DNA of 63,996 nucleotides, the filler included, from Sphacelaria rigidula (Eukaryota), in the NCBI GenBank assembly GCA_964200075.2. It is 3 parts of 3 records of this genome, joined end to end, with 100 filler letters (N's around TTAATTAATTAA, not from the genome) between each part and the next. Parts side by side here need not be neighbours in the genome. Positions count along the whole stretch, not along the records: positions 21,498 to 42,860 come from CAXNAA020000428.1; 2 more parts are not named here. The stretch is one strand, 5' to 3'. Below the pieces are notes generated by a model. That model was given only the letters and a program-made list of their open reading frames with translations. It did not search any database and had not been told where the DNA came from. Positions 1-63,996 of the stretch are shown here, one piece after another (within the stretch, counting starts at the first letter, position 1; every line of letters begins with the position of its first letter). The position numbers and the translations under genes were made by a program.

Positions 1-1005
1 TCTTCACTGAGATTCTCGGCCACATAAGCGCCAATTTCCAACATCAGTCTTTTCGACAAGCAAGTGTGCTTTACCGCCACTTCGTGCTGGCTCTGTGCAT
101 CTCCTTGAGATATCACGCCACATCAAGAACTACCTCGTTCTTTCAGTTAATGAGCCTCGATCGTGATCAGCACACCACATCGACGTTCTTCTAGGTCCGT
201 CACTTCAAGCCGCATCCTCCGAGGGAGCACCTCCGAGGACCGCCGCAATTCTCCGGAGATTTTCGTCTAGAATAATTTCGACGAGATATCATCTCCATCT
301 TCGACTACTTCTAGTTACAATAACAAATCTGTTGTTCTAACAGTGAAAAGCCGCATTTGTGACTTTTCTGAAACCCAAAAAGAAGCATTTCGGAAACAGA
401 ATACTAGAGAGTGGCAAATTAAAAGCTCTCTCGGTGAGAGGTTCTTCATCCGGTCTGGGCCTTAGCCCCTAAGATGCATCACCCTGCCACCAGCTAAAAA
501 CCAAAGATGCCTCGTTATCTTTCAACTTGTCAATGATTCAGAGGGTTGTCATCGTTTTTCGGGCGCACACCGACACCGTAGGGTCAGCAGTGATGACGCT
601 ATTCCGGACGACGCTATATTTCCCCCCGAACGTGTGTCCTACCTTCTGCCAACATGAATCACGGCGCAAGTGAATCACAAAGCTGAATGAATGCATAATT
701 TCCAAACGGGGTGCAGCGTTTGGTGGGACTGGTTTGAAAACTTTCATCAACTTGAAAAATATTTCCCGGTGGGGAAATGAAGAAACGATAGCTTACCATG
801 GTTATTGACGATTTTGGACCCAGTCTCACCGTGTGTGCTGTAATAAGAACACCGCATGTGTCAAGTATATCCAATAGGGACACGAGCAATGTGAAAACTT
901 GACCCCGTCTACTGGGAGCACTTGAATGGCCACAGTCCATACCATGTCCCAAGACTTGGTATGATGCTGCTCAAGTGTGTCAATTTGTTGTCTAAGAGAG
1001 CCAAT

Positions 1006-1449
1006 AACACGGGATCTTACAAATTGGGGATGGATCTTTTATTGGGAATGAGGAACCCGGAGAATTAAAATATTCGTATCCACACCAAATCTTCGAAACA
1101 TGGTTCCATTTCTTCATTTACTGATAGCTATTGACAACTGCTACACGCCATAGAAATTTGGGTTTCGATCACCGAAATGTTGGGGTCCTAGGTCAAAAAC
1201 TAATTTCGGGACCATTTTGGCGTCCGTTCGGACACCCGGAATACCCCAAAATTGGTTTTTAACCTAGGGCCCCAATATTTCGGTGATTGAAATCAAAATA
1301 TCTATGGCGTGTAGCAGTTGTCAATAGCAATCACTAGGTGACAGAATGGAAACCTGCTTCGGAGATTTGGTGTGGATACGAAGATTTTAATTCTCCGGGT
1401 TTCTTATCTCCAATAAAAGATCCATCCCCAATTTGTAAGATTCCGTGTT
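1006..1449. mobile_element. Foldback/MITE-like element, almost fully palindromic (about 444 bp)
   Basis: AACACGGGATCTTACAAATTGGGGATGGATCTTTTATTGG at the left end pairs with CCAATAAAAGATCCATCCCCAATTTGTAAGATTCCGTGTT at the right end. Pairing continues inward (TATTGACAACTGCTACACGCCATAGA / TCTATGGCGTGTAGCAGTTGTCAATA). Confidence 0.85.
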
Positions 1450-3765
1450 TAATGTCAACCGTTCATATGTGCGGGGGAGTGGCGAGCTGTCAGAATGTGG
1501 GCTATGTCACAGCAACGTGGAAACACACACAAAAAATTATGACCTGAGTCAAATACTGTAGATGGAAAGAAAAAAATCCACATCCCCACAGAACATGGCC
1601 GAGAGCATGAAAAAATGGAAACTTCTGAAACAATTTGCGCTGTCGCCTACGTGCATGCAGAGCGGGCCTTGGAGTGGTGTGGCAAAGCTCCCATGCTCTA
1701 TGGGCCCCTGCTTCTCGTGCGACCTCCCCCCTCCTCATGGTCCGGCGGAAACCCAGCGTGCTCCGTCCCGGTTTTGTATGGACGGACTTCCTGTAGGGTT
1801 GCGGCGTCGGTTGGCAATGACGCTATAGAGCGTTCCACTCATTGCGTAAGCTAGGCAAGCAGGTTACCGTTTTTTTGCGCGCTTGCGTTCTATTTACGGT
1901 AACCATGATGGTGGTCGAGCTAGAGATAATATCTCTGTGGTTTGTCATGGTATTTGATGGGACTGGCGTCGGGGTCAGTAACCTCGGGCACACATGATTC
2001 GGAGTACAGCAACATTTGGATATGAATCTTTGGGTCGTTGAGGGATGGCAGCTGTTGAAAGATCCAACTCGTTGTTCCGAATTGTTGACAGCGGTCGATA
2101 AGAGATAAACGTTGCATGGTTGGATTATCTTGTCGGCTGCGCATTGAATGCTCATGCGCACAACAGAGAGTATTGCTGGAATGCTCCTTGGACAGAGGGG
2201 TTGATACGATACATGAGCGGATGGACTCTTGGATGTATGGCCAGCAATGTCCCGACTACCTCCCGTTGGCTTTTAGTTGTACAATGTATGGATACAATTC
2301 TGATCGTAGGGTAGTTTGTATCAAGTACCCCCAACCCTTTCGTGATCACTCTCTTTGGCTACCTGGACACGCTCAGCGTTGACCTGCCGTTGCTCTGGGG
2401 TCCAAGTGGATCCTGCTGGTAAGCAATACAGTAGTTGTGGGGACTGTTAGCTTCTAATAGTTACTGTATAATACAAGTGGATATCTGATTTCTGTGAAAC
2501 ATCTGGATTTGAACTGCGTACTGTGGTTTGGGTTTTGGCTGATTGTTGCACAACAGCTGTGCCTACAATCGATGCACATACGGCTCGAGCCGCTATTCGT
2601 GAGAACATACAGCACAAGGTGTAGTGTGGCTGCCTTCTCGGAGGCGACGCGAAGCCTATTTACATCAAAGGTTCTCCATGCTAATAAGTTTCAAATCACA
2701 ATAATTCTAACAATTGAGCGAAAAAATGGAGACAAGGCCCAAGAGCAATGTTCATTTCTCCTCAAAACTCCCCCATAAGGCCGCTTTTTATATACTCAAA
2801 AAAGTATCTAAGAAAGTCGTTTTGGTCAGTTTCCAGAGACTTGCGACCTTATAGGGCCATTTTTCATGAAACAAGTCCCTGGAAACTGGCCACAATTTAC
2901 AGACAGCGGGGTTGTGCCAAATCTCTCCGCGAAAAGCCGTCGATTCGCAGAGTGTAATGAAGAGCTGTTGTGCTATATTGCAAGGACACAGCTTGCAATC
3001 CAAGTGCACAGGCTCACGAGGCAATTGGATAACAGCCAGGCTACCACAGCTTGCAGGTGCTGCACATAGGCTCAGCAATCAAATGTCAGACGAGTTTTCA
3101 CGCGGTGGTTCTTAACTTCTCCTTGATTGTCTTGTTTCTAACTCTAGTATCCAATCAATCAATCCAACCCAAATATGTCTCATCGATGCTTAGACTTCTT
3201 TCTGCTGGGAAGCAGTAGTGGAGCAGTAGATAGTGAGTGACGGGTGCGGCAGCGTTCCAGGAGAAACGAAGCCGTCACCATCTCCCTCATGTACAAGCTC
3301 ATATTCGTACCCGGCCAACTCTGAACAGACCTGCAGTCTTGGCTACCGAATCACTAGAAAGCAAATGGCCAGACTCGACAACGGGTCTGAAGCGGCATGA
3401 CAACAGGCTAATATGCGTCTTCATGACACTAACCCACCCAGACGAACCTTTATTACAGCTGCGAGGATTTATCCTCAAAGCAGCGAAAACTAAGGTTTTT
3501 CTTTACTCGTAAAGTCATGAGCGGCTAATAAGGCATACCTAAAGGAACACTCCCGTACCTAACACTTCCGTGCAAACAATCCTGTACCCACTCCCACACC
3601 TCCTCGCATACAAGCGTAGTACAGTCAGTGCGAAAGAAGTTGTGCATGTTGTATATACAGTACAGTACCGACAGCATAGCTGCTGCAGCACTCCATGTAT
3701 AGACAGTACAGACAATAAAGTGTTTATTTGCCGGCAGCGTTACTATTAATAGCGGTTCTCCATAC

Positions 3766-4220
3766 GAAATTTCATAGCACAACTCTCAAAAACTGAGACG
3801 CGATATCCAGATTTAGGGCATCTAGTGCCTCTGCTCGTAATGTATCGATTTTAGTATGGAACCTTATGTGCGCTATATTTTGAGACGGATAACGTATTAG
3901 GTGAAGGTGAGGGTATCTACCGTCTCACCGTGCTCCCGGGAATGTCCACACCTAAAATCGTCGTCATCCGCTGAATGTGTCGTTCGGGGTTTCATATAGA
4001 TGATAGTATGGACGTTACCTTTGAACGGTATAGGGATTACTATTAATAGATGTGGGGTTTAATCAACGAGAAAATATTGGCCCAGACTTTTGAGCAGATG
4101 GGCACTTTCCCCTTGATGGGACGATTAATAATATGATATGCGGATCACGGCCCAAGTCGTCTGTGCCGATGAGCTATTGCTTTGAGAACTTCAATCCGTT
4201 TCAATTCTAGGCTGACCCAG
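3766..4220 (+). repeat. Interspersed repeat, second copy at 22983-23440
   Basis: Both copies begin GAAATTTCATAGCACAA..CTCAAAAACTGAGACGC.ATATCCAGATTTAG and stay collinear for about 450 bp. Confidence 0.85.
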
Positions 4221-5911
4221 CTCGTATGGAGTTTCTAGCGTCCATTCCGAAGTTTCAGAGCTTCCACTCTGCACTCTGACTATAAGATGAGAAAAAAAAA
4301 CTTCCGAAACTCTCTAATGCCGAGCTAATTTACCCGACAAGAGAGCTTGAAACCGACTCACAATTGTGAGGGGGAAACGGCCCCATGCTGTCCCGTGGAT
4401 CTCGGGGGCACGGGAATTCCCGTCCCGTCCCGTCCCGAGGCGTTTCCCGTCACAGACCCTGGTGAAGATCTTTGCGACCCTTCATCCTCTCTAGGCAACT
4501 GTATGTAGGGAATAGACCAAAGCCTGGAAGTAAAAAGTATGTTTATATATGCCACATAACATGTGAAGATAGACTCAAGTTCACGAAGATTGTATGGGAA
4601 TTCCCGTTCCGTTGACGCGTATTCTAGTGAAAGTAGCGGGAATTTTTCCGAGAGGACGTGACAGAAACCTGTTGCCATTGCGCAAAACAACAACGGAACG
4701 GGGCGGAAGCATTATTTTATCGCCATAGTAAGGACGAGATAGGATGGGACCGCTTTTCCGTCGCCAAAATCGTCCGATTGCCGTCCCGGCCCGGGCAGTT
4801 TCGCATGAGACCTAATCCCATGACAAGCCCTCGGAACTAACACGTTCGAGTGTAGAAAGTACATGCAAGTCCTTTTCTACAATATCCTCCCCCCCAAAAC
4901 CAGCCCAAAAATGTCACGAAGATGGTCATACAGCGCCTGATGTTTGTTTCAGGCTGCATGAAGCGCCTCATAAAGGCGACATGGGCGAGAACGAACCGAA
5001 GCGTGGGAATTCCCAGCTGCTCGTAGTGCTCGGCTTTTTCTGTTTCGTTTCACGTGTAGATTCTGCCTCCCCGAACTTTTTTTTTTTCCCGTTATTTATT
5101 TGATTTCCTAATAGCTCATTATAGGTAGCTAGCCTGTGACTACGGAAGACATCAGCATCAGATGCCCTGTACGGATGTACCGCGCAGATATCGGAACGGC
5201 TTTCAATGTGAAGACAACGACAACAAGCCAGCCACTTCCGGGGGGGAGCTATCGTAGAAAGTGTCATGCAAAGGGGCATATGTAAAGGGGGAATGTTGAT
5301 GCAAAACTATCAACAACCGATGGCAGCTGCTTCGTGTTGCAGGCCTTTCGGACAGATGGGTGGCAGCTCGTTTCGGGTTTGGTTTGATAGCTCGTGTCAC
5401 AGGCTTCTCGATATTATCTGTGCATTCTGGTACACCGTTCTAGGTGGCGAGGCAAGTGAGAGCATGCCTCTCTTCCACTTCTCCCTCATGCGACTAGGTT
5501 TCGCAGAATAACGCTCGAAACAGTGAAGACAGAAAGACGTGTGTGTCCAAAAACTGCATACTTCCGAACAATCACAACAGGTTTACAACCCTTGAGTGGT
5601 TCCGTGGACAGATATTCAAACTTGAACATGCTCCAACAGCCCTTGACTCCCCATTTTGACGGATGATGATCACCAAAACACGACAATTCTGCGTATGCGC
5701 ACGTGTCCCCGCGAAAGGTTGTCTTCAGCCAGGGGGAACATACACTACACTACTATGCTCACTCGTCCTTTGCTCTTTTCTTACGCACGCCACCTCTGCA
5801 CAATTCCCCGCTGCAAACTGCTAGTGCGCAGGAAGTGAAGCCGAACACCCGAAGAAAGCATAACTACAGTATTGTCTTAAAAACGCACGCGACACACATC
5901 TGCACAGCATG

Positions 5912-8900
5912 CTATCTCATCAGACGAGCGTCCCAGAAATCCACGCCTCGATTGCGCTTCTTCATTCGGGGTGCTGATCCTCCGCCAGCTACTCGTGCGT
6001 GGAACGAGCCCTCGTGTTCTCCCGTGAGTCGAAAAAGCGGCAAATCTGTTTGCCCACGTTTAGCAACGGCCAAAGGTACTGTCCAATGTCGGCTAGCCTC
6101 CGAGTACGTTCGAGATGGTCCCGTTTGCTCCTGTCGGTCCCGCTCAAGGAGTAAGCCCTCCATATGTCGGGTGTGGGTCGATGCCTCAGAAGAGCATCTT
6201 GTGTCGTCTGCACTTTCCGATCCGCAAACGCGCGTACAGAACTGCAAGCCCCTGGATTTATCCTTGCTGTCAGTTGTCGCCAATCCTCGAACTGGTGCAC
6301 GGGGGACGCTGTGCTGTTTCCGTTGGGAATGGTCATCTGCTTGGCGCATCCATGATCCGTTGGGCGGGGTGCCACTCGCGGCGGATCCATCTACATTCAG
6401 ATTTTGTCCGCCGGCGGGCGGAGCACGGTCGAGCTTGAGTTCCTCTTGGCTCGCATTGGTTGTTCCCTGAAGTGCGCCAGGTGCCATGCCAAGGCGTCGT
6501 TTTCTTCTTTGTAAAGTTTCGAGGCCTGGACTCACCTGCCAGGTATATCAGCGTGACGCACTGGGCAATTCAGTAGATGCATTACTCTTCGTGTCATGAA
6601 CTCAAAACGCTGAAAAATTGACAATGGACATTGACATTGTCACTGACGTTGTACTGTGGGTACATTTTTCACGGGTCCCCCCGATACAGTACATCCACCA
6701 TTTAGCTGTAATTTGCTTCCACTTGCGCCATTTCGTTTACCTGAGTGCTGTGGAAGTTATGCGCAGACGCTGGGACATACTTCGACTCGCCAATAGAAAA
6801 CGATTCCGTGCCTTCCCTGGTCTCAGCCTAGTGAGGAAGGGGTGGATCCAGACGATAACCGACGATAGAAACGACAAAATGTCAGATGTGATATCATCAA
6901 TAAAGCGCACATTTCAGCAGCCAGCCATGAACATCCAAGGCAACATTTAAACCATTCAGTAGTTCGACGCCGAAGAGGCTCTGCTGTGGTCCCCCACATA
7001 CCTCGCCGGCATTTGAGAACTCGTGAGAAAACCCACGAATGTCTTCACCATTCACCCCTCTCTCGTCTGCTTGTCGAGCCTCCAACTCCGCTTGTCCGGG
7101 CTTGGGCATCGTGGATGCAGTTGCAGTAGGTTTGTAGCAAGTCCACCCGAACAAGTTTGCAACCTCCTTGCTCTCCCTTTCTCCACCAGTATCGCCCGGC
7201 CTCCTCCTCTCAGCAAAGAGCGTCGGACGAGGTTGTGACTGTACAGTACATACATTATGCTGCACCCCACTGGTTTCTTGTGGCAACCCCTGCGATGGTT
7301 CACCATGATCTTCGCCCCAAAGGGGCTGCCTAGAGCCATCCGCGCGTGATTCTCCCCAGCAGTTGCTCTGATTCACAGACGAACCCATGTCCCAAATACG
7401 TCGACTCACTGGACCCCCAGAACCGCTAGGTTCTTCTTGCCAGTGTCGGGGTCTCAAGTCGTCGAAAATATCGAATCTTGGGATATCTTCACGCAAACGA
7501 GCTTGGAGAGACAAGGGGAAGAGCGCTGTTGCCATTGCCACGTTACTCAACGAAGAGGCACCGTTGCTCGACCCTGACAGACACTCTCGTGAACTTGTCG
7601 CCCGCAGCGAGGAGAAGTCCCCTGGAGCGGGCACCGACGCGTTCTCTCGTATTCGCGACAAGTTTAGCCCTGCTGAGAGGCGAAGCTTTCGGCCATCAGA
7701 TGACTCAGGCGGGGATTCCGCTATAGCTGGTGCCCGTGACAACCGGTCCTCGCAAACCTGCTCTAGATCTTGCCTGTCTTCACGATACATACCCGGGAGG
7801 CTTGAGACTACATTTCCACCGAAATGATCGCGTTGCTTCGGCTCGAGGCCCTGAGCTTGGGCTTCGCTTTGCCGTGACCATGAGCTGCTACTTGTAGCAC
7901 TCGCGATAGACGCAGTACTCCACGACACTGGCAGATGATGCGGCCTCTCGTCAACCGGAAACGAAAGTTCGGCGAGGGCGGTGCGCTCTGCACAAAAGGG
8001 CCGTTCGATGAGCACTCGTGACCGACAAGGCAAAGGTGAGGATGCGTGCCCCAACCTTTCGACCTCGGATATACTTCCTTGTGTGCTCCTGCTCGTCGCT
8101 CCAGAACCCGGCGTAGTGGGTCTCTCAAACGCTGTGGCTGTCTCCTTTATAAGGCTCTCATGCCTCTCCGCGGTAGCTCCCGCACAAGACACCGTTAGGC
8201 TATTATCTCGCTCTTCATCTACTTGTGAAGGCGATAAAGGAACAGATGCGGAGATCGCAGTAGACGCTGTGCCTTCAAAAACTTTGTGGGTCTTGGGATT
8301 CAAGCACCCCGAGGCCACACCTGCCCGTTTGTACACAAACAACGAAGAATTAGCAGATAAAATGTATAGCATGCGTCTTGGGGGACAACACAATATGCAC
8401 GCGATGAGGGAGGACTGCTGACAACTAACTCATAATATCAAGTGCGCGAGGGCAGCGTAAGGGCAATGGGGAGTTGGTGAGTTTGCGTGAAACAAAGGAG
8501 TGTCCAGCGATCACGACCCACCGACGTACCTTGAGCGACGAGTTGTGGTAAATGGGCACCCAGAAAGTCCAGATCTTCCATTTCCCTCGCAGAATCTCCA
8601 AGTGGCATGAGATGTATTGTGTTCTGGGTGAGGTATAGCACGAGTCAACGCATGCACACGATTACCCAAAAACCCGAGAAGGGGGGTGAAGGTCGAGTGT
8701 CAGTGCAACATGGAAACGAAACTTGAGTTACTGTGAGCACTTGTATACCGGCAGTAGATATGATGAGCACCATCACTTGGCGTACTCTCGAGGAGCATAC
8801 AATCCAGGGCAACCCACGGGTATGTACCGTAAATGAGCGACCAGTCCTGGAGCGATTGGGCGTGGATAGCGGCGAATTCAAAGGTATCGCTACTCTCCTC

Positions 8901-11900
8901 ACGCTAGGAGCAACATGGCATAGTTTCTATTGGCGAAAACAATTGAACGAGGAAGACGCGATGATCAAAACCCCATACCTTCGTCTGTGGATCATACACA
9001 ATGTGGTGCCGAAACGTCAAGCGAGCCCTCTTGTACTGGCTCCAGTAATCCTCAGGAACCACGAGCTTCGTCTTCTCGACGGCATTGATGATCTTTGCAA
9101 CAGTACAGAGAGAAGGGCGGCAAATGGGTCAGCTATCATATCGTCACCTCCTGCAAATCAAACGTTGTCCATCATGAAGCATCGGCGAGACATGAATACG
9201 CCACGTTGCTACATCGCTGCATACGGAAAGCGTGCATAGACGACGAGTGCAAGAAGACAATACCTATGCTATCCTAGAAAACCCTGGTTCTACACTACTC
9301 AATATAGATTTCCGCAAAGCTATCTCACACTCACGTGCAGTACCCGCGGGCGGAACATGCGGCTTGATTTCTCCCTTCTACATTAACCAAAAATGAAACG
9401 TCACTGCCGAGTGGTTCCGTAGCGATTGTTCTATTCTTCTCAGCACCTGGATTCCCGACAATCCAAAGTTGCCAGTGACTGCCGAACTTCGCTACAAAAA
9501 AAAAGGGCCGGCACTAGCCCCGAATGTGCCGCTTGATACTAATAACGCGCCCCGCAGGGGTGTCGTAGACCGGCTCACCTATGGCAGTACCAAAAAGACG
9601 ACCAATTGCAATAAAACCCATCCACATAGTAATGCACAATGCACTCTAAATAGGATACCTACATGACGCACTCCGTCCGGCTGAGAGAGCAGCTTACCTT
9701 GTCCAACTTCCGATGTCGATATACGAGCTTGTGGGCGGTGGCAATGCCCAACCCCTTGATAGAAGCAGTAATGTAGTCGCACCCCACCAGCAAACACAGA
9801 TCCAGAAACTGTACGACGCGCAAGGACGAACGGGGGTCACAGAGCAGCATCCACGTCAATATTATAGACTCGTCCGAATGCGCGGTGTCTTTTAGATTCG
9901 TAGCCCCGCGTACCTACTGGGTGGGCACGGGTGACGTGGCAAATCAGAGATGGACACGGCGTGTGGCTGATCAGACGTGAAGAAAAAGTATCGTCTTCAC
10001 AGTTCACCACGGGAAAGAGGAGTGACAGCGCAGCACACAGAGCAGGAAGCGCATGCCAGCCGTCACAAATAACCACGTGCCAAGGACGGTGCTTGGAACA
10101 CTCGCAATCCACGTAGATCAACAGACAGTATGCTGAAGTGCGTATAACTGCCGTACCACAAGGCACCACCTCCAGTGCATGAGTAAAATACAACAGAAAT
10201 ATCGCGTAGGGATGACATGGTACTCACCCAAGGAACACAGTGCGTTTGCTGGTTACCAGAGAAACTCTTGCCCGAGGTGTAGTCCTGGAAAAACTGTACT
10301 AACAGTACAGCTACGGAAGTCAGGAACGAAAAACGTTCATCATGACTCACCATACTGTTCTTCCAGTTGCATAGCGACAGCGGTTTGTTTGCCGCGAGGT
10401 TTCGGAGTTGTATTTCCTGCCCGTTGCCCTCGTTATCCATCTTGAACATAACCTGCTTTTTCAAGCCAATGAAATACAAAGACCGCCGTCAGCAATACCC
10501 AACTATGGCGATCAGCTCAGCTACAGACATCAAACGCTTGGGGAGCACATCTCACCCGGCACCGTTTTCGTACATACTAGCAGGGGGGAACATCCGATAG
10601 CAACGAGTACGAGAGATGTACTCGAATTCCATTTATAATGCCCACAGCACGATAAGACTGAAGACAAGCTACTTGACAACACTGTTGGTAATCGCTTCAC
10701 CTTCTTGCACCCGTAAGGAAGGCAGTCAGAGTCCTCGGTGATGACGACATCAATTGCTCCCGTTCGACTCAAGTGAGCCAGCTGCGCATCTGCCTCGTAT
10801 GGTGCGACCATAATCTCCACACCAGCACGCTTTAGCTCCTTCGATAACGACAGGGTGATTGAGTCATGTTAGCAAAGGCAACCTGACACCATGCACCATA
10901 CCAGGTTCATACGCGCACATACATGTCCCAAGAAAAGTTGCGTGTTTTAACAAAGGCACAGCGAACAGAAACAGCAAACAGTGCCGCGCACGGGTATAAC
11001 GAGGTACAGAGGCGCTAGTTCCCAGCTTCCAAGTTTTGTGCTCGGTCGACCAACCAATGAAGCTGGGTCGGCACCCCATGAATCCGTGGAGGACTGCTTG
11101 TTGCAGAGGTAGCAAAAATGTTAGATGCCGCAAATTGTTGGATACTAGAAAAGAGCTGGCTGCAGGAATGCTCTGGTCATTCTGCCGGAGCAGTTCCAAC
11201 AATGTAGGCCACAACAAGGTGGAAAATGACTCCAGTAGGTACGTAGGTAGACGTGTCCCCTGACACACTGACTGCAGGTATGACTAACATAGACAAGAAG
11301 TTATTTGTCCAAATCGCATGCTCGCCGCGATAGCCACAGGCTTATTTTCACCTTTATGAAGGCGTAAGCCATGTCGTGAGTCACTGCCGTCGCTTTCGCG
11401 AAGTGATGGGCTGCTGCTCCCGACTCGCCTGCCGCCAATGCTTCTTGGCCCTTCACCATACTTGTTTCGCGTTGCCTGCACAAACGACGGCCGAGAAAGT
11501 CAACTGCGCGAAGTTTTAGCCTCGCCGTAGAGCACATCGGTGGGAGCAGTAATAGAGCGACAGCACCCGGGAAATTGCAGCACTCCTTCGCCTTTGATTT
11601 GCAACATAAAAGTGAAGAACATGTACAGTCTACCATCTCAATGATGGCCACCAGAGACTACTCATGCCCAAGCTGTTGATAAAGATCCAGGTAGAGTAGT
11701 TATTTCTCCCTCCATACGCTAAACGGGCAGACTATTTCGTCACTGTAGCCACGTATACATGCTGAACGAGTCACTGTAGGGACAGCGAGATGAGGAGGAG
11801 CGGCAACGGTGACCCATGTCATGGAGGAAAAGAGCCACTGGAATCTGCGGATCGAATGTATGACTCCAAGTAAACAAACCAAGCATTGATTAATATCGAT

Positions 11901-14900
11901 TGTCCCTCGTTATATGAAGTGACGTTTGCTGACGACTACGTCGATCGCTCTGCAAATGGTGTGTCGATATCGACTGTAATCTAGTCACACTTACTGTTCA
12001 TTTTGAGGTAGATGCGATAGTAACGTCTGGGTTTGCTCATGTTAGCCTCTTGGGTATGATGCGAACGAGTCACACACGTGTCCCATACTTTCGGCTTCCA
12101 TTCTACCCTGAATACGAAAACTGCTAGGAAAATACATGTCCAAGGGATCTTCCGTTGTACCTTAAAACGTGTGATCTATGCATCTGGGGGGGTTGGGTAC
12201 CGCGGGAGCTGTGGACGCCGCTTCTCCGGGGAACCTGAAAAACAGTTCCAGCAGCAAGTCTGCGCGCTACCGGCCAGATATAAGTTGCTGTGACGCGCAC
12301 ACGCCAAAATGAAGCGCTCTCAATACAGATGACTTGACGATTTCATTAACACAAGTATACTGCAATCAACAATTGATGCTGTGCTTGGCCGTATTTGCGC
12401 AGCTTTGTTTTGCTCCTTCATAAGTGTAGCCCGGATAACACCGTGGTGGAGTGGAAACAATTTCTCATAGTACATCGCCTATTGCGGACTGTTGGTACGG
12501 TCGTAGAATGACTTAATCTGCGGGACTTGAATCCGCCCGACGAAGAAGATAAAAGAAGGAATAAATCTTGTGACCACGCTCAGCACCGCACATCAACTCA
12601 ATAAGCGTTTCGAAACCAATCGCCTCTTGGAACATTCGTGCCCTTGAGGGCGAGCGATGATACACCGATCCCAACGATGGAGAATCTACCGACCAAGCGC
12701 AAAAGGGCTGTCTGTTTCGAACGTCAGTAAACTTCGGTCACTGCATTTTTCCCTCATCAGTCTGTTTCAAAGAGCGAACTTCCGAGCCCTGAACAGGCGG
12801 CTTTTGATGTCTGATGACTCATTTATGCGGATAGTGTCCGACCTTCACAAGAAGATCCACCAGCACCTGTGGGTCATTTGAGCGGAAAGGTAAGGGCACC
12901 TCTACGGTGAAGAATTTGGAGTGACTTTCATGAACGTATGGATAACATTTTCTCTACTTCTCTATAGCGGTGCTTCGTCAAACGCGGAATTCGCAGGCCC
13001 ACGCACGCACGGAAAGCTGGGAATGGCGTTCATAACTGATGGCCGCCGGGCTCCGGTGGTGTTATGGTCCAACTGTCGCCATCAGGGTGGAGAGAACGAG
13101 GGTTCGATTCCCGATGCCTTGCGTTTTTTGTCCAAAGTATCTGATTTCCACGGTGGAAAGCGTGAAAACGTGAGTAAACAAAGTAGTTGACTGAGTTTGC
13201 TTGACGTGAGTTGACGCGGCGCGGGAGTGCTGATAGTCATGACCCAATCCGCGAGACCAAAATGCAAGGCGTGTACCGGGGAGAGATGGGTTGACCTCTT
13301 GAGACCACGGACTTGTCCCGAGGAAGGGGAGGGGTTCAAAGTGCGACAAAAAAACAAACAAACTGATGGCATTGGCACCTCTTGTGTACACACACAATAC
13401 ATTGGTAAAAACGGGTACAGAACAGTACAGGAGCACATGCACAGCCCCAGATAGCAGTCTCCTTCAAGCGTGCAGTAAGAAGCCCTTCATCATTGGCATG
13501 CATTTACACACTGTAAAACAGTAGCAATCGACACAACCCACAAGCGGAGCTCTTCTGGAACAGTTGTGGTGCTTTGAAATCTCACGGTACCCATCCTTAT
13601 AGCGCGGCTGTGAGCTAGGCCGAACAAAACATCACGTGAACAACCACGTGATTGATGCTTTGAGAGTTTATCTTGAACATGCCATGACCGCTTCCTTGTC
13701 CTATCGACCACTCTTGTGTCATAGCAGGGATAATGCAGTCGACCATACAGGCACAAACACAACACGTGCATGCGCTCGTAGATATACACGTGGCCTCGTG
13801 CTCGCCGTTGAAGTCGGAGATGATTTTCAAGAAGCGGGGATTGATTTGCGAACAATCATCTGGCTCGCAGCGTCATTCGCTTGATCAAACACAACATGTC
13901 AAGCCTGAGGCTAAGAGTTGGTGTTTGTTGACTTGACAGAAAATACTTGTTGCGTAGATAGCACAACGTAGCACGCTTGGGGCGAATTGCAAAATCGGAG
14001 AATGGGGCGCTTGCTCATATGGCCATTGCTTTCAAACATCATCCGCAGTACAGGCAGTGCCAAACAATACAGGACAGGATGTGGTTTGCACCGCTGCATC
14101 CAACGATATACGAAATGGTCGCGCTGAGGGCCATGCAACGAACGTGAAGTGGTGCACCAGCGAACTGACAACAGCAAAATTGAGAATTTGTGCAACGTAT
14201 ATTCCGGACTCAAATAAGACGGCTGCCACATCTGAATGCTGCTGGTCACACACCACCCCGAGATTGTTACCATCGAACGACACCTTGCCAACTACACCGC
14301 GGTCCCTGTTTTGTAGCACATCACATACATACGTGCAAAACTGTTTCATCCTTCTTTCCCAACCATGGGCATCTACAAACTACAATTTGTGAGGGATCTA
14401 ACCTAGGGGTGTGACGAGACAGCTTCCAAAGGGATGAAGAAAAGTCACGCTGGATACTTTGTACGAAGTACGAACAAACATACCTTCTGCGCTCAAAATG
14501 TTTGCCACTTTTCACCGGTAGACTAGCTCCATCGAACACCATGATGGGCTTCGCTCCGTGATGCCGCAAGAGGCTTACCCGTCTCATGCAGAAAGTCACA
14601 TATCTGAACACAGGCGAGCAAATGAACGGAAACACATCGTGGTACGCAGAATTAAACGAAGAAACCCTCCTGTTCAACAATGATTGCATGAAAGCAGTCG
14701 CCTGTACATAGAGATTATTACTCAAGAGGTTTATGGTTCCAGCAAACGAAATCAGTCGTCAAATCCGCCGAAACATATCCGACTGCAGTCTGCAGTACAC
14801 TGCGCTAGAAGCACACTACCATACTCTCGACACTGAACCGAATTGATTCAGAATGGTCCTAGCGTACAGTACAAATACCCGTTTGAGCGCCCTAGGATTC

Positions 14901-17900
14901 TGAACCAAGAGTTGGTCTGCTAACAGCCCCGAGAGTGTAGGCAGGATGGTTTTCGCAGGCGTCGATAGACTTAGGAGGTGAGCGCTTGGCAGAAGATATA
15001 CAAAAAAGTAGTCAAAAGCCGTGCAGCAGTCTTTTTTGCCGTGATTGAGCGAGGCTGATGCACTGTTTCGCCTTACGTCCATCATTCAGCTGTAGGTGCT
15101 CGAACCATGGATACCCCCCGCCGCACCTTTCCTACCTACCGCATGGATTGGTGAGGGCGACAAGCTTACCCCTGTAGTTCCGTGCGCGTTGCTAGTGTAT
15201 GTGTGTGTGTGTGTCGATCTTGTGTCAACTTGTGCTCGTCTCACCGAGCTGGTTGTCAGGAATTGGGGGGAAATTCCTGCAAACGCTAGACACATAAGTC
15301 GAAACATCACCCAACCATGCACGCCCGAGCGGCGCCTACAGGACGTACACCCCCAAGTAAACACGCCACACCTTTCAGCTGTTCAGCAACAGCTTTTTAC
15401 GTTGACCAAAAACGAGTACTTTCAGCGCGAGTATTTTTAATCTTGTCCTGAGATGGCAAAACACTGCTGCTCGTCGCTTATGTACGAACAACCGTAACGC
15501 GTGGACACGTACAATATGCGTGACAACGGCCTCCTGTATTAGCCGTTGCCTCTCCACCTAGAACAACTTATTCCGACCCTCCTCTCCCAAAAACTGTCTA
15601 TCCAACAAGGACCCCGGACGCTCAAGGGATCAAGGCGGTGTCTTGACCCAACTTTAGGGAATGATCTTCCCAGTGAAAAAAGTGAATGATAACTAGGGGT
15701 CCGTTGATTGAGAGAATCGCAAAACTATGTTTGTAGTTCTCATAACATTCTGGCTCTTGGGTGGGAATCTCCTGGAATGCCAAAACCCATTCTGACATAT
15801 CGGAAAACGTGATCAGACGGGTGAACGGGAACATACGTGGTGCCGCCGCGATCTCGTCCTGTAGCGAGCAAGAAGTGCGGCTAGAAACGTGAAGCCGCGA
15901 TGCACACATCACACAGCACTACTAAATTTAGGCCGTGCGAGCACGTACTGTTCGTGAAGTGAAGCCACAACACACACACATCTAAACGTAGCTCTTGGTT
16001 GACTGGGCACGGTTTGTCTTTCTGGGGTCGATAAATAATGACTATATGAGAACCTGTGAGTTCAGCGGTGACACCCAAACATCGCAACCGCTATGCAATT
16101 ACACCCGTTTCCGTTTAAATTCCGCGCGTCTTGGTGCTGCACATCCCCTACTGAACCGAATTCCGTGATATCCAGCTCCTCCGATGGATCTGAGAAACTG
16201 CTGTCGTTAGATCAAGTGCGCCTACGCTTCAAATACATTGCGGTGCGCGACTGTACAGCGGGAAACCTTCACGTTTACATGGGCTCGTAGCCTTCAAGTA
16301 GTGATTCCCTGTGCAACATAAGCTAGGCCCTGGAATATATATACCCTGTTCGCTCAAGTTATTGTTCGTTCCTTCGGTCATTATCTGCGCGGACCCAGAA
16401 CCGCCTACAAACCCAAAAATGAACTAACTCGGCCAAGAAATAATTTCGCCAAAATTTGGGTCAAGACGATAACTCTTCGACCTCCAGCACCCCCCAGTAG
16501 TCCGATATCGCCCATGATCAAATTAGGCTTCGAATATGTCGTTCTTCAAGGTGTACAACACGCTTACTTATCCGGACAGTGGGTGTTGAATGTATGGAAA
16601 ATAATCCATGAGAACCCCTCATCGTTTTCATGTGGCCGAGCCACGTGGGTGTATGTCTTAATATGCTGAGTAGACGATTCATGTTGTCATTAGCGAGTAA
16701 GTGATGCACGTTGGCTATCACTACTGCGATGTACTCAAGCGACATACTCCCCGCCTTGCGTTAGCGGTCTTGATACTTTCAAGGCGTTACCAGTGCACCT
16801 CCTGCATGTTTTAACGCTGCACTGCACATATCATCTCAACCGTCTCTATGGTACCATGCTGCTGCTGTACTGTACAGATGAACTTGTTCCATCAGCGGCT
16901 GAATATAGCAGTACAGTAGCGCAGTACCTCTCTCAACTGCACAAAGAACTGTCCTGGTTGATTTCTGCACAAGAGGGGGTAGGTATATGACGTGAGACCG
17001 CAGAGAGAGCAGAAATTATCTCCTTTATTTGTGCGTCTCTGGTTGATGGTCGAATAGTGAAATACGGCTTCACCTCCAGGAAGACGATATTGGGTGACTT
17101 GTAGGGGAACTTCCTAGATCATTCCACCAATCAGAAGTATCCAGGTGGTCACACACACCCTCTCCAGGCCTGTTACCCTAACCTGTAAATTTCCTGAGAA
17201 CACGCATGGTTGATCTAGGAAGCAGCGCTGATGAACGCTGAACCTGCGTACCCCCTCCCCCCCCCCGTCAAAACACTGGAACCCCTGCATTGTCAGCCGG
17301 TGAAACTGTTCCGAAACCATGCTAGACGGACGTTAAATGGTTAACCGTTTGACTGCGAGAGTGGATTTCATCTGAATTTATTCTTCAGTGAAATCGATGC
17401 CCATTCAACAGATGGCCTATCCTGGCGGCCAAAGACACGACCTCACTGGGGACAATATTTCAAGGTTGTGTTATGTAGGGTACGGGAATATTCTTTGGGG
17501 TATGGGGTTCCTCACAGAACTTACAGAAACATCGGGTAATGGTATGGAAGTATTTGAGAAATTACAAAACTGTCGAGTACGGTATGGGAGGCTTACAGAA
17601 AACCGTACCGGCGATTGGGTATTTCCTTGTATTTCTTTGAGAGCATTTCCGCGCTCCGGGTATGGGCATACCTTATCTACAGAACTCACAGAAATGTCGG
17701 ATGAGGGTATGGGAGGCGTACAAAACTCACAGAAAGTACGGGAGGCTTACAGAACTCACAGAACTATCGGGTAAGGGTATGAAAGTCTTACAGAGTTCAC
17801 AGAACTGTCGGGTACCAGTATGAAAGTGACGGGCACGGTGAATCCCTGAAAAATACCCCGGGTGTACAGAAAACCCTACCCTACAGAACACAACCTCGCA

Positions 17901-19626
17901 TCATTTGACCCCTTCTCTTGTTGTGTGTGTGTTATCGTCCCATCTATTGTGAACGCCGGTCTACACCTTTTGGTATATGTGGGCGCACCAGCCGGGGTCA
18001 CACAGGAGGAAGGTCAACACAGGCGCTTGTCTTTTTTGTTTTTTAGTACTCCACCTTCCTTCTACGGTGCTTGTCTTTATTTTTTATCGCGAGAGGGGGT
18101 TCAGCAGTCCCTCTCCCTCGTCGACCGTTAGGTCGAATTTGTGTACCCGCGATATAGTCACTCTCCACTCTTGGGCATGGTGTGAGAAAAAATCCAACAT
18201 CGCTCCGAGAATTGAACCCACGACCCAATCGTCAGGAGGTTTCGAGGTTACAAACTGAGCCACCGGGGCAACCGGCTTGTAGTCCGCCTTATCAGGGTTT
18301 GCACAATTCTTTGGAAAAGTGGTATGTGGTGGCATGGTTATCTGCAACGTTGAAGTCATGTGCCCCTTCGTTCGTTTCCGCCGCTCGTTTCGCTTGAAAA
18401 AGCTGAGCTTTACTGTTCTTGACCCTGCCCGTCGCACGCAAATAATTATAAAATGTTCTTGAAGCTATCCGAGAACATAAATGCCGAGGACGCACCAAAT
18501 ACGAGCAAATTACGACCAATTCGATTCGACCGCATGTTTTGGGGTCGATTTCTTTTCAAAAAGACTGGGCTTTTACTTATTATGCTAGCACCGTTTTTGA
18601 AGAATCCGTTTATATTGAAACTAATGTTGGGTCGCTATTTTGTGAAACCGTGCTAGCATAGTAAGTAAATGTCGAAGTAAGACACGGCCTTACGCCTCGG
18701 TCGGGGTCGGGTCTCTTCACAACAGTGATTTGTAAGTATATACCCTAGTAGTGGGAATGACACCACGTTTTCCAGTTTGCGTTGTGTCTTGGATACAGAG
18801 TTTAGAAAGGATCCAAATATTCCCGTCCGCCAAGACGTTTAAATATGTGCATTAGTCAGGGGTTGGGAACTGCGGGCAGCGGAACACACGGTTTCCCGCA
18901 GCTGCTCAGCTGTAAAACGTCAAGGTTATCGGTATTGGAGGCCAGACGGAGATGTTCCTGAATGGGATAGGCGGCATCAACCGGTTGAAATCGTGCGGCA
19001 TGTTCAGATTCGAAATTCAAATTTTTGGCTCATGTGATCATGATGTTCTCTGTTGTTTGCGTGAAGTCCTCTTTGCCATCCGTTCTTGCTAGCTACCATC
19101 ACAGCCGCGACGAACGGCAACACAATCAGCACAGAACTCTAACAGAATGAAAAAGTGAATGTCTCACTTGTCGGTGTCGCTGTTGGTGCACAGCTCCGTG
19201 CTGCAGCTGAACGTGCCACGGTGAAGCCTAGAACACAGATGCAAGGTACCCGAGATGATGGGTACGAAAGAGAAAAACGACAAAATGCACCAAGCATGAG
19301 AGATTTTGGGGGGAGCATTTCATCCAGCCAGTGTATACATTTGGCACAATTCCGAAGCACACGTAGCCATGATGGTCACTACTACTAAGGCGTAATGTTT
19401 CCGAACGACAGCGGAGCATCGCACAGAAGCAAGGTGTATTGAGCCTGTTCGTGCGCCAAATGCTGCAACTGCCAAAAATCAAATCTGACTTCTAACTGGT
19501 GACCAAGTCGATTACCTACACCCACCAGCAGTACGCATCAACCCCGACAGTTAGTCCGTTGTACTGGCTGATGTGTACAGGGTATGTTACACTCTTTAGC
19601 GCCGTCAGCAGCCCTGGGATTCCCAT
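5912..19626 (-). CDS. EXO1: Exonuclease 1 (XPG/RAD2 family), 11 predicted exons
   Basis: Phase-compatible GT-AG exons: 19626-19526 ([34 protein letters not shown]), 19227-19168 ([13 protein letters not shown]), 14603-14484 ([22 protein letters not shown]), 11475-11352, 10838-10701 ([25 protein letters not shown]), 10452-10351, 9808-9698 ([25 protein letters not shown]), 9092-8979 ([13 protein letters not shown]), 8623-8530, 8320-7002 and 6535-5912 (long low-complexity C-terminus). The XPG-N, XPG-I and H3TH motifs are all present. The two C-terminal exons are less certain. Confidence 0.95.
17463..17896. mobile_element. MITE with terminal inverted repeats and internal ACAGAACTCACAGAA/GGGTATG subrepeats; second copy from 63523
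   Basis: AGGTTGTGTTATGTAGGGTA at the left end pairs with TACCCTACAGAACACAACCT at the right end. A related copy lies at 63523 to about 63920. Confidence 0.8.
17915..18268 (-). mobile_element. tRNA-derived SINE-like element; partial copy at about 59097-59340
   Basis: The minus strand begins CCCCGGTGGCTCAGTTTG (A box) and has GGGTTCAATTCT (B box). The body is shared with 59097-59340 (GGGCGCACCAGC, CAGCAGTCCCT.TCCCTCGTCGACC) and ends in a CA-rich tail. Confidence 0.7.
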
Positions 19627-19765
19627 AGTCTCGGTGGAACCCTACCTTCCAGTCTGCTCCGAAGCGTGAAAAGGTGACGGCGTTTTGCAGATATTTGCAA
19701 CACCTGTTTCAGACCCGCAATCGGAAGATGTAGGACATGGTTCGCCCTCTCCACATCATACAGTG

Positions 19766-19958
19766 AGGCCGTGTCTCAATAAGACTAGAAAACGAAACGG
19801 GAAAAGGAACAAGTGTCTGAACGTAGCATGTTGGTGAGTCACCGCAACCATAGATCCACCGGGGGATCAATCAACATGCTGCTTTTGGACACTTGTTCCT
19901 TTTCCCCGCTTTTTTTTGTATTGATACGAGTACATGATGAGATAATGAGACACAGCCT
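19766..19958. mobile_element. Small MITE-like inverted repeat in the EXO1/pyrC intergenic region
   Basis: Ends are AGGCCGTGTCTCA / TGAGACACAGCCT, with an inner pair GGGAAAAGGAACAAGTGTC / GACACTTGTTCCTTTTCCC. Confidence 0.7.
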
Positions 19959-20234
19959 ATTATAGTACAAGTCAGATTCGAAACCCATGTGAGGTTGATG
20001 GCCCAATCCCCGAATTATATATATTTTTCAATATCAGAAAATAATTGGATCCTGCCTACGCTGTTTATATGGACAGTACACCCCAGAGCTACCTAATGCA
20101 CAAGATGTAGCAGGCCTTTTTTTTTTTGCTCCTTCACTCCACCGCGGGTGTGAGAAAAAGCAAATATGGGAACAGTACATGAACGAGGGGTGGCTGGGAC
20201 GGGGTTGTCGGCAAAGTGCACTGTTGTGGTGAGA

Positions 20235-20351
20235 ATGGAAGAACGAGTGGAAATTTCTCTACCTCTGGCGGATGACTTTCATCACCACTTTCGCGACGGC
20301 GAGGTGTTGAAGGACACAGTCCAACATGCTTCTCGAATGTTCAAACGAGCG
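20235..20351 (+). CDS. pyrC: Dihydroorotase (homodimeric, E. coli PyrC-like), first exon only
   Basis: MEERVEISLPLADDFHHHFRDGEVLKDTVQHASRMFKRA is followed by a GTGAGA donor. It resembles the PDDWHLHLRDG metal-binding HxH motif of type II dihydroorotases. I found no downstream exons before or after the assembly gap. Confidence 0.85.
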
Positions 20352-20967
20352 GTGAGATGTACGCAACACAGGAGAGATCACCTCTACTTCGCAGTCTGTC
20401 AGCAGCGTGGATGCACACGGTTGCGTCGCCATTCCTGCGTTTGCACATTTCTGGGTTCGTTTTTGCACGATGTTACACTGTAATCAATTCTCGTAGTGAA
20501 TTCGAAAATGGTATGAACTGTCGCTTGCTGCTCTTCAAGTGGTACAACTGTGCAACCTCAGGCATGCTACACACCCCACAGGCACGCATTCATGATACAA
20601 ACACTCCGCACTGGTGTTGGTCGGTTGTAACGATCACAGACAGTAGAGACAATGCAGTACAGTTATATACAGCAGTAGACGAGTAGAACAACGTACGCAC
20701 CACAAGGGTTACATGTTCGACATTCAATCGACACCACTTCAACTCTTTGCCCAACGGCCTCATCGCGGAACAGCTTCGCCAGCTGAGGGCCTGTCTTCGC
20801 ACATGAGTTTTCGATCGAAAAAGTGCGGTGGAAAACAAAAATCCTGATCTGATAGATCATGATTTCAACTATCTTCAAAATAAAACAACGATGGTTGAAA
20901 TTACGACCTATCAGATCAAGATTTTTGCTTTCCACTGCACTTTTTCGATCGACAACCCATGTGCTAA

Positions 20968-21149
20968 GGCCAACTCTTATGGGAGCGTTTAAGATTTTAT
21001 TTTGCAATAATTTCAAACGACTTTTTTTCTTTTTCTTTGCCGTAGTGGTGTATTTTGTGCCCGTTCACCATGATGACAAAGAAGAAGAAAAAAAACTCCT
21101 CTGAAATTGTTGCAAAATAAAATTTCAAACGCTCCCTTAAGAGTCGGCC
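20968..21149. mobile_element. PIF/Harbinger (Tourist-like) MITE of about 182 bp; second copy 40655-40835
   Basis: The TIR is GGCCAACTCTTATGGGAGCGTT / AACGCTCCC(A/T)TAAGAGT(T/C)GGCC with TAA-like flanks. A near-identical copy lies at 40655-40835. Confidence 0.85.
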
Positions 21150-21397
21150 CAAGGGCGTGTCTCAGCACCTTTTTTTTTCGATCGAAGAAGCTAGATCGAA
21201 AAAAATTGTCTTATCTGATAGGTCCATCGCATTTATGTTCCTCGAAGGCTTCAACTCAAAATTATAATTAGCGGCGCGCAGAGAATAATGCAACGAGTGA
21301 AAGAATATTTTTTTTCGATCAAAAACGTGCAATCGAAAGGCACGAAGCGTCACTTGACTCTTATCTTACAGACCACTACGCCAAATAACACCCGTTC

Positions 21398-21497
21398 NNN
21401 NNNNNNNNNNNNNNNNNNNNNNNNNNNNNNNNNNNNNNNNNTTAATTAATTAANNNNNNNNNNNNNNNNNNNNNNNNNNNNNNNNNNNNNNNNNNNN
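21398..21497. other. Artificial contig spacer
   Basis: 100-nt N run with a central TTAATTAATTAA, which gives stops in all six frames. Confidence 0.97.
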
Positions 21498-21870
21498 TAT
21501 TTTGCGGCGTTGTACTGGCGGATACTGGCGATACTGGGTATTTTGCGGCGTTGTACTGGCGGATACTGGCGATACTGGGTATTTTGCGGCGTTGTACTGG
21601 CGGATACTGGCGATACTGGGTATTCTGCGGCGTTGTACTGGCGGATACTGGCGATACTGGGTATTTTTGCAGCCTCGTACTGGCGGATACTGGCGATACT
21701 GGGTATTTTGCGGCGTTGTACTGGCGGATACTGGCGGTACTGGATATTTCAGTGTCTCATACTGGTGCATACTTGCGATACTGCGTAATATGGAGGATGA
21801 CACTGGCGGATACTGGTGATACTAGGTATTATCGCCGCCTGGTACTGGCAGATACTGGCGATATTGCGTG
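21498..21870. repeat. 41-bp tandem repeat (TATTTTGCGGCGTTGTACTGGCGGATACTGGCGATACTGGG), decaying rightward
   Basis: Units start at 21498, 21539, 21580 and onward. Related units occur at about 22806-22960. Confidence 0.92.
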
Positions 21871-22620
21871 ATTCATTGACTGATACTGATTCATACTCGC
21901 GGATACTAGGTACAATACCCCACGTCCAAAGTGGGGCAATTGGCAATGTCTGACGATACTGGCAATTTTCTCAGGTTCCTTCGCTGACCACTGCTCATCA
22001 CATTGGGGACCTGAAGATACTAGAACCCGCTCCACATTCCAAAATAACATCATGTGTGCTCAATATTGAGTGACTTGCGGGCTGACCGGGTCATCGGAGG
22101 TCCTGACATCTTTCAGCCCAAATTCCGGCTCTTCTGTATTTTCGGTCGATCGAGCGTATCCCGATCGTGTTTGGAAGAAAAGATGAGTTTTTTCTTCAAA
22201 TTTCCCTAGTTAAATGACTGCATTTCACGGTCAATAACACCCTCCTGATCAACGCGGTATCTACTCGTATCGCCCGAAAACATCGACTAACACCACCAAA
22301 AAACCTCGTACTGGTGGATACCGGAATCCACCCTATCCAACGTTACCGTGTTAATGCTGTAGGGTAAATCAAAGAACGTAAACTTTCAACCACGTGCAGA
22401 CCTCGAGCACTTCGTATCCAGGAATACCAATTCACCTACGAACAAGTGGTAGTACAAGTGTATCATTTCAGCATCACACAAAGCGACGCATAACGCAGCA
22501 GAAAATACCAGCAAGCACGCAGCGGAAGGAAAACCATGGGGCTGGTGTATGTGGGGGTTGACCAGTGGAGTCTTCTTCGTGTGTGTGTATGTGTGTGTGT
22601 ATGTGTGTGTATGTGAGGCA

Positions 22621-22768
22621 GAGTGTCTCTCGCTGTACCTTGATACAGGTACTGGAAAATATCACATGTATCTAGAGTGTCTCTAGCTGTGCCTTGATAC
22701 AGGTACTGGAAAATATCACATGTATCTAGAGTGTCTCTCGCTGTACCTAGATACTGGAAAATATCACA
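22621..22768. repeat. 54-bp tandem repeat, about 2.7 copies
   Basis: GAGTGTCTCT.GCTGT.CCTTGATACAGGTACTGGAAAATATCACATGTATCTA starts at 22621, 22675 and 22729. Confidence 0.9.
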
Positions 22769-23995
22769 TTTCTTTTCGGATTAATGTCACCGGGCATTTC
22801 GCCGAAAAATACCGGCGGATACTGGCGACACTGGGTATTTCGCCACCTCATACTGGCGGATACTGGGGATACTGGGAATTTTTGCCGTCTCGTACGGGTG
22901 GATACTGGCCGTGCCCAGTATAGGGGTACGGGTGATTCTGTACTGGATACTGGCCCCGTACGGGATACGGGGAGCACCTTTGGAAATTTCATAGCACAAT
23001 CCTCAAAAACTGAGACGCTATATCCAGATTTAGTGTATTTAGTGTATTTATTGCCTCTGCTCGTAATATACTTCGAAGTATTGATTTCAGTTTGAAACCT
23101 TTTGTGCGCCATATCTCGAGATAGATAACGAATCAGGTGAAGGTGAGGGAATCTATCGTCTCCCCGTGCTCCAGGGAATGTCCACACCAGAAATCGCCGT
23201 CATCCGCTGAATGTATCGATCGGGGTTTCATATAGATTTTAGTATGGGCACTATCTCCGTACAGTATAGGAATTACTACACATGGGGTTTCATCAACGAG
23301 AAAATATTGGCCCAGACTTTGGAGTAGATGCGAACCTTCCCCTTTATTAAACGATTAATGCGATATGCAGATCACGGCCCAACTCGTCTGTGTCGATGAG
23401 ATATCGCTTTAAGAGCGTCATCCCGTTTTTAGGCTGGTCCAGCGCTCCTACAATGGTACATATAATAGTACTACCCAAAACAACCCTGAGAGAAAACAAC
23501 GATGTATACGATATATGTGGAATGGTTTGTCAGCTAACCGGTCGTCGGGGGTCCTATGAGTATCCAGCCCCGTGTTCTCGATCGAATCAATCCCTAGTGT
23601 TGTGGTGATCGTCCAGGCTCAGTTTTCGCAATTTCTTCCCCTTCATTGCGCTACAGCCGAAAAGCGTTCGGTGCTTTTGGCCCAAAAAAATTAGGTAATG
23701 GCACCTCCGCCACGGAAACGAGGTTATACCCCGTATCGCCCCGACAGCACAAAGCTGGAAGGTACTTCCCGTGAACAACATGCTTCTGGTTTCAAGGTAT
23801 ACCGACTCCAGAACTTTTGAGTAAAAAGAAAAAGCCTGCACGAAAAATCCTCGATAAAGTGAATTAATCGTGTTCTTGAATGGTCGACTTCTGTAACAAG
23901 TCCCAACATGCCAAACTGATGAACTGATCACGTTGTCCACGAACTACAGCTACAACTACAGGACTTCGATCTCGTGGCGAACACCACCTATCTCG

Positions 23996-26900
23996 TCACG
24001 TACATACCTTGAAAGCCACCTGCAGATCGTGAGACCCGAGTTTTCCCTCCACCACGTTGAGCGATCGCCGGAAAAACTCCGCGGCTTCACCCGCGCGCCC
24101 CATCCCGTGCCCACCCTGTTCACGAATCACCTGTCCGATTTCTTGTAAGGTCACCGCTACGCGCATATCCTGCTCCCCCAAACATGCCTCTTGGATTTCC
24201 AGCACTCGCCGCAGGAAACTCTCGGCCTCGGCTCTCTGTCCCGCCTCCCGAGCCCACCGGGACACGCTGCACAGCGTATCAGCCACACGCATGTCAGCTC
24301 CCAGATTTTCTTCCTCGATCGCGAGTGCTCGCCGAAGCAAGTCCGCCGCCTCAGCAGCTTGCCCCTGCTCGTGAATACAGTGACCCAGCTCGTGCAACGT
24401 GTTCGCAACGCGCATGTCTTCCTGTCCGACCTCTTGCTCCTCAATGGACAGCGCTCGCCTCAGCAACTCCTCCGCCTCACCTAAGCGCCCGCACCCGCGA
24501 ACGCACGCCCCGAGCAACTTCAGCTTGGACGCCACCTCCACGTTGGGACCCATCGCCTCCTCGATGGCCAGCGACCGGCGGTAATAGACCTCTGCATCCC
24601 GCAGCTTACCGCTTTCGTGCATACATCTTCCCAGCTCACAGACCGTTTCGCTCACCTGTGAAGCGCACGAGATCAAGCCCACGACACAGAGCACAGAGCG
24701 CACAGCACACGATCGGCAGCGTATAGCTGGTCAAAGTACAAGTGCATCATTCCACATCTCTGGTGGCTATCCCTGGTGGCCGTTGGGCTGAGCGCTAGTA
24801 AGACGCACCCTCCACGCATCATCCATCATGTAGCCGTAGCCGTAGTCATCCGGCTATATGTCGACCGCTTCAGCCAAAGAACATGCACAAACAACTATAC
24901 GTGATTTTCTTTGGTCGTGCTTGGTCAATCACATCACGAAATCACATCGTGGAAATCCTCACGACAGCACACTCGCAGCATAACTTACACTTCCCTCGTG
25001 GTGGCAGTTAAAATTGTTGACTATACACTATACACTGTACGCTGTACACTGTACACCGTACGTTTCTTGTCTATTGCAACTATAGACCATTTTTTGTCCA
25101 AGGTGTGTACAGTATACACGCCCTCATGTTTGAAACTCGTGCTATGCACCACACCAGTACCGGTGCTCCCCCGCATATACGGAGCTGACACAACATGACT
25201 GCAGATGAAGATAATTTCTCATCAAAATGGGTTAGGGTTAGGGTCGTCACCTGTACGTCGTCGGGGTCAAGCTTGGCTTCCATTATTGTCAGGGCCCGTC
25301 GCAGTAAACCCTCAGCCTCGCGGGGCCTTCCACTCCCCCTCACGCATCGGGCCAGCCAGCCTAGCGTCACCGCCACCTGTTGGGTTGAGGTAGATCGACA
25401 TGGTTTTGAGTGGAAACAGGTGGTGACCTAGAATACAAAGTATGACTGTTCCTGCGCGGTCCTTACCCTGACAAGAGTCTTTCACGAGAGATGTGACAAA
25501 TGCACGAACCGTCCTTAGGTACATCGGTGTACGTCGGTGCACAGGATAGAAAGTACGAATTGTTGTCAGCATCCATTTGTGATCGCCAAGCTAGAGATAC
25601 TTGTTGCGAACGGTGTTGTGGGCATCTAGCTTCACTCCCTATTTGGCATCCAAACCATGCGAACCATGCATGTGCTGCGGTGCTCCAACCCCACCCTGAG
25701 AAAGAACCAACGAACCCAACCTCGATTGCCGGTACATGGTATCCAGTACACAGTACACAGCTTCGAAACACACCTTCACGTGGTCAGGCCCCAGAGCGGC
25801 TTCTCGAATCTCCAGAGCCCTGGCGAAGAACGCCTCCGCCTCCTTGGGGCGTTGGTCGTCTCGAATGCACCGGCCCAGCTCTCCCAAAATTACGGCTACC
25901 TGCATTATGACGTCACCAGCAGGAGCGGAGGAGCTCGCAGTTACAACCCCACACGCCACATGGTGCTCGTCGTACTTTTTGAAGAAGGAGCAAAACCAAA
26001 AATGGTTCACGGTTGGCTCGAAATGCATGCTGATGTTAGTACGGAAATGGATACAGACTCTAACCTCCCCCTTCCTCTGCATCGCCGCGCATACGTTACA
26101 GTAGCATGTACTACACACTGCACACGCAAAACCAGTCACCACCAGTCCATGGAGCGAATACTATGTAGCCATACGGCATAGCTGAGGGCGTTGAAGGCTA
26201 CTTATTGTTGTACCTTGGGGGGAAAAAACGCATGTAGCCCGACAGAATTGGGATAGTGTCAAACGGTTGCGTCATGTCACCACCGTGTAACACACGTACC
26301 GTTATCCCATCTTTTGAGGAACTTCTTCACTGTACCCCACTGCACAGTAATGTCGCCAACTAGAGATGGGTTGCAGTCACATGTAGTCATGACATTATAC
26401 AAAATTGAAAAATATATATGGACAATGAACGCTCTCCGACCGCGGGGTCATTTCGCGACGGTCCACTGCCTGCACAACCTAAATGCTGTAAATGGCAGTG
26501 GGGAGTAATTGGTCGATTCATTGGTTGATTGACCGACTCTTCAACATACCGCACCTGCAAGTCTTTCGGGCCTAGCTTGCGTTCCTTGATATCTAGGGCT
26601 TGCTGTAGGAAGCCTTCCGCTTCCTTAAAACGCTTTCGATCACGAAGACAGCGACCGATCTCGTGTAATATTTTAGCCACCTCAGCATCGATGGGTCCCA
26701 GTTTGACCTCCTGGATAGCCAGCGCCCGCTGCAGCATATCTTCGGCTTCGGCATACCTTTCACCGGGACCCGCGCGGACACAGCGACCCAGCTTGGCAAG
26801 CGTAATACCCACGGCCATGGCATCAGGTCCCAGCATTGCTTCTTCGATGGACAGAGCCCGGCGGTAACAGGCCTCTGCCTCCGGCCAGTGATCACTCTCT

Positions 26901-29900
26901 TCAATGCAGTCGCCCAAGTCATGCAGCGTCACGCACAGACAAACATCCTCGGGATGCAGGTGATCCTCTTCGATCGCCAGCTTTCGCCTTAACAGCACCT
27001 CCGCCTCCGACATCTTTTTCTCCTTTCGAAGACACTCGCTCAGCTTTCCCAGGGTTACGGCAACCTTCGTGTGCGGGTACGAGGGTTACGTAGTGAACAC
27101 TTAGGGGACATGATTGATAATTGCACGGGAACCTTCTTCGTCGGAGCGCAGGTGACTCGACCTCCACGGAGAAGCCGTGGATCAACGATCAACAACACTC
27201 AACTGTCGGCGAGAGCCCGATGGCCAACCTCGACGATAGAGCAAACATGCCAAGGCATGTTGTACACGATATACGCAGAATGGATTGAATGGGGAAGTGA
27301 ATTGTGATACCCATAATAATGTTTGATCGATACGGGCGAAGTACGACAAAATGCAACCCGTCACGCACAGGACAGTATCCACATTATAAATAATAGTGAT
27401 ATACGCTGCCACACCAATGCAAACGCGAGGATCTCAGGATGTCAGCATGGCAGCAAACAAACCGAAATCACTCCACTCCCAGTCCGTTTTGTGCACCTCA
27501 TCTCACCTCCATCAGATCACGCCCCCTCTTTATGCATCATACATCATAATGCACCATCATACATTATGGGGGATTGGTGCCATGCCGGGGGGTAGATAAA
27601 TATGAATATAAAGGTAAAGATAAGGATAAGGATATATGCTCACATGCTCTGGTGAAAATCTCAGCGTCTTTGTACCATCCGTACCTTGGGGTGGGCAACT
27701 CCAAGTTTGTTTTCTTGTATGGCGAGCGCCCTGCGGAGGAGATTCCCTGCCGAAGCCGAGTCGCGCACGCAGAGGGCCAGCTCGAAAAGTGTGCTAGCCA
27801 CGCGCATAGCATTTGCTCCTAGTTTGGTCTCTCTGATGGCTAGAGCTCGCCGCAAATGAGTCTCCGCTTGGGACCGCTGCCCTGCTTCTCTCAGACATCG
27901 CCCAGTCTCAAACAGAGTGAGCGCCAGCCTGACTGCATCAGGGCCCAGCTCTGCTTCTCGAATCGCCAACGCTTTGGCAAAATATTGCTGCGCGTCACCA
28001 GGTCGCCCCGCTTCTCTCAGGCACCTCCCAAGTTCGTGGAGAGTTACCGCGAGGTGGACCTCATCGAGCTTCTTTTCCTCAATGGCCAGCGCTCTTTTGA
28101 ATAGGACTTCCGCCTCACCAGGCCGGCCTGAGCCTCGCACACACCACGCGAGTTCGTGAAGAGTTATGGACAGTTGAAGATCGTCTGGATCGAGTCTTTC
28201 CTCCCGGATACGAAGAGCCTTTCGACAAATCCCCTCCGCCTCTCCAGGCCGTCCCATCTGGTCGTCACGCGTAGTCATAATCATGCATAGTTGGGCGTTT
28301 GCAACACCGGGAGGATTGAGTAAAAAACAACGTTTTCATGGACGTGACAAGCTCACTCGTGCCATCTCTGCTACTTTGTGTAGGGCTCTGAGATATACTC
28401 CCTCCCCTCCCCCGAAAGGGATGCGCGGTCAATGATCAAACGACCGAGACAAGCAAGGTAGGAGTAAGCCGCCCCCTGCCCCCACCCCCGGAAGGGAAAG
28501 GGGAGGGGACCCAGCGGCCCGAAGCAAATACACTAAGGCCAAACCGGAAACGGGAAGAACAATCAAGCAAGGGAAAATAGAAGTAAAAACGGCGGAGAGA
28601 GAACAATAGATAAAAGGAGACTGGATAATAATTGGGAAAGGAAGTTGAGAATAGGATCGTGGAACGTGTGTGGATTCGCCACAGACGAGCGCAAAAGAAT
28701 AGAGATGGCCCAACAAGTAAGTAAACGTGACCTAGATAAATTGGAAATACAAGAGTCATGGGAGAAAGAGAGGGTGGAAATAGGATGCAAGGTTGAAGAG
28801 TATGCACGGGTAGGGAAAAAGTGGAAGGGATAGAAGCCCAAGAGTAGGGGAGCGGGGGGGGTAGGATTCTTAGTCAAGGAATACCTGTGGCAGAATAGAA
28901 GTGATCGACGACACCAAATTCGATGAGAGCATATGGATAAGGGTACCAGGAGAGCGGGGAACGAAGTATTTCTTCGTATGGAACATCTACATGCCCTCAG
29001 AATGGAGGGGTAGGGAACACGATATACAGCGGAGGTTCGGAGAGATAGCAGCAGATGTACATACGTATAGTGGGAGATTTCAATGCAAGGGTTGGAAAAG
29101 CAGGTCAACCGGGTGATATCATTGGGCAATACGGGAAGATAAAAAGAACACGAATGGCGTAGAAATGCTCAAGTTCCTTGAGAATGACGAGATCAAGACG
29201 CTGAACGATAAGGCACGAAAACCAGAGGCGCAATGGACATGGACTGGAAAATACGAAGACGAGAGAGAACGTTCCGTTCTTGACTATATAGTGGTAAAGC
29301 ATGGTTAAATAGTTAAGAAATGGAAGTACATGTATGCGCGGAGGGCGTGGGAACTACAGATTATTGCCATATATGGACAAAAAGGCAACATACGAGAGCT
29401 CGAACAAATAGGCGGGCGGGGTCGGAAGTTGTACAAATGAAGAATCGATGGCCAAAAATGCAGCGAAATCTTCCGAGCTGTTGAATAGCGTAGGTACAAC
29501 TGATACCGAAATGGGAAGGGATCGGGTAGGGGCGAAGATTACTCAAGGATGGGAAGAGTTGGTCAAGAACACAGCGAGTAAGGTCATAATGAAGAAATTG
29601 ATCGTATACGACAGAGCAGCAAAAGGTGGGACGAGGAAGTAAAAGGCTATAACAGTAAGGAGCGAGATCCACGCAAGATATACGGAGTAAAACTACGGCA
29701 GAGTGGGAGGAATACACCCAAGTTCGAAAGGGCGTAAAAAATATGGTAGAGAAGGAAGAGGAGGGAGTATGGGAAGATGTAAGAATAAAACAAATGTGTG
29801 TAGGGATAGAGAGGATAATGGGAAATCAGGTAGGAAAGATGGACAAGTGCATTGCTACACTCCGGGCACAGAACGGTAAAATGGTCAGTAGTTCGAAGGA

Positions 29901-32900
29901 GAAGAGAGAAGTGCTAGTCGAGCACTACCGTAAACTAGGAACACCAAAAACGAACACGAAGTTCGATACGGAATTCGAAGCAGACATCAACGGGTGGGCA
30001 GAGGCTAATGTAGAGGCGTCAAAACTGGAGGATAGTGGCTCCACAGAATAGCAGAGAGAGTGTACCAGACACGAAGTGAAGGAGTGTGTAGCGAAACTCA
30101 AGAAACAGAAATGCAGCAGGGGTAGAAAAAATATAGTGGATAAACCTCTAAAGTACGGGGAGAGGGGATGATAACGATGGTGGCTATGCTGTATAACTGG
30201 ATCTGGGAAAACGACAACACACCTACGAGGTGAAGAAAGGGAGTAGCAGTCAACCCCTTCAAGAAAGGAGACAAGGCTGACCCAGGGAATTATAGAGGGA
30301 TAACGCTGCTGAGCACGGTAGGGAAAACATTGTGTAAGGTTCTGAACGTTAGTGGGAACGACGCTAGAAAAATAAGTCAGCGAGGGGCAAGCAGGTTTTC
30401 GACTAAACAGTACTTGCGTAGATCATGTGTACACGCTAGGTAAGATTATTCAAGGTACGAAAGGATTCGTGTTCGTGAGTATCCGTGCGAGCGACGAGAC
30501 ATGGAACATTGTAAGACAGGAAGGGTACGGGCTACACCAAGCTACACCATGCTACACCAAGACGGCACGTGTATGACCTAGCCAAAAAATAAAAATACAA
30601 GTGATGAGAACCCCCCTACGGTTGCACCTCTCTCACTACTTGCTCACTAGATACTATACACATCGTGACAAAAAATCATAACTATGACGTCATCAGATAC
30701 CTCACTCGATGCTGCGGTACTATACAGTTGTCGTACTGCCAGCTCACCTCGCGGATACATCTCGCAAGCTCATGCAAAGTCAGTGCCACTTGAAGATCCT
30801 GCGACCCGAGATTTGCCCCTCTAACAGCCAGCGCTCTCCTGAACAAAATTTCCGCCTCGCCCAGCTGCCCCATCTCTCGAACGCAGAGCCCGATCTCATG
30901 TGTCGTGAACGCCACCTGAACGTTGTCCGGACCGAGGTTTGTCTGTTCGATCTCGAGCGCCCGCCGAAACGACACCTGCGCAAGCTCAGGCTTTCCCAGC
31001 TCCCAGTCACACCTTCCAAGCTCGTGGAGTGTGACAGACACCACCATGTCACTAGGACCGAGCTTTTTTTCCCTGATTGCTAGGGCTCTCACAAAGTACT
31101 GCTTGGCATCGGCCGGGTTCCCCGCCTCGCGGACACATCTACCGAGCTCGTGGAGGGTCAGAGCGACGTGTACATCATCACTTCCCAGCTTGGCCTCTCG
31201 AATAGACAGCCCCCTCTGGAAGAACTTCTGGGCAGAGCCAGGGTCGCCGCTCTCTCGAAGACAGATGCCGAGCCAATCCAGAGTGACCGCTACCTGCACC
31301 GGCGGCACCCCGCCCAGAGACAACTTGGCCTCTTCTATCTCCAACACTCTCGCGAAATACTGCCGAGCGTCTGCCGGGTGCCCCGCCTTCGTGTAAGACG
31401 AACAACACAGCGATAATATCCAAGAGCTCAAACGAACATCGGATTTGGTTCGCGCACGAGGGGCATCGTCCTCTTTTATCGCCATCGCCATCGTCATTTT
31501 TGTCGACAGCATACGGGACGAGCAAATATGACTGCCACTCGCATCACATGAAAATAAATTGCACGCGTCTGTCTTCTTGCAATGTACAGCTCGGAGGAGT
31601 CACGGAGTAGATTATGTTCCTTCTCCCAGCTGGATGTTACGCTGAACGAGGAGTGTCTCGAACTAACACGGGAGCGCGAAGCTAGGACGCTGAAACAAAA
31701 ACGCCTGCACCACGCCCAAGGATTATCTCCCGCACACGACTTCCGTGTCTCGTGTTTAATTTTGGATCCGCTGACCACGCGGGCAGCATACATATACAGA
31801 ATCTGTGGCCTGCAGGTCCAGCATGCTGTGCTAGCATGTCGTACGTTTGAGGGGAGGAGAAGGATACGACTAATTCTCGCGGCCTTGTGGGCTAGCATAT
31901 GAAGCCTTTCAAGCCTTTGGACCAATCACACCCTGGATAATCACGATGGATCACGTTGTAAAAAGTGTACTGCGTACAGTATGGAGTATTTTGTCAATTA
32001 GACGCAATAGAATATGCAGTACGCAGTACTCTCTTCGAAAGTGTAAATGTATTGCATTGTCATCATCCAGGGTGTGCTTTCTTTGGGCTAGCCCAAAACC
32101 AAAAGGGGTTCGAATTAAGTGTGCATGCTCATCGTCCCCTCACCTCCCATACGCATCTTCCGAGCTCGTAGAGCGTAAAAGCCACCTGGGCACGACGGCG
32201 CGAACGGACGGCAGACAGCAGCACAAGATAGACAGCAGGCAGCACAAGATAAGAAACAAGTAGCATCAAGTCAGCACCCAGCATCCTTCATCAAACAATG
32301 CTCCCGCCGTTCAAGACTGCATACTGTACTGTGATAGCATGCCCATACCACAGGACCCATCTTAAAGCTGCGGAAGGAGTACTCGTACTCAAGTTCCCAA
32401 ATGTGTCAACATGTGTCGAGATGTGAGTGACGACAATCCGTGCCGTTTTGACTTTATTTTTCCTACCTGCCTTTTGCTTTCATACGACACTTCACGACAC
32501 TCCGACAGGAAGTGCCATACATATCCATCATCAAGTAGTACCACACTCGGAGCTATATTCCGTGAAGATCGGAAATGGTTTGTCTAACCATTAACCACTT
32601 AAATCGTACATAGTGTGCGAGCCAAACAGCCCCACCCCAGCAAAGGGAGCCCCGCTGAAGGAGCCGTGCCGGAGGCGCATTTTGACGCGATTTGGCTTTA
32701 CTAGAGCTAAAAATGCGTTAAATTTGGGACAATTTTTAAGTGCAAAGGCATAGCGCACTTGGCTCGGAATTTCGGTTTGAAAAAAATAGCCCATTTTAAA
32801 AATTTTAATCGAAAAAAAATAGGACCGTCTTTTCTCGTCTGTTTAATTTTTTGATCGAAAGAAAATATAACTGAAGTGCGAGCCATCGATGGTCAAGGCT

Positions 32901-35900
32901 GGCCGCGAGCTCAAGCCAGGCAGCGTGGCAGAGCACCATGGGTGTGCTGTGCACCGCCTGGAGTCGACAGCGAGAATACACCTAAAGCCTGGTGGTCCGT
33001 CCTCCTCGTACGCTTAATCTTGTCTCAAGTCTTCAGTCGGTGTACCTTCTCCTCAGGGGGAGTCCTCCCCCGGTGGCTGCGGCACATGGTGAAACACCCA
33101 TGAGGCAGTGTGTAAGACGTGGCTGTCTCTGGAAATGACAGAAAATAAAGCAACTCATTTGAGACTGTCATCCAAATGCAAGAAAATCAGTAGGCTTCGG
33201 GTCGAACAATCTTAGCAGGATGCAGCTCATCCTTCATGCGACTCGCCTAACAAACACGGCGCTTCGCGCTTGGTGANNNNNNNNNNTGGTCTTATGACTA
33301 TGGCATGCATGATCATGAGTACACCCCCTCCTCCGGTGGCTGCGCTGGTGCCGGCTCAGACGCTTTCGCCCCCGCGTGATCTGTGCTGTCACCGCTGCCA
33401 TGTTCTGAGCCCAATAACATCGCCGATGGCCTCCGTGGTGGGGCGGGGGTTGCGCTCTGGCATGTCCTCTGCGTCTCTTTGTGCGCTGGAGTGTGTCCTG
33501 CAGCCCAGGACTGCTGCTGCATGTTGTGTATTGTCTGCTGTAGCTGTGTGCTGTATGTGGCATACGTAGCCAGTAACGGTGAATAATGGTTTGAAAACCA
33601 TTATCCATTTTTTTCATATAACCATTACCATTATTGCCATCATGCCACTACCATTATTGCCATCATGGAGATAATGACCAGTTAAAACTGGTACCATTTC
33701 CGGGCTCTAATATTCCGAGCCCCAACCGGGGAGGGGTGCTTTGAACACCTTCAAAACGCGCGCTTGTTCGAGTTGACAGATACAACGCAGTCAAACCCCT
33801 CACTCAACGGTAGTGAAAAAAAACAAACAGAAACGTATCATGTACGAAGTATCATGTATTATGTATCATTTATCATGTACCGGAGAAAGGACGGACAGTG
33901 CAGCGCAGTACAGTACGATACAACCCAGTACAGTGTTGGTACCGTAGATCGAGCGAAAATAACCGCGGGTTGATGAATTGAAAAAATCGAATTGATGTTG
34001 GTGTTTGTGTTGGTGACTAAAGAAACAATGAAAAGCAGCTTGTGCTGCGAAATTGCCTGTGGACAGCCGCGCATCCCGGAGGGAGAAGGTATGATAGGAA
34101 TATATACTGTTAATACTCTACATATGACGTCACTCAATCACCTAATCGGTCGGTGCCTCAAGAGTACCTCCAACCGTTGACCGCGTAGATTTTTGGATCT
34201 TTACTGAAGGAGCATTTGCATATCAAAGTCAAGTAATCGACGTCCACATTGGTATACATGGACTCAAAATGACTTTCTCCGCAGCCAAGGGGTTCATTGA
34301 GCGACTCCTCTGCCAGTTTCGGAGATTTTGATTCGTGTTTGGCCCCAAGAATTCGGGGGGGGGGGTGAAGAGGGAAGCTACGTCACCGTTAGACTCCGTC
34401 AGTAGTTGCCGTTCTCACCTGGTCGCTGTCCCGTCCTAGCTTTGCCTCCTCAATCGCTAAAACTCGCTGAAGCAACCCGATTGCCTCTTCGGCGCGCCCG
34501 GCCTGTGCAACCAGGATTCAGGAAGAGTACGCAGAGCATGGAAAAGATCAAGAGCATCAACAGCAAAAGTTGTCACGGAACGAAATGCTTGTGGATGCTG
34601 ATGACCAGGATCCGGATCTACATCTGACTCAAATACAACTACACACCTATTCGAACCTGCAAAGTCAAGCCCATCGAAAAAAACTTGAAGCCACCAAGGG
34701 TCTCATTTTCTCACCTCCCACACACACCGTCCAAGGCCATAGAGCATAAAAGCCACCTGGCCATCGTCAGACGCCTTCTTGGCCTCTTCGATCTCCAGCG
34801 CCCTTCGATAAAAAGGCTCCGCCTCCTTCGGCCGGCCGTCTTCGCGTATACACCGCCCCAGCTCGTAGAGGGTTACGGCAACCATGACGTGGAACTCTCC
34901 AAGCCTCGCCTCCTCGATCTCCAGTGCCAGCCGGAAGTGCTTTTCGGCCTCCGCTGCTTGCCCCTTCTCGCGCATGCAGCAGCCAAGCATGTGCCTCGCA
35001 AAGGCAACCCGGGGATGTTCTGGACTCAGTTTGGCTTCTTCCCGGGATGCCAGCGCTCGACGGCACAACGATTCCGCCTCTTTATTCCGCCCTGTTGTAC
35101 TGGAGCAGAGGGCCAGGATGAACAGCGAGGAGACATAATCTAGGCTGCTCATAGTGGTCGTATCGCCCGCAGAGTCAGATCCAGATCCAGAGCCATCGTC
35201 CTGTTTCCATCGGTCCATGGATGGGTCGTCCAGAATTCCTTCCAGCTGACGACGCAAGTGCGCTTCCTCCTTCTCTCTCCCACTACTGGCGACACTGTCA
35301 ATGGACACGCGCAGAGCACTCGCCACGTGGAGGAGACCCACTGTCCCCGGGGCGGCTTTGTGCGCATCTAAAACCCTCTGCATTACCTTCGCCGCCCCTT
35401 CGTGGTCACCTTCCACCTCGTGCAGCAGCGCAACCGCTTCCACCGAGGGAAGGTACGTGGCGTCGCTCTTGTCTAGCTTGGCAAGAGCCTTCTCGTAAGG
35501 CCGACTTCGACGCCACCCGTCGCCACCCACGCGCTCAACAGCGTTCCACAATCTTACGAGAGCGAAAACGTCGTGCGAGATGGTTGCTCTCAGGGAGGAA
35601 ATGTGCTCGGTCCACCGGGTGATGACCGCCTGGCGCAAGTCTTCTCTTTGAAGGAGGCGTTCCCTGGCGTCCGCAGCGCAAGCCTTTGGCAAACTGAACG
35701 TTCCCTTCCCTCGGGCATCCAAGACGCCCCAGTGTTCCAGGGCCGCGACGGCTGCCTCTAGCGCCTGTTCGTTATCGCCAGTACTGGCAATCGTTCCGCG
35801 GTCATCCACTACGGCCTCATTGTGCACAAGGGCGTACACATCCTCCATACTGAAAACATGCTCGTCGGGCATAATGGCGGCGGCGAGATACAGATCCTGC

Positions 35901-38900
35901 TGCGTGCTGTTTCCTTGCCCGAGAGCCAAGCCAGTCAGGAAAATAGCAACTCGCCGCATAGTGTCTTCACTCCTAGTGCGGCTATTTGGATTCACCTTTG
36001 GCCTGACCTTCGCCTTGCTTGCCCGTGACAGCTCTTGCCGGATTTGTGCAGCGGCTTCCGACCATAACCTCTCATCGGCGCACCTCCGTAGATCGCTCCA
36101 CCTCGCCACGTACTCCAGATCCAGGGGCGAACGGCCACAGAGCTCGACCAGCTCACCCGCCGCTGTGGGAAGCGGGTGCGGAACCTCTGCAGCATTTCCA
36201 AGCAAGGCGTACGCCTCTTGTTGCGAGAGTTTGTCCACTAGCAGGGGCTTCCCATCCACTTCAACCACCAAGTCGAGATATCTGGTCGTCATCAAAATCC
36301 AAACTCCCGTCTTCTGCAGTTCCGCCACCACTCCTCCATCACAAACGTCGTCGGCTACGACGAGACACTTGTTCTTTCTCCCTCTTGTGCCATCCACAAC
36401 ATCCCCAACGTATTCCAGCAGCTGCTCCGACCATGTGGGCGTGGGAGCGGGTCCGACCTCGCGCGGTGTACCCTGTTGACTTTGGCAGCTCATGGACACG
36501 TGCTGGATGAGCGCGGGAAGGCGATCCTTGGCATTGACGCCGATGCTCAACCACACGATGCCGTCGCAGAAAAATTCCAGCACCTCCTTGCTCCTCACGA
36601 TCTGCGAAGCAACGGTAGTCTTGCCCGAACCACTGTCCCCCACCAGTCCCAGCACCTGCGGTCGTCCATCGCCCCTGAAAGTGTCGTACACGCTGTCAAT
36701 GATGTCACTTCGCTCCACGTGCCAATCCTTCCGAGCTGGCGTCTCGTAGGTGGGCGCGCCCGTGGAGCAAGAGCTTGCCGGCACCGCTTCGCCCTGCGCG
36801 TGCATCTGCGTGTAGTGTGGTACGTCGCCACCGAAGTGAGGGCGGATTGTTAGGAGTGTTACAGTATTCGAAATTTCAAATTTCCGAGAAACTTCCCATA
36901 CCCACAAAGTGGTGAACCAACCTCGTCGTCAACCAGAGGAACACAGCACACCGCACGAGGAAATGGCGCGTGACAGTACAACGGACCAACCCTGGGGCTG
37001 TACTGTGCCTTCTCGAAACAAGATAAAAATCTGTTCGCACACAGCACACAGACTTCTGCCCACGACGACCACTCAGACGAGTCTGTGCCTCGATGCAAGC
37101 CATATCTGCGCACAGCTTCGAAATGTGATGGTCCCAGCAGTGGTGACCGGTCCAACGTCTGTGTGCTGGATGGTGTAGTAGAGGAAAGACGCCACAAGGA
37201 AGCACATCACCAATAACACCTACACCTACACCTACACACCGAGCACCGAAAAAACACACGCAAATACTCACCATACTCGCCATTTACGCAAAATTACTCC
37301 ACCGCTGACCCTTTTTATTAGTCATCTACCCTCTGCACACAACAGTCTTCGTCTCTGTCGGAAATCCGTTCATTATCGGAGAAGGGTGGCCGCGTGCATG
37401 TCGATCTCAACCAAAATCGAGCCGTTCGCAACTTGAATGTGTGCTTGTTTTAGGTTTTCTCCTTGGAATCTGACCAAATCGACTACATAAAGGCACAACG
37501 TGCTCAGGTGATCAGCAGCTACGACTTGAGTAATGTGTCTCTTGTTCGCGGGGGTAGTGAGGACTGAGGACTGGGGCCCCCACTTTGGCGTGTTGTTTTG
37601 TTGGCTTGTGTGTCGCATCTTTGCACATGCCCCGCGTTCATGTTCCCCTTCGAGCTTACAGATTGTCAGTTTGCGCTAACAGATTTTTGAGAAAATAGAT
37701 TTTTCTGCCTAGGTGAGACAAGGGCTAAGGGCCTGGGGGCATGTCTTATATTTTTCATGACCAGCAAGAACAAGCGGCGGAATTGAGAAATTCGGATCTG
37801 ATAGGTCCACGTAATTCATGTTCCTAATTGCGTCACTTCATTTTCTTTGTTTTTGTGCTTTTTTTTTCGAAAAGGTCTACAACAACAGTGCCGCGTCTTA
37901 GCACACCATTTTTCGACAAAAAAAGTGCCATGGAAAACAAGAATTTCGATCTGATAGGCCGTGATTTCAACGGCAGTCAACATAAATTACGATCGTTAGA
38001 ATTTTCCCCTATGAGATCGGGGTTTTTCTTTTCCGCCGCACATTCTCCATCGAAAAATGATGTGATAAGACTTGCCCTAAGGGCGCCCTAAGGGCGTGTC
38101 TTAGCACCCTTTTTTTTTCGATCGAAAAAGTGCGGTCGATTTTTTTTCGCCGATCTGATAGGTCCACCACATTTATGTTCCCAGAAGGCTTCAACTCAAA
38201 CTTATCACTAGCGGCGCGCGGAGAAGAATGCATCGAGGTAAAAAACAATTGTTTTCGATCGAAAACATGCGGTCGAAAGGCACAAAGCGGCACTTGACTC
38301 CTATCTTGCAGACCACCACGCCAGATAACACCTGTTCACAGGACCATGCAAACCCCATCCAACTTAATCTCAGCTAGCACTGTAACCCTGCAGCATAGAG
38401 CTTGAGATGAGCCCACAGATAGATACACTACAGTAGTTGGTTGTGCTTTGTTTGTTTTTGTTGGCGAAAACTTGCGCATCTTCTCTCATGGTAGGGACCA
38501 GCGACGGAACTGCATGGTACGGTGGGCAACCGAGTTGCGCGCACGCTCATGGACAGTGCAGGCAGCACAAAGCTGCACGTTGCTAAAGTCCTCTTCACGT
38601 CGCATTGTAAGCAGAGAGAGCTGATGGTCCTGGGCTGTCTGCACTGCACGTTGCCCGCTTCTCTCTGATACCCTCCTGAACGAAACACGCACACACGCCA
38701 CACTGCTTGCAAGTAGTGCAGACGGTACAGAGTGTCTGTACTGTAGACGAGTGACCATGTGCCGTTTCACGAATTTCACTGTATTTTATCAATTGAAAGC
38801 TTGAAAATCCATCTGGACCCAACTGCATCAAAACGAGAAAATTTCGCTGAGATCGATTCCATCACCCTATTTTTTCGATCGATAAAAAACAACTGCGAAG

Positions 38901-41900
38901 ACACGCCCTAATCGTACCGTAGCTTGTTTGAGCGAAAATGCGGCGCAAAAAACTGCCATACAAAACGAACGCACGTCCAGGTCATATTAATAATACTCAT
39001 ACGAGCTGGGCTGGCAGTGAATCCCACATTCTCTCTCCTCACCACAACTCTTCGAATTTCCCAAATCAGCGCGACCTGAGCATATCGCTGTGAACTGCAG
39101 ACTAAGCTGGTGACATGAAGCACCGCCGCTGCTCAATTGGCGCACTTTTGGCGATGATGTCATTGTACTGCATTGAGTACCGAGTACATGCCAAGTCTTT
39201 GTGTGATAGCGTGTCTGGAGACGTTTCGTTTCAGAGAATGCGGGGGAATTACGATAGTAAATTCCGCCGCACAGGCAGGCGAACACCTGATATGCGCAGC
39301 CGAAAGCAGACTGACTGGTACTTTACTGCTGCAAGATGGGATCAAGGTCGTCAACAGCTCCATCATCATGCGAGAGAACCTCCGAGCCAAGTGTCGTGTA
39401 TCACCGCACGAGGGAGAAGTACTACTTGAAACTGCGCTATACCCCCTCCAGAGGCAATACCGTCACCGAAAAATCGAGGCTCTTTGCAACCCAGAGGTAC
39501 GAGAGATAATGCCCGATTAGTATGCACAAAAAAAGTTTTTGTCATGTCGGGATTCGAACTCGTGACCTGTGTAAGTTCGGGCTGTTGTAACAATTTGACC
39601 ACCGGGTTCACACAAAAAGTGCGACGCTAAGCCCAATTTTACGGATTTTCAAGGATGTGGTTGACGCGAGTGCCCGTATGTGTCGGAGCGTTGTCATCGT
39701 TGTTATCCATTTTTGAGGAAGTTAAAGCATTTTTCCTGTTTTTGCTGAAACTTAAACTCGCTCTTCCTCTTTTTTTTCATTCCCCGTGACACCACTCACA
39801 GGGTTTCGCGTATTGATAATGAAAATGTCGTGTCAAATTTTCAGCGCCCAACTCTTGAATTGCCAAAAAGCATCTCAATTCTTCGTTTCAAAATCACTGA
39901 TGGCCGGCCCAGCTCGTATTGTAGTGTGATGTGCCATGATGGAAACGTGTGCTCGACATTTCACATTTTCACACGTCGGACAGATGATGATCCGTCTGAA
40001 AATTAGTTTTTCTCAGTATAGTGATGGGGATCATGATCCGTATCATCTGACCCTACTTTTCCATGTTTGCTCCTTACGGTGCCGAACGCTGAGCATGCCG
40101 AGTAGTGCAAATGTTGCGCTTTGGCTTTACTGATGACTCCGCTGTCACATATTTTGTGTTTTTGGACCGACGCACTCGAGAGTCTTCTTTCATTAGTTGT
40201 TTCAGACAGATCATGATCTATCCGACGTATGCACATTTTAGCGCATGCCCCGGCACTTACAGGCACTCAGACTCCACGCCTGACACGTTCAGAGGAACCG
40301 TAGCCACAGTACACCAGGTAAGGCGCACTTTTCCCCAGAGGTGTTGGAGGGATATTGGCCGAGCAGCAGCCATCTGTCTGAAAGATTGCTTCGATTCTCT
40401 GCCAAAAGACGTCGGTTTGATGTGATGCATGTCCAACAACAGACAATGCTGCTCCAGTTTGGAATCGATTGACACCAAACCAAACATGTCATCAGCGAGC
40501 TGATGAAGAACTACAGTACCCTCCGGGCTATCTATACATGGGGTGCCGCATCGGACGCAGCGTATGGCGTGATCACCATGACCGAGAGAACAAGTATTAC
40601 ATACGAGTATAATATCAGGAGGCGGGGGATGCTATTTGTCGTTGGTTGCTAAAAGGCCAACTCTTATGGGAGCGTTCAGAATTTTATATTGCAATAATTT
40701 TGATCGACCTTTTTTTTCTTCCTTTGCCGTAGTTGTGTATTTTGTGCCCGTTCACCATGACGACGAAGAAGAAAAAAAAACTCCTCTGAAATTGTTGCAA
40801 AATAAAAATTTCAAACGCTCCCATAAGAGTTGGCCTAAGGTCCACCGCATCTTCTCGCTGCGGACTGTGGACTTGGAATTCGCTCGGACCCAAAACGCAC
40901 GAAAGGAACGAATTCGCACCGGACCGATTCCAGGTTTCTTTGGGGCTGAAAATATTATGATAAGACACGCCTCGAAAAGTGGTTTTGACAGATAGGTGGA
41001 GCCCACGACCGCTCGCCGAATGAGTATGAATGTTTCTGCTATCAACTATAATATCACGTAGCGAAGGTGATACAGTACGATACTACACGAGCACTGGATA
41101 GTGCATACTGCAATACTACTGTAAGCAATACCGAATGGACATGACGCCGTCTGCGGATTCCTCCACAAACAACCCCCCGCACTGTCAGCAAGTGCCGTAA
41201 ACTCCCTTTCACCCGACGATCTCTATGATACGATGCGTGGTACCAAACTTGTTCACGATTGTACTGTGACTTGTTTTCCTATCATAGGAAGTAGAGCGAG
41301 TCAAGTCCAACAGTGCAGTCAACGTCAAACAACTCTCAGTTACAGTACAGTACGGTGCCGTACTTGTATGCGGCGCGCCCGTGGAAGGTTTTGAGAAAAT
41401 GGAGTGCAAGTTTCTTTTGTCAATTTTCTCATCATCGTCTCGGGTGATATTCGTACAAAACAGACCGTATACACCATCACTATTATAAACATTACTCTTC
41501 AGCAAGGTCTTAACGTCTCAAACAAGGAAGCACAATCTAAACTCAAGACACGGACTACAACGAAAGGTGGTTGCGCAATTTCGCCGACCTTGTGACTTAC
41601 GGTTCGTAGCTTACACCCTGCGGCGTCGTTACCAGCCGGACCCACGGTCACCTCCAGTTTATCGACCCGGTCTTGCAGGCTGACAATGTCGCTCAGCGTT
41701 TTGGAACTCCAGCTTTCGGCGAACAGGAACACCTGGTTCAAGCAGGCCTCCACTGGCTGCGCGTATGATGGAGCGTCGGACTTGGAGCGTCGGCTCTTCA
41801 CAATGGCACAAGATATAACGCTCACGCACGTTTCTCGCAATTTGTCCAGCTCCAGTTTGTGGTTCTCCAGAACTTCCGACCTGGCAGTGATTGCCTTGAG

Positions 41901-42047
41901 CAGTCGGAACGACTCCGTGAAGGTGGGAAATTCTTTGCCGAAGTCACGTACAAATGCCACCCCTCCCACAGAAGACCCTATCCTTGTGGACAGCTCGGCA
42001 GCTTCAGATGCCACCTCCAGTCCCTCCACGGAAACATCGGCAACCAT
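23996..42047 (-). CDS. NLR-like protein: N-terminal helical domain + NB-ARC + about 25 TPR (42-aa) repeats
   Basis: Predicted exons, all joined by phase-0 introns: 42047-41601, 36805-34715, 34502-34419, 32185-32144, 31386-30748, 28257-27685, 27064-26555, 25899-25774, 25376-25251, 24655-24008 (or reading through to the stop at 23996). The TPR consensus VAxTLxELGRCxRExGxxxEAExxxRRALxIxExKLG continues in register across every TPR-array junction. The 3' end is uncertain. Confidence 0.9.
28400..30460 (+). mobile_element. Degenerate non-LTR retrotransposon (LINE): APE endonuclease and start of reverse transcriptase, in an NLR intron
   Basis: Frameshifted fragments LRIGSWNVCG, IQESW, GGVGFLVKE, GDFNARVG and SVLDYIVV are endonuclease motifs. 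KKGDKADPGNYRGITLLSTVGK, QAGFR and CVDHVYTL are early RT motifs. There are many stops and frameshifts. Confidence 0.9.
34715..36805 (-). CDS. NB-ARC (STAND NTPase) exon plus first TPR repeats
   Basis: P-loop GDSGSGKTT, RNBS-A-like FFCDGIVWLSIG, Walker B CLVVADDVCD, RNBS-B ILMTTR, RNBS-C VDKLSQQEAYALL and GLPL-equivalent CGRSPLDL, followed by TPRs. The exon is 697 codons between a CAG acceptor and a GTGAGA donor. Confidence 0.93.
38092..38908. mobile_element. PIF/Harbinger-type MITE (817 bp); related copies 21153-21397 and about 56110-56720
   Basis: The TIR is GGGCGTGTCTTAGCA / TGCGAAGACACGCCC with TAA on both sides. The internal sequence matches the other two copies. Confidence 0.85.
41601..42047 (-). 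CDS. First coding exon of the NLR-like gene; predicted helical bundle resembling the MLKL N-terminal domain
   Basis: 149 codons run from the ATG at 42047 to a strong GTAAGT donor in phase 0, compatible with the NB-ARC exon. The sequence is amphipathic-helical (FPTFTESFRLLKAITARSEVLENHKLELDKLRETC). Both the link to the NB-ARC exon and the domain call are inferred. Confidence 0.65.
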
Positions 42048-42796
42048 GAATATCGGACCAATACTGCGGCAAGACCTCGAGTTGCCTTTCAAGGGTAAAG
42101 ACAGCAAGTGGATCGAGCAAACTTCGAGTTTCAGTGCCTGCCTCTGCTTTCGGAAACTGCAGATCATGTGCTGTAGGGTATTACATACGGTTACTACCTG
42201 ACAGCACGGGTTCCTCGGACCTGTAAAGTGGAAGATTTGGCTATACTTTCGTTACATGAAACATGATGATATCCGATAACCAAGACCTTGGGAATGCTTT
42301 CCATCAAGTTGAGTTGTAAATTTGGTGGTGGGGACGTTCGCCTTATATGATGGCTCGTACAGGGGGGGCAGTCAGTAGTGATAGGGTGGCAATATGTTGA
42401 TTTTTCATCAACGGCTCAGGAATTGCACAGAAGGTGAGGTTTAAACGGTCGTACAGAACAGCAGCATCTTTGTTGTTCTCTACTTGCTGCCTGTAAGAAT
42501 GTTACGTATACATGACAAGCAGATAATGATGTAGACGGCGCTTGATGTTACGACAGCAAGCCGTTCCATGCTTGTTCGTTTGGCAATGCTGTACTGCACT
42601 ACTGTTGTGTAAGCAGCACCCACAACAACAGTGAGTGTCCGATCCCATGGAACTGATTCAATGGTTGGGAGCTAATATCCACGAGCATTGTCTTCGAGGA
42701 CAAGTGTAGGAGTAAAATAGTAGTACTACTCGTACAGAGTATGAGTATCAATTTTGTATGACACGAGAATGTTGAACGGTTGTAGGTACAGTACAT

Positions 42797-42860
42797 GTTG
42801 TTGTTGTTGTTGTTGTTGTCTTCACATTAAAAACCGTTCCGATATCTGCGCGGTACATTG
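42797..42860 (-). mobile_element. 3' end of a non-LTR retroelement with (CAA)n tail; second copy at about 5174-5225 on the plus strand
   Basis: The reverse complement, ATGTACCGCGCAGATATCGGAACGGTTTTTAATGTGAAGACAACAACAAC, matches 5174-5225 ATGTACCGCGCAGATATCGGAACGGCTTTCAATGTGAAGACAACGACAAC. Confidence 0.7.
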
Positions 42861-42960
42861 NNNNNNNNNNNNNNNNNNNNNNNNNNNNNNNNNNNNNNNN
42901 NNNNTTAATTAATTAANNNNNNNNNNNNNNNNNNNNNNNNNNNNNNNNNNNNNNNNNNNN
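42861..42960. other. Artificial contig spacer
   Basis: Identical N/TTAATTAATTAA/N linker. Confidence 0.97.
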
Positions 42961-45326
42961 ACTGCTTGCAGGAAACCAAAACCCAGTTGTTGTGGGGATG
43001 GTGAGAACTGAAAGGGGGTGGGGCGTGCCAAACTCTGCACGACCCACTCCAAAACACCATCGAGAAGATGCACCGCACCTCGTCGTCACATTCTATCCGC
43101 CATGTCGACAGCTCGGGCTACTCTATTCGTCCCCCAACCGTCCCCAAGCATCCAATCAGATAGTCCTAGCCAAAAGATATATTTCAGACTCTTGGCCCTC
43201 TCGCATCCACATCAACATAGTCTGTGCAATTTCCCTGCATCAACCTGTCTGTAACAACCTCAATCATGTCTGTGTCAATCCTTTGCAGACTCATCAAAGA
43301 CTCCCCAGTGCGGTACTGCAGTCATACTCAACTATACCTCTGATAACACCCCCTTTGACCTACATCACTGTATTTTACCAGCTATGTTTCCATCGAATGA
43401 TCCACTGAATTCTGAGCTCACCACAAATTTACCCTTTGTGCACAGCCGCTCAGAACAAAGCAGCGCCTGGGGGCACGCAACCCAAGTGCATGTTGTCACT
43501 TGCTTACAGGAGGAAAAGTAGTATGCGCACCGATTTTTTTGAATTTGCCATCTTCGACCTCGAAACACGCTACTGATCCTCAACCCAAAAGTGCCGATCG
43601 CGCAACGCGAACAACTCGGCAACGAAGCGGGCGATTGGATTGCGGTTTCTTGCGTGCGCTCCCCACACACCCAAGCTATGTCGCCTAGTTTGGTTTTTGC
43701 GTTTGCGCATGATGCTGACTCGCAAATGACCTATATATACTAAAATAAGGTGCTTTTCGCTCTGGGAGGGGATTTTCGTGCCGCTGACGCAACGCCAGCA
43801 AAACATCAAACTAGGTCCCCTAGATCTTGTGTGTACGCGGGGGGCTGTCAAGTGCCGTGGACCGGCTTGCTTCCTGTGTCGAGAACCGCGCGATTTCCAG
43901 TGCTACAGCTTTCCCATACTACACCAACTTAATAAGTGATGAAGCGTGTGTCCAGTTCGTGAGGGCCTCGGCACAGGTCCGACCACCTACCGACGTATTC
44001 ATTATTCCTCCGCGTTATTTCTTATTTCAAATCTTGCGCCGATTTTTGGTCGTTAGGGTCCCCATTCCTACCCATAACTGTCTTCGAAAACACTCGGTGT
44101 ACACGGACCGAGGCCCAGTGGCCTTTGGAGTTGGAGCGTAAAATTTGGTATGGAAAATGCAGAAAGCACAATAAAAAAACAGAAGCACAAGAAGTTTTTT
44201 TCGTGAGTTAATGGCATGGTACTGATACCTGAACACTGATATTTGCCCTCAACTCACCAAAAACAAAAACTTATGGTGCTTCTGTAATTTTTTCCATGCC
44301 CATGACTGTCCATACCAATTTTTACGCTCCAACCAAGGGTCTTTCGAGAAGACAAACTCTGACACGGAGCCCCCTCCCCTCCCGGAAGACGATTTTTCGA
44401 GAATGGCCATGATTTCTGACATTTTTTTCGTGAATTTCTTGTGAATTTGTTCATTTATTCGTCAAGATTGTGGAAAGGGCCTCCGGGAACGAAGACAGTA
44501 ACTTCCGCGTTTTTGCTCCTTGCCCGCCCTGTCCCGATGACCTCGGATGCCGGCAACGCTCACACACATCCATGTACAACACACGAGCGCACGGTAGCAA
44601 CAGCCTGTAGCCGAAGTAGCAACATTATCTCACGCATCGCCAAGTTTTCCCGGGCTAATAACTGTAGGTAGTCGAGACACACGACAAGGAACATGATCCC
44701 ATAAATGTAATATGGTAGGTGATGAGCTGGGAGGGGCGGTGTGCCCATCACCTCAGTGGTCTCCATGCCAAGGATATCTGTACACAGCAGCTGGCCGCAT
44801 CCGCCAACGCCTGGGTGTCCCCCTCCTAACCCCGTGCTTCGTCTCCAAATGGATGCGTGGTTCATGGTCAAACGACCAAAGTAAGCAACAAATGAGTATG
44901 TCTCCCCCTCCCTCTTCCCCGTAACAACTTGGATTTTCGATATTGGGGCCTACGTGTCCCGAAATATATCTTCGACAGACCATTGCTCCAACCCCAAATA
45001 TTGGCCGGCGCATTCGCCCTTCAAAACCGGATCAGTAGAAATTCGTTTTTTTTTTCACTTTATTACACATCTTCTTGTGTCTGTTCCCTTTCTCCAGTTT
45101 CCGTCAGCGAGTGTTTCAATTTCGTTCACCTCGGTCACATACATCACTTGTCACCACGCCTCGATTCCTCGGACATGAGTTCACGCGCGACAATCAATGA
45201 ATCAATCACCGTCACTTCAAAGGGGCTACTTCGTTAAATGAGTCGCTCAAAACAACTCCTTGTCAACCGTGCGATCGCCAGCATGTGTAATACGCCACAC
45301 AAACACTCCGACAGTGCTATTTCCTT

Positions 45327-48300
45327 TTATACGGGCGGATTCATCAGGGGTCCATCAGGCTGAGTTTTCGTCTTCACCCGCACCTTAACGGGAGCCTCCC
45401 TGACGAGATCGGCTAGCGGACGGTGGTCGTCAGTGAACGGCTTGACCTCCACCTTGGGCAGGTGCTTCGTGTCGGTGATATCGTCGATGTTTACCATGCC
45501 GGAGCGCGCCACGTCCCAAGGGTCACTTGACGCCTGCAAGAAGAATAGGACAACCACCCACCGGAAACAAAGATGGGGAGCGACGAATGAACATCGACAA
45601 GGCCCACAAAACATCCCTCGCCGCACATACGGAGGTGCCTGGTGAGTTCGTCATACCGCTGATGATGGGATACACAGTCAAAGAGTGTACTGCACACAGT
45701 ATCAGCGCCTATTGCAACAGACAATAGATTTCATACTGTACGCAGTACATTTTTTTACAAGAGAATCTTTTGTCAAGGCTGTGGAGTTTGCTGACATTCC
45801 TGTGCTTCCACATGTAGACATGTCGGTTAAATTTTCGAGGGAGCGGCACGGACAGTAAATCGCACGAAAAATTTGCCAAGTTACTCGTCATACCGTGACT
45901 GACACCGAGGCCACAGATTATTATTACCCATGCCTTCGTTGCATGAGAATACGCGGGCGACACAGCGGCGTCAGATGATATGACTGGTGACCGTGCCCTA
46001 GCCCTGCGTCAGGGCTTGCTTCCTCAGCAGACGTGTACAAGGATAGTTGATGAACTTACTCTACAGCCACGAATACAACCAGCGGAGTGGATCTTTGTGT
46101 CCTCTTGCTGACGTAGACTACCTCGACGCTGAAGTAATTAACTGCACAAGGAGGCCAACGAAGCACTTCCATCACACAAAGTAGCCATGACATACACACA
46201 TAAACCAGTCAGAAGTGACCAGGGCACGGGGCTTCTGCATGCAAGATCTACCTTAAAAAAGCCCGTAACAGCCATCCACACCCACAACCACAGGAGGTTC
46301 CGTGACAGCAAGCGTCACACGGCATATTTTGGGCAACAAAGCACCAAGAACGAGGATATCCAAAAAACGCGCTTCAGAACAGCCGAAGCACAGCAGGTGC
46401 TGATCGTTTACGCAAAAAGATTGAAATACAAGAAAGCGATACTCAAACAAAACGGACCTTCGGGTCGATGATGCTCAATTCTCTACCCGTCGTCTGCTCT
46501 CCCGACCCCGCTGCCCCCGCCCCATACAACCCTTGCTGGGCTCCGACACCACCGCCTCCCACTGCCAGGCCTTGCTGCATCTGACCCTGGCCCTGTCCCC
46601 CGTAGCCACTGCCGGAGTACCCCCCTCCCCCTTCCGATTCTCCTGGGAAGCCGAAGCCATGCTGCTGGGGCTGTTGGGGAGGAGGGTTGGTATATGGCTG
46701 TGTTTGTTGAGATGGTAACGGGAATCCCGATTCGTCATATTGCTGCGTCAGGAGGAACGGACGGACGTGAAAGCGGGAAAGGGGGTCTGGGAAGATGAGT
46801 GGGATCCTGATCGGAGTGATGAACGGATGGTGTCATGTTCGACGAAACAAAACATTTTTTTTTCGCCTTCTAATTACTTTTATGCCTATACGATGCCCCC
46901 CTCTTCCCCTCCGTCAACCCCGCGAACAAAGATGACGTTGCCCATATAGCAATTTCGAGGCACAAGTCAGAACAGAGAAAACAATTACCGAAGGCTTCAT
47001 GATTGATTTAATGATTGCGGCACATTTAAATCAACTCATCTGCTTTCAGTTTAGACGGGGTCACAAGATACCCGTACCCAAGTAGGTTTTCGCTTTCCAT
47101 GAGAATTTCTTCTTGTCACCATGCTCCTCATTTTTTTTAATGCTCAAAGATGATAATTATGCGCCGCTTTATGCGTATCATGGTGGAATATATGCGACTT
47201 ATGCGTCTTTTTCGCGTCCTTGTTGCGGCGGTTTCTGAGGGCACCCCTCATGTAACATACCTGCCCGCATAAAAACAAGATGGCACACTAAACATTCCGA
47301 GAATTCACGTTTGCTCGGAAGAAGGGCTCGCTCGTTTTTACATTTCAGTTATATTTACTTTTTCACTCAACACAAACACAAGCGTCACGATTCTACGAGC
47401 TACGCCATATGGAGCACCTGTTGGCAGCTACTAGCTACTGGGCAGAGGGTGCATAATCCCGTTGGAGTATTGGATGCGCCAAGATGTGCAAAAACTTGGC
47501 TTTTATGCCTTAGTTATGCTGAAATATCCAAAATCATACGTTTTGAAACAAAACGATTAAGGTTTAGCGCAAAACCCCATTTGATACCGAATTATATGGG
47601 CGCATAAGAAGCAAGAGCCTACACCCAAGAACACCCCATGGTCTGATATACGTGTGTATATTATCATATATCTGTAAAATGTCATGCGTCGGGGAAAGAA
47701 ACTGACCTGATATCCGGCCTGATCGAAGGGGTTGTCATGATGAGGCGCTGAGGACTGCTGCTGCTGCATGTATTGCAGTTGCTGCGGCTGCTGCATGCCA
47801 GCATTCATTTCCATCGCCTGCACGGTGAAGGGGGCATCAGAAAACGTGTTCAACCCTTGCGACGAACATTCTCCGATTTCCAGGCCATGCGCCTCAACAT
47901 TTTTCCACATCATCGTGGTTCAGAAGGAAGGGATACTGAAAAAACATCATCTGCGCCGATAGAAGGCGAATCAACGACGCACCGCGTCCATATTCCGGTA
48001 TCACCCTCTCCAGATTTCTTAGCCGTAAAGAGGGTAGAGGGGCGAGGGGAGGTTGGGGGGGTGTAATCCAGATCCAACCACAGCGTATAGCTACCAACTC
48101 TCGAGACACGAGAAGCTCTAGATCTCCACTGTGAGAGCGACCGTGCATAAACCGAAACGGATCGATGCGCGCTCACACGGCCAACTGGTACGACACGGAA
48201 CAAAACGAATCTAGCTTTGCAGCTGCCAACTTGCCCGGGAAACGATTGCCATTGTACAGGCTGGTTCACGAAAAACAAATTCCGTCTTCAATATGCGCCC

Positions 48301-51300
48301 AAATAGTCGCATACATGGTATCATACTGACCGCAATGAACAGACGAAGAGGGTGACATAGCCGGATCTTTGTTCAAGGCTATAGCGGTGGCGCTGTGGAC
48401 AAAAATGTGTCTCGACCAATCAACGCCTTCCAAACTGTTCCGAAATTGAAAATACGAACTCCAAGCCCAATTCTCATTGAATCTCCTCATGCTTCAAATC
48501 GTAGTGACCGTCATCGCCTATAGAATCTAACGAACGAAACGGATTTGAAAACGATTCCAATAGGGTCGAATTATACCCGAAACCGTAATGTTTCGGTGAT
48601 GTGGAGTTTGGCATCGTCTAATTTCCACCCATGATACGCAGGAAAGACTGAGGGAGCCTCGTGACGACTCCCGTTATATCTGTTGTAGAAAAGCTCACAT
48701 CATCCTCAAACTTGGCAGTTCCTCAGGTATTGATGCTCCAAATGGAAAAATTGTGTTCTTGACAAGGGTTCAAAGGTTTTCCGTTCTCTACCGGCTTCCG
48801 GGGGTCTCGATACAAAGACCCGCGGAAGGCGGTACAGAATGACTCAAAAGAAATAATAATAACAGGATGCGTCCTGCGATGGTCCAAGGAACACCTGTAC
48901 GAAGTTTGGTGGATAAAATCGAATATCTCGTACAATTTTTCCTGCTTTGACGTAATTCACCCTGAAAGATGTTTGCATACTCAAACCAAGTAGTCAGGAG
49001 TTTGTACCTTTCAAGCTCACATCCTCACACAATCGCGCAAATCTCCACGCATTTATTAGGAGTTAGACCCTGAAACTTCGCACAAATGTGCTGTGAATAA
49101 GTTTTGACCAACGAGGATTTTCGTTTATTTTCTTGAATTTTTACCGTCTTTCGGGGGTCCGACGGGATCCAAGTCGTTTCTTCGAAGTCGTCCATTGTGG
49201 TACCCCGGAAAAACGGCACTACAGTCTTTTCTTTGTTCTTTCACGAACGCTCTGTCGCCGCAAAACCTGAGGAAGAACCCCACAAAGTTTCGTGGCCAAA
49301 CTCGATTAACTGTTGCTTGAATTTTCATGGTCACGTCAAAGTAGGCCCAAAAGCTTTGTTTTCCTACTAAAATCTAGTAGTTTGCGGTTTCACCGTGGCA
49401 CGGCAAGGGTCATTGCACAAAAGCGAGAAACTTTACGACGTTTCAAGGCCGCTCCTTATAATAGACGAAAATCAAAATCTGAGAAAGTGCTTTTTTGGAG
49501 CTTTTACGTCGTTTTACGCCCCAAAAGAGAGGTAGGCGGAGTTTGTTGCCTCAGAATGGCTTGCTCTATTAATTGAGGCGGTTGCAGGACATCTTCCCGT
49601 TTTCCGGTGGCCGCAGTTTTCATCTTAGCCAAACAATAATTTTCGTCCGAGAAGGGTGAAAAACAGTCAAATAACAAAAAAATGCCAATTTTCTCTGGAC
49701 TTGACTGTTTTTTAGCGTCCTCGGACAAATAAAAAATGTTCGGCCAAAATAAGAACTGCGGCCACCGGGAAACGGGAAGATGTCTTCGAACCGCCTCAAC
49801 TAGTAAAGCAAGTCATTCAAAGGTGTCAAACTCCGCCTAGCTCTCTTTTGGGGCGTAAAACGACGTGAAAGCTCCATAAAGGCACTTTTCCAGGTTTGTG
49901 TTGTTGTGTTGTAAGGAGCGGTCTAAGGAGTTAGACCCTGAAATTCTGCACAACTGCGCTATGGGTCATTACGCAACTTTGGATGGACGAGGTCTTTTGG
50001 TTTTTTCCGTTTTACGGGGGTCCGAGTGGATTGAAGTTTCCACGAAAAAACTGTAACCCCGGAAAAACGGTGAAAATAGTCAATAAGTAACAAAACCTCG
50101 ACCTTGGAAAGTTGCATAATGACCCATAAAACAGGAGGGTCTAACTCCTTAAAACGGCGTGAAATTTTGCTCATGAGTGGTTTCGGGGTTTTTTTCCGTG
50201 AGGCAGCCTGTAGGCCATTCTTGCAGCTGCTGCAATTCCCTACAGAGCACTGTGTTCTTCTAATAATCATACATTCGCTAACGGCCACAGACAATAAAAA
50301 CAGGGCGGGGGAACTGGGATACATGTTGTGCTCGTAACATGATCCGCCCTTTCCAGCAAACCCACCTGGACGGGGAGCAGCTTTACAAAAGTGCAAATTG
50401 TTACCTACGCATAGCCCTTGTCAACAGCCGACGTTGGGTGTCGTGCACCCCACGTGTGTCAATTCAAGTGTGCTTGCGTTGACGAAGTCCTTTTATACTC
50501 GAGCGAGTGCGATAGCACCTGACTGGGTGAGCACAACTATCTCGTCTCGGGATCACCACGTTGAACGCTAGGTTTTCTCGATTCCGATGTCCTCTACAAC
50601 ATTTGCATTCTCGAGACGGTGTAGAAAATTACCAGTCAATCGGATTTTACAGAGCAAATGTTGCGTAAACCAAGTGAAATTCTCGGCCATTAAACACATA
50701 CCACAGGGTCACCGCTGCCATCGAGACTCTTCGCCCATCTCCCACTCGGCGTCACCACGCATCCACACGCCACTACCTTCGCCGACCAGCACATCGCCCC
50801 CGATCTGAACGCACGTTTTCGTCAACCGACACACGCACATCTACCCCCAACACAAGCAACCGAACCCTTCCGCTCGCTCACCCCGAACTCCATCCCAAGC
50901 TGCAGCACAGCAGCGGCGTCGTTTTGCCCCCCTCCTTGGGCCGGTCCGAACCCGCCGTTACCGCCAACCACACCATACCCGTCACCTGGACCGTGCGGTT
51001 CTGGGGCGTTGCCGTTTGCGGATCGACCCGCCCCGGCATACTTAGCATTGAGGGGATCGAACGTCGACTCGGGCACGTTGAGATCGAAACCCTTGACCTT
51101 TTCGATTTCAAAGACAACATGAACCATGGCAAGATCGTCGAGTTAGATCGAATACAGTGAGCAGGACACCACATCGGTGTGAACGAACACTCAAAATGGG
51201 ATTTTCGAGGCAAGAGTACTGGCTGAGAATCTGTATCTATACCAATTATTTATTTCACCGATCTGATACTTTTCGTACAAAACTGGTGGTGCACAAACTG

Positions 51301-53764
51301 CCCCGGACCCCAGTGTATTGCTGACAATGTCTCCCGAGACTCCTTACTCTCGAGTGGTGGGACTAGGCCGTATACATATATACCACATGTCACCCGTATT
51401 TCATGCTCTTTGTTCATGGGGAAACGAGGAGAGGATCAGAACATGATAGGTACGCCGCTGGTGAACTTTCGAGCTTCCTTCAACATATAGGAAACATATC
51501 CCGACGCCAAACACCTCGAGGCTGGAGGGGTCGGCCGAAAGTATGTCCTCCTGTTGTGGCGCTGCCTTCGCCGGTTGCGCCGCTGCGGGCTCTCTTGAAT
51601 TAGCGTTGCCCGCCGACTGCGCATGTGGATGCATACAAAAAAAATAACGGGGATGATCTGCTTGTGATAAGCCTCTGATGTGCGTTATTTCAAATAGTGC
51701 AGATTATGCCGTGTTCCTTCAACAGCATATCTCTCTTTGAGCTCTTGAAAAAACGTTTCTGCCCCCTCCCCCCGCCTGCCAATTAACGAACCTGTTGCCC
51801 CCCCCGCTTCGAGGGCAACGGGCCAGAGTCAGGGGATTGTCTTCTGCCGCCGTTCCTGTACTCTACTGAGCTCGAACGACGTAGCGCGGGAGTCCCCTGC
51901 GTCGGCGATGATCGCCGTCGGCGGCCGGTGTCATCTTCCCGTTCGCCTCTCCGGCTCCTGCCAGAGCTGACTGCCCTGGAAACGGAGCTAGAACGACTGA
52001 CGGTGCTGCCAGCGGACGATGTTCGGCTAGGCCTTCTGCGCTCTGCCGTTCTCGAGCGTGCGACCTATTTTGGAGCACGCGGAGTAGGGGGCCGGGGACG
52101 CGGTTGGTGAAAACCAGACTCGAGTTGTAAGTGAGTGTGGTGAAGGGGACTTGTCGACACGCGTCGAAACAGCACCTTCGTACGAATGGCCAACATGAAA
52201 CTGGCGAGGGTGAGTGGGGGGGGGCGGAGGGAAGGTGTTAAGATGAAACTGGAAAAAGGAGGAGTGGGGAGGCCTGATAGTTGTCCCCCACCTATTTTCA
52301 CGACAACCTTGTTGGACCCGGGTTAATCGAGCTGCTTGTACGACTCCCTTGCCTCAACGCGGGTTCTCCATCAACGGCACCCGGACCTTCGGGGCCGGAT
52401 AGGCTCTACCGTGTCCAATGCAACCAGCTCACCGAATCGTTGCCGCCGCCACCGCCCTTGCCGCTGTACCCAAGTCGTTCAAAACGTCGCTGCTCATCCA
52501 CGTGAAGGCTCCGCATGCTGTCCCGCTTCGTCGCCTCCAGTTGAGCCGCCAGGTAAGGGTCTCTCCGCGCGAAACTGCACATGAAAATGAAGCCAGGGAG
52601 TAAGAGAAGTAGGGGAGCATGTGTACAACTTGTAGAGTTGAGCTACAAGATGGAGGATGGACATGATACAACTCCTCAGACGCACAACCGCAACACGTAA
52701 CTGCGCTCACCGAAGGGCCAACATGGAAACTTGGACTTATCATGAGCGCGGCGTACAGCATGCTTCTCACGATCATGTGAAAATCTCGAGGCATCGCTCG
52801 TCAGATCACCGAATCTACGATTTTTCGGGCTTAATTGCTCAAAGAAAAAAAATGATGCCGAAAACAAGAGAAGGCTACACGCAGACTCTTGCGCTTTTTG
52901 TCCACGAACCTGGAGTGCAACGTTAAAAACAAAGCCCAAGGATTGATTTGTACGGTACAAATCATCGACCACACTGGAAGTCAAGTAATTTTCAGACAAA
53001 CGATTTGAAGTCGTACCTTTGTCATTCTTCACACAACATTCATCATCAGACAGTAACTGATTCGAGTTGTATCTATAAATCATGTTCAACAGGTATGCAC
53101 GGGCTTTTTCTATTTCGAAGCTCACTTCTTGAAAGGGATGCCGTCAATGACCAGACTGTATTCCTCGAAGTTGATGCCCACCCTCAGAAGGTGCGCCCCA
53201 GAAGACCAAGCAAAGGCCCACTCCGTGGACACCTTCAATCCGCACAGCCAAACGTAACAGAAAAAGTATCGGGAGTATTTGTGTGGGTCCAGAGCGGAAT
53301 ATTGGCAACAGTCCGTACCATTTGCGGCGATTCACTCGACACTTCAAAGCATTCGGCTGCTCTGAATTGTGTGCGTGTGTTTGCCGCGGGATTCTGCTCA
53401 GATGAGGTTCGACATGGGGCGTTTGAGTCATGTCGGGTGCTATGTTGCAACAGGACTACGGCGATGAGTTCTGACGCGTTTCGTGTAAAATATGTAACGA
53501 GCGCAGTTGCCACGGGATTGTGCAGCGGTGAGATCCAACACGTTGCACGTGCCGTGTTGGACGCGTAGTTGACACGGGATTCTATGGTAAGTGAGAATCG
53601 AATGAGAGTCTGACATGTTGCATATTTACCAGCCCAAAGCGAAAAAAACTGATGGGATATGAAATGCGTCGTGACAGTGCGCCTACCTTCTGAGCCTCGT
53701 TGATGCACTCGCCATCGAAGAAAGTTCTCTTCTTTCCGCTCATCAGCGAGTGCACCAGCGTCAC
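45327..53764 (-). CDS. Multi-exon protein with FAIM-like beta domain, UIM-like helix and a Q/G/S-rich tail with NPF and DPW motifs (5' exons unresolved)
   Basis: Phase-compatible exons: 53764-53687 (VTLVHSLMSGKKRTFFDGE), 53232-53126 (EWAFAW..YSLVIDGIPF), 52574-52433 (DPYLAAQLEATKRDS), 52064-51792, 51616-51515, 51097-50882, 47817-47707 (DNPFDQ), 46697-46458 and 45533-45327 (SDPWD). HSLMSGKK..DG and YSLVIDG resemble FAIM1 motifs. Confidence 0.7.
49450..50150. mobile_element. Long inverted-repeat element abutting a second MITE
   Basis: CGTCGTTTTACGCCCCAAAAGAGAG..TGGCCGCAGTT (49507-49620) pairs with AACTGCGGCCA..CTCTCTTTTGGGGCGTAAAACGACG (49753-49865). TAAGGAGTTAGACCCT (49925) pairs with AGGGTCTAACTCCTTA (about 50136-50151). 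Confidence 0.75.
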
Positions 53765-56700
53765 CTTCAACGAGCAGGACACAGAGGGTGTCGAAGAGTG
53801 GCACAAGAATATTGGACTGGGGAAAAAATGCAGCTCTCAAAGGGGCACGGATTAGAGATGGGTTGGGTGCCCTGTTGAAACGTGACGACTGACGGCAGAA
53901 GACGCAGAGTAAGAAGAGAGATCCTTCTCATGCTGCTGTACTAGGGAACTCCAAGACTCAATATTAAGGATTTGGAGTATGGGAGTTCTACTACCGCGAC
54001 TGATGATATCACGGCACAAAGCCAACTGGACGCATCGCACCCGGAGCGTACCATTTTCGACAGAACTAACTCGCCAACACCGAGGTGACAGTATTTGTGT
54101 GTGTGCGCCTGACGTATCGTTGCGTTTGGTCTTCGCCGTTTCCATCTGGTCTTGTCTTCCAAGTCTTGAAATAATGACCCTGGATGAGAGGAGAGGGTAC
54201 CAAAAAGGGCTAGGGGCATGCATGTACATACTGAGCCGAAATCCAAATTTACATTTCAGAAGGTGACCCGATGTAAGGCCGGTTCGATCCACGCCGAATG
54301 AGGGGATGTTCTCGAAAATGGTCTACAATCGATTCAGAGCCGCTCCGTCCTTAGATCGAATAAAGCGGCGTATTGTGTAACCAGGCTTCCCCCGTAAGAC
54401 CGAACAGGTCTGACGTCGGGTCTACAAGCGGCAAGTTTTGTCCCAATTGACGGAGAGTAGAACCACTGCATTTTACTAGACTGCTTCATCATAGTGATGT
54501 GTTGTATCTGCGGCCGTCACAGGACTTGTGCGCTCTCATTTCTCTCGGATATAGATGGAGACACAGAACAGAGAAAAACTCGGGCCATTCCCTGCCGCAG
54601 CACCCGCAATTTGCACACACGACGGAGTCGAGAAGATACGTTCACTCAGGCCTCTATGGACGAGCGCACTCAGACTACCCCACTGACGTGATTCATCGCC
54701 ATAGTTGTCCCCCCCACGTGCGCTGCTCCTCCTCGAAGGTGCGTTTGTCAACATGGCGTGCCTTCCAGGAGGCGTGAAAATTGATACATCTCGTTCGGGG
54801 CCTACGAAGGTAATCCACCACCTCATCCATGCACATATCTTTGCCGACAGTTTTCGGTATGCCGTGGGTTGGGGTTAGGGTTGGGAGTAGCGATAGTTGT
54901 AGAGTGTGTCAATCATGGACATGCCTCAATTACTTCCAGGTCAGGTGTTGTGTTACGGAAACATCAATCGTAAATTCTCCTCTCGAAATTTATAAACACG
55001 CGTGGGCATAGATACCCACCCCCTTCAAGGGGCCACCCCGCTCCCCGCTCCTGAAACTCCTGGATGTCTCTGGGCTGGCGGTCGGAAGAAATGTTCCAAC
55101 GCGAGGCTCGCCCCCCGAGTGCTGAAAACATACGTGGTGCCATCATATTCAGATCTCGACAGAGTTCACAGTCCCAAGGGCTCGCCTGATGTTGTGTTCA
55201 GCACGTGTTCGTCTCAACTTGGGGTTACAGGCACCAATTTGAGCTATGCCAACACACACTTTCCCTTGTCGAACAACTCATGAGTCAACCCTTGGACCCC
55301 TCCCCGAGCGTCGCCTTGAAACAATTCCACCGGCTGACAGTCCAGGAACACCCGGGGGGGGGCTTCCAGGGGGCCGGGTGCTTGTTCGCGCAACAGCCAA
55401 AAAGGTAATCACGTTCATGTGTGTTTGGTGTCCCCCACGATTAAATTCCAAGCCAAAAACAAGGCCCGAGGGGAGCGGGATAACCATTTCAAGAACTGTG
55501 ACTGGTCAGAACTATCACATGTTTCCCCGTACAGATCGACCACTTCGTCGGCTAGCCGTATCTCTCATTTGGGCCATGATTATTCAACCACAGACAACAT
55601 GAGCATTACTAATGTGCTTCTGCTCTGCTCGCGGTCTTTGCTACCCGCCTGATCCATCTCGTGTTGCCAGCCTAGCTCAACACTGTAGTGTTGTTGTTCG
55701 TCTCGAGGTAAAGACCGAGTATACTGTTTTCAGTGGAGAGCGACGGCACACTTTTTCCTGCACACGTCATCTCGTCGTTGTATCCAGCGAGGAGCGAGAC
55801 ATACAGCACAGGTACTAACTCTGCACGCATATGACTGCAGGGCATGAAACCATCTAGGATTCTCCGCTAGATGCCCGTCATGCACGTATTCATGAAAAAT
55901 GGCGTCTGGCGTATTGTGGAAGAAGATGGCCTGAACTCCAAACACGGCACAGTCCGTCTGACAGAGGTTCGCAGTCTCAAGGGTTCAGGCAGTCATGTGA
56001 TCTAGCTCATCACACTGGAAACACGGTGAAAGTGCCAGTCAGCGCACGGATCGTGGATTTAGCACACAGGGTTTTTTTTTTCTTCCTATTTTCGCACAGG
56101 GGTGCGGAAGCCTTGAAAAAACATTTTTTTTCAATCGAAAACATGCAGTCGAAAGGCATGAAGCGGCACTTGACTTTTCTCTCACAGACCACCACGCCAA
56201 ATGACACCCGTTCACAGCAACCCTGCAGCATAGAGCACGAGTCGCGCACAGGGATATATACACTAAAGAAGTCGGGTGTGCTTTGTTCATCTTTTGTTGG
56301 CAAAAACTTGCGCATCTTCTCTCATGGTAGTCATCAGGGACGGAGCTGCGTGCGGTACCGTGGGCAACCAAGTTGCGTGCACGCTCATGGACAATGCAGA
56401 CAGTACAAAGCTGCACGTTGCTCACGTTATTTTCAAGTCGCATTGTAAGCAGAGAGAACTGATGGTTTTGGGCTGTCTGCACTGCACATTGTCCACTTCC
56501 CCTTTATCTTCTCCTGAACGAAGCACGCACACACGCACCCAAGGCACCATACTTGCAAGCAGTGCAGACAGTACAGACCATGTACCGTTTCATGAATTTC
56601 ACCGTCTTTTTTGGATCGAAAGCTAGAAAATCCATCCGGACCCAACTGCATCCAACTCACTTGATTCAATTCCATCGCTCGTTTTCTCGATCGAAAAAAA

Positions 56701-57814
56701 AAGTTCCGAGACACGTCCTTAATCCTCTCGGGATTCACGATGGAAAATTGTCATGTGCAATTAACGGTGCTTGGGCAAGATATGGTTGATGGTTTACAGC
56801 CAAGACGCAACAACTTTCACCCACTGCGTATTTTTCATTTTCAGAAGCGTGCGAGTGACAAGTGGAACAAAAGAAGGTTTCTTTTTTACCGGTATGCCAA
56901 TCGCTGTTTTTTCCAACAAATGGAATGTTTCATAATATTTCTGCTGATTATTGTCGACGGATCCAATTGGACACACTTCATCCACCGCGTCGTATGATTG
57001 GACAAACCTCACCCGACCTCTTCGAGGAAGACATTTTTCTTGCACCTGCCGTGTGTGCTACTGGAATCTTCTTCGGTCTTCCATAATAAAATGGTTGCCG
57101 TCGGCCTTTTGTGCTTCCGTCTCTTCCTCTTTGTCAAGGCTTTTCATAATGAGGCGTTTGGCCCGGGGACAGGAGGGGAGGGTTCCAAAAGGGTTAATTA
57201 AATCGGTACACGGTAGCCACTCGATCGAGCACGCGGAAAAAAATACGTACCACACCCTATCGAGGGTCGGAGACACACCAGCCAAAGAGAAGCTGGAAGG
57301 CAAAGGAAATATTTTCGGCACGCAACAGCACCGTACTTCGTTGAGGATACTTTTGCGATGACCAAACTCGCGTTCAAGCGATGAAGCTGCCATCTGCTGA
57401 TTTATTGCCAACTCGCGATGCGTCATAGCTTGTCCCTCCCTCTCCTGCCGCTGTGAGCCGGGGTGGCCTTTTGGCTCGACAAGTTTCGGGAGGCGGGTTC
57501 GGGAGCACCCTCCCAGAAGTCAACCCTACTCGCACGTGCAGCTACGGAAATAATCTCGACTACTGAGCAGTAAGTGCAACGGGACAGTCAGTACGGGATG
57601 AAGTAAATGAGCTGCCCGAGCCACTGATATTTCACAAATATCGAGGACATGAAAAATGAAATTTCTTCATCGGATAATTCCAGACCAAAGAGAACGGAAA
57701 AAAGTGATCATACGTCCGGCGTTGCCAGTCTGGATTCTCGTCATTTTCCGAGTAAAATGAATATTTTCGTTTCCGATCCAATAGATTCCCCATCCTGACG
57801 GGTCAAAGGGTTAA

Positions 57815-57915
57815 CCCTTTGACCGCGAGGGTAGGTCACCTGCTGAATCGGCATCAATATTCACCGGGAAAACTATGCCGGATCCAGATGGACTACCCGC
57901 ACCGCCGTTCAAGGG
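57815..57915. mobile_element. piggyBac-like MITE (101 bp)
   Basis: The structure is TTAA|CCCTT..AAGGG|TTAA. Related sequences lie near 17341 and 63265. Confidence 0.65.
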
Positions 57916-60900
57916 TTAACATGTAACGATGACACCTCAAAATGGATGGGCCAACGTAAACAACTGGGTCGTCATATGGGTGTTAGCATCATGAGACATT
58001 ATTTGAGTGAAAAGAGTGACGATTCAACAGATCACCGATCCTGGCGGTCGAAGAGCTAAAAACAAAAAAGGGAGGGTGCTGGTTTTCACCTCATAAGTTG
58101 AAAGATTGTTCATGTTTGATAACGGGTATTCGGAATCACGACGACCCTTGCTGTGGACGACATGAAAACTGTACCGATTACAGTTCCACCTTGCCTCAGA
58201 GTGTTGGGGTCATGCAATGCAAAGAAGTGCACGGCGGAAATCGTTCACTTGTATGTTGAAGGGATGGCTGGTGAAAGCAACATGATCCGATCTCACTGTA
58301 CGTGAAGTGCGGTGCTATCTGACCACCATTCCACCATGTTCCCAAGTTGTGACGCATGTCTGTGCACATGCGCAATGGACGCAACCTTCTTCAGCTTGTC
58401 GCGTTGATTCATCCTCGAAAATCCGCACACTGGGGGGTGTCCAATCTTATGTTGTACTCATGGTTCCATCACATCACCGGGCAAAAAACACTCGCACCAC
58501 CGGAGAGCCAAGGCTGTGTACCAAGCACACGCAAGATATAAATCACTCATCAACGAGAGCAGCGCATAGTGTGTCTCCATCTCTCTTGGTCTGCATTACG
58601 GTGCTATTTATTCATCCGCTGATAATTAGATTGTTGCGCCGTCGGCCCTGTGCTGCCTGCGATAAATTTCGCCTCGAGGACGAACACCCCACTCAGGAGG
58701 TTTGGATCCAACATTAGGCTATAACGGAGGGGGGTCAGATAAAAATGTGCTCGACGAGGAGACGGGCAAGGGAGATTTGCTTCTAATACTTTTGTACTGT
58801 ACATGGGAGCGTGCGCACACGCCGCACCTCCCACTACTACGAGGATGTTGTACTTTCTCACACAAAATAAATCGGAACTGTTTTGTACCCTCTCTGACAT
58901 ACTTGGCTGTGCTGATGGTTCTCACTACAGAAATGTACATGACAATAGTCGAGTATTATACTACCGGCGAAAAAACTGTGTGACAATACTAATACTGTAC
59001 TAAAGTCTACACCACATACGTTACAAGAAGCCCCTCCATGTGCGAAAGCATGCTGAGCGGATATATTCCTGACTGAGTCAAGAGTGCGCAGAGCAGAGTG
59101 TGTTGTTGTGTTATAGCCCCTTCTATTCTGGACGCCGGTCTATATCTTTTAGTATATGCGGGCGCACCAGCTGGGATCAGAGGAGGAATGCCGCCACAGA
59201 AGTTTTTTCTTCTTCATTTGTTTTAGTTTTCCCCCCTTCTTCCGCGGTTCTCATCTTCATTTTCCATCGCGAGAGGCAGCAGTCCCTTTCCCTCGTCGAC
59301 CATGAAGTCAACTTTCATATGCCGACGACATAGCTCTCCACTGTTGGGCATTGTACAGTACGGTCGTGAAATACGGTACAGGACAGTCTGTCGAAGACGA
59401 AATACACAACCGACCCCTTCATGCGCGCTCAAATATGATGCATGCAAGCTTCGACTTTTCAGTGAAAAACGTTCCAGATGCGCAGTATATAGTCGATACT
59501 GAAGCATATACGTGGGTTGTCAGTTACTCACGGAGAGAGTGCGGCAACGCTCTTCATCTGTTATCCCAAAATCTGCGCCCCCTCACCGACGTGTCGAACG
59601 GTACTCTGGTGGTGAGTCGACATGAAAACAGGTCACGCGCATGCGGTACATTGCTCACTTAAAAATAGGACACACGGAATAAAAACAAAGCTACAGGTGC
59701 GTTCTTTAGTGACTGGTGAGACCCGTAGTATGTTTCCAAACAGATGCATGTTACTGCCTGCGTACATGCCGTAAGCTGCTATAGCACATCCATCAGCGAA
59801 GCAGCATACAAAGCAAACTTTTGTTTTGTGTTCTAGGTCGCTTTTGCTATTGATGTTTGTTGGCTCCGAGAAATTGCGCGATGAGATTTTCATCAGGTGC
59901 GCGCATCGTATGCTCGTCATAACCACCTAGTTCGAATCTTTTCTCAGCTGCAGAGTGGATAAGTGAGCGGCCCATCTTCGCCGCTGCTGCCTAGTTGAAT
60001 CTTTTCCGGCGAGAGCTAGGGGCCATCAGAAGGCAAGAAGAAAAGTGTATACCGGATGGGGGAACATACCTCATGCTCTTCACCCTCCTCCCCGAAGCAA
60101 AACTTCCATCGACACCTTTTTTTGGAGCTTTCCACGTTCCTCCCGATGTTGCTGGTCGATGACGGGAAGCATGTATTTTAGCACACAGGGTCAAAATGAC
60201 GGAAAACACGACAGAAAACCAAGTAGACAATAATTGCTGGGGAAAATATTTTACAGTGGATCGTCAGCAATTCCGAAAGATTGAGAAGGTCAGACAGAGG
60301 GGAGGGTTGCACGTTTCCCACTGAAGACATCGATTTTTGGTTCGGTCCTGTCGTCACACCGTTCATTATACTGAAAAATGTACAGCAGCACATCCACCCG
60401 CCGCAACCGTTTGCCGTCGTGCGTCAACAAGACCTCTACGATGTACCCGCTCGGCGGCAGGAGCACCAGCAGCAGCACAACCACCAGCAACAACAACGAC
60501 AGCACTTGCAGCATGGTCCTCGAATCAGCTACAGGATGGCGCGAAAGAGGAGTCTGCCCGGCAACTGCAATTCTAACTACCACATCGGTCTACGCCACCG
60601 TACGGTGCCCGTCTGCAGACAGCAGTCGCGCAAATTTTCCTCGCGTAAAAAGACACTGTCGCGATCTGTGTACCTGATCTCGAAGTAGATTTGGTAGGGG
60701 ATCTCCCCTCGTCGCCTTGCAAAAACGGAGTCGGGCGAAAGCGGCCTTGCCCCCGGCCCAGCGGAGGCCCGTCGGCTCATGACTTTGATATTCCCTGTGT
60801 TTCGCGGTGTGCGCAAAAGATGTACACCCAGCCCCGCTTCGAGGCGCGATCGAAATAAATAATGACACATGCTTTTTGTAATAGACACATGCCTCGCTCC

Positions 60901-61163
60901 TGACTGTAGAAAACCTGAAAACCTGCCTTTTGATCAAATTGCAAGCTTACTGTTTGTACTGTCGATTGTCTGTAAAGACAACCACCGTGTGTACTGCCTT
61001 TGGTCGATTCAACGGAACAACGCAGCATAGGCAACATTAAAACTGGAGAGGAAGAAACCATCCTGGAGACAAAGCTCCCGCCAAGGCACCGCGAGAACCG
61101 CGAATAAAAGTAAAATTATCGGCACTCCCTCCGTAGGCGACCTAAAACTTGCCTCAATCGATT

Positions 61164-61669
61164 ATGAGGAGGAGACCACACAGCGTCCAGGGAGCAACTC
61201 ATCTAGCCTCGAGCAGCCCGCGGGCGAGTGGAATTTTCAGCAGCTCAGACGACCTACTCATGGTAGCAGGACCAGTTCCAGGGGCAGGGGCAGAAGGTGC
61301 TGGAATAGGAGCAGCTTCTACAGGGGTCGGAACTGTAACTGGGGGCGAAGCCGCAGAGATGGAGATATCAGCGCCCTTCCCATCATCATTCCAGCAGAGG
61401 ACAGGCGGCATGGGCGGCAGTAACAATAGCGGTCATGGGGTTATGAGGGGGGGATCGAGCGGACCAGGCGGCATTGGCGGCTTTGCGGGCGCGTCTTCCG
61501 GGCAGGTGGTCGGTGGAAGCAGTGGTAATGTCGGTGGTGGCGGCGCTGGTGGTGGTGTTGGTGGTAGTGCGGGTGGTGTTGTGGTGTCGTCTGCTGGAGA
61601 TTTGGACTCTGCGAGACCGAGGGAAGGAAGTAAGGCGAAGAAGGGGGGATTCAAAGACTGGAAGAGGAG
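61164..61669 (+). CDS. Gly/Ser-rich N-terminal exon entering a probable PH domain
   Basis: The ORF MRRRPHSVQG..(G/S-rich)..REGSKAKKGGFKDWKR ends at a GTACGT donor. EGxxxKKGGxxxWKRR is typical of PH strands beta1-beta2. I did not identify further exons. Confidence 0.6.
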
Positions 61670-63996
61670 GTACGTACTGGTTTGGGTTGGGTTGGGTTGG
61701 GTTGCCTTTTTCGACGATATGTCCCATCATCTGCTCGCCTAGGTCTGAATACACCACTACGCTGTGTGGGAAGCATGCGTTTGTCTCATCGAGCGTTTTC
61801 TGTTTTCGAATGCACTCTCTCCGGGAAGAAGTCGTCCAGTTGTCTGCTCTCTTCTATGTCGTGAGTAGAATACTGTTTTTGCCGTTCCTGTCTCTAGGGC
61901 AGGGTTCGAGTGTCGCGCTGTGCATGCCGGTGAGCACAGCTATAGTCAGCAGCTGTGTCGTTCAACAGCATTCAGTGCAGTACAGTATAGTCAGTTCAGA
62001 CGACGTGAAAACCCACAACAGTATGATCAGTGCAGTCCACAGCAGCGGGGCGATTTGGGTCACTTCCGGTACCAGGTGTATATTCCAGCCAACAGAATGT
62101 CCGTTGTGTCTGTGCGTGATTTCTTTCACTCTCCGTGACACACTGCTCTGCCGCGAACTATTCGAGTTGCGTATGGTGGTTTGATGCATAATAGTAGTCC
62201 CAATTCAACACACCACATTTCAAGGTACAAAACAACAGACAGGATCACGCAGTACGTGCGCTGCAGTTGTCCGTCTTGCAACCGCGCCTCCCCGACCCCG
62301 AATGTAGCCTGTGACTATTTACGTGACCGTTCACCCCCATCGAGCGAATGGTGTTGGATATGAGGTCTGAGTTTCGTTTAGCTGGTGGCCAGTTCGTCGA
62401 TAGAGATGGCTTTCCAACGTCCAACGGTGAAGACAACCTTTACCCTCTCACTTCGACCTGTACGCTACTCTGACTGCACTACACTTGCTGTTTCCTCTAT
62501 TTCACACAGACAGCAGGGGTTTTTTACTGGTTCGTCACTGATCATAATTCGTCCAAAAATCCAGTCGTTTTCTCAGAAACCAGTCCGTTTTCGTTTACTT
62601 TTGTTCAAGCGGTGGTTTAATCGCAATGTGGTGCACCACGGCAGCTACTGTTCTGGTCACTGTCACTGTGCCGTGCTGTATTGACGGTAGGTCGACAACA
62701 CGCATCACAAGAATGGATCTTGAGTGGAAACAATAATAATCATCCGCGTTGTGATGACGAACAAGACATGGCTTCTCCCCAGTTCACTCGAGAGGGTTCC
62801 CGAATTTTTGTTCTGCCCTTGTGTCCGTCGCCACGGTACGTTACGATAGTTGTTGTCACGAACAGTGAGGTTTCCGCTGCACATTGCGGTTCCCTAGAGT
62901 GTGACTATACAGCCATCCCCCTCCGTATTGCGGTCACAATCGCTTTGTCATTGGCGTGGCACGGCTCAAGTCCGCTATATTCCTTCATTTCACGTGACAG
63001 CACTTGACGGGTACACCAGCATTGTACAGGGCCCCTATATAGTGCGGTCATGGTCTGCTGGCAACTCACCGCACGATAGAGGGACTCCCACCACAGCTAC
63101 GCTACTGTCTGTTCTACGAACTATAATATTATACTGATCGTCCTCAGCGTGCACTGTGGGCTTTTATCGACCTGAAGCTGGTTCTTGTTATCCGAAAGAT
63201 TTTGTCTCGAAAACATGCCTCATGGAGGAATTCAGGGGCGATTTTTGCCCGAGTAAGGGTCGTGACCCCTTGACCGGGAGGGTAGTTCACCTGCTGAGTC
63301 GGCATCAATTTCACTTCAAAAATGTACGTGGTCCATATGGATCGTGCATACTTTTTGCAATTGAAATAGATGCCGATCGAACATATGGTTTACCCTGGCT
63401 GTCTACGGGCCAAGGCTGATTGTGCCACACGTCGGAAATTATTCGCAGTGTACTTTCCCGATGGAGAGGATTTTACTCCGACAATGCACGTTCTCGATGT
63501 TTCGTGCGTCCACGAACCTTTGAGGTTGTGTTCTGTAGGGTACGGGTATAATCTGTAGGGTATGGGATTCCTCACAGATTTTTCAGGAATAACGGGTACC
63601 GGTTTGAAAGTCAAGTACAGAAAATACGGAACTTGTCGGGTACGGTATGGGAGGCTTACAGACAACTGTACCGACAATCGGGTATCCCTTCAAGGGCATA
63701 CCCGCGCTCCGGGTACGGGCATACGTGATATACAGAACTCACAGCACTGTCGGGTAAGGGTAGGAGAGGCGTAAAAAGCTTACAGAAACCGTCGTGTAGG
63801 GTATGGAGGCTGCATAGAGAACCGTACCCGCAACCGGGTGTCTTGTCAAGAGCATACCCGTGCCCCCGGCAACGGTACGGGAGGCCACAGAACTCCCACA
63901 ACTATCGGGTAAGGGTATCAACCCTTTTTGGGACCGGACCCCCACTAACACCCTGTGTTAGTAGAATAATAAAAAATAAATCTTCGAGCGATCTAC

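Follow-up and report, generated by a model that had tools for sequence, protein, structure and literature searches.

A minus-strand region of the window (the whole stretch of 63,996 nt from Sphacelaria rigidula that was analysed) represents, with a probability of about 0.7, the sensor half of one expressed and intact brown-algal NB-ARC-TPR gene of the STAND / NLR-like type. The predicted order on this strand is most likely a 149-aa MLKL_N-like helical domain, followed by NB-ARC, a linker, and 25 TPR repeats of 42 aa each, the repeats C-terminal to NB-ARC having been counted by stacking. In the three RNA runs examined, the gene is constitutively spliced and every exon is included.

The sensor is encoded by nine minus-strand exons. 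E1 (34715..36805; 697 aa) encodes NB-ARC and, beyond a helical linker, the first three TPR repeats and helix A of the fourth, and ends with CVWE directly before a GTGAGA donor. E2 (34419..34502; 28 aa) supplies helix B and the loop of repeat 4, and E3 (32144..32185; 14 aa) helix A of repeat 5, E2 being placed by RNA joints and stacking and E3 by RNA and stacking. E4 (30748..31386; 213 aa) leads from helix B of repeat 5 to helix A of repeat 10, E5 (27685..28257; 191 aa) from helix B of repeat 10 to repeat 14, and E6 (26555..27064; 170 aa) holds repeats 15-18. E7 (25774..25899) and E8 (25251..25376), each of 126 nt and 42 aa, carry repeats 19 and 20, respectively, and E9 (24008..24655; 216 aa) contains repeats 21-25 together with a four-residue stub (VAFK) of a 26th. 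Together, the nine exons E1 to E9 sum up to 4839 nt with no in-frame stop. Expressed as repeat content, E1 itself provides 3.3 further repeats, E2 and E3 0.67 and 0.33, E4 5.07, E5 4.55, E6 4.05, E7 and E8 one each, and E9 5.14; the “about 4.7” of an earlier, sequence-only reading is really 4.55. One-repeat exons are thus restricted to E7 and E8 (2 of the 25 repeats), another repeat is divided 14+28, and the remaining 22 are spread over E1, E4, E5, E6, and E9. Position 24008 is not the end of the gene, since a ninth phase-0 donor (AAG/GTATGT, the slash marking the splice site) lies there, four residues into the 26th repeat, and is used in RNA.

Two introns hold repetitive DNA. A multi-copy repeat in intron 4 (28436..30600, plus strand) consists of broken ORF fragments outside the coding capacity of the gene. 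Its word depth amounts to thousands in each of the four runs, compared to about 40-170 for the exons; 0/4 of its ORF fragments tested matched Pfam, and both skews, GC and AT, shift abruptly at 28001-30000. Intron 2 contains a very high-copy repeat (32680..33750, without assigned strand) with a word depth of 33,000-88,000, an assembly gap (N run 33277-33286), and many loose ends at 33287 and 33328.

Within E1, the Pfam profile NB-ARC (PF00931) scored 56.7 bits against a cut-off of 23.5 (E 2.8e-15), and 58.7 bits (E 6.9e-16) with the shorter stretch 35600-36805, profile positions 4-226 of 248 being aligned. The translation of E1 reads GDSGSGKT and LVVADD, a P-loop and a Walker-B-like motif, respectively, both of them intact. 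TPR_12/TPR_10 matched each large exon (TPR_12 on E1 at E 8.8e-28), and with NB-ARC above the cut-off the gene can be regarded as NLR-like, as had been proposed. The succession of NB-ARC and C-terminal TPR, together with homology to brown-algal members, places it in the brown-algal NB-ARC-TPR family. Homologues were found across brown algae, including Ectocarpus spp., Scytosiphon, Laminaria, Pylaiella, and Ascophyllum. Ectocarpus provides homologues of E1 that are 34-42% identical, whereas the closest named protein comes from Sphacelaria rigidula and is identical over the matched segments. In P0039, a relative with 85% identity, the ORF ends three residues past the same CVWE and the position of intron 1 is therefore conserved, while the ORF-level homologues P0041, P0042, and P0043 (62-65% identical) break at repeat residue 19-20, neither 14 nor 42, so intron positions are unstable across the clade. 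Fused arrays are common there, an unbroken ORF holding 3 to 16 TPRs among 38 ORF-level homologues.

The 149-aa exon situated 4.8 kb upstream of E1 most likely belongs to the same gene. Its ORF starts with the ATG at 42047 and ends at a phase-0 donor, ACC/GTAAGT, after 41601 (41601..42047, minus strand); the predicted splice from 41601 to 36805 would remove an intron of 4795 nt (36806..41600, minus strand, GTAAGT..CAG). Its assignment as first coding exon is derived from the ORF and from 32 homologues (E up to 1e-3), of which the top-scoring one (153 aa) is 78% identical and has the same end point, and the junction with E1 aligns without a break to P0042 (51% over 271 aa) and P0060 (Ectocarpus sp.), homologues in which this domain is fused to NB-ARC. 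Pfam MLKL_N (PF22215) was matched by 12 of the 28 aligned homologues (best E 9.1e-6), and the precomputed Pfam lists of P0060 and of P0126 from Ascophyllum nodosum include MLKL_N, NB-ARC, and TPR. The 149 aa of the window did not match MLKL_N, either on their own (E up to 1) or in a scan of the members of the homologue alignment (E up to 0.01); their sole Pfam match was a chance-level one to Dynamitin (E 0.069). A lead from Atlas connected them with a score of 0.89 to a cluster with 36% MLKL_N members. AlphaFold2, run with the alignment, predicted an all-helix bundle (pLDDT 75), for which Foldseek revealed nothing at E up to 1e-3, and a profile search of PDB sequences reached MLKL only at E 0.07. 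With VIA-align, Z values of 8.0 for the MLA13 coiled-coil, 7.2 for NRG1.1, 7.0 for MLKL (4btf), and 6.3 for AtMLKL3 were obtained, which is the helical-bundle background range.

The introns of the array follow its repeat register. According to the 25-repeat stack, introns 1, 3, and 4 are located after repeat residue 14 (CxxE), and introns 2, 5, 6, 7, and 8 after residue 42, directly before V; all eight have an AG acceptor with an in-frame GT donor upstream, and all eight are in phase 0. This arrangement, described in the sequence-only reading, was confirmed by the stack and by spliced RNA contigs, and the restriction to two positions holds for the eight introns named there but not for the ninth, which at 24008 adds a third register. 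All nine introns within or adjoining the array are therefore in phase 0. It was also rightly stated that matched-register skipping, with any pair of residue-14 or residue-42 donor and acceptor, keeps both the frame and the repeat register. While the residue-14 donors are all GTGAG, those at residue 42 are more varied (GTACGG, GTGCGG, GTGTGT, GTGACG). The exon-exon junctions read AG/G in 8/8 cases and AG/GT in 5/5 residue-42 junctions, and AG/GT also occurs at 6 of 20 residue-42 boundaries that have no intron, a pattern compatible both with the loss of introns from proto-splice sites and with their gain there; telling gain from loss requires related genomes. Under independent random insertion, the chance of all eight introns being in phase 0 is 1.5e-4, that of all eight being confined to two of the 126 possible register positions about 3e-11, and 4e-7 if insertion is restricted to AG/G sites (16 out of 100 of which fall on one or other of the two registers), although such a null is inappropriate for tandem repeats, whose copies inherit the positions of their introns.

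Transcription was followed in Logan contigs of three RNA runs (X6, X7, X8), all from one study; such contigs drop rare variants, and minor isoforms may therefore be missed. In each of the three runs, all eight joints recur exactly within one spliced contig (6.5 to 8.4 kb); read on the plus strand, they have CT..AC ends. This contig covers 4839 nt, the full length of the nine exons, at a word depth of 134-171. E1 is one uninterrupted piece (34714-36805) in 3/3 runs, and the joints 34501/34714 and 32182/34416 are likewise present in 3/3. The contig pieces begin at the acceptor 36805 and stop exactly at 24008 in all three, beyond which the contigs continue outside 22000-38000 for 1690 nt (X6, X7) or 2990 nt (X8); beyond 36805, they continue for 885 nt (X7) and 557 nt (X8), which are unplaced. 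No alternative exon-exon joint was detected among the 15 strongest of 69 joints.

The repeats of the array are old: pairwise amino acid identity averages 44% and peaks at 0.67, neighbouring copies hardly resemble each other more than distant ones do (0.47 vs. 0.44), and only two weak DNA self-matches were found across 14.5 kb. The region of E3 resembles the end of E1 with 81% over 54 nt, extending 5 nt into the donor side and 7 nt into the acceptor side, and since this likeness reaches into the introns, at least one repeat was duplicated complete with its intron position. The array probably grew by duplication of repeat units together with introns at AG/G sites. Many of these introns would have been lost afterwards, so that exons with several repeats, two with a single repeat, and one repeat divided by an intron were left, and the phase-0 introns at fixed repeat positions would be the legacy of this growth. 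Simple duplication of a single exon-intron unit does not explain two registers and a third at 24008. Outside the exons, the repeat HMM gave no match with E below 1 in six-frame ORFs of the whole window, tblastn gave none at E up to 1e-3 beyond the exon blocks and their immediate edges, and no inactivated TPR exons were found in introns or on the other strand.

These observations bear on the question whether the locus generates more than one receptor. Combinatorial alternative splicing, by which exons of matching register would be skipped or chosen to give different TPR sets, perhaps only on challenge, agrees with nine introns in phase 0, with junction types that match within each class, with E7 and E8 as exact 126-nt cassettes, and with the lesser uniformity of the residue-42 donors. 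A public gene model, P0040 (Sphacelaria rigidula, partial, beginning and ending inside exons), joins the E1 donor to the E5 acceptor and so skips E2-E4 in register. Alternative splicing of NB-ARC-TPR genes is reportedly, going by its title, the subject of Teng et al. 2023 (Plant J 114:246). For brown-algal ROCO genes, alternative splicing of the repeat exons is described in an excerpt of Teng et al. 2024 (PMC11378527). P0040 is doubtful, however, as it also leaves out 16 aa and 148 aa inside E1, where the RNA contigs are unbroken, and for the 148-aa gap no GT..AG was found within 8 nt either way. With one contig including all nine exons in every run and only 2/25 repeats that could be skipped singly, this explanation is unlikely. 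Its narrower, condition-dependent form, in which pathogen challenge leads to new pairings between donors and acceptors of like register and the three RNA runs represent the default isoform, we judge to be quite unlikely; if true, an E1-E5 join, loss of E7 and/or E8, or use of in-register AG/GT donors inside the long exons would be expected, and a single gene would yield several MLKL_N-like/NB-ARC receptors differing in their TPR surfaces. Somatic or germline exon shuffling, with recombination between TPR exons and an exon content varying by strain or cell, was proposed for the NB-ARC-TPR family (Zambounis 2012, PMC3341825), and the repeats of P0001, a homologue from Scytosiphon, are nearly identical to one another (74% identity at lag 42), pointing to a recent expansion elsewhere in this family. 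At the present locus, the divergence of the repeats, the scarcity of DNA self-matches, and the lack of intronic or antisense TPR remnants speak against it, and low-depth contigs of run X5 showed 0-1 differences each from the window and no structural joint inside the gene among the eight pieces listed, so that we consider shuffling very improbable. In view of full-inclusion contigs, missing pseudo-exons, diverged repeats, and 2/25 single-repeat exons, the combinatorial receptor repertoire suggested by the sequence-only reading finds little support, and a constitutively spliced NB-ARC-TPR gene remains the preferred interpretation.

By analogy with STAND/NLR proteins, the TPR solenoid of such a gene product would hold the ATPase off and bind a ligand, whereupon nucleotide exchange and oligomerisation through NB-ARC might gather the N-terminal helical bundles, whose target would be a membrane or some downstream partner, the outcome probably being defence-related cell death. 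A three-part layout with an MLKL_N-like N-terminus is that of cell-death NLRs in fungi and plants, and this layout, together with the MLKL_N matches in homologues, argues against a rather unlikely non-immune role, in which the same gene with the same splicing would encode a STAND ATPase scaffold of stress signalling or development whose TPR array binds an endogenous partner. Such a role would suit a gene transcribed in three runs for which no challenge is known, having repeats that are diverged and stable with no rapid turnover; in the literature examined, no functional test of any brown-algal NB-ARC-TPR gene was found, and ROCO relatives react to many stresses according to an excerpt of PMC11378527. 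On the other hand, an excerpt of a preprint (bioRxiv 10.1101/2024.02.19.579948) states that the family expanded during brown-algal diversification and groups it with immunity-related families.

Compared to known systems, the gene shares with executioner NLRs the predicted order of a helical N-terminal domain, NB-ARC, and a repeat sensor, and its N-terminal homologues match MLKL_N (12/28); it differs in having a TPR sensor instead of LRR, WD40, or ANK. An N-terminal four-helix-bundle executioner domain is found in MLKL_N/HeLo-like fungal NLRs and in plant CC-NLRs such as ZAR1 and MLA. The Ectocarpus background invoked for exon shuffling of NB-ARC-TPR and LRR-ROCO genes is indeed in print (PMC3341825): 13 of 24 NB-ARC-TPR genes have a TPR domain of 42-aa exons, with inactivated TPR exons in introns. 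The combinatorial reading as such is already known from Zambounis 2012 (PMC3341825) and, by title, Teng 2023, the latter being summarised in one sentence of an excerpt of PMC12879055. Like the Ectocarpus genes, ours combines NB-ARC with C-terminal TPR, a 42-aa period, phase-0 introns in repeat register, and 126-nt exons (E7, E8). The “repetitive TPR exon” clade is characterised by one-repeat 126-nt exons and inactivated intronic exons, and neither feature holds for this array, in which 2/25 repeats are single exons, one is split 14+28, the others are grouped four to five to an exon, no pseudo-exons were found, and introns occupy three registers. Brown-algal LRR-ROCO genes possess 72-nt LRR exons (called phase 2) and a ROC-COR GTPase, and those of Ectocarpus up to nine splice variants, as given in an excerpt of Teng et al. 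2024 (PMC11378527). Our gene resembles them in its repeat sensor encoded by in-frame exons, an arrangement from which, as proposed in the same excerpt for LRR-ROCO, exon shuffling and alternative splicing could derive a repertoire, and differs by its TPR sensor, its NB-ARC switch, and the one isoform seen. Dscam is named there as an analogy for LRR-ROCO; as in Dscam-type arrays, tandem homologous exons could be swapped here without a change of frame, but while Dscam uses one cassette per cluster by a dedicated mechanism, all exons stand together in the transcript seen.

On the minus strand, a stop-to-stop frame of 741 codons (36928..34703) encodes a P-loop and TPRs and is followed downstream by a string of further TPR-coding frames. 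The gene they make up is divided into nine exons, namely E1 (36805..34715), E2 (34502..34419), E3 (32185..32144), E4 (31386..30748), E5 (28257..27685), E6 (27064..26555), E7 (25899..25774), E8 (25376..25251), and E9 (24655..24008); all eight acceptors proposed in a sequence-only reading end in AG, and an in-frame GT donor follows each exon. Pfam placed an NB-ARC domain in E1 (E-value 2.8e-15; score 56.7 bits, cut-off 23.5) and revealed TPR_12/TPR_10 matches in E1, E4, E5, E6, and E9. Resolved with a profile built from E7 and E8 as seeds and then stacked with MAFFT, the TPR array consists of 25 repeats with a period of 42 residues, plus a four-residue stub, and E2 to E9 carry 0.67, 0.33, 5.07, 4.55, 4.05, 1, 1, and 5.14 repeats.

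The repeat stack bears out the observation that all eight introns of the array are in phase 0 and sit at two positions of the repeat, introns 1, 3, and 4 following residue 14 (after CxxE) and introns 2, 5, 6, 7, and 8 following residue 42 (before V). AG/G (the slash marking the exon boundary) is found at 8/8 exon junctions, and AG/GT at 5/5 residue-42 junctions and also at 6/20 residue-42 boundaries without an intron. Under independent random insertion, a null that leaves out the inheritance of introns by repeat copies, the chance of all introns being in phase 0 is 1.5e-4 and that of only two of 126 registers being used is about 3e-11, or 4e-7 when insertion is limited to AG/G sites, 16 of 100 of which lie at these two registers.

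Eleven sequencing runs were listed and four (X5–X8) compared with the window; none was recorded as RNA, X6–X9 being guessed to be so, and the spliced contigs of X6–X8 show that these three contain cDNA. In each of these, which belong to one study, a single contig (6529 nt in X6, 7414 nt in X7, and 8388 nt in X8) spans all eight joints, the intron ends reading CT..AC on the plus strand. Positions 1691–6529 of the X6 and X7 contigs, 4839 nt, correspond exactly to E1 to E9, the 126 letters between E4 and E1 being E3 plus E2, so that the proposed exon model is correct at 8/8 joints and every exon is present in the transcript seen. None of the 15 joints listed is an alternative exon-exon joint, a further 54 joints being weaker, and contigs as such lose rare transcript forms. 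Short, low-depth contigs of X5 also match the window, in eight listed pieces with 0–1 differences each.

At the 3' side, the contig pieces end exactly at 24008, and the contigs run on for 1690 nt (X6, X7) or 2990 nt (X8) in sequence that falls outside 22000–38000. The AAG/GTATGT at 24008 is thus a ninth phase-0 donor, lying at a third register of the repeat, and neither the restriction to two intron positions nor an end of the gene at 24008 holds. The continuing part of the transcript is not TPR-like, TPR-like sequence being found nowhere else in the window. In a search for longer proteins, none matched E9 with more than 48% identity, and thus no transcript-derived protein of this gene was found; with E1 as query, no full-length copy appeared, the best of the longer proteins being 36% identical. 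At the 5' side, the contig pieces begin at 36805 (CAG/ATG), and the X7 and X8 contigs extend 885 and 557 nt further.

The E1 query also found P0040, an "unnamed protein product, partial [Sphacelaria rigidula]", which matches the window exactly over separate segments (residues 23–259, 276–473, 622–697, and 953–1073). It thus models this very locus, covering 27895–36739 (minus strand) and both beginning and finishing inside exons. It omits 16 and 148 amino acids inside E1 and connects the donor of E1 with the acceptor of E5, dropping E2–E4 in register. We regard this model as unreliable, since E1 is unbroken in the RNA contigs, no GT..AG lies within 8 nt either way of the 148-aa gap, and the 16-aa gap would mean a 48-nt intron. 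It was probably built on homology, and its annotation probably needs correcting. Its E1–E5 join is the single outside support for in-register exon skipping; as proof of skipping, we rejected it, the internal E1 gaps being contradicted by the RNA contigs.

The idea that one locus might yield a combinatorial receptor repertoire from interchangeable in-frame TPR exons is correct in its arithmetic of frame and register and in its gene family, and the RNA and DNA evidence available here does not support it. A tblastn search with all exons against the window found nothing away from the exons and nothing on the plus strand, and the repeat HMM gave no match with an E-value below 1 outside the exons among six-frame ORFs of at least 8 aa. 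Self-comparison of 23000–37500 with blastn yielded two matches only: E3 resembles the terminal part of E1 at 81% over 54 nt, a similarity that reaches beyond the exon by 5 nt on the donor side and by 7 nt on the acceptor side, and E7 matches E1 over 75 nt. Pairwise repeat identity has a mean of 0.44 and a maximum of 0.67, adjacent repeats averaging 0.47 versus 0.44 for non-adjacent ones; a Scytosiphon homologue reaches an identity of 0.74 at lag 42. The TPR array here is old and stable and not recently shuffled. Most likely, this is an unexceptional gene of a known family with constitutive splicing, the intron pattern of which would be a record of how the repeat array grew.

Nor is the inference of a repertoire new, having already been published for the brown-algal NB-ARC-TPR family. 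Alternative splicing in NB-ARC-TPR genes is reportedly, judged by its title, the subject of Teng et al. 2023, a paper cited by Teng 2024. PMC12879055 summarises Teng et al. 2023, and Teng et al. 2024 describe LRR exons of ROCO genes as alternatively spliced (PMC11378527). Zambounis et al. 2012 (PMC3341825) describes 24 NB-ARC-TPR genes in Ectocarpus, with TPR domains built from 42-aa exons in 13 of the 24, inactivated TPR exons in introns, and successive phase-0 exon pairs, and proposes somatic recombination; the statement that these genes had been published as exon-shuffling candidates is accurate, the shuffling being a hypothesis there, restated in PMC13449251 and PMC10197012. A literature search on Sphacelaria NB-ARC returned a single match (bioRxiv 10.1101/2024.02.19.579948), which places the NB-ARC-TPR family among expanded immunity-related families. 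In the literature surveyed, we found no functional test of any brown-algal NB-ARC-TPR member.

Among relatives, P0038 represents the same ORF as E1 (essentially 100% identity), and the ORF of P0039, an 85% relative, stops three residues past the same CVWE, so that intron 1 is conserved. Ectocarpus proteins are 34–42% identical to E1. Across 38 ORF-level homologues, the unbroken ORF contains 3 to 16 TPRs and ends at many registers, residue 14 being used only in P0038, the window's own, and P0039. The ORFs of three homologues with 62–65% identity (P0041, P0042, and P0043) break after residue 19–20, following GRPG, and not after 14 or 42; judged from these frames, they may have a further intron register, an ORF end being no proof of an intron.

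Two introns contain repeats. Opposite in strand to the gene, intron 4 harbors a multi-copy repeat with broken ORFs (28436–30600, plus strand), with a word depth of thousands in each of the four runs and a strongly skewed composition; by eye it looks LINE-like (endonuclease, reverse transcriptase), and the four ORF fragments tested gave no Pfam match. The extremely high-copy repeat in intron 2 (32680–33750, word depth 33,000–88,000) surrounds a gap of 10 Ns and shows numerous loose ends as well as poly-C tails at 33327/33328; the assembly is uncertain there. Multi-copy sequence (word depth 500–13,900) also lies just downstream of E9, at 23068–23601 and 22000–22533, with a TG/CA-rich microsatellite near 22570–22618 and a similar simple repeat at 37205–37244. 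Two 44-N gaps lie at 21398–21497. The next gene downstream in the window, on the same strand (about 6900–14758), looks like an XPG/EXO1-type nuclease: XPG_I was matched at 10533–10868 (minus strand, E-value 1.1e-15), and ORFs 14758–14324 and 9913–9662 contain stretches that, by eye, resemble XPG-N and helix-hairpin-helix.

Upstream of the NB-ARC exon, an ORF (42251..41502, minus strand) contains a candidate N-terminal exon (41601–42047, minus strand) for a 149-aa helical domain, with its ATG at 42047; the GTAAGT donor following 41601 shares its phase with the acceptor at 36805. The domain has 32 homologues, the best being 78% identical and 153 aa long, with the same end point, and its junction with E1 aligns unbroken with P0042 (51% over 271 aa) and with P0060 from Ectocarpus sp. 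P0007, an N-terminal homologue, and P0041, an NB-ARC homologue, both list a longest contig of 18,442 nt and may stem from one contig. Pfam MLKL_N was matched by 12 of 28 aligned members (best E-value 9.1e-6) and not by the window's own copy; it occurs together with NB-ARC and TPR in the brown-algal proteins P0060 and P0126. AlphaFold2 with the alignment gave a helical bundle (pLDDT 75); a poor single-sequence model (pLDDT 56.6) was left out of structure searching. Foldseek against the PDB returned nothing at E-values up to 1e-3, a PDB profile search reached MLKL at 0.07, and VIA-align Z scores of 6.3–8.0 for the MLA13 coiled-coil domain, NRG1.1, MLKL, and AtMLKL3 lie within the helical-bundle background. 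With moderate confidence, we regard the domain as MLKL_N-like; our literature search found no paper on such an N-terminus in brown-algal NB-ARC-TPR genes, which Teng et al. 2023 may cover.

NB-ARC-TPR proteins are the main candidate intracellular immune receptors of brown algae, and this locus provides a clean, RNA-checked exon model of a long family member outside Ectocarpus, correcting a fragmentary public gene model. It is also a counter-example, as in-frame, in-register introns alone are no proof of combinatorial exon use. By analogy, the gene product would be a STAND switch gated by a ligand and with a helical bundle as its output, and the likely MLKL_N-like N-terminus suggests that this output might be membrane attack or cell death. 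If true, such an output ties the NLR-like proteins of brown algae to the executioner domains of fungi, plants, and animals.

Follow-up and report, generated by a model that had tools for sequence, protein, structure and literature searches.

An N-terminal helical domain with remote similarity to MLKL_N precedes the NB-ARC and TPR modules of a putative receptor in the brown alga Sphacelaria rigidula

Positions 41601-42047 of the window, by which we mean the whole stretch of 63,996 nucleotides of S. rigidula DNA analysed here, are the first coding exon (exon A) of a long, many-exon gene that occupies more than 18 kb on the minus strand. The gene product is best read as a brown-algal STAND/NLR-type protein with an N-terminal helical domain (the head), an NB-ARC domain and many TPR_12 repeats, a reading that we regard as likely when taken whole, with the kinship to MLKL_N and the mechanism proposed below included. 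The head is probably a four-helix bundle of the MLKL/HeLo/RPW8 type mounted on an NB-ARC-TPR receptor, and by analogy with such bundles it may form pores and kill the cell. As part of the same likely explanation, the head family is brown-algal and a remote relative of the MLKL_N bundle, within a broad class that also holds fungal HeLo-like and plant RPW8/CC heads. S. rigidula probably has "sensor plus executioner" receptors in the style of plants and fungi. The features of the gene are collected in Table 1.

Table 1. Features of the NB-ARC-TPR gene, with positions counted along the window
Feature	Position	Strand	Description and basis
5′ leader, exon A	42048..42088	-	acceptor AG at 42087-42086; sequence CCCTTGAAAG/GCAAC
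Exon A, coding part	41601..42047	-	149 codons (P0001), N-terminal MLKL_N-like helical domain; sequence, RNA contigs, homologues, model
Splice donor of exon A	41595..41600	-	GTAAGT; sequence, RNA joint 36805/41601 (GT..AG on gene strand)
Intron 1	36806..41600	-	4795 nt; skipped in X1, X2 and X8 contigs
Exon B	34715..36805	-	697 codons: linker, NB-ARC ATPase, first TPR_12 repeats; Pfam, contig cover, motif alignment
Intron 2	34503..34714	-	212 nt, GTGAGA...CACAG; RNA joint 34501/34714 (cut +1), donor and acceptor sequence
Exon C	34419..34502	-	28 codons, initial two thirds of a TPR unit of 42 residues; contig piece 34416-34501; translation AGRAEEAIGLLQRVLAIEEAKLGRDSDQ; donor GTGAGA at 34418
Exon D	32144..32185	-	14 codons, last third of the TPR unit of exon C (VAFTLYELGRCVWE), then GTGAGG
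Further TPR-coding stretches	30706-31455, 27673-28335, 26510-27085, 25669-26073, 25167-25382, 23927-24691 (span 23927..31455)	-	tblastn and translations; borders approximate

The initial annotation had proposed a separate 149-codon exon with a donor phase-compatible with the NB-ARC exon, and this proved correct. The exon starts with an ATG at 42047-42045 and runs stop-free for 447 nt, within a stop-to-stop frame of 250 codons (41499-42251), and GC content rises from 0.44-0.48 in the flanks to 0.563 across 41600-41999; exon B in turn opens in phase 0, behind an acceptor reading cgcag/ATGCAC with its AG at 36807-36806. Upstream of the ATG lies a leader of about 40 nt that carries no in-frame stop, the exon beginning at about 42085-42088, and the position of the acceptor AG means that the true start is probably 42085. 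RNA contigs covered 41601-42088 and then ran on for about 466-478 nt onto other 5′ sequence, which had no match within 42089-42850. As runs X2 and X8 also gave no cover in the bins 42232-42850, the 5′ exon or exons must lie elsewhere. Met occupies the aligned start in 31 of 35 members of the head-domain family, and an extra N-terminal extension from an upstream exon thus appears to be excluded on grounds of homology, the 5′ end of the mRNA lying off the mapped sequence. A run of N at 42861-42960 interrupts the window upstream of exon A and limits the sequence in which the 5′ exon(s) could be sought.

Exon A had further been predicted to be spliced to the NB-ARC exon, and a joint exactly at 41601/36805 was present in intron-free contigs of all three RNA-like runs (X1, X2 and X8, from two studies), which are taken as RNA on the strength of those contigs. 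The contigs that contain it measured 8933 nt (X2), 8950 nt (X8) and 111 nt (X1), and the sequence skipped between the two positions ends with CT..AC on the plus strand, that is, GT..AG on the strand of the gene. DNA run X5 from the same organism yielded no contig with either this joint or the joint of intron 2, and it covered intron 1 evenly at about 27-30x. The middle of intron 1 (about 38085-40955) is high-copy repeat DNA, with depth of up to 88,789 in those bins. Exons C and D are linked by a loose RNA-contig end at 34416 that matches 32153-32182 exactly, and the transcript extends about 5.8 kb past 34416. The head, NB-ARC/TPR and further TPR exons are joined in frame by the RNA contigs, so that all three NLR modules lie on one polypeptide, as the proposed head-NB-ARC-repeat architecture has it.

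A HMMER search of 1.84 billion representatives with the head defined a family with 38 members at E<=1e-3 (e.g. P0009, 4.3e-24, and P0010, 6.1e-15), and all named members come from brown algae. The head stands directly before NB-ARC in five proteins, namely four of these 38 and P0006, which was found by BLASTP (6e-6, P0001 against P0006 residues 10-142); their organisms are Ascophyllum nodosum, Hapterophycus canaliculatus, Ectocarpus sp., E. fasciculatus and Cladosiphon okamuranus. The full order of head, NB-ARC and TPR recurs in P0021, P0038 and P0006. A word-index search with P0001 for longer proteins (262-2000 aa) returned 634 candidates, none at E<=0.01. The phase-0 boundary of the head exon is conserved across the family, and the suggestion that the effector sits on an exon of its own therefore stands; that the exon is swappable found no evidence in its favour, and the window holds one copy of the head (tblastn with 41 queries placed 31 of 31 HSPs at 41568-42167 on the minus strand).

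Exon B matched NB-ARC (PF00931) at 2.6e-15, with 56.8 bits against a cut-off of 23.5, and TPR_12 at 1.2e-27 with 96.3 bits. Its best long match was a protein of Scytosiphon promiscuus with 36% identity (E 6.2e-201), and the protein search with exon B did not recover the full-length product of the gene itself. One TPR unit of 126 nt is divided between exons C and D. Farther downstream, tblastn with four NB-ARC-TPR proteins gave matches on the minus strand only, and the translations of these stretches consist of TPR_12-like units of 42 residues. In alignment with relatives, the P-loop (GDSGSGKTT), Walker B (LVVADDV) and TTR (MTTR) motifs of NB-ARC are intact. The winged-helix part of NB-ARC bears the so-called MHD-type motif. 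Relatives carry Y(R/Q)MHDAH (e.g. YRMHDAH) at this place and the Sphacelaria gene has FSLPKAC, so its nucleotide switch may be impaired or operate in another way. The loss of this motif would fit a decaying or non-productive family member that is still transcribed and spliced while its switch is broken and its head no longer matters. The same could be said of a deletion between the third and fourth helices of the bundle, where the subgroup of P0001 is about 16 residues shorter than the rest of the family, and of the rapid birth-and-death turnover of NB-ARC-TPR genes in Ectocarpus, as given in the accessible text of PMC3341825. We nevertheless consider decay very unlikely, since the reading frame is open over 149+697+28+14 codons across three verified introns, the other NB-ARC motifs are kept, run X1 differs from the window at five places, four of them synonymous and the fifth V333A, and P0003, a homologue with 78% identity, retains the frame.

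The link to MLKL emerged from the family rather than from the single sequence. P0001 alone matched no Pfam family, and it gave no MLKL_N match at E<=1. The only matches in its single-sequence searches, Dynamitin in Pfam (E 0.069) and eS17 among PDB sequences (E 1.5), were treated as noise. Across the family, MLKL_N (PF22215) was the commonest Pfam match: 23 of the 35 members matched it at E<=1, over profile positions 2-111 of 142. The best score, that of P0029 (25.7 bits, E 9.1e-6), lies below the MLKL_N cut-off of 27 bits, which no member reached, and none of the four proteins of the subgroup (P0001 and its closest relatives P0003, P0009 and P0010) matched MLKL_N. The runners-up were DUF7792 (5 of 35), RPW8 (3 of 35) and SIKE (2), the others among the 25 families listed of 51 matched at E<=1 having one member each. 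The best RPW8 (PF05659) match had 15.7 bits and E 0.012, against a cut-off of 30.4 bits, and none fell on P0001; the HeLo, SesA and Goodbye models were absent from the 25 listed families. In P0034, MLKL_N (6.8e-5) and NB-ARC (8.2e-12) were matched in one chain. When the family profile was compared with PDB sequences, the six best of eight matches were all MLKL N-terminal domains (E 0.01-0.1). In the ESM Atlas, the top named cluster for P0029 (0.94, 203/256 features) has MLKL_N in 36% of its members, and nine of the ten best family-bearing matches fall into the family or clan of the best one; the same cluster stood at rank 4 (0.89) for P0001. The nearest clusters were those of hypothetical proteins from fungi, together with one from Mucoromycota that carries MLKL_N.

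An AF2 model of P0001 built with the family alignment (pLDDT 82.4, pTM 0.73) has six helices, four long ones of which form a bundle; the single-sequence model (pLDDT 56.6) was left out of the fold search because of its low confidence. The bundle of the model spans residues ~41-135 and follows a conserved helical hairpin rich in small residues (~7-39), which MLKL lacks. About four amphipathic helices had been anticipated: four long helices are indeed present in the bundle, but out of six in total, and only three of the six exceed about 95% of shuffles in amphipathicity. The pattern P..F.LL.AI....EV.ENH..EL..L described for the exon fits from F47 on, its proline being P41, six residues before F47, and not at the "P..F" spacing. 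In VIA-align (48,161 chains), the model superposed on AtMLKL3 (6ka4) with Z 8.1 and rmsd 3.0 over 105 aligned residues (model 40-149 on chain 1-173), on mouse MLKL (4btf) with Z 7.9 (model 41-138 on chain 2-116), on the CC domain of MLA13 (9fyc) with Z 7.5 (model 40-149 on chain 2-128) and on human MLKL (6ux8) with Z 6.8, all in the noise range of helical bundles, for which Z under ~13 can reflect a common arrangement. In all four superpositions, the N-terminal register agrees with that of the Pfam MLKL_N match. AlphaFold and Foldseek had been suggested as checks; the former returned a helical bundle, and the latter gave no match in PDB at E<=1e-3. The top Foldseek rows (RNase III and designed repeats, TM 0.2-0.5) were unrelated.

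These scores leave room for a convergent origin, in which the head would be a helical domain specific to brown algae whose resemblance to MLKL is confined to the widespread up-down arrangement of the bundle. Besides the sub-threshold Pfam matches, PDB-profile E-values of 0.01 at best and the empty Foldseek search, MLKL was outscored in VIA-align by designed helical proteins, at Z 8.6-9.1, and by CAMP factors, at Z 8.3-8.4, and the conserved hairpin has no MLKL counterpart. However, independent methods, namely hmmscan of individual members, the profile comparison with PDB sequences, structural superposition and features from a language model, agreed on both the family and the register, in which the bundle begins at ~41, and the next Pfam families were far rarer than MLKL_N, so that convergence seems improbable. 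An all-helical bundle with MLKL_N as the foremost recurrent family signal, and DUF7792 and RPW8 behind it, is what a fold of the four-helix-bundle effector type, as first proposed, would look like.

For the receptor with an MLKL_N-related head, a mechanism can be proposed on the model of MLKL, of the CC/CC-R resistosomes of plants and of the HeLo/HELL NLRs of fungi. The TPR array would keep the protein inactive until a cue binds; NB-ARC would then swap its nucleotide and oligomerise, clustering the N-terminal bundles so that a helix becomes exposed and engages the membrane; and the clustered bundles might permeabilise the membrane, leading to ion flux or cell death. Whether it is MLKL_N-like or merely helical, the bundle could instead have an adaptor, oligomerisation or autoinhibitory function, recruiting a separate downstream partner or keeping NB-ARC closed, and do no damage to membranes itself. 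Such roles have precedents among the helical-bundle heads of STAND proteins, e.g. the death-fold domains of APAF-1 and NLRPs, and they would suit a domain that is net acidic (21 D+E against 18 K+R) and amphipathic beyond shuffles in half of its helices. Yet MLKL_N, DUF7792 and RPW8, whose characterised members are membrane-acting executioner domains, were the sole recurrent signals, and the adaptor families CARD, PYD and DD did not occur among the Pfam families listed. We therefore judge a non-damaging role unlikely, although less so than convergence.

Compared with MLKL (PF22215; 4btf, 2msv, 6ka4), the Sphacelaria head is similar in that MLKL is the top recurrent match of its family in Pfam and PDB sequences and that, from the N-terminal end of the bundle on, 93-105 residues of the model superpose with an rmsd of 2.9-3.0. 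It differs in its scores below the MLKL_N cut-off, in its additional hairpin, and in preceding a STAND ATPase whereas MLKL has a pseudokinase; its activation would presumably proceed via NB-ARC oligomerisation, unlike that of MLKL, which depends on phosphorylation by RIPK3. The plant CC and CC-R (RPW8-like) NLRs, of which MLA13, ZAR1 and NRG1 are examples, likewise have a helical-bundle head directly N-terminal to NB-ARC, but their sensor is an LRR and not a TPR array, and the RPW8 matches of the algal family are far under the cut-off. Fungal HeLo and HeLo-like (HELL) NLRs share the arrangement of a helical head of pore-forming type on NB-ARC or NACHT with TPR, ANK or WD sensors, and in Sordariales NB-ARC/TPR is the commonest NB-ARC pairing, according to the accessible part of PMC12258605. 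The gene agrees with the brown-algal NB-ARC-TPR family in having NB-ARC followed by TPRs of 42-residue units on phase-0 exons, and departs from it by its head, an N-terminal domain not being described for those proteins in the accessible text of PMC3341825.

Literature searches on MLKL with Ectocarpus or with stramenopile NLRs found no relevant report, those on brown-algal NB-ARC-TPR with a four-helix bundle found none (one fungal review mentions brown algae for exon shuffling only), and none of the matches listed for HeLo in brown algae was relevant by title. [quoted passage not shown] The Sphacelaria gene is probably a new member of a receptor kind that is already known. To our knowledge, brown-algal immunity has candidate sensors (NB-ARC-TPR, ROCO) and no identified executioner; an MLKL/HeLo/RPW8-type head on these receptors would supply a concrete, testable output step. 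Brown algae would also join, as a fourth major lineage of eukaryotes, those in which a membrane-attacking helical bundle is coupled to a STAND switch. If the head forms pores upon receptor oligomerisation, resistosome-like cell-death machines would exist in stramenopiles, and the pairing of four-helix bundle and STAND ATPase would in that case be of great age or have been assembled repeatedly.

More tentatively, and with slightly less than an even chance in our estimation, many NB-ARC-TPR receptors of brown algae, an independent multicellular lineage, bear an MLKL-type executioner head with a lineage-specific N-terminal hairpin, on a phase-0 exon of its own that often lies far upstream and is therefore missed in gene models. 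In the present gene the head exon is separated from exon B by 4.8 kb and exon B itself opens with an ATG, so automated models can begin at exon B and lose the head. P0004 and P0005, the best long matches, begin in the linker before NB-ARC and have no head, and they may be cases in which the upstream exon was missed in this way.

The initial annotation had described a separate 149-codon exon with a phase-compatible GTAAGT donor (exon A, the head exon) upstream of an NB-ARC exon (exon B), and the sequence of 42047-41601 together with the phase-0 exon B bore this out. From an ATG at 42047 (minus strand), 149 codons are open to 41601 and run directly into GTAAGT, inside a stop-to-stop frame of 250 codons (41499-42251); GC content is 0.563 in 41600-41999 versus 0.44-0.48 in both flanks. 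In a large minus-strand frame (34703-36928) an acceptor (...cgcag) precedes ATGCAC, which puts the start of exon B at 36805, in phase 0 relative to the 447 nt of exon A. Exon B matched NB-ARC (2.6e-15, 56.8 bits against a cut-off of 23.5) and TPR_12 (1.2e-27) in Pfam.

Eight sequencing runs from two studies were listed, none recorded as RNA and four guessed to be RNA; three RNA-like runs (X1, X2, X8) and one DNA run (X5) were mapped onto 33300-42850. A single long contig from X2 (8933 nt) and another from X8 (8950 nt) map to 34416-34501, 34714-36805 and 41601-42088 with no coverage between. X1 yielded a 6529-nt contig terminating at 36805 and a 111-nt contig spanning the 36805/41601 joint. This joint omits 4795 nt (CT..AC on the plus strand, GT..AG on the gene strand) and that at 34501/34714 omits 212 nt, also with GT..AG on the gene strand. 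X5 has the profile of genomic DNA, with even depth (~27-30) over exons and non-repeat intron parts, contigs that crossed both exon borders unbroken, and no contig carrying either joint. Since spliced copies are present in X1, X2 and X8 and absent from the DNA run, we infer that these three runs are RNA or cDNA. The proposed transcript linking exon A to the NB-ARC exon was thus found in contigs of all three, and the spliced order is head, NB-ARC, TPR.

The loose contig end at 34416 exactly matched 32153-32182, and the borders of exons B to D were set after allowing for three letters fitting both sides. Exons C and D jointly encode one 42-residue TPR unit. The RNA contigs extend ~5.8 kb past 34416, and tblastn with four NB-ARC-TPR proteins detected more TPR coding, on the minus strand only, as far as 23927.

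Exons of the head-NB-ARC-TPR gene
Exon	Position	Strand	Codons	Phase	Donor
A (head)	41601-42047	-	149		GTAAGT
B (NB-ARC/TPR_12)	34715-36805	-	697	0	GTGAG-type
C (TPR)	34419-34502	-	28	0	GTGAG-type
D (TPR)	32144-32185	-	14	0	GTGAG-type

The AG at 42087-42086 is the probable acceptor of exon A. The reading frame is free of stops from there to the ATG, so DNA alone permits an upstream coding exon, against which stands a Met at the aligned start position in 31 of 35 family members. The RNA contigs extend ~466-478 nt upstream of 42088, in sequence absent from 42089-42850. Runs of N occur at 42861-42904 and 42917-42960, as well as at 21398-21497 and 33277-33286; the first two lie directly upstream of exon A and may conceal the transcript's 5′ exon or exons, ~470 nt of it being unplaced. 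A 767-nt X1 contig of low depth (42059-42787, depth 8.8) crosses the exon A acceptor into upstream DNA without a break; precursor that had not been spliced, carry-over of DNA or an alternative start could account for it.

The 149-aa product of exon A (P0001) alone generated no useful match in Pfam or PDB sequences, and its single-sequence fold was poor (pLDDT 56.6). A word-index search recovered the ORF of the window itself plus a single other protein, P0003, at 78% identity. With a profile built from these two, an HMMER search of 1.84 billion representatives recovered 38 proteins at E<=1e-3, of which 3 passed E<=1e-10. Four long hits run on into ...WHVER...GDSGSGKTT..., that is, NB-ARC, and the other 34 are short (112-274 aa). 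The family alignment, A2, comprises P0001 and 34 of the 38 hits, the four long ones being excluded. In 22 of its 35 rows the conserved part stops at ...[LMV]V[SR], with unconserved sequence beyond, which corresponds to read-through of a GT(A/G)AG donor; the head domain therefore seems to occupy its own exon family-wide. A Cladosiphon model found via exon B (P0006) aligned to P0001 over residues 10-142 (E 6e-6). The species named in the source records are Ascophyllum nodosum, Hapterophycus canaliculatus, Ectocarpus sp., Ectocarpus fasciculatus and Cladosiphon okamuranus, each entry bearing just a gene id or the label 'unnamed protein product'. These best hits point to a brown alga or near relative as the origin of the window, and the head-NB-ARC order is a family trait across Fucales and Ectocarpales. 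The exon had also been called swappable, for which the phase-0 single-exon layout is the sole basis; the window holds a single head exon.

P0003 (153 aa, from a 1579-nt contig) reads ISHS* after the common ...RT, versus VSHK (GTAAGT...) in the window; its Ile codon leaves no GT at the matching donor position, and the gene may be defective or be spliced at another site. The NB-ARC-TPR models P0004 (Scytosiphon promiscuus, 1232 aa) and P0005 (1259 aa) begin within a linker, ...AKLAKIP.GTP...WHVER, that sits after the head domain in family members P0038 and P0034; gene prediction may have overlooked their head exons, a risk that the Sphacelaria gene shares because exon B begins with ATG. P0006 (Cladosiphon okamuranus, 1817 aa) contains a second partial NB-ARC-like stretch, its TPR blocks recur after a non-TPR insert, and it looks like two adjacent NB-ARC-TPR genes fused in one prediction.

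In per-member Pfam scans, MLKL_N (PF22215) appeared in 23 of 35 members at E<=1 (best 9.1e-6), followed by DUF7792 (5), RPW8 (3), SIKE (2) and otherwise one each among the 25 of 51 families listed. Ten members scanned singly gave MLKL_N in eight, over profile positions ~2-111 of 142, beginning at the residue aligned to P41; scores were 11.6-25.7 bits, all below the cut-off of 27, and by Pfam's own threshold the head is not an MLKL_N member. P0009 and P0010, the closest to P0001 after P0003, had no MLKL_N match in single scans. P0034 carried MLKL_N (6.8e-5) and NB-ARC (8.2e-12) in the same chain. Eight PDB sequences matched the family profile at E<=10: six MLKL N-terminal domains in the leading places (E 0.01-0.1), aligned over bundle helices 3-4, and two unrelated sequences (E 0.6-0.9). 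In ESM Atlas, an MLKL_N-bearing Mucoromycota cluster ranked fourth for P0001 (0.89) and first among named clusters for member P0029 (0.94, 203/256 features), where 9 of the 10 top family-bearing matches share family or clan with the best one; other rows mix MLKL_N, DUF7792, RPW8 and MCAfunc.

The AF2 model built with A2 (pLDDT 82.4, pTM 0.73) has helices at 7-26, 32-39, 41-59, 64-87, 92-111 and 118-135 and a disordered final 11 residues. Foldseek gave no match at E<=1e-3. In VIA-align (48,161 representatives) eight chains reached Z>=8, designed helical proteins first (8.6-9.1) and CAMP factors at 8.3-8.4; among natural proteins, AtMLKL3 (6ka4) scored Z 8.1 (rmsd 3.0, 105 aligned, model 40-149 on chain 1-173); mouse MLKL (4btf; Z 7.9, rmsd 2.9, 93 aligned, model 41-138 on chain 2-116), the barley MLA13 CC (9fyc; Z 7.5, model 40-149 on chain 2-128) and human MLKL (6ux8; Z 6.8) followed. 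A less likely rival reading is convergent similarity to MLKL. Helical bundles often reach Z values in this range, so the fold match by itself proves little; its register is nevertheless that of the sequence matches. The initial four-helix, MLKL-like reading is supported by this register, the recurrence of MLKL_N, the PDB profile and ESM Atlas, and the head domain is probably a remote homologue of the MLKL_N class. The residue pattern proposed with it holds from F47 onward, P41 lying six residues ahead of F47, not three. Unlike MLKL, the family has a conserved small-residue-rich N-terminal hairpin ahead of the bundle (DAA.EAA.LAL.IGS.A.D..SF.A.LGEE.P), and P0001, P0003 and P0009 have a ~16-residue deletion between bundle helices 3 and 4.

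On weak but converging evidence the head is probably an MLKL/HeLo/RPW8-class bundle with a putative killing function. By analogy with plant CC/CC-R NLRs, fungal HeLo-type NLRs and MLKL, the TPRs would sense a ligand, the NB-ARC would then drive oligomerisation, and the heads would cluster, engage the membrane and permeabilise it, a course for and against which we see even chances; alternatively, the head would be an adaptor or autoinhibitory module. A further, unlikely reading is a decaying gene: the relatives' Y(R/Q)MHDAH site, an MHD-like motif, is FSLPKAC in exon B (~35560-35590, minus strand, near 'GTFSLPKACAADAR'), and this member's nucleotide switch may be impaired or under different control. 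The P-loop, Walker B and TTR are kept, and run X1 departs from the window at five sites in exons A and B, four of them synonymous and the fifth V333A.

Zambounis et al. 2012 (PMC3341825) defined 24 Ectocarpus NB-ARC-TPR genes, with no mention of an N-terminal domain for them in the part consulted; the portion of the Phaeoexplorer preprint consulted mentions NB-ARC-TPR once, and MLKL and cell death not at all. Full-text literature searches that paired brown algae or stramenopiles with MLKL, HeLo or a four-helix bundle returned nothing relevant. Helical-bundle N-termini in brown-algal NB-ARC-TPRs may already have been reported by Teng et al. 2023 (Plant J).

High-copy repeats at 38085-40955 (summed X5 contig depth 71,471-88,789, baseline ~27), with many repeat-type joints and loose ends and present in the RNA-like runs too, probably explain the length of the 4.8-kb intron. 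A further high-copy element lies at 33300-33618 in the C-D intron, adjoining the run of N at 33277-33286; all four runs reach a very high summed depth there (10,646-170,834).
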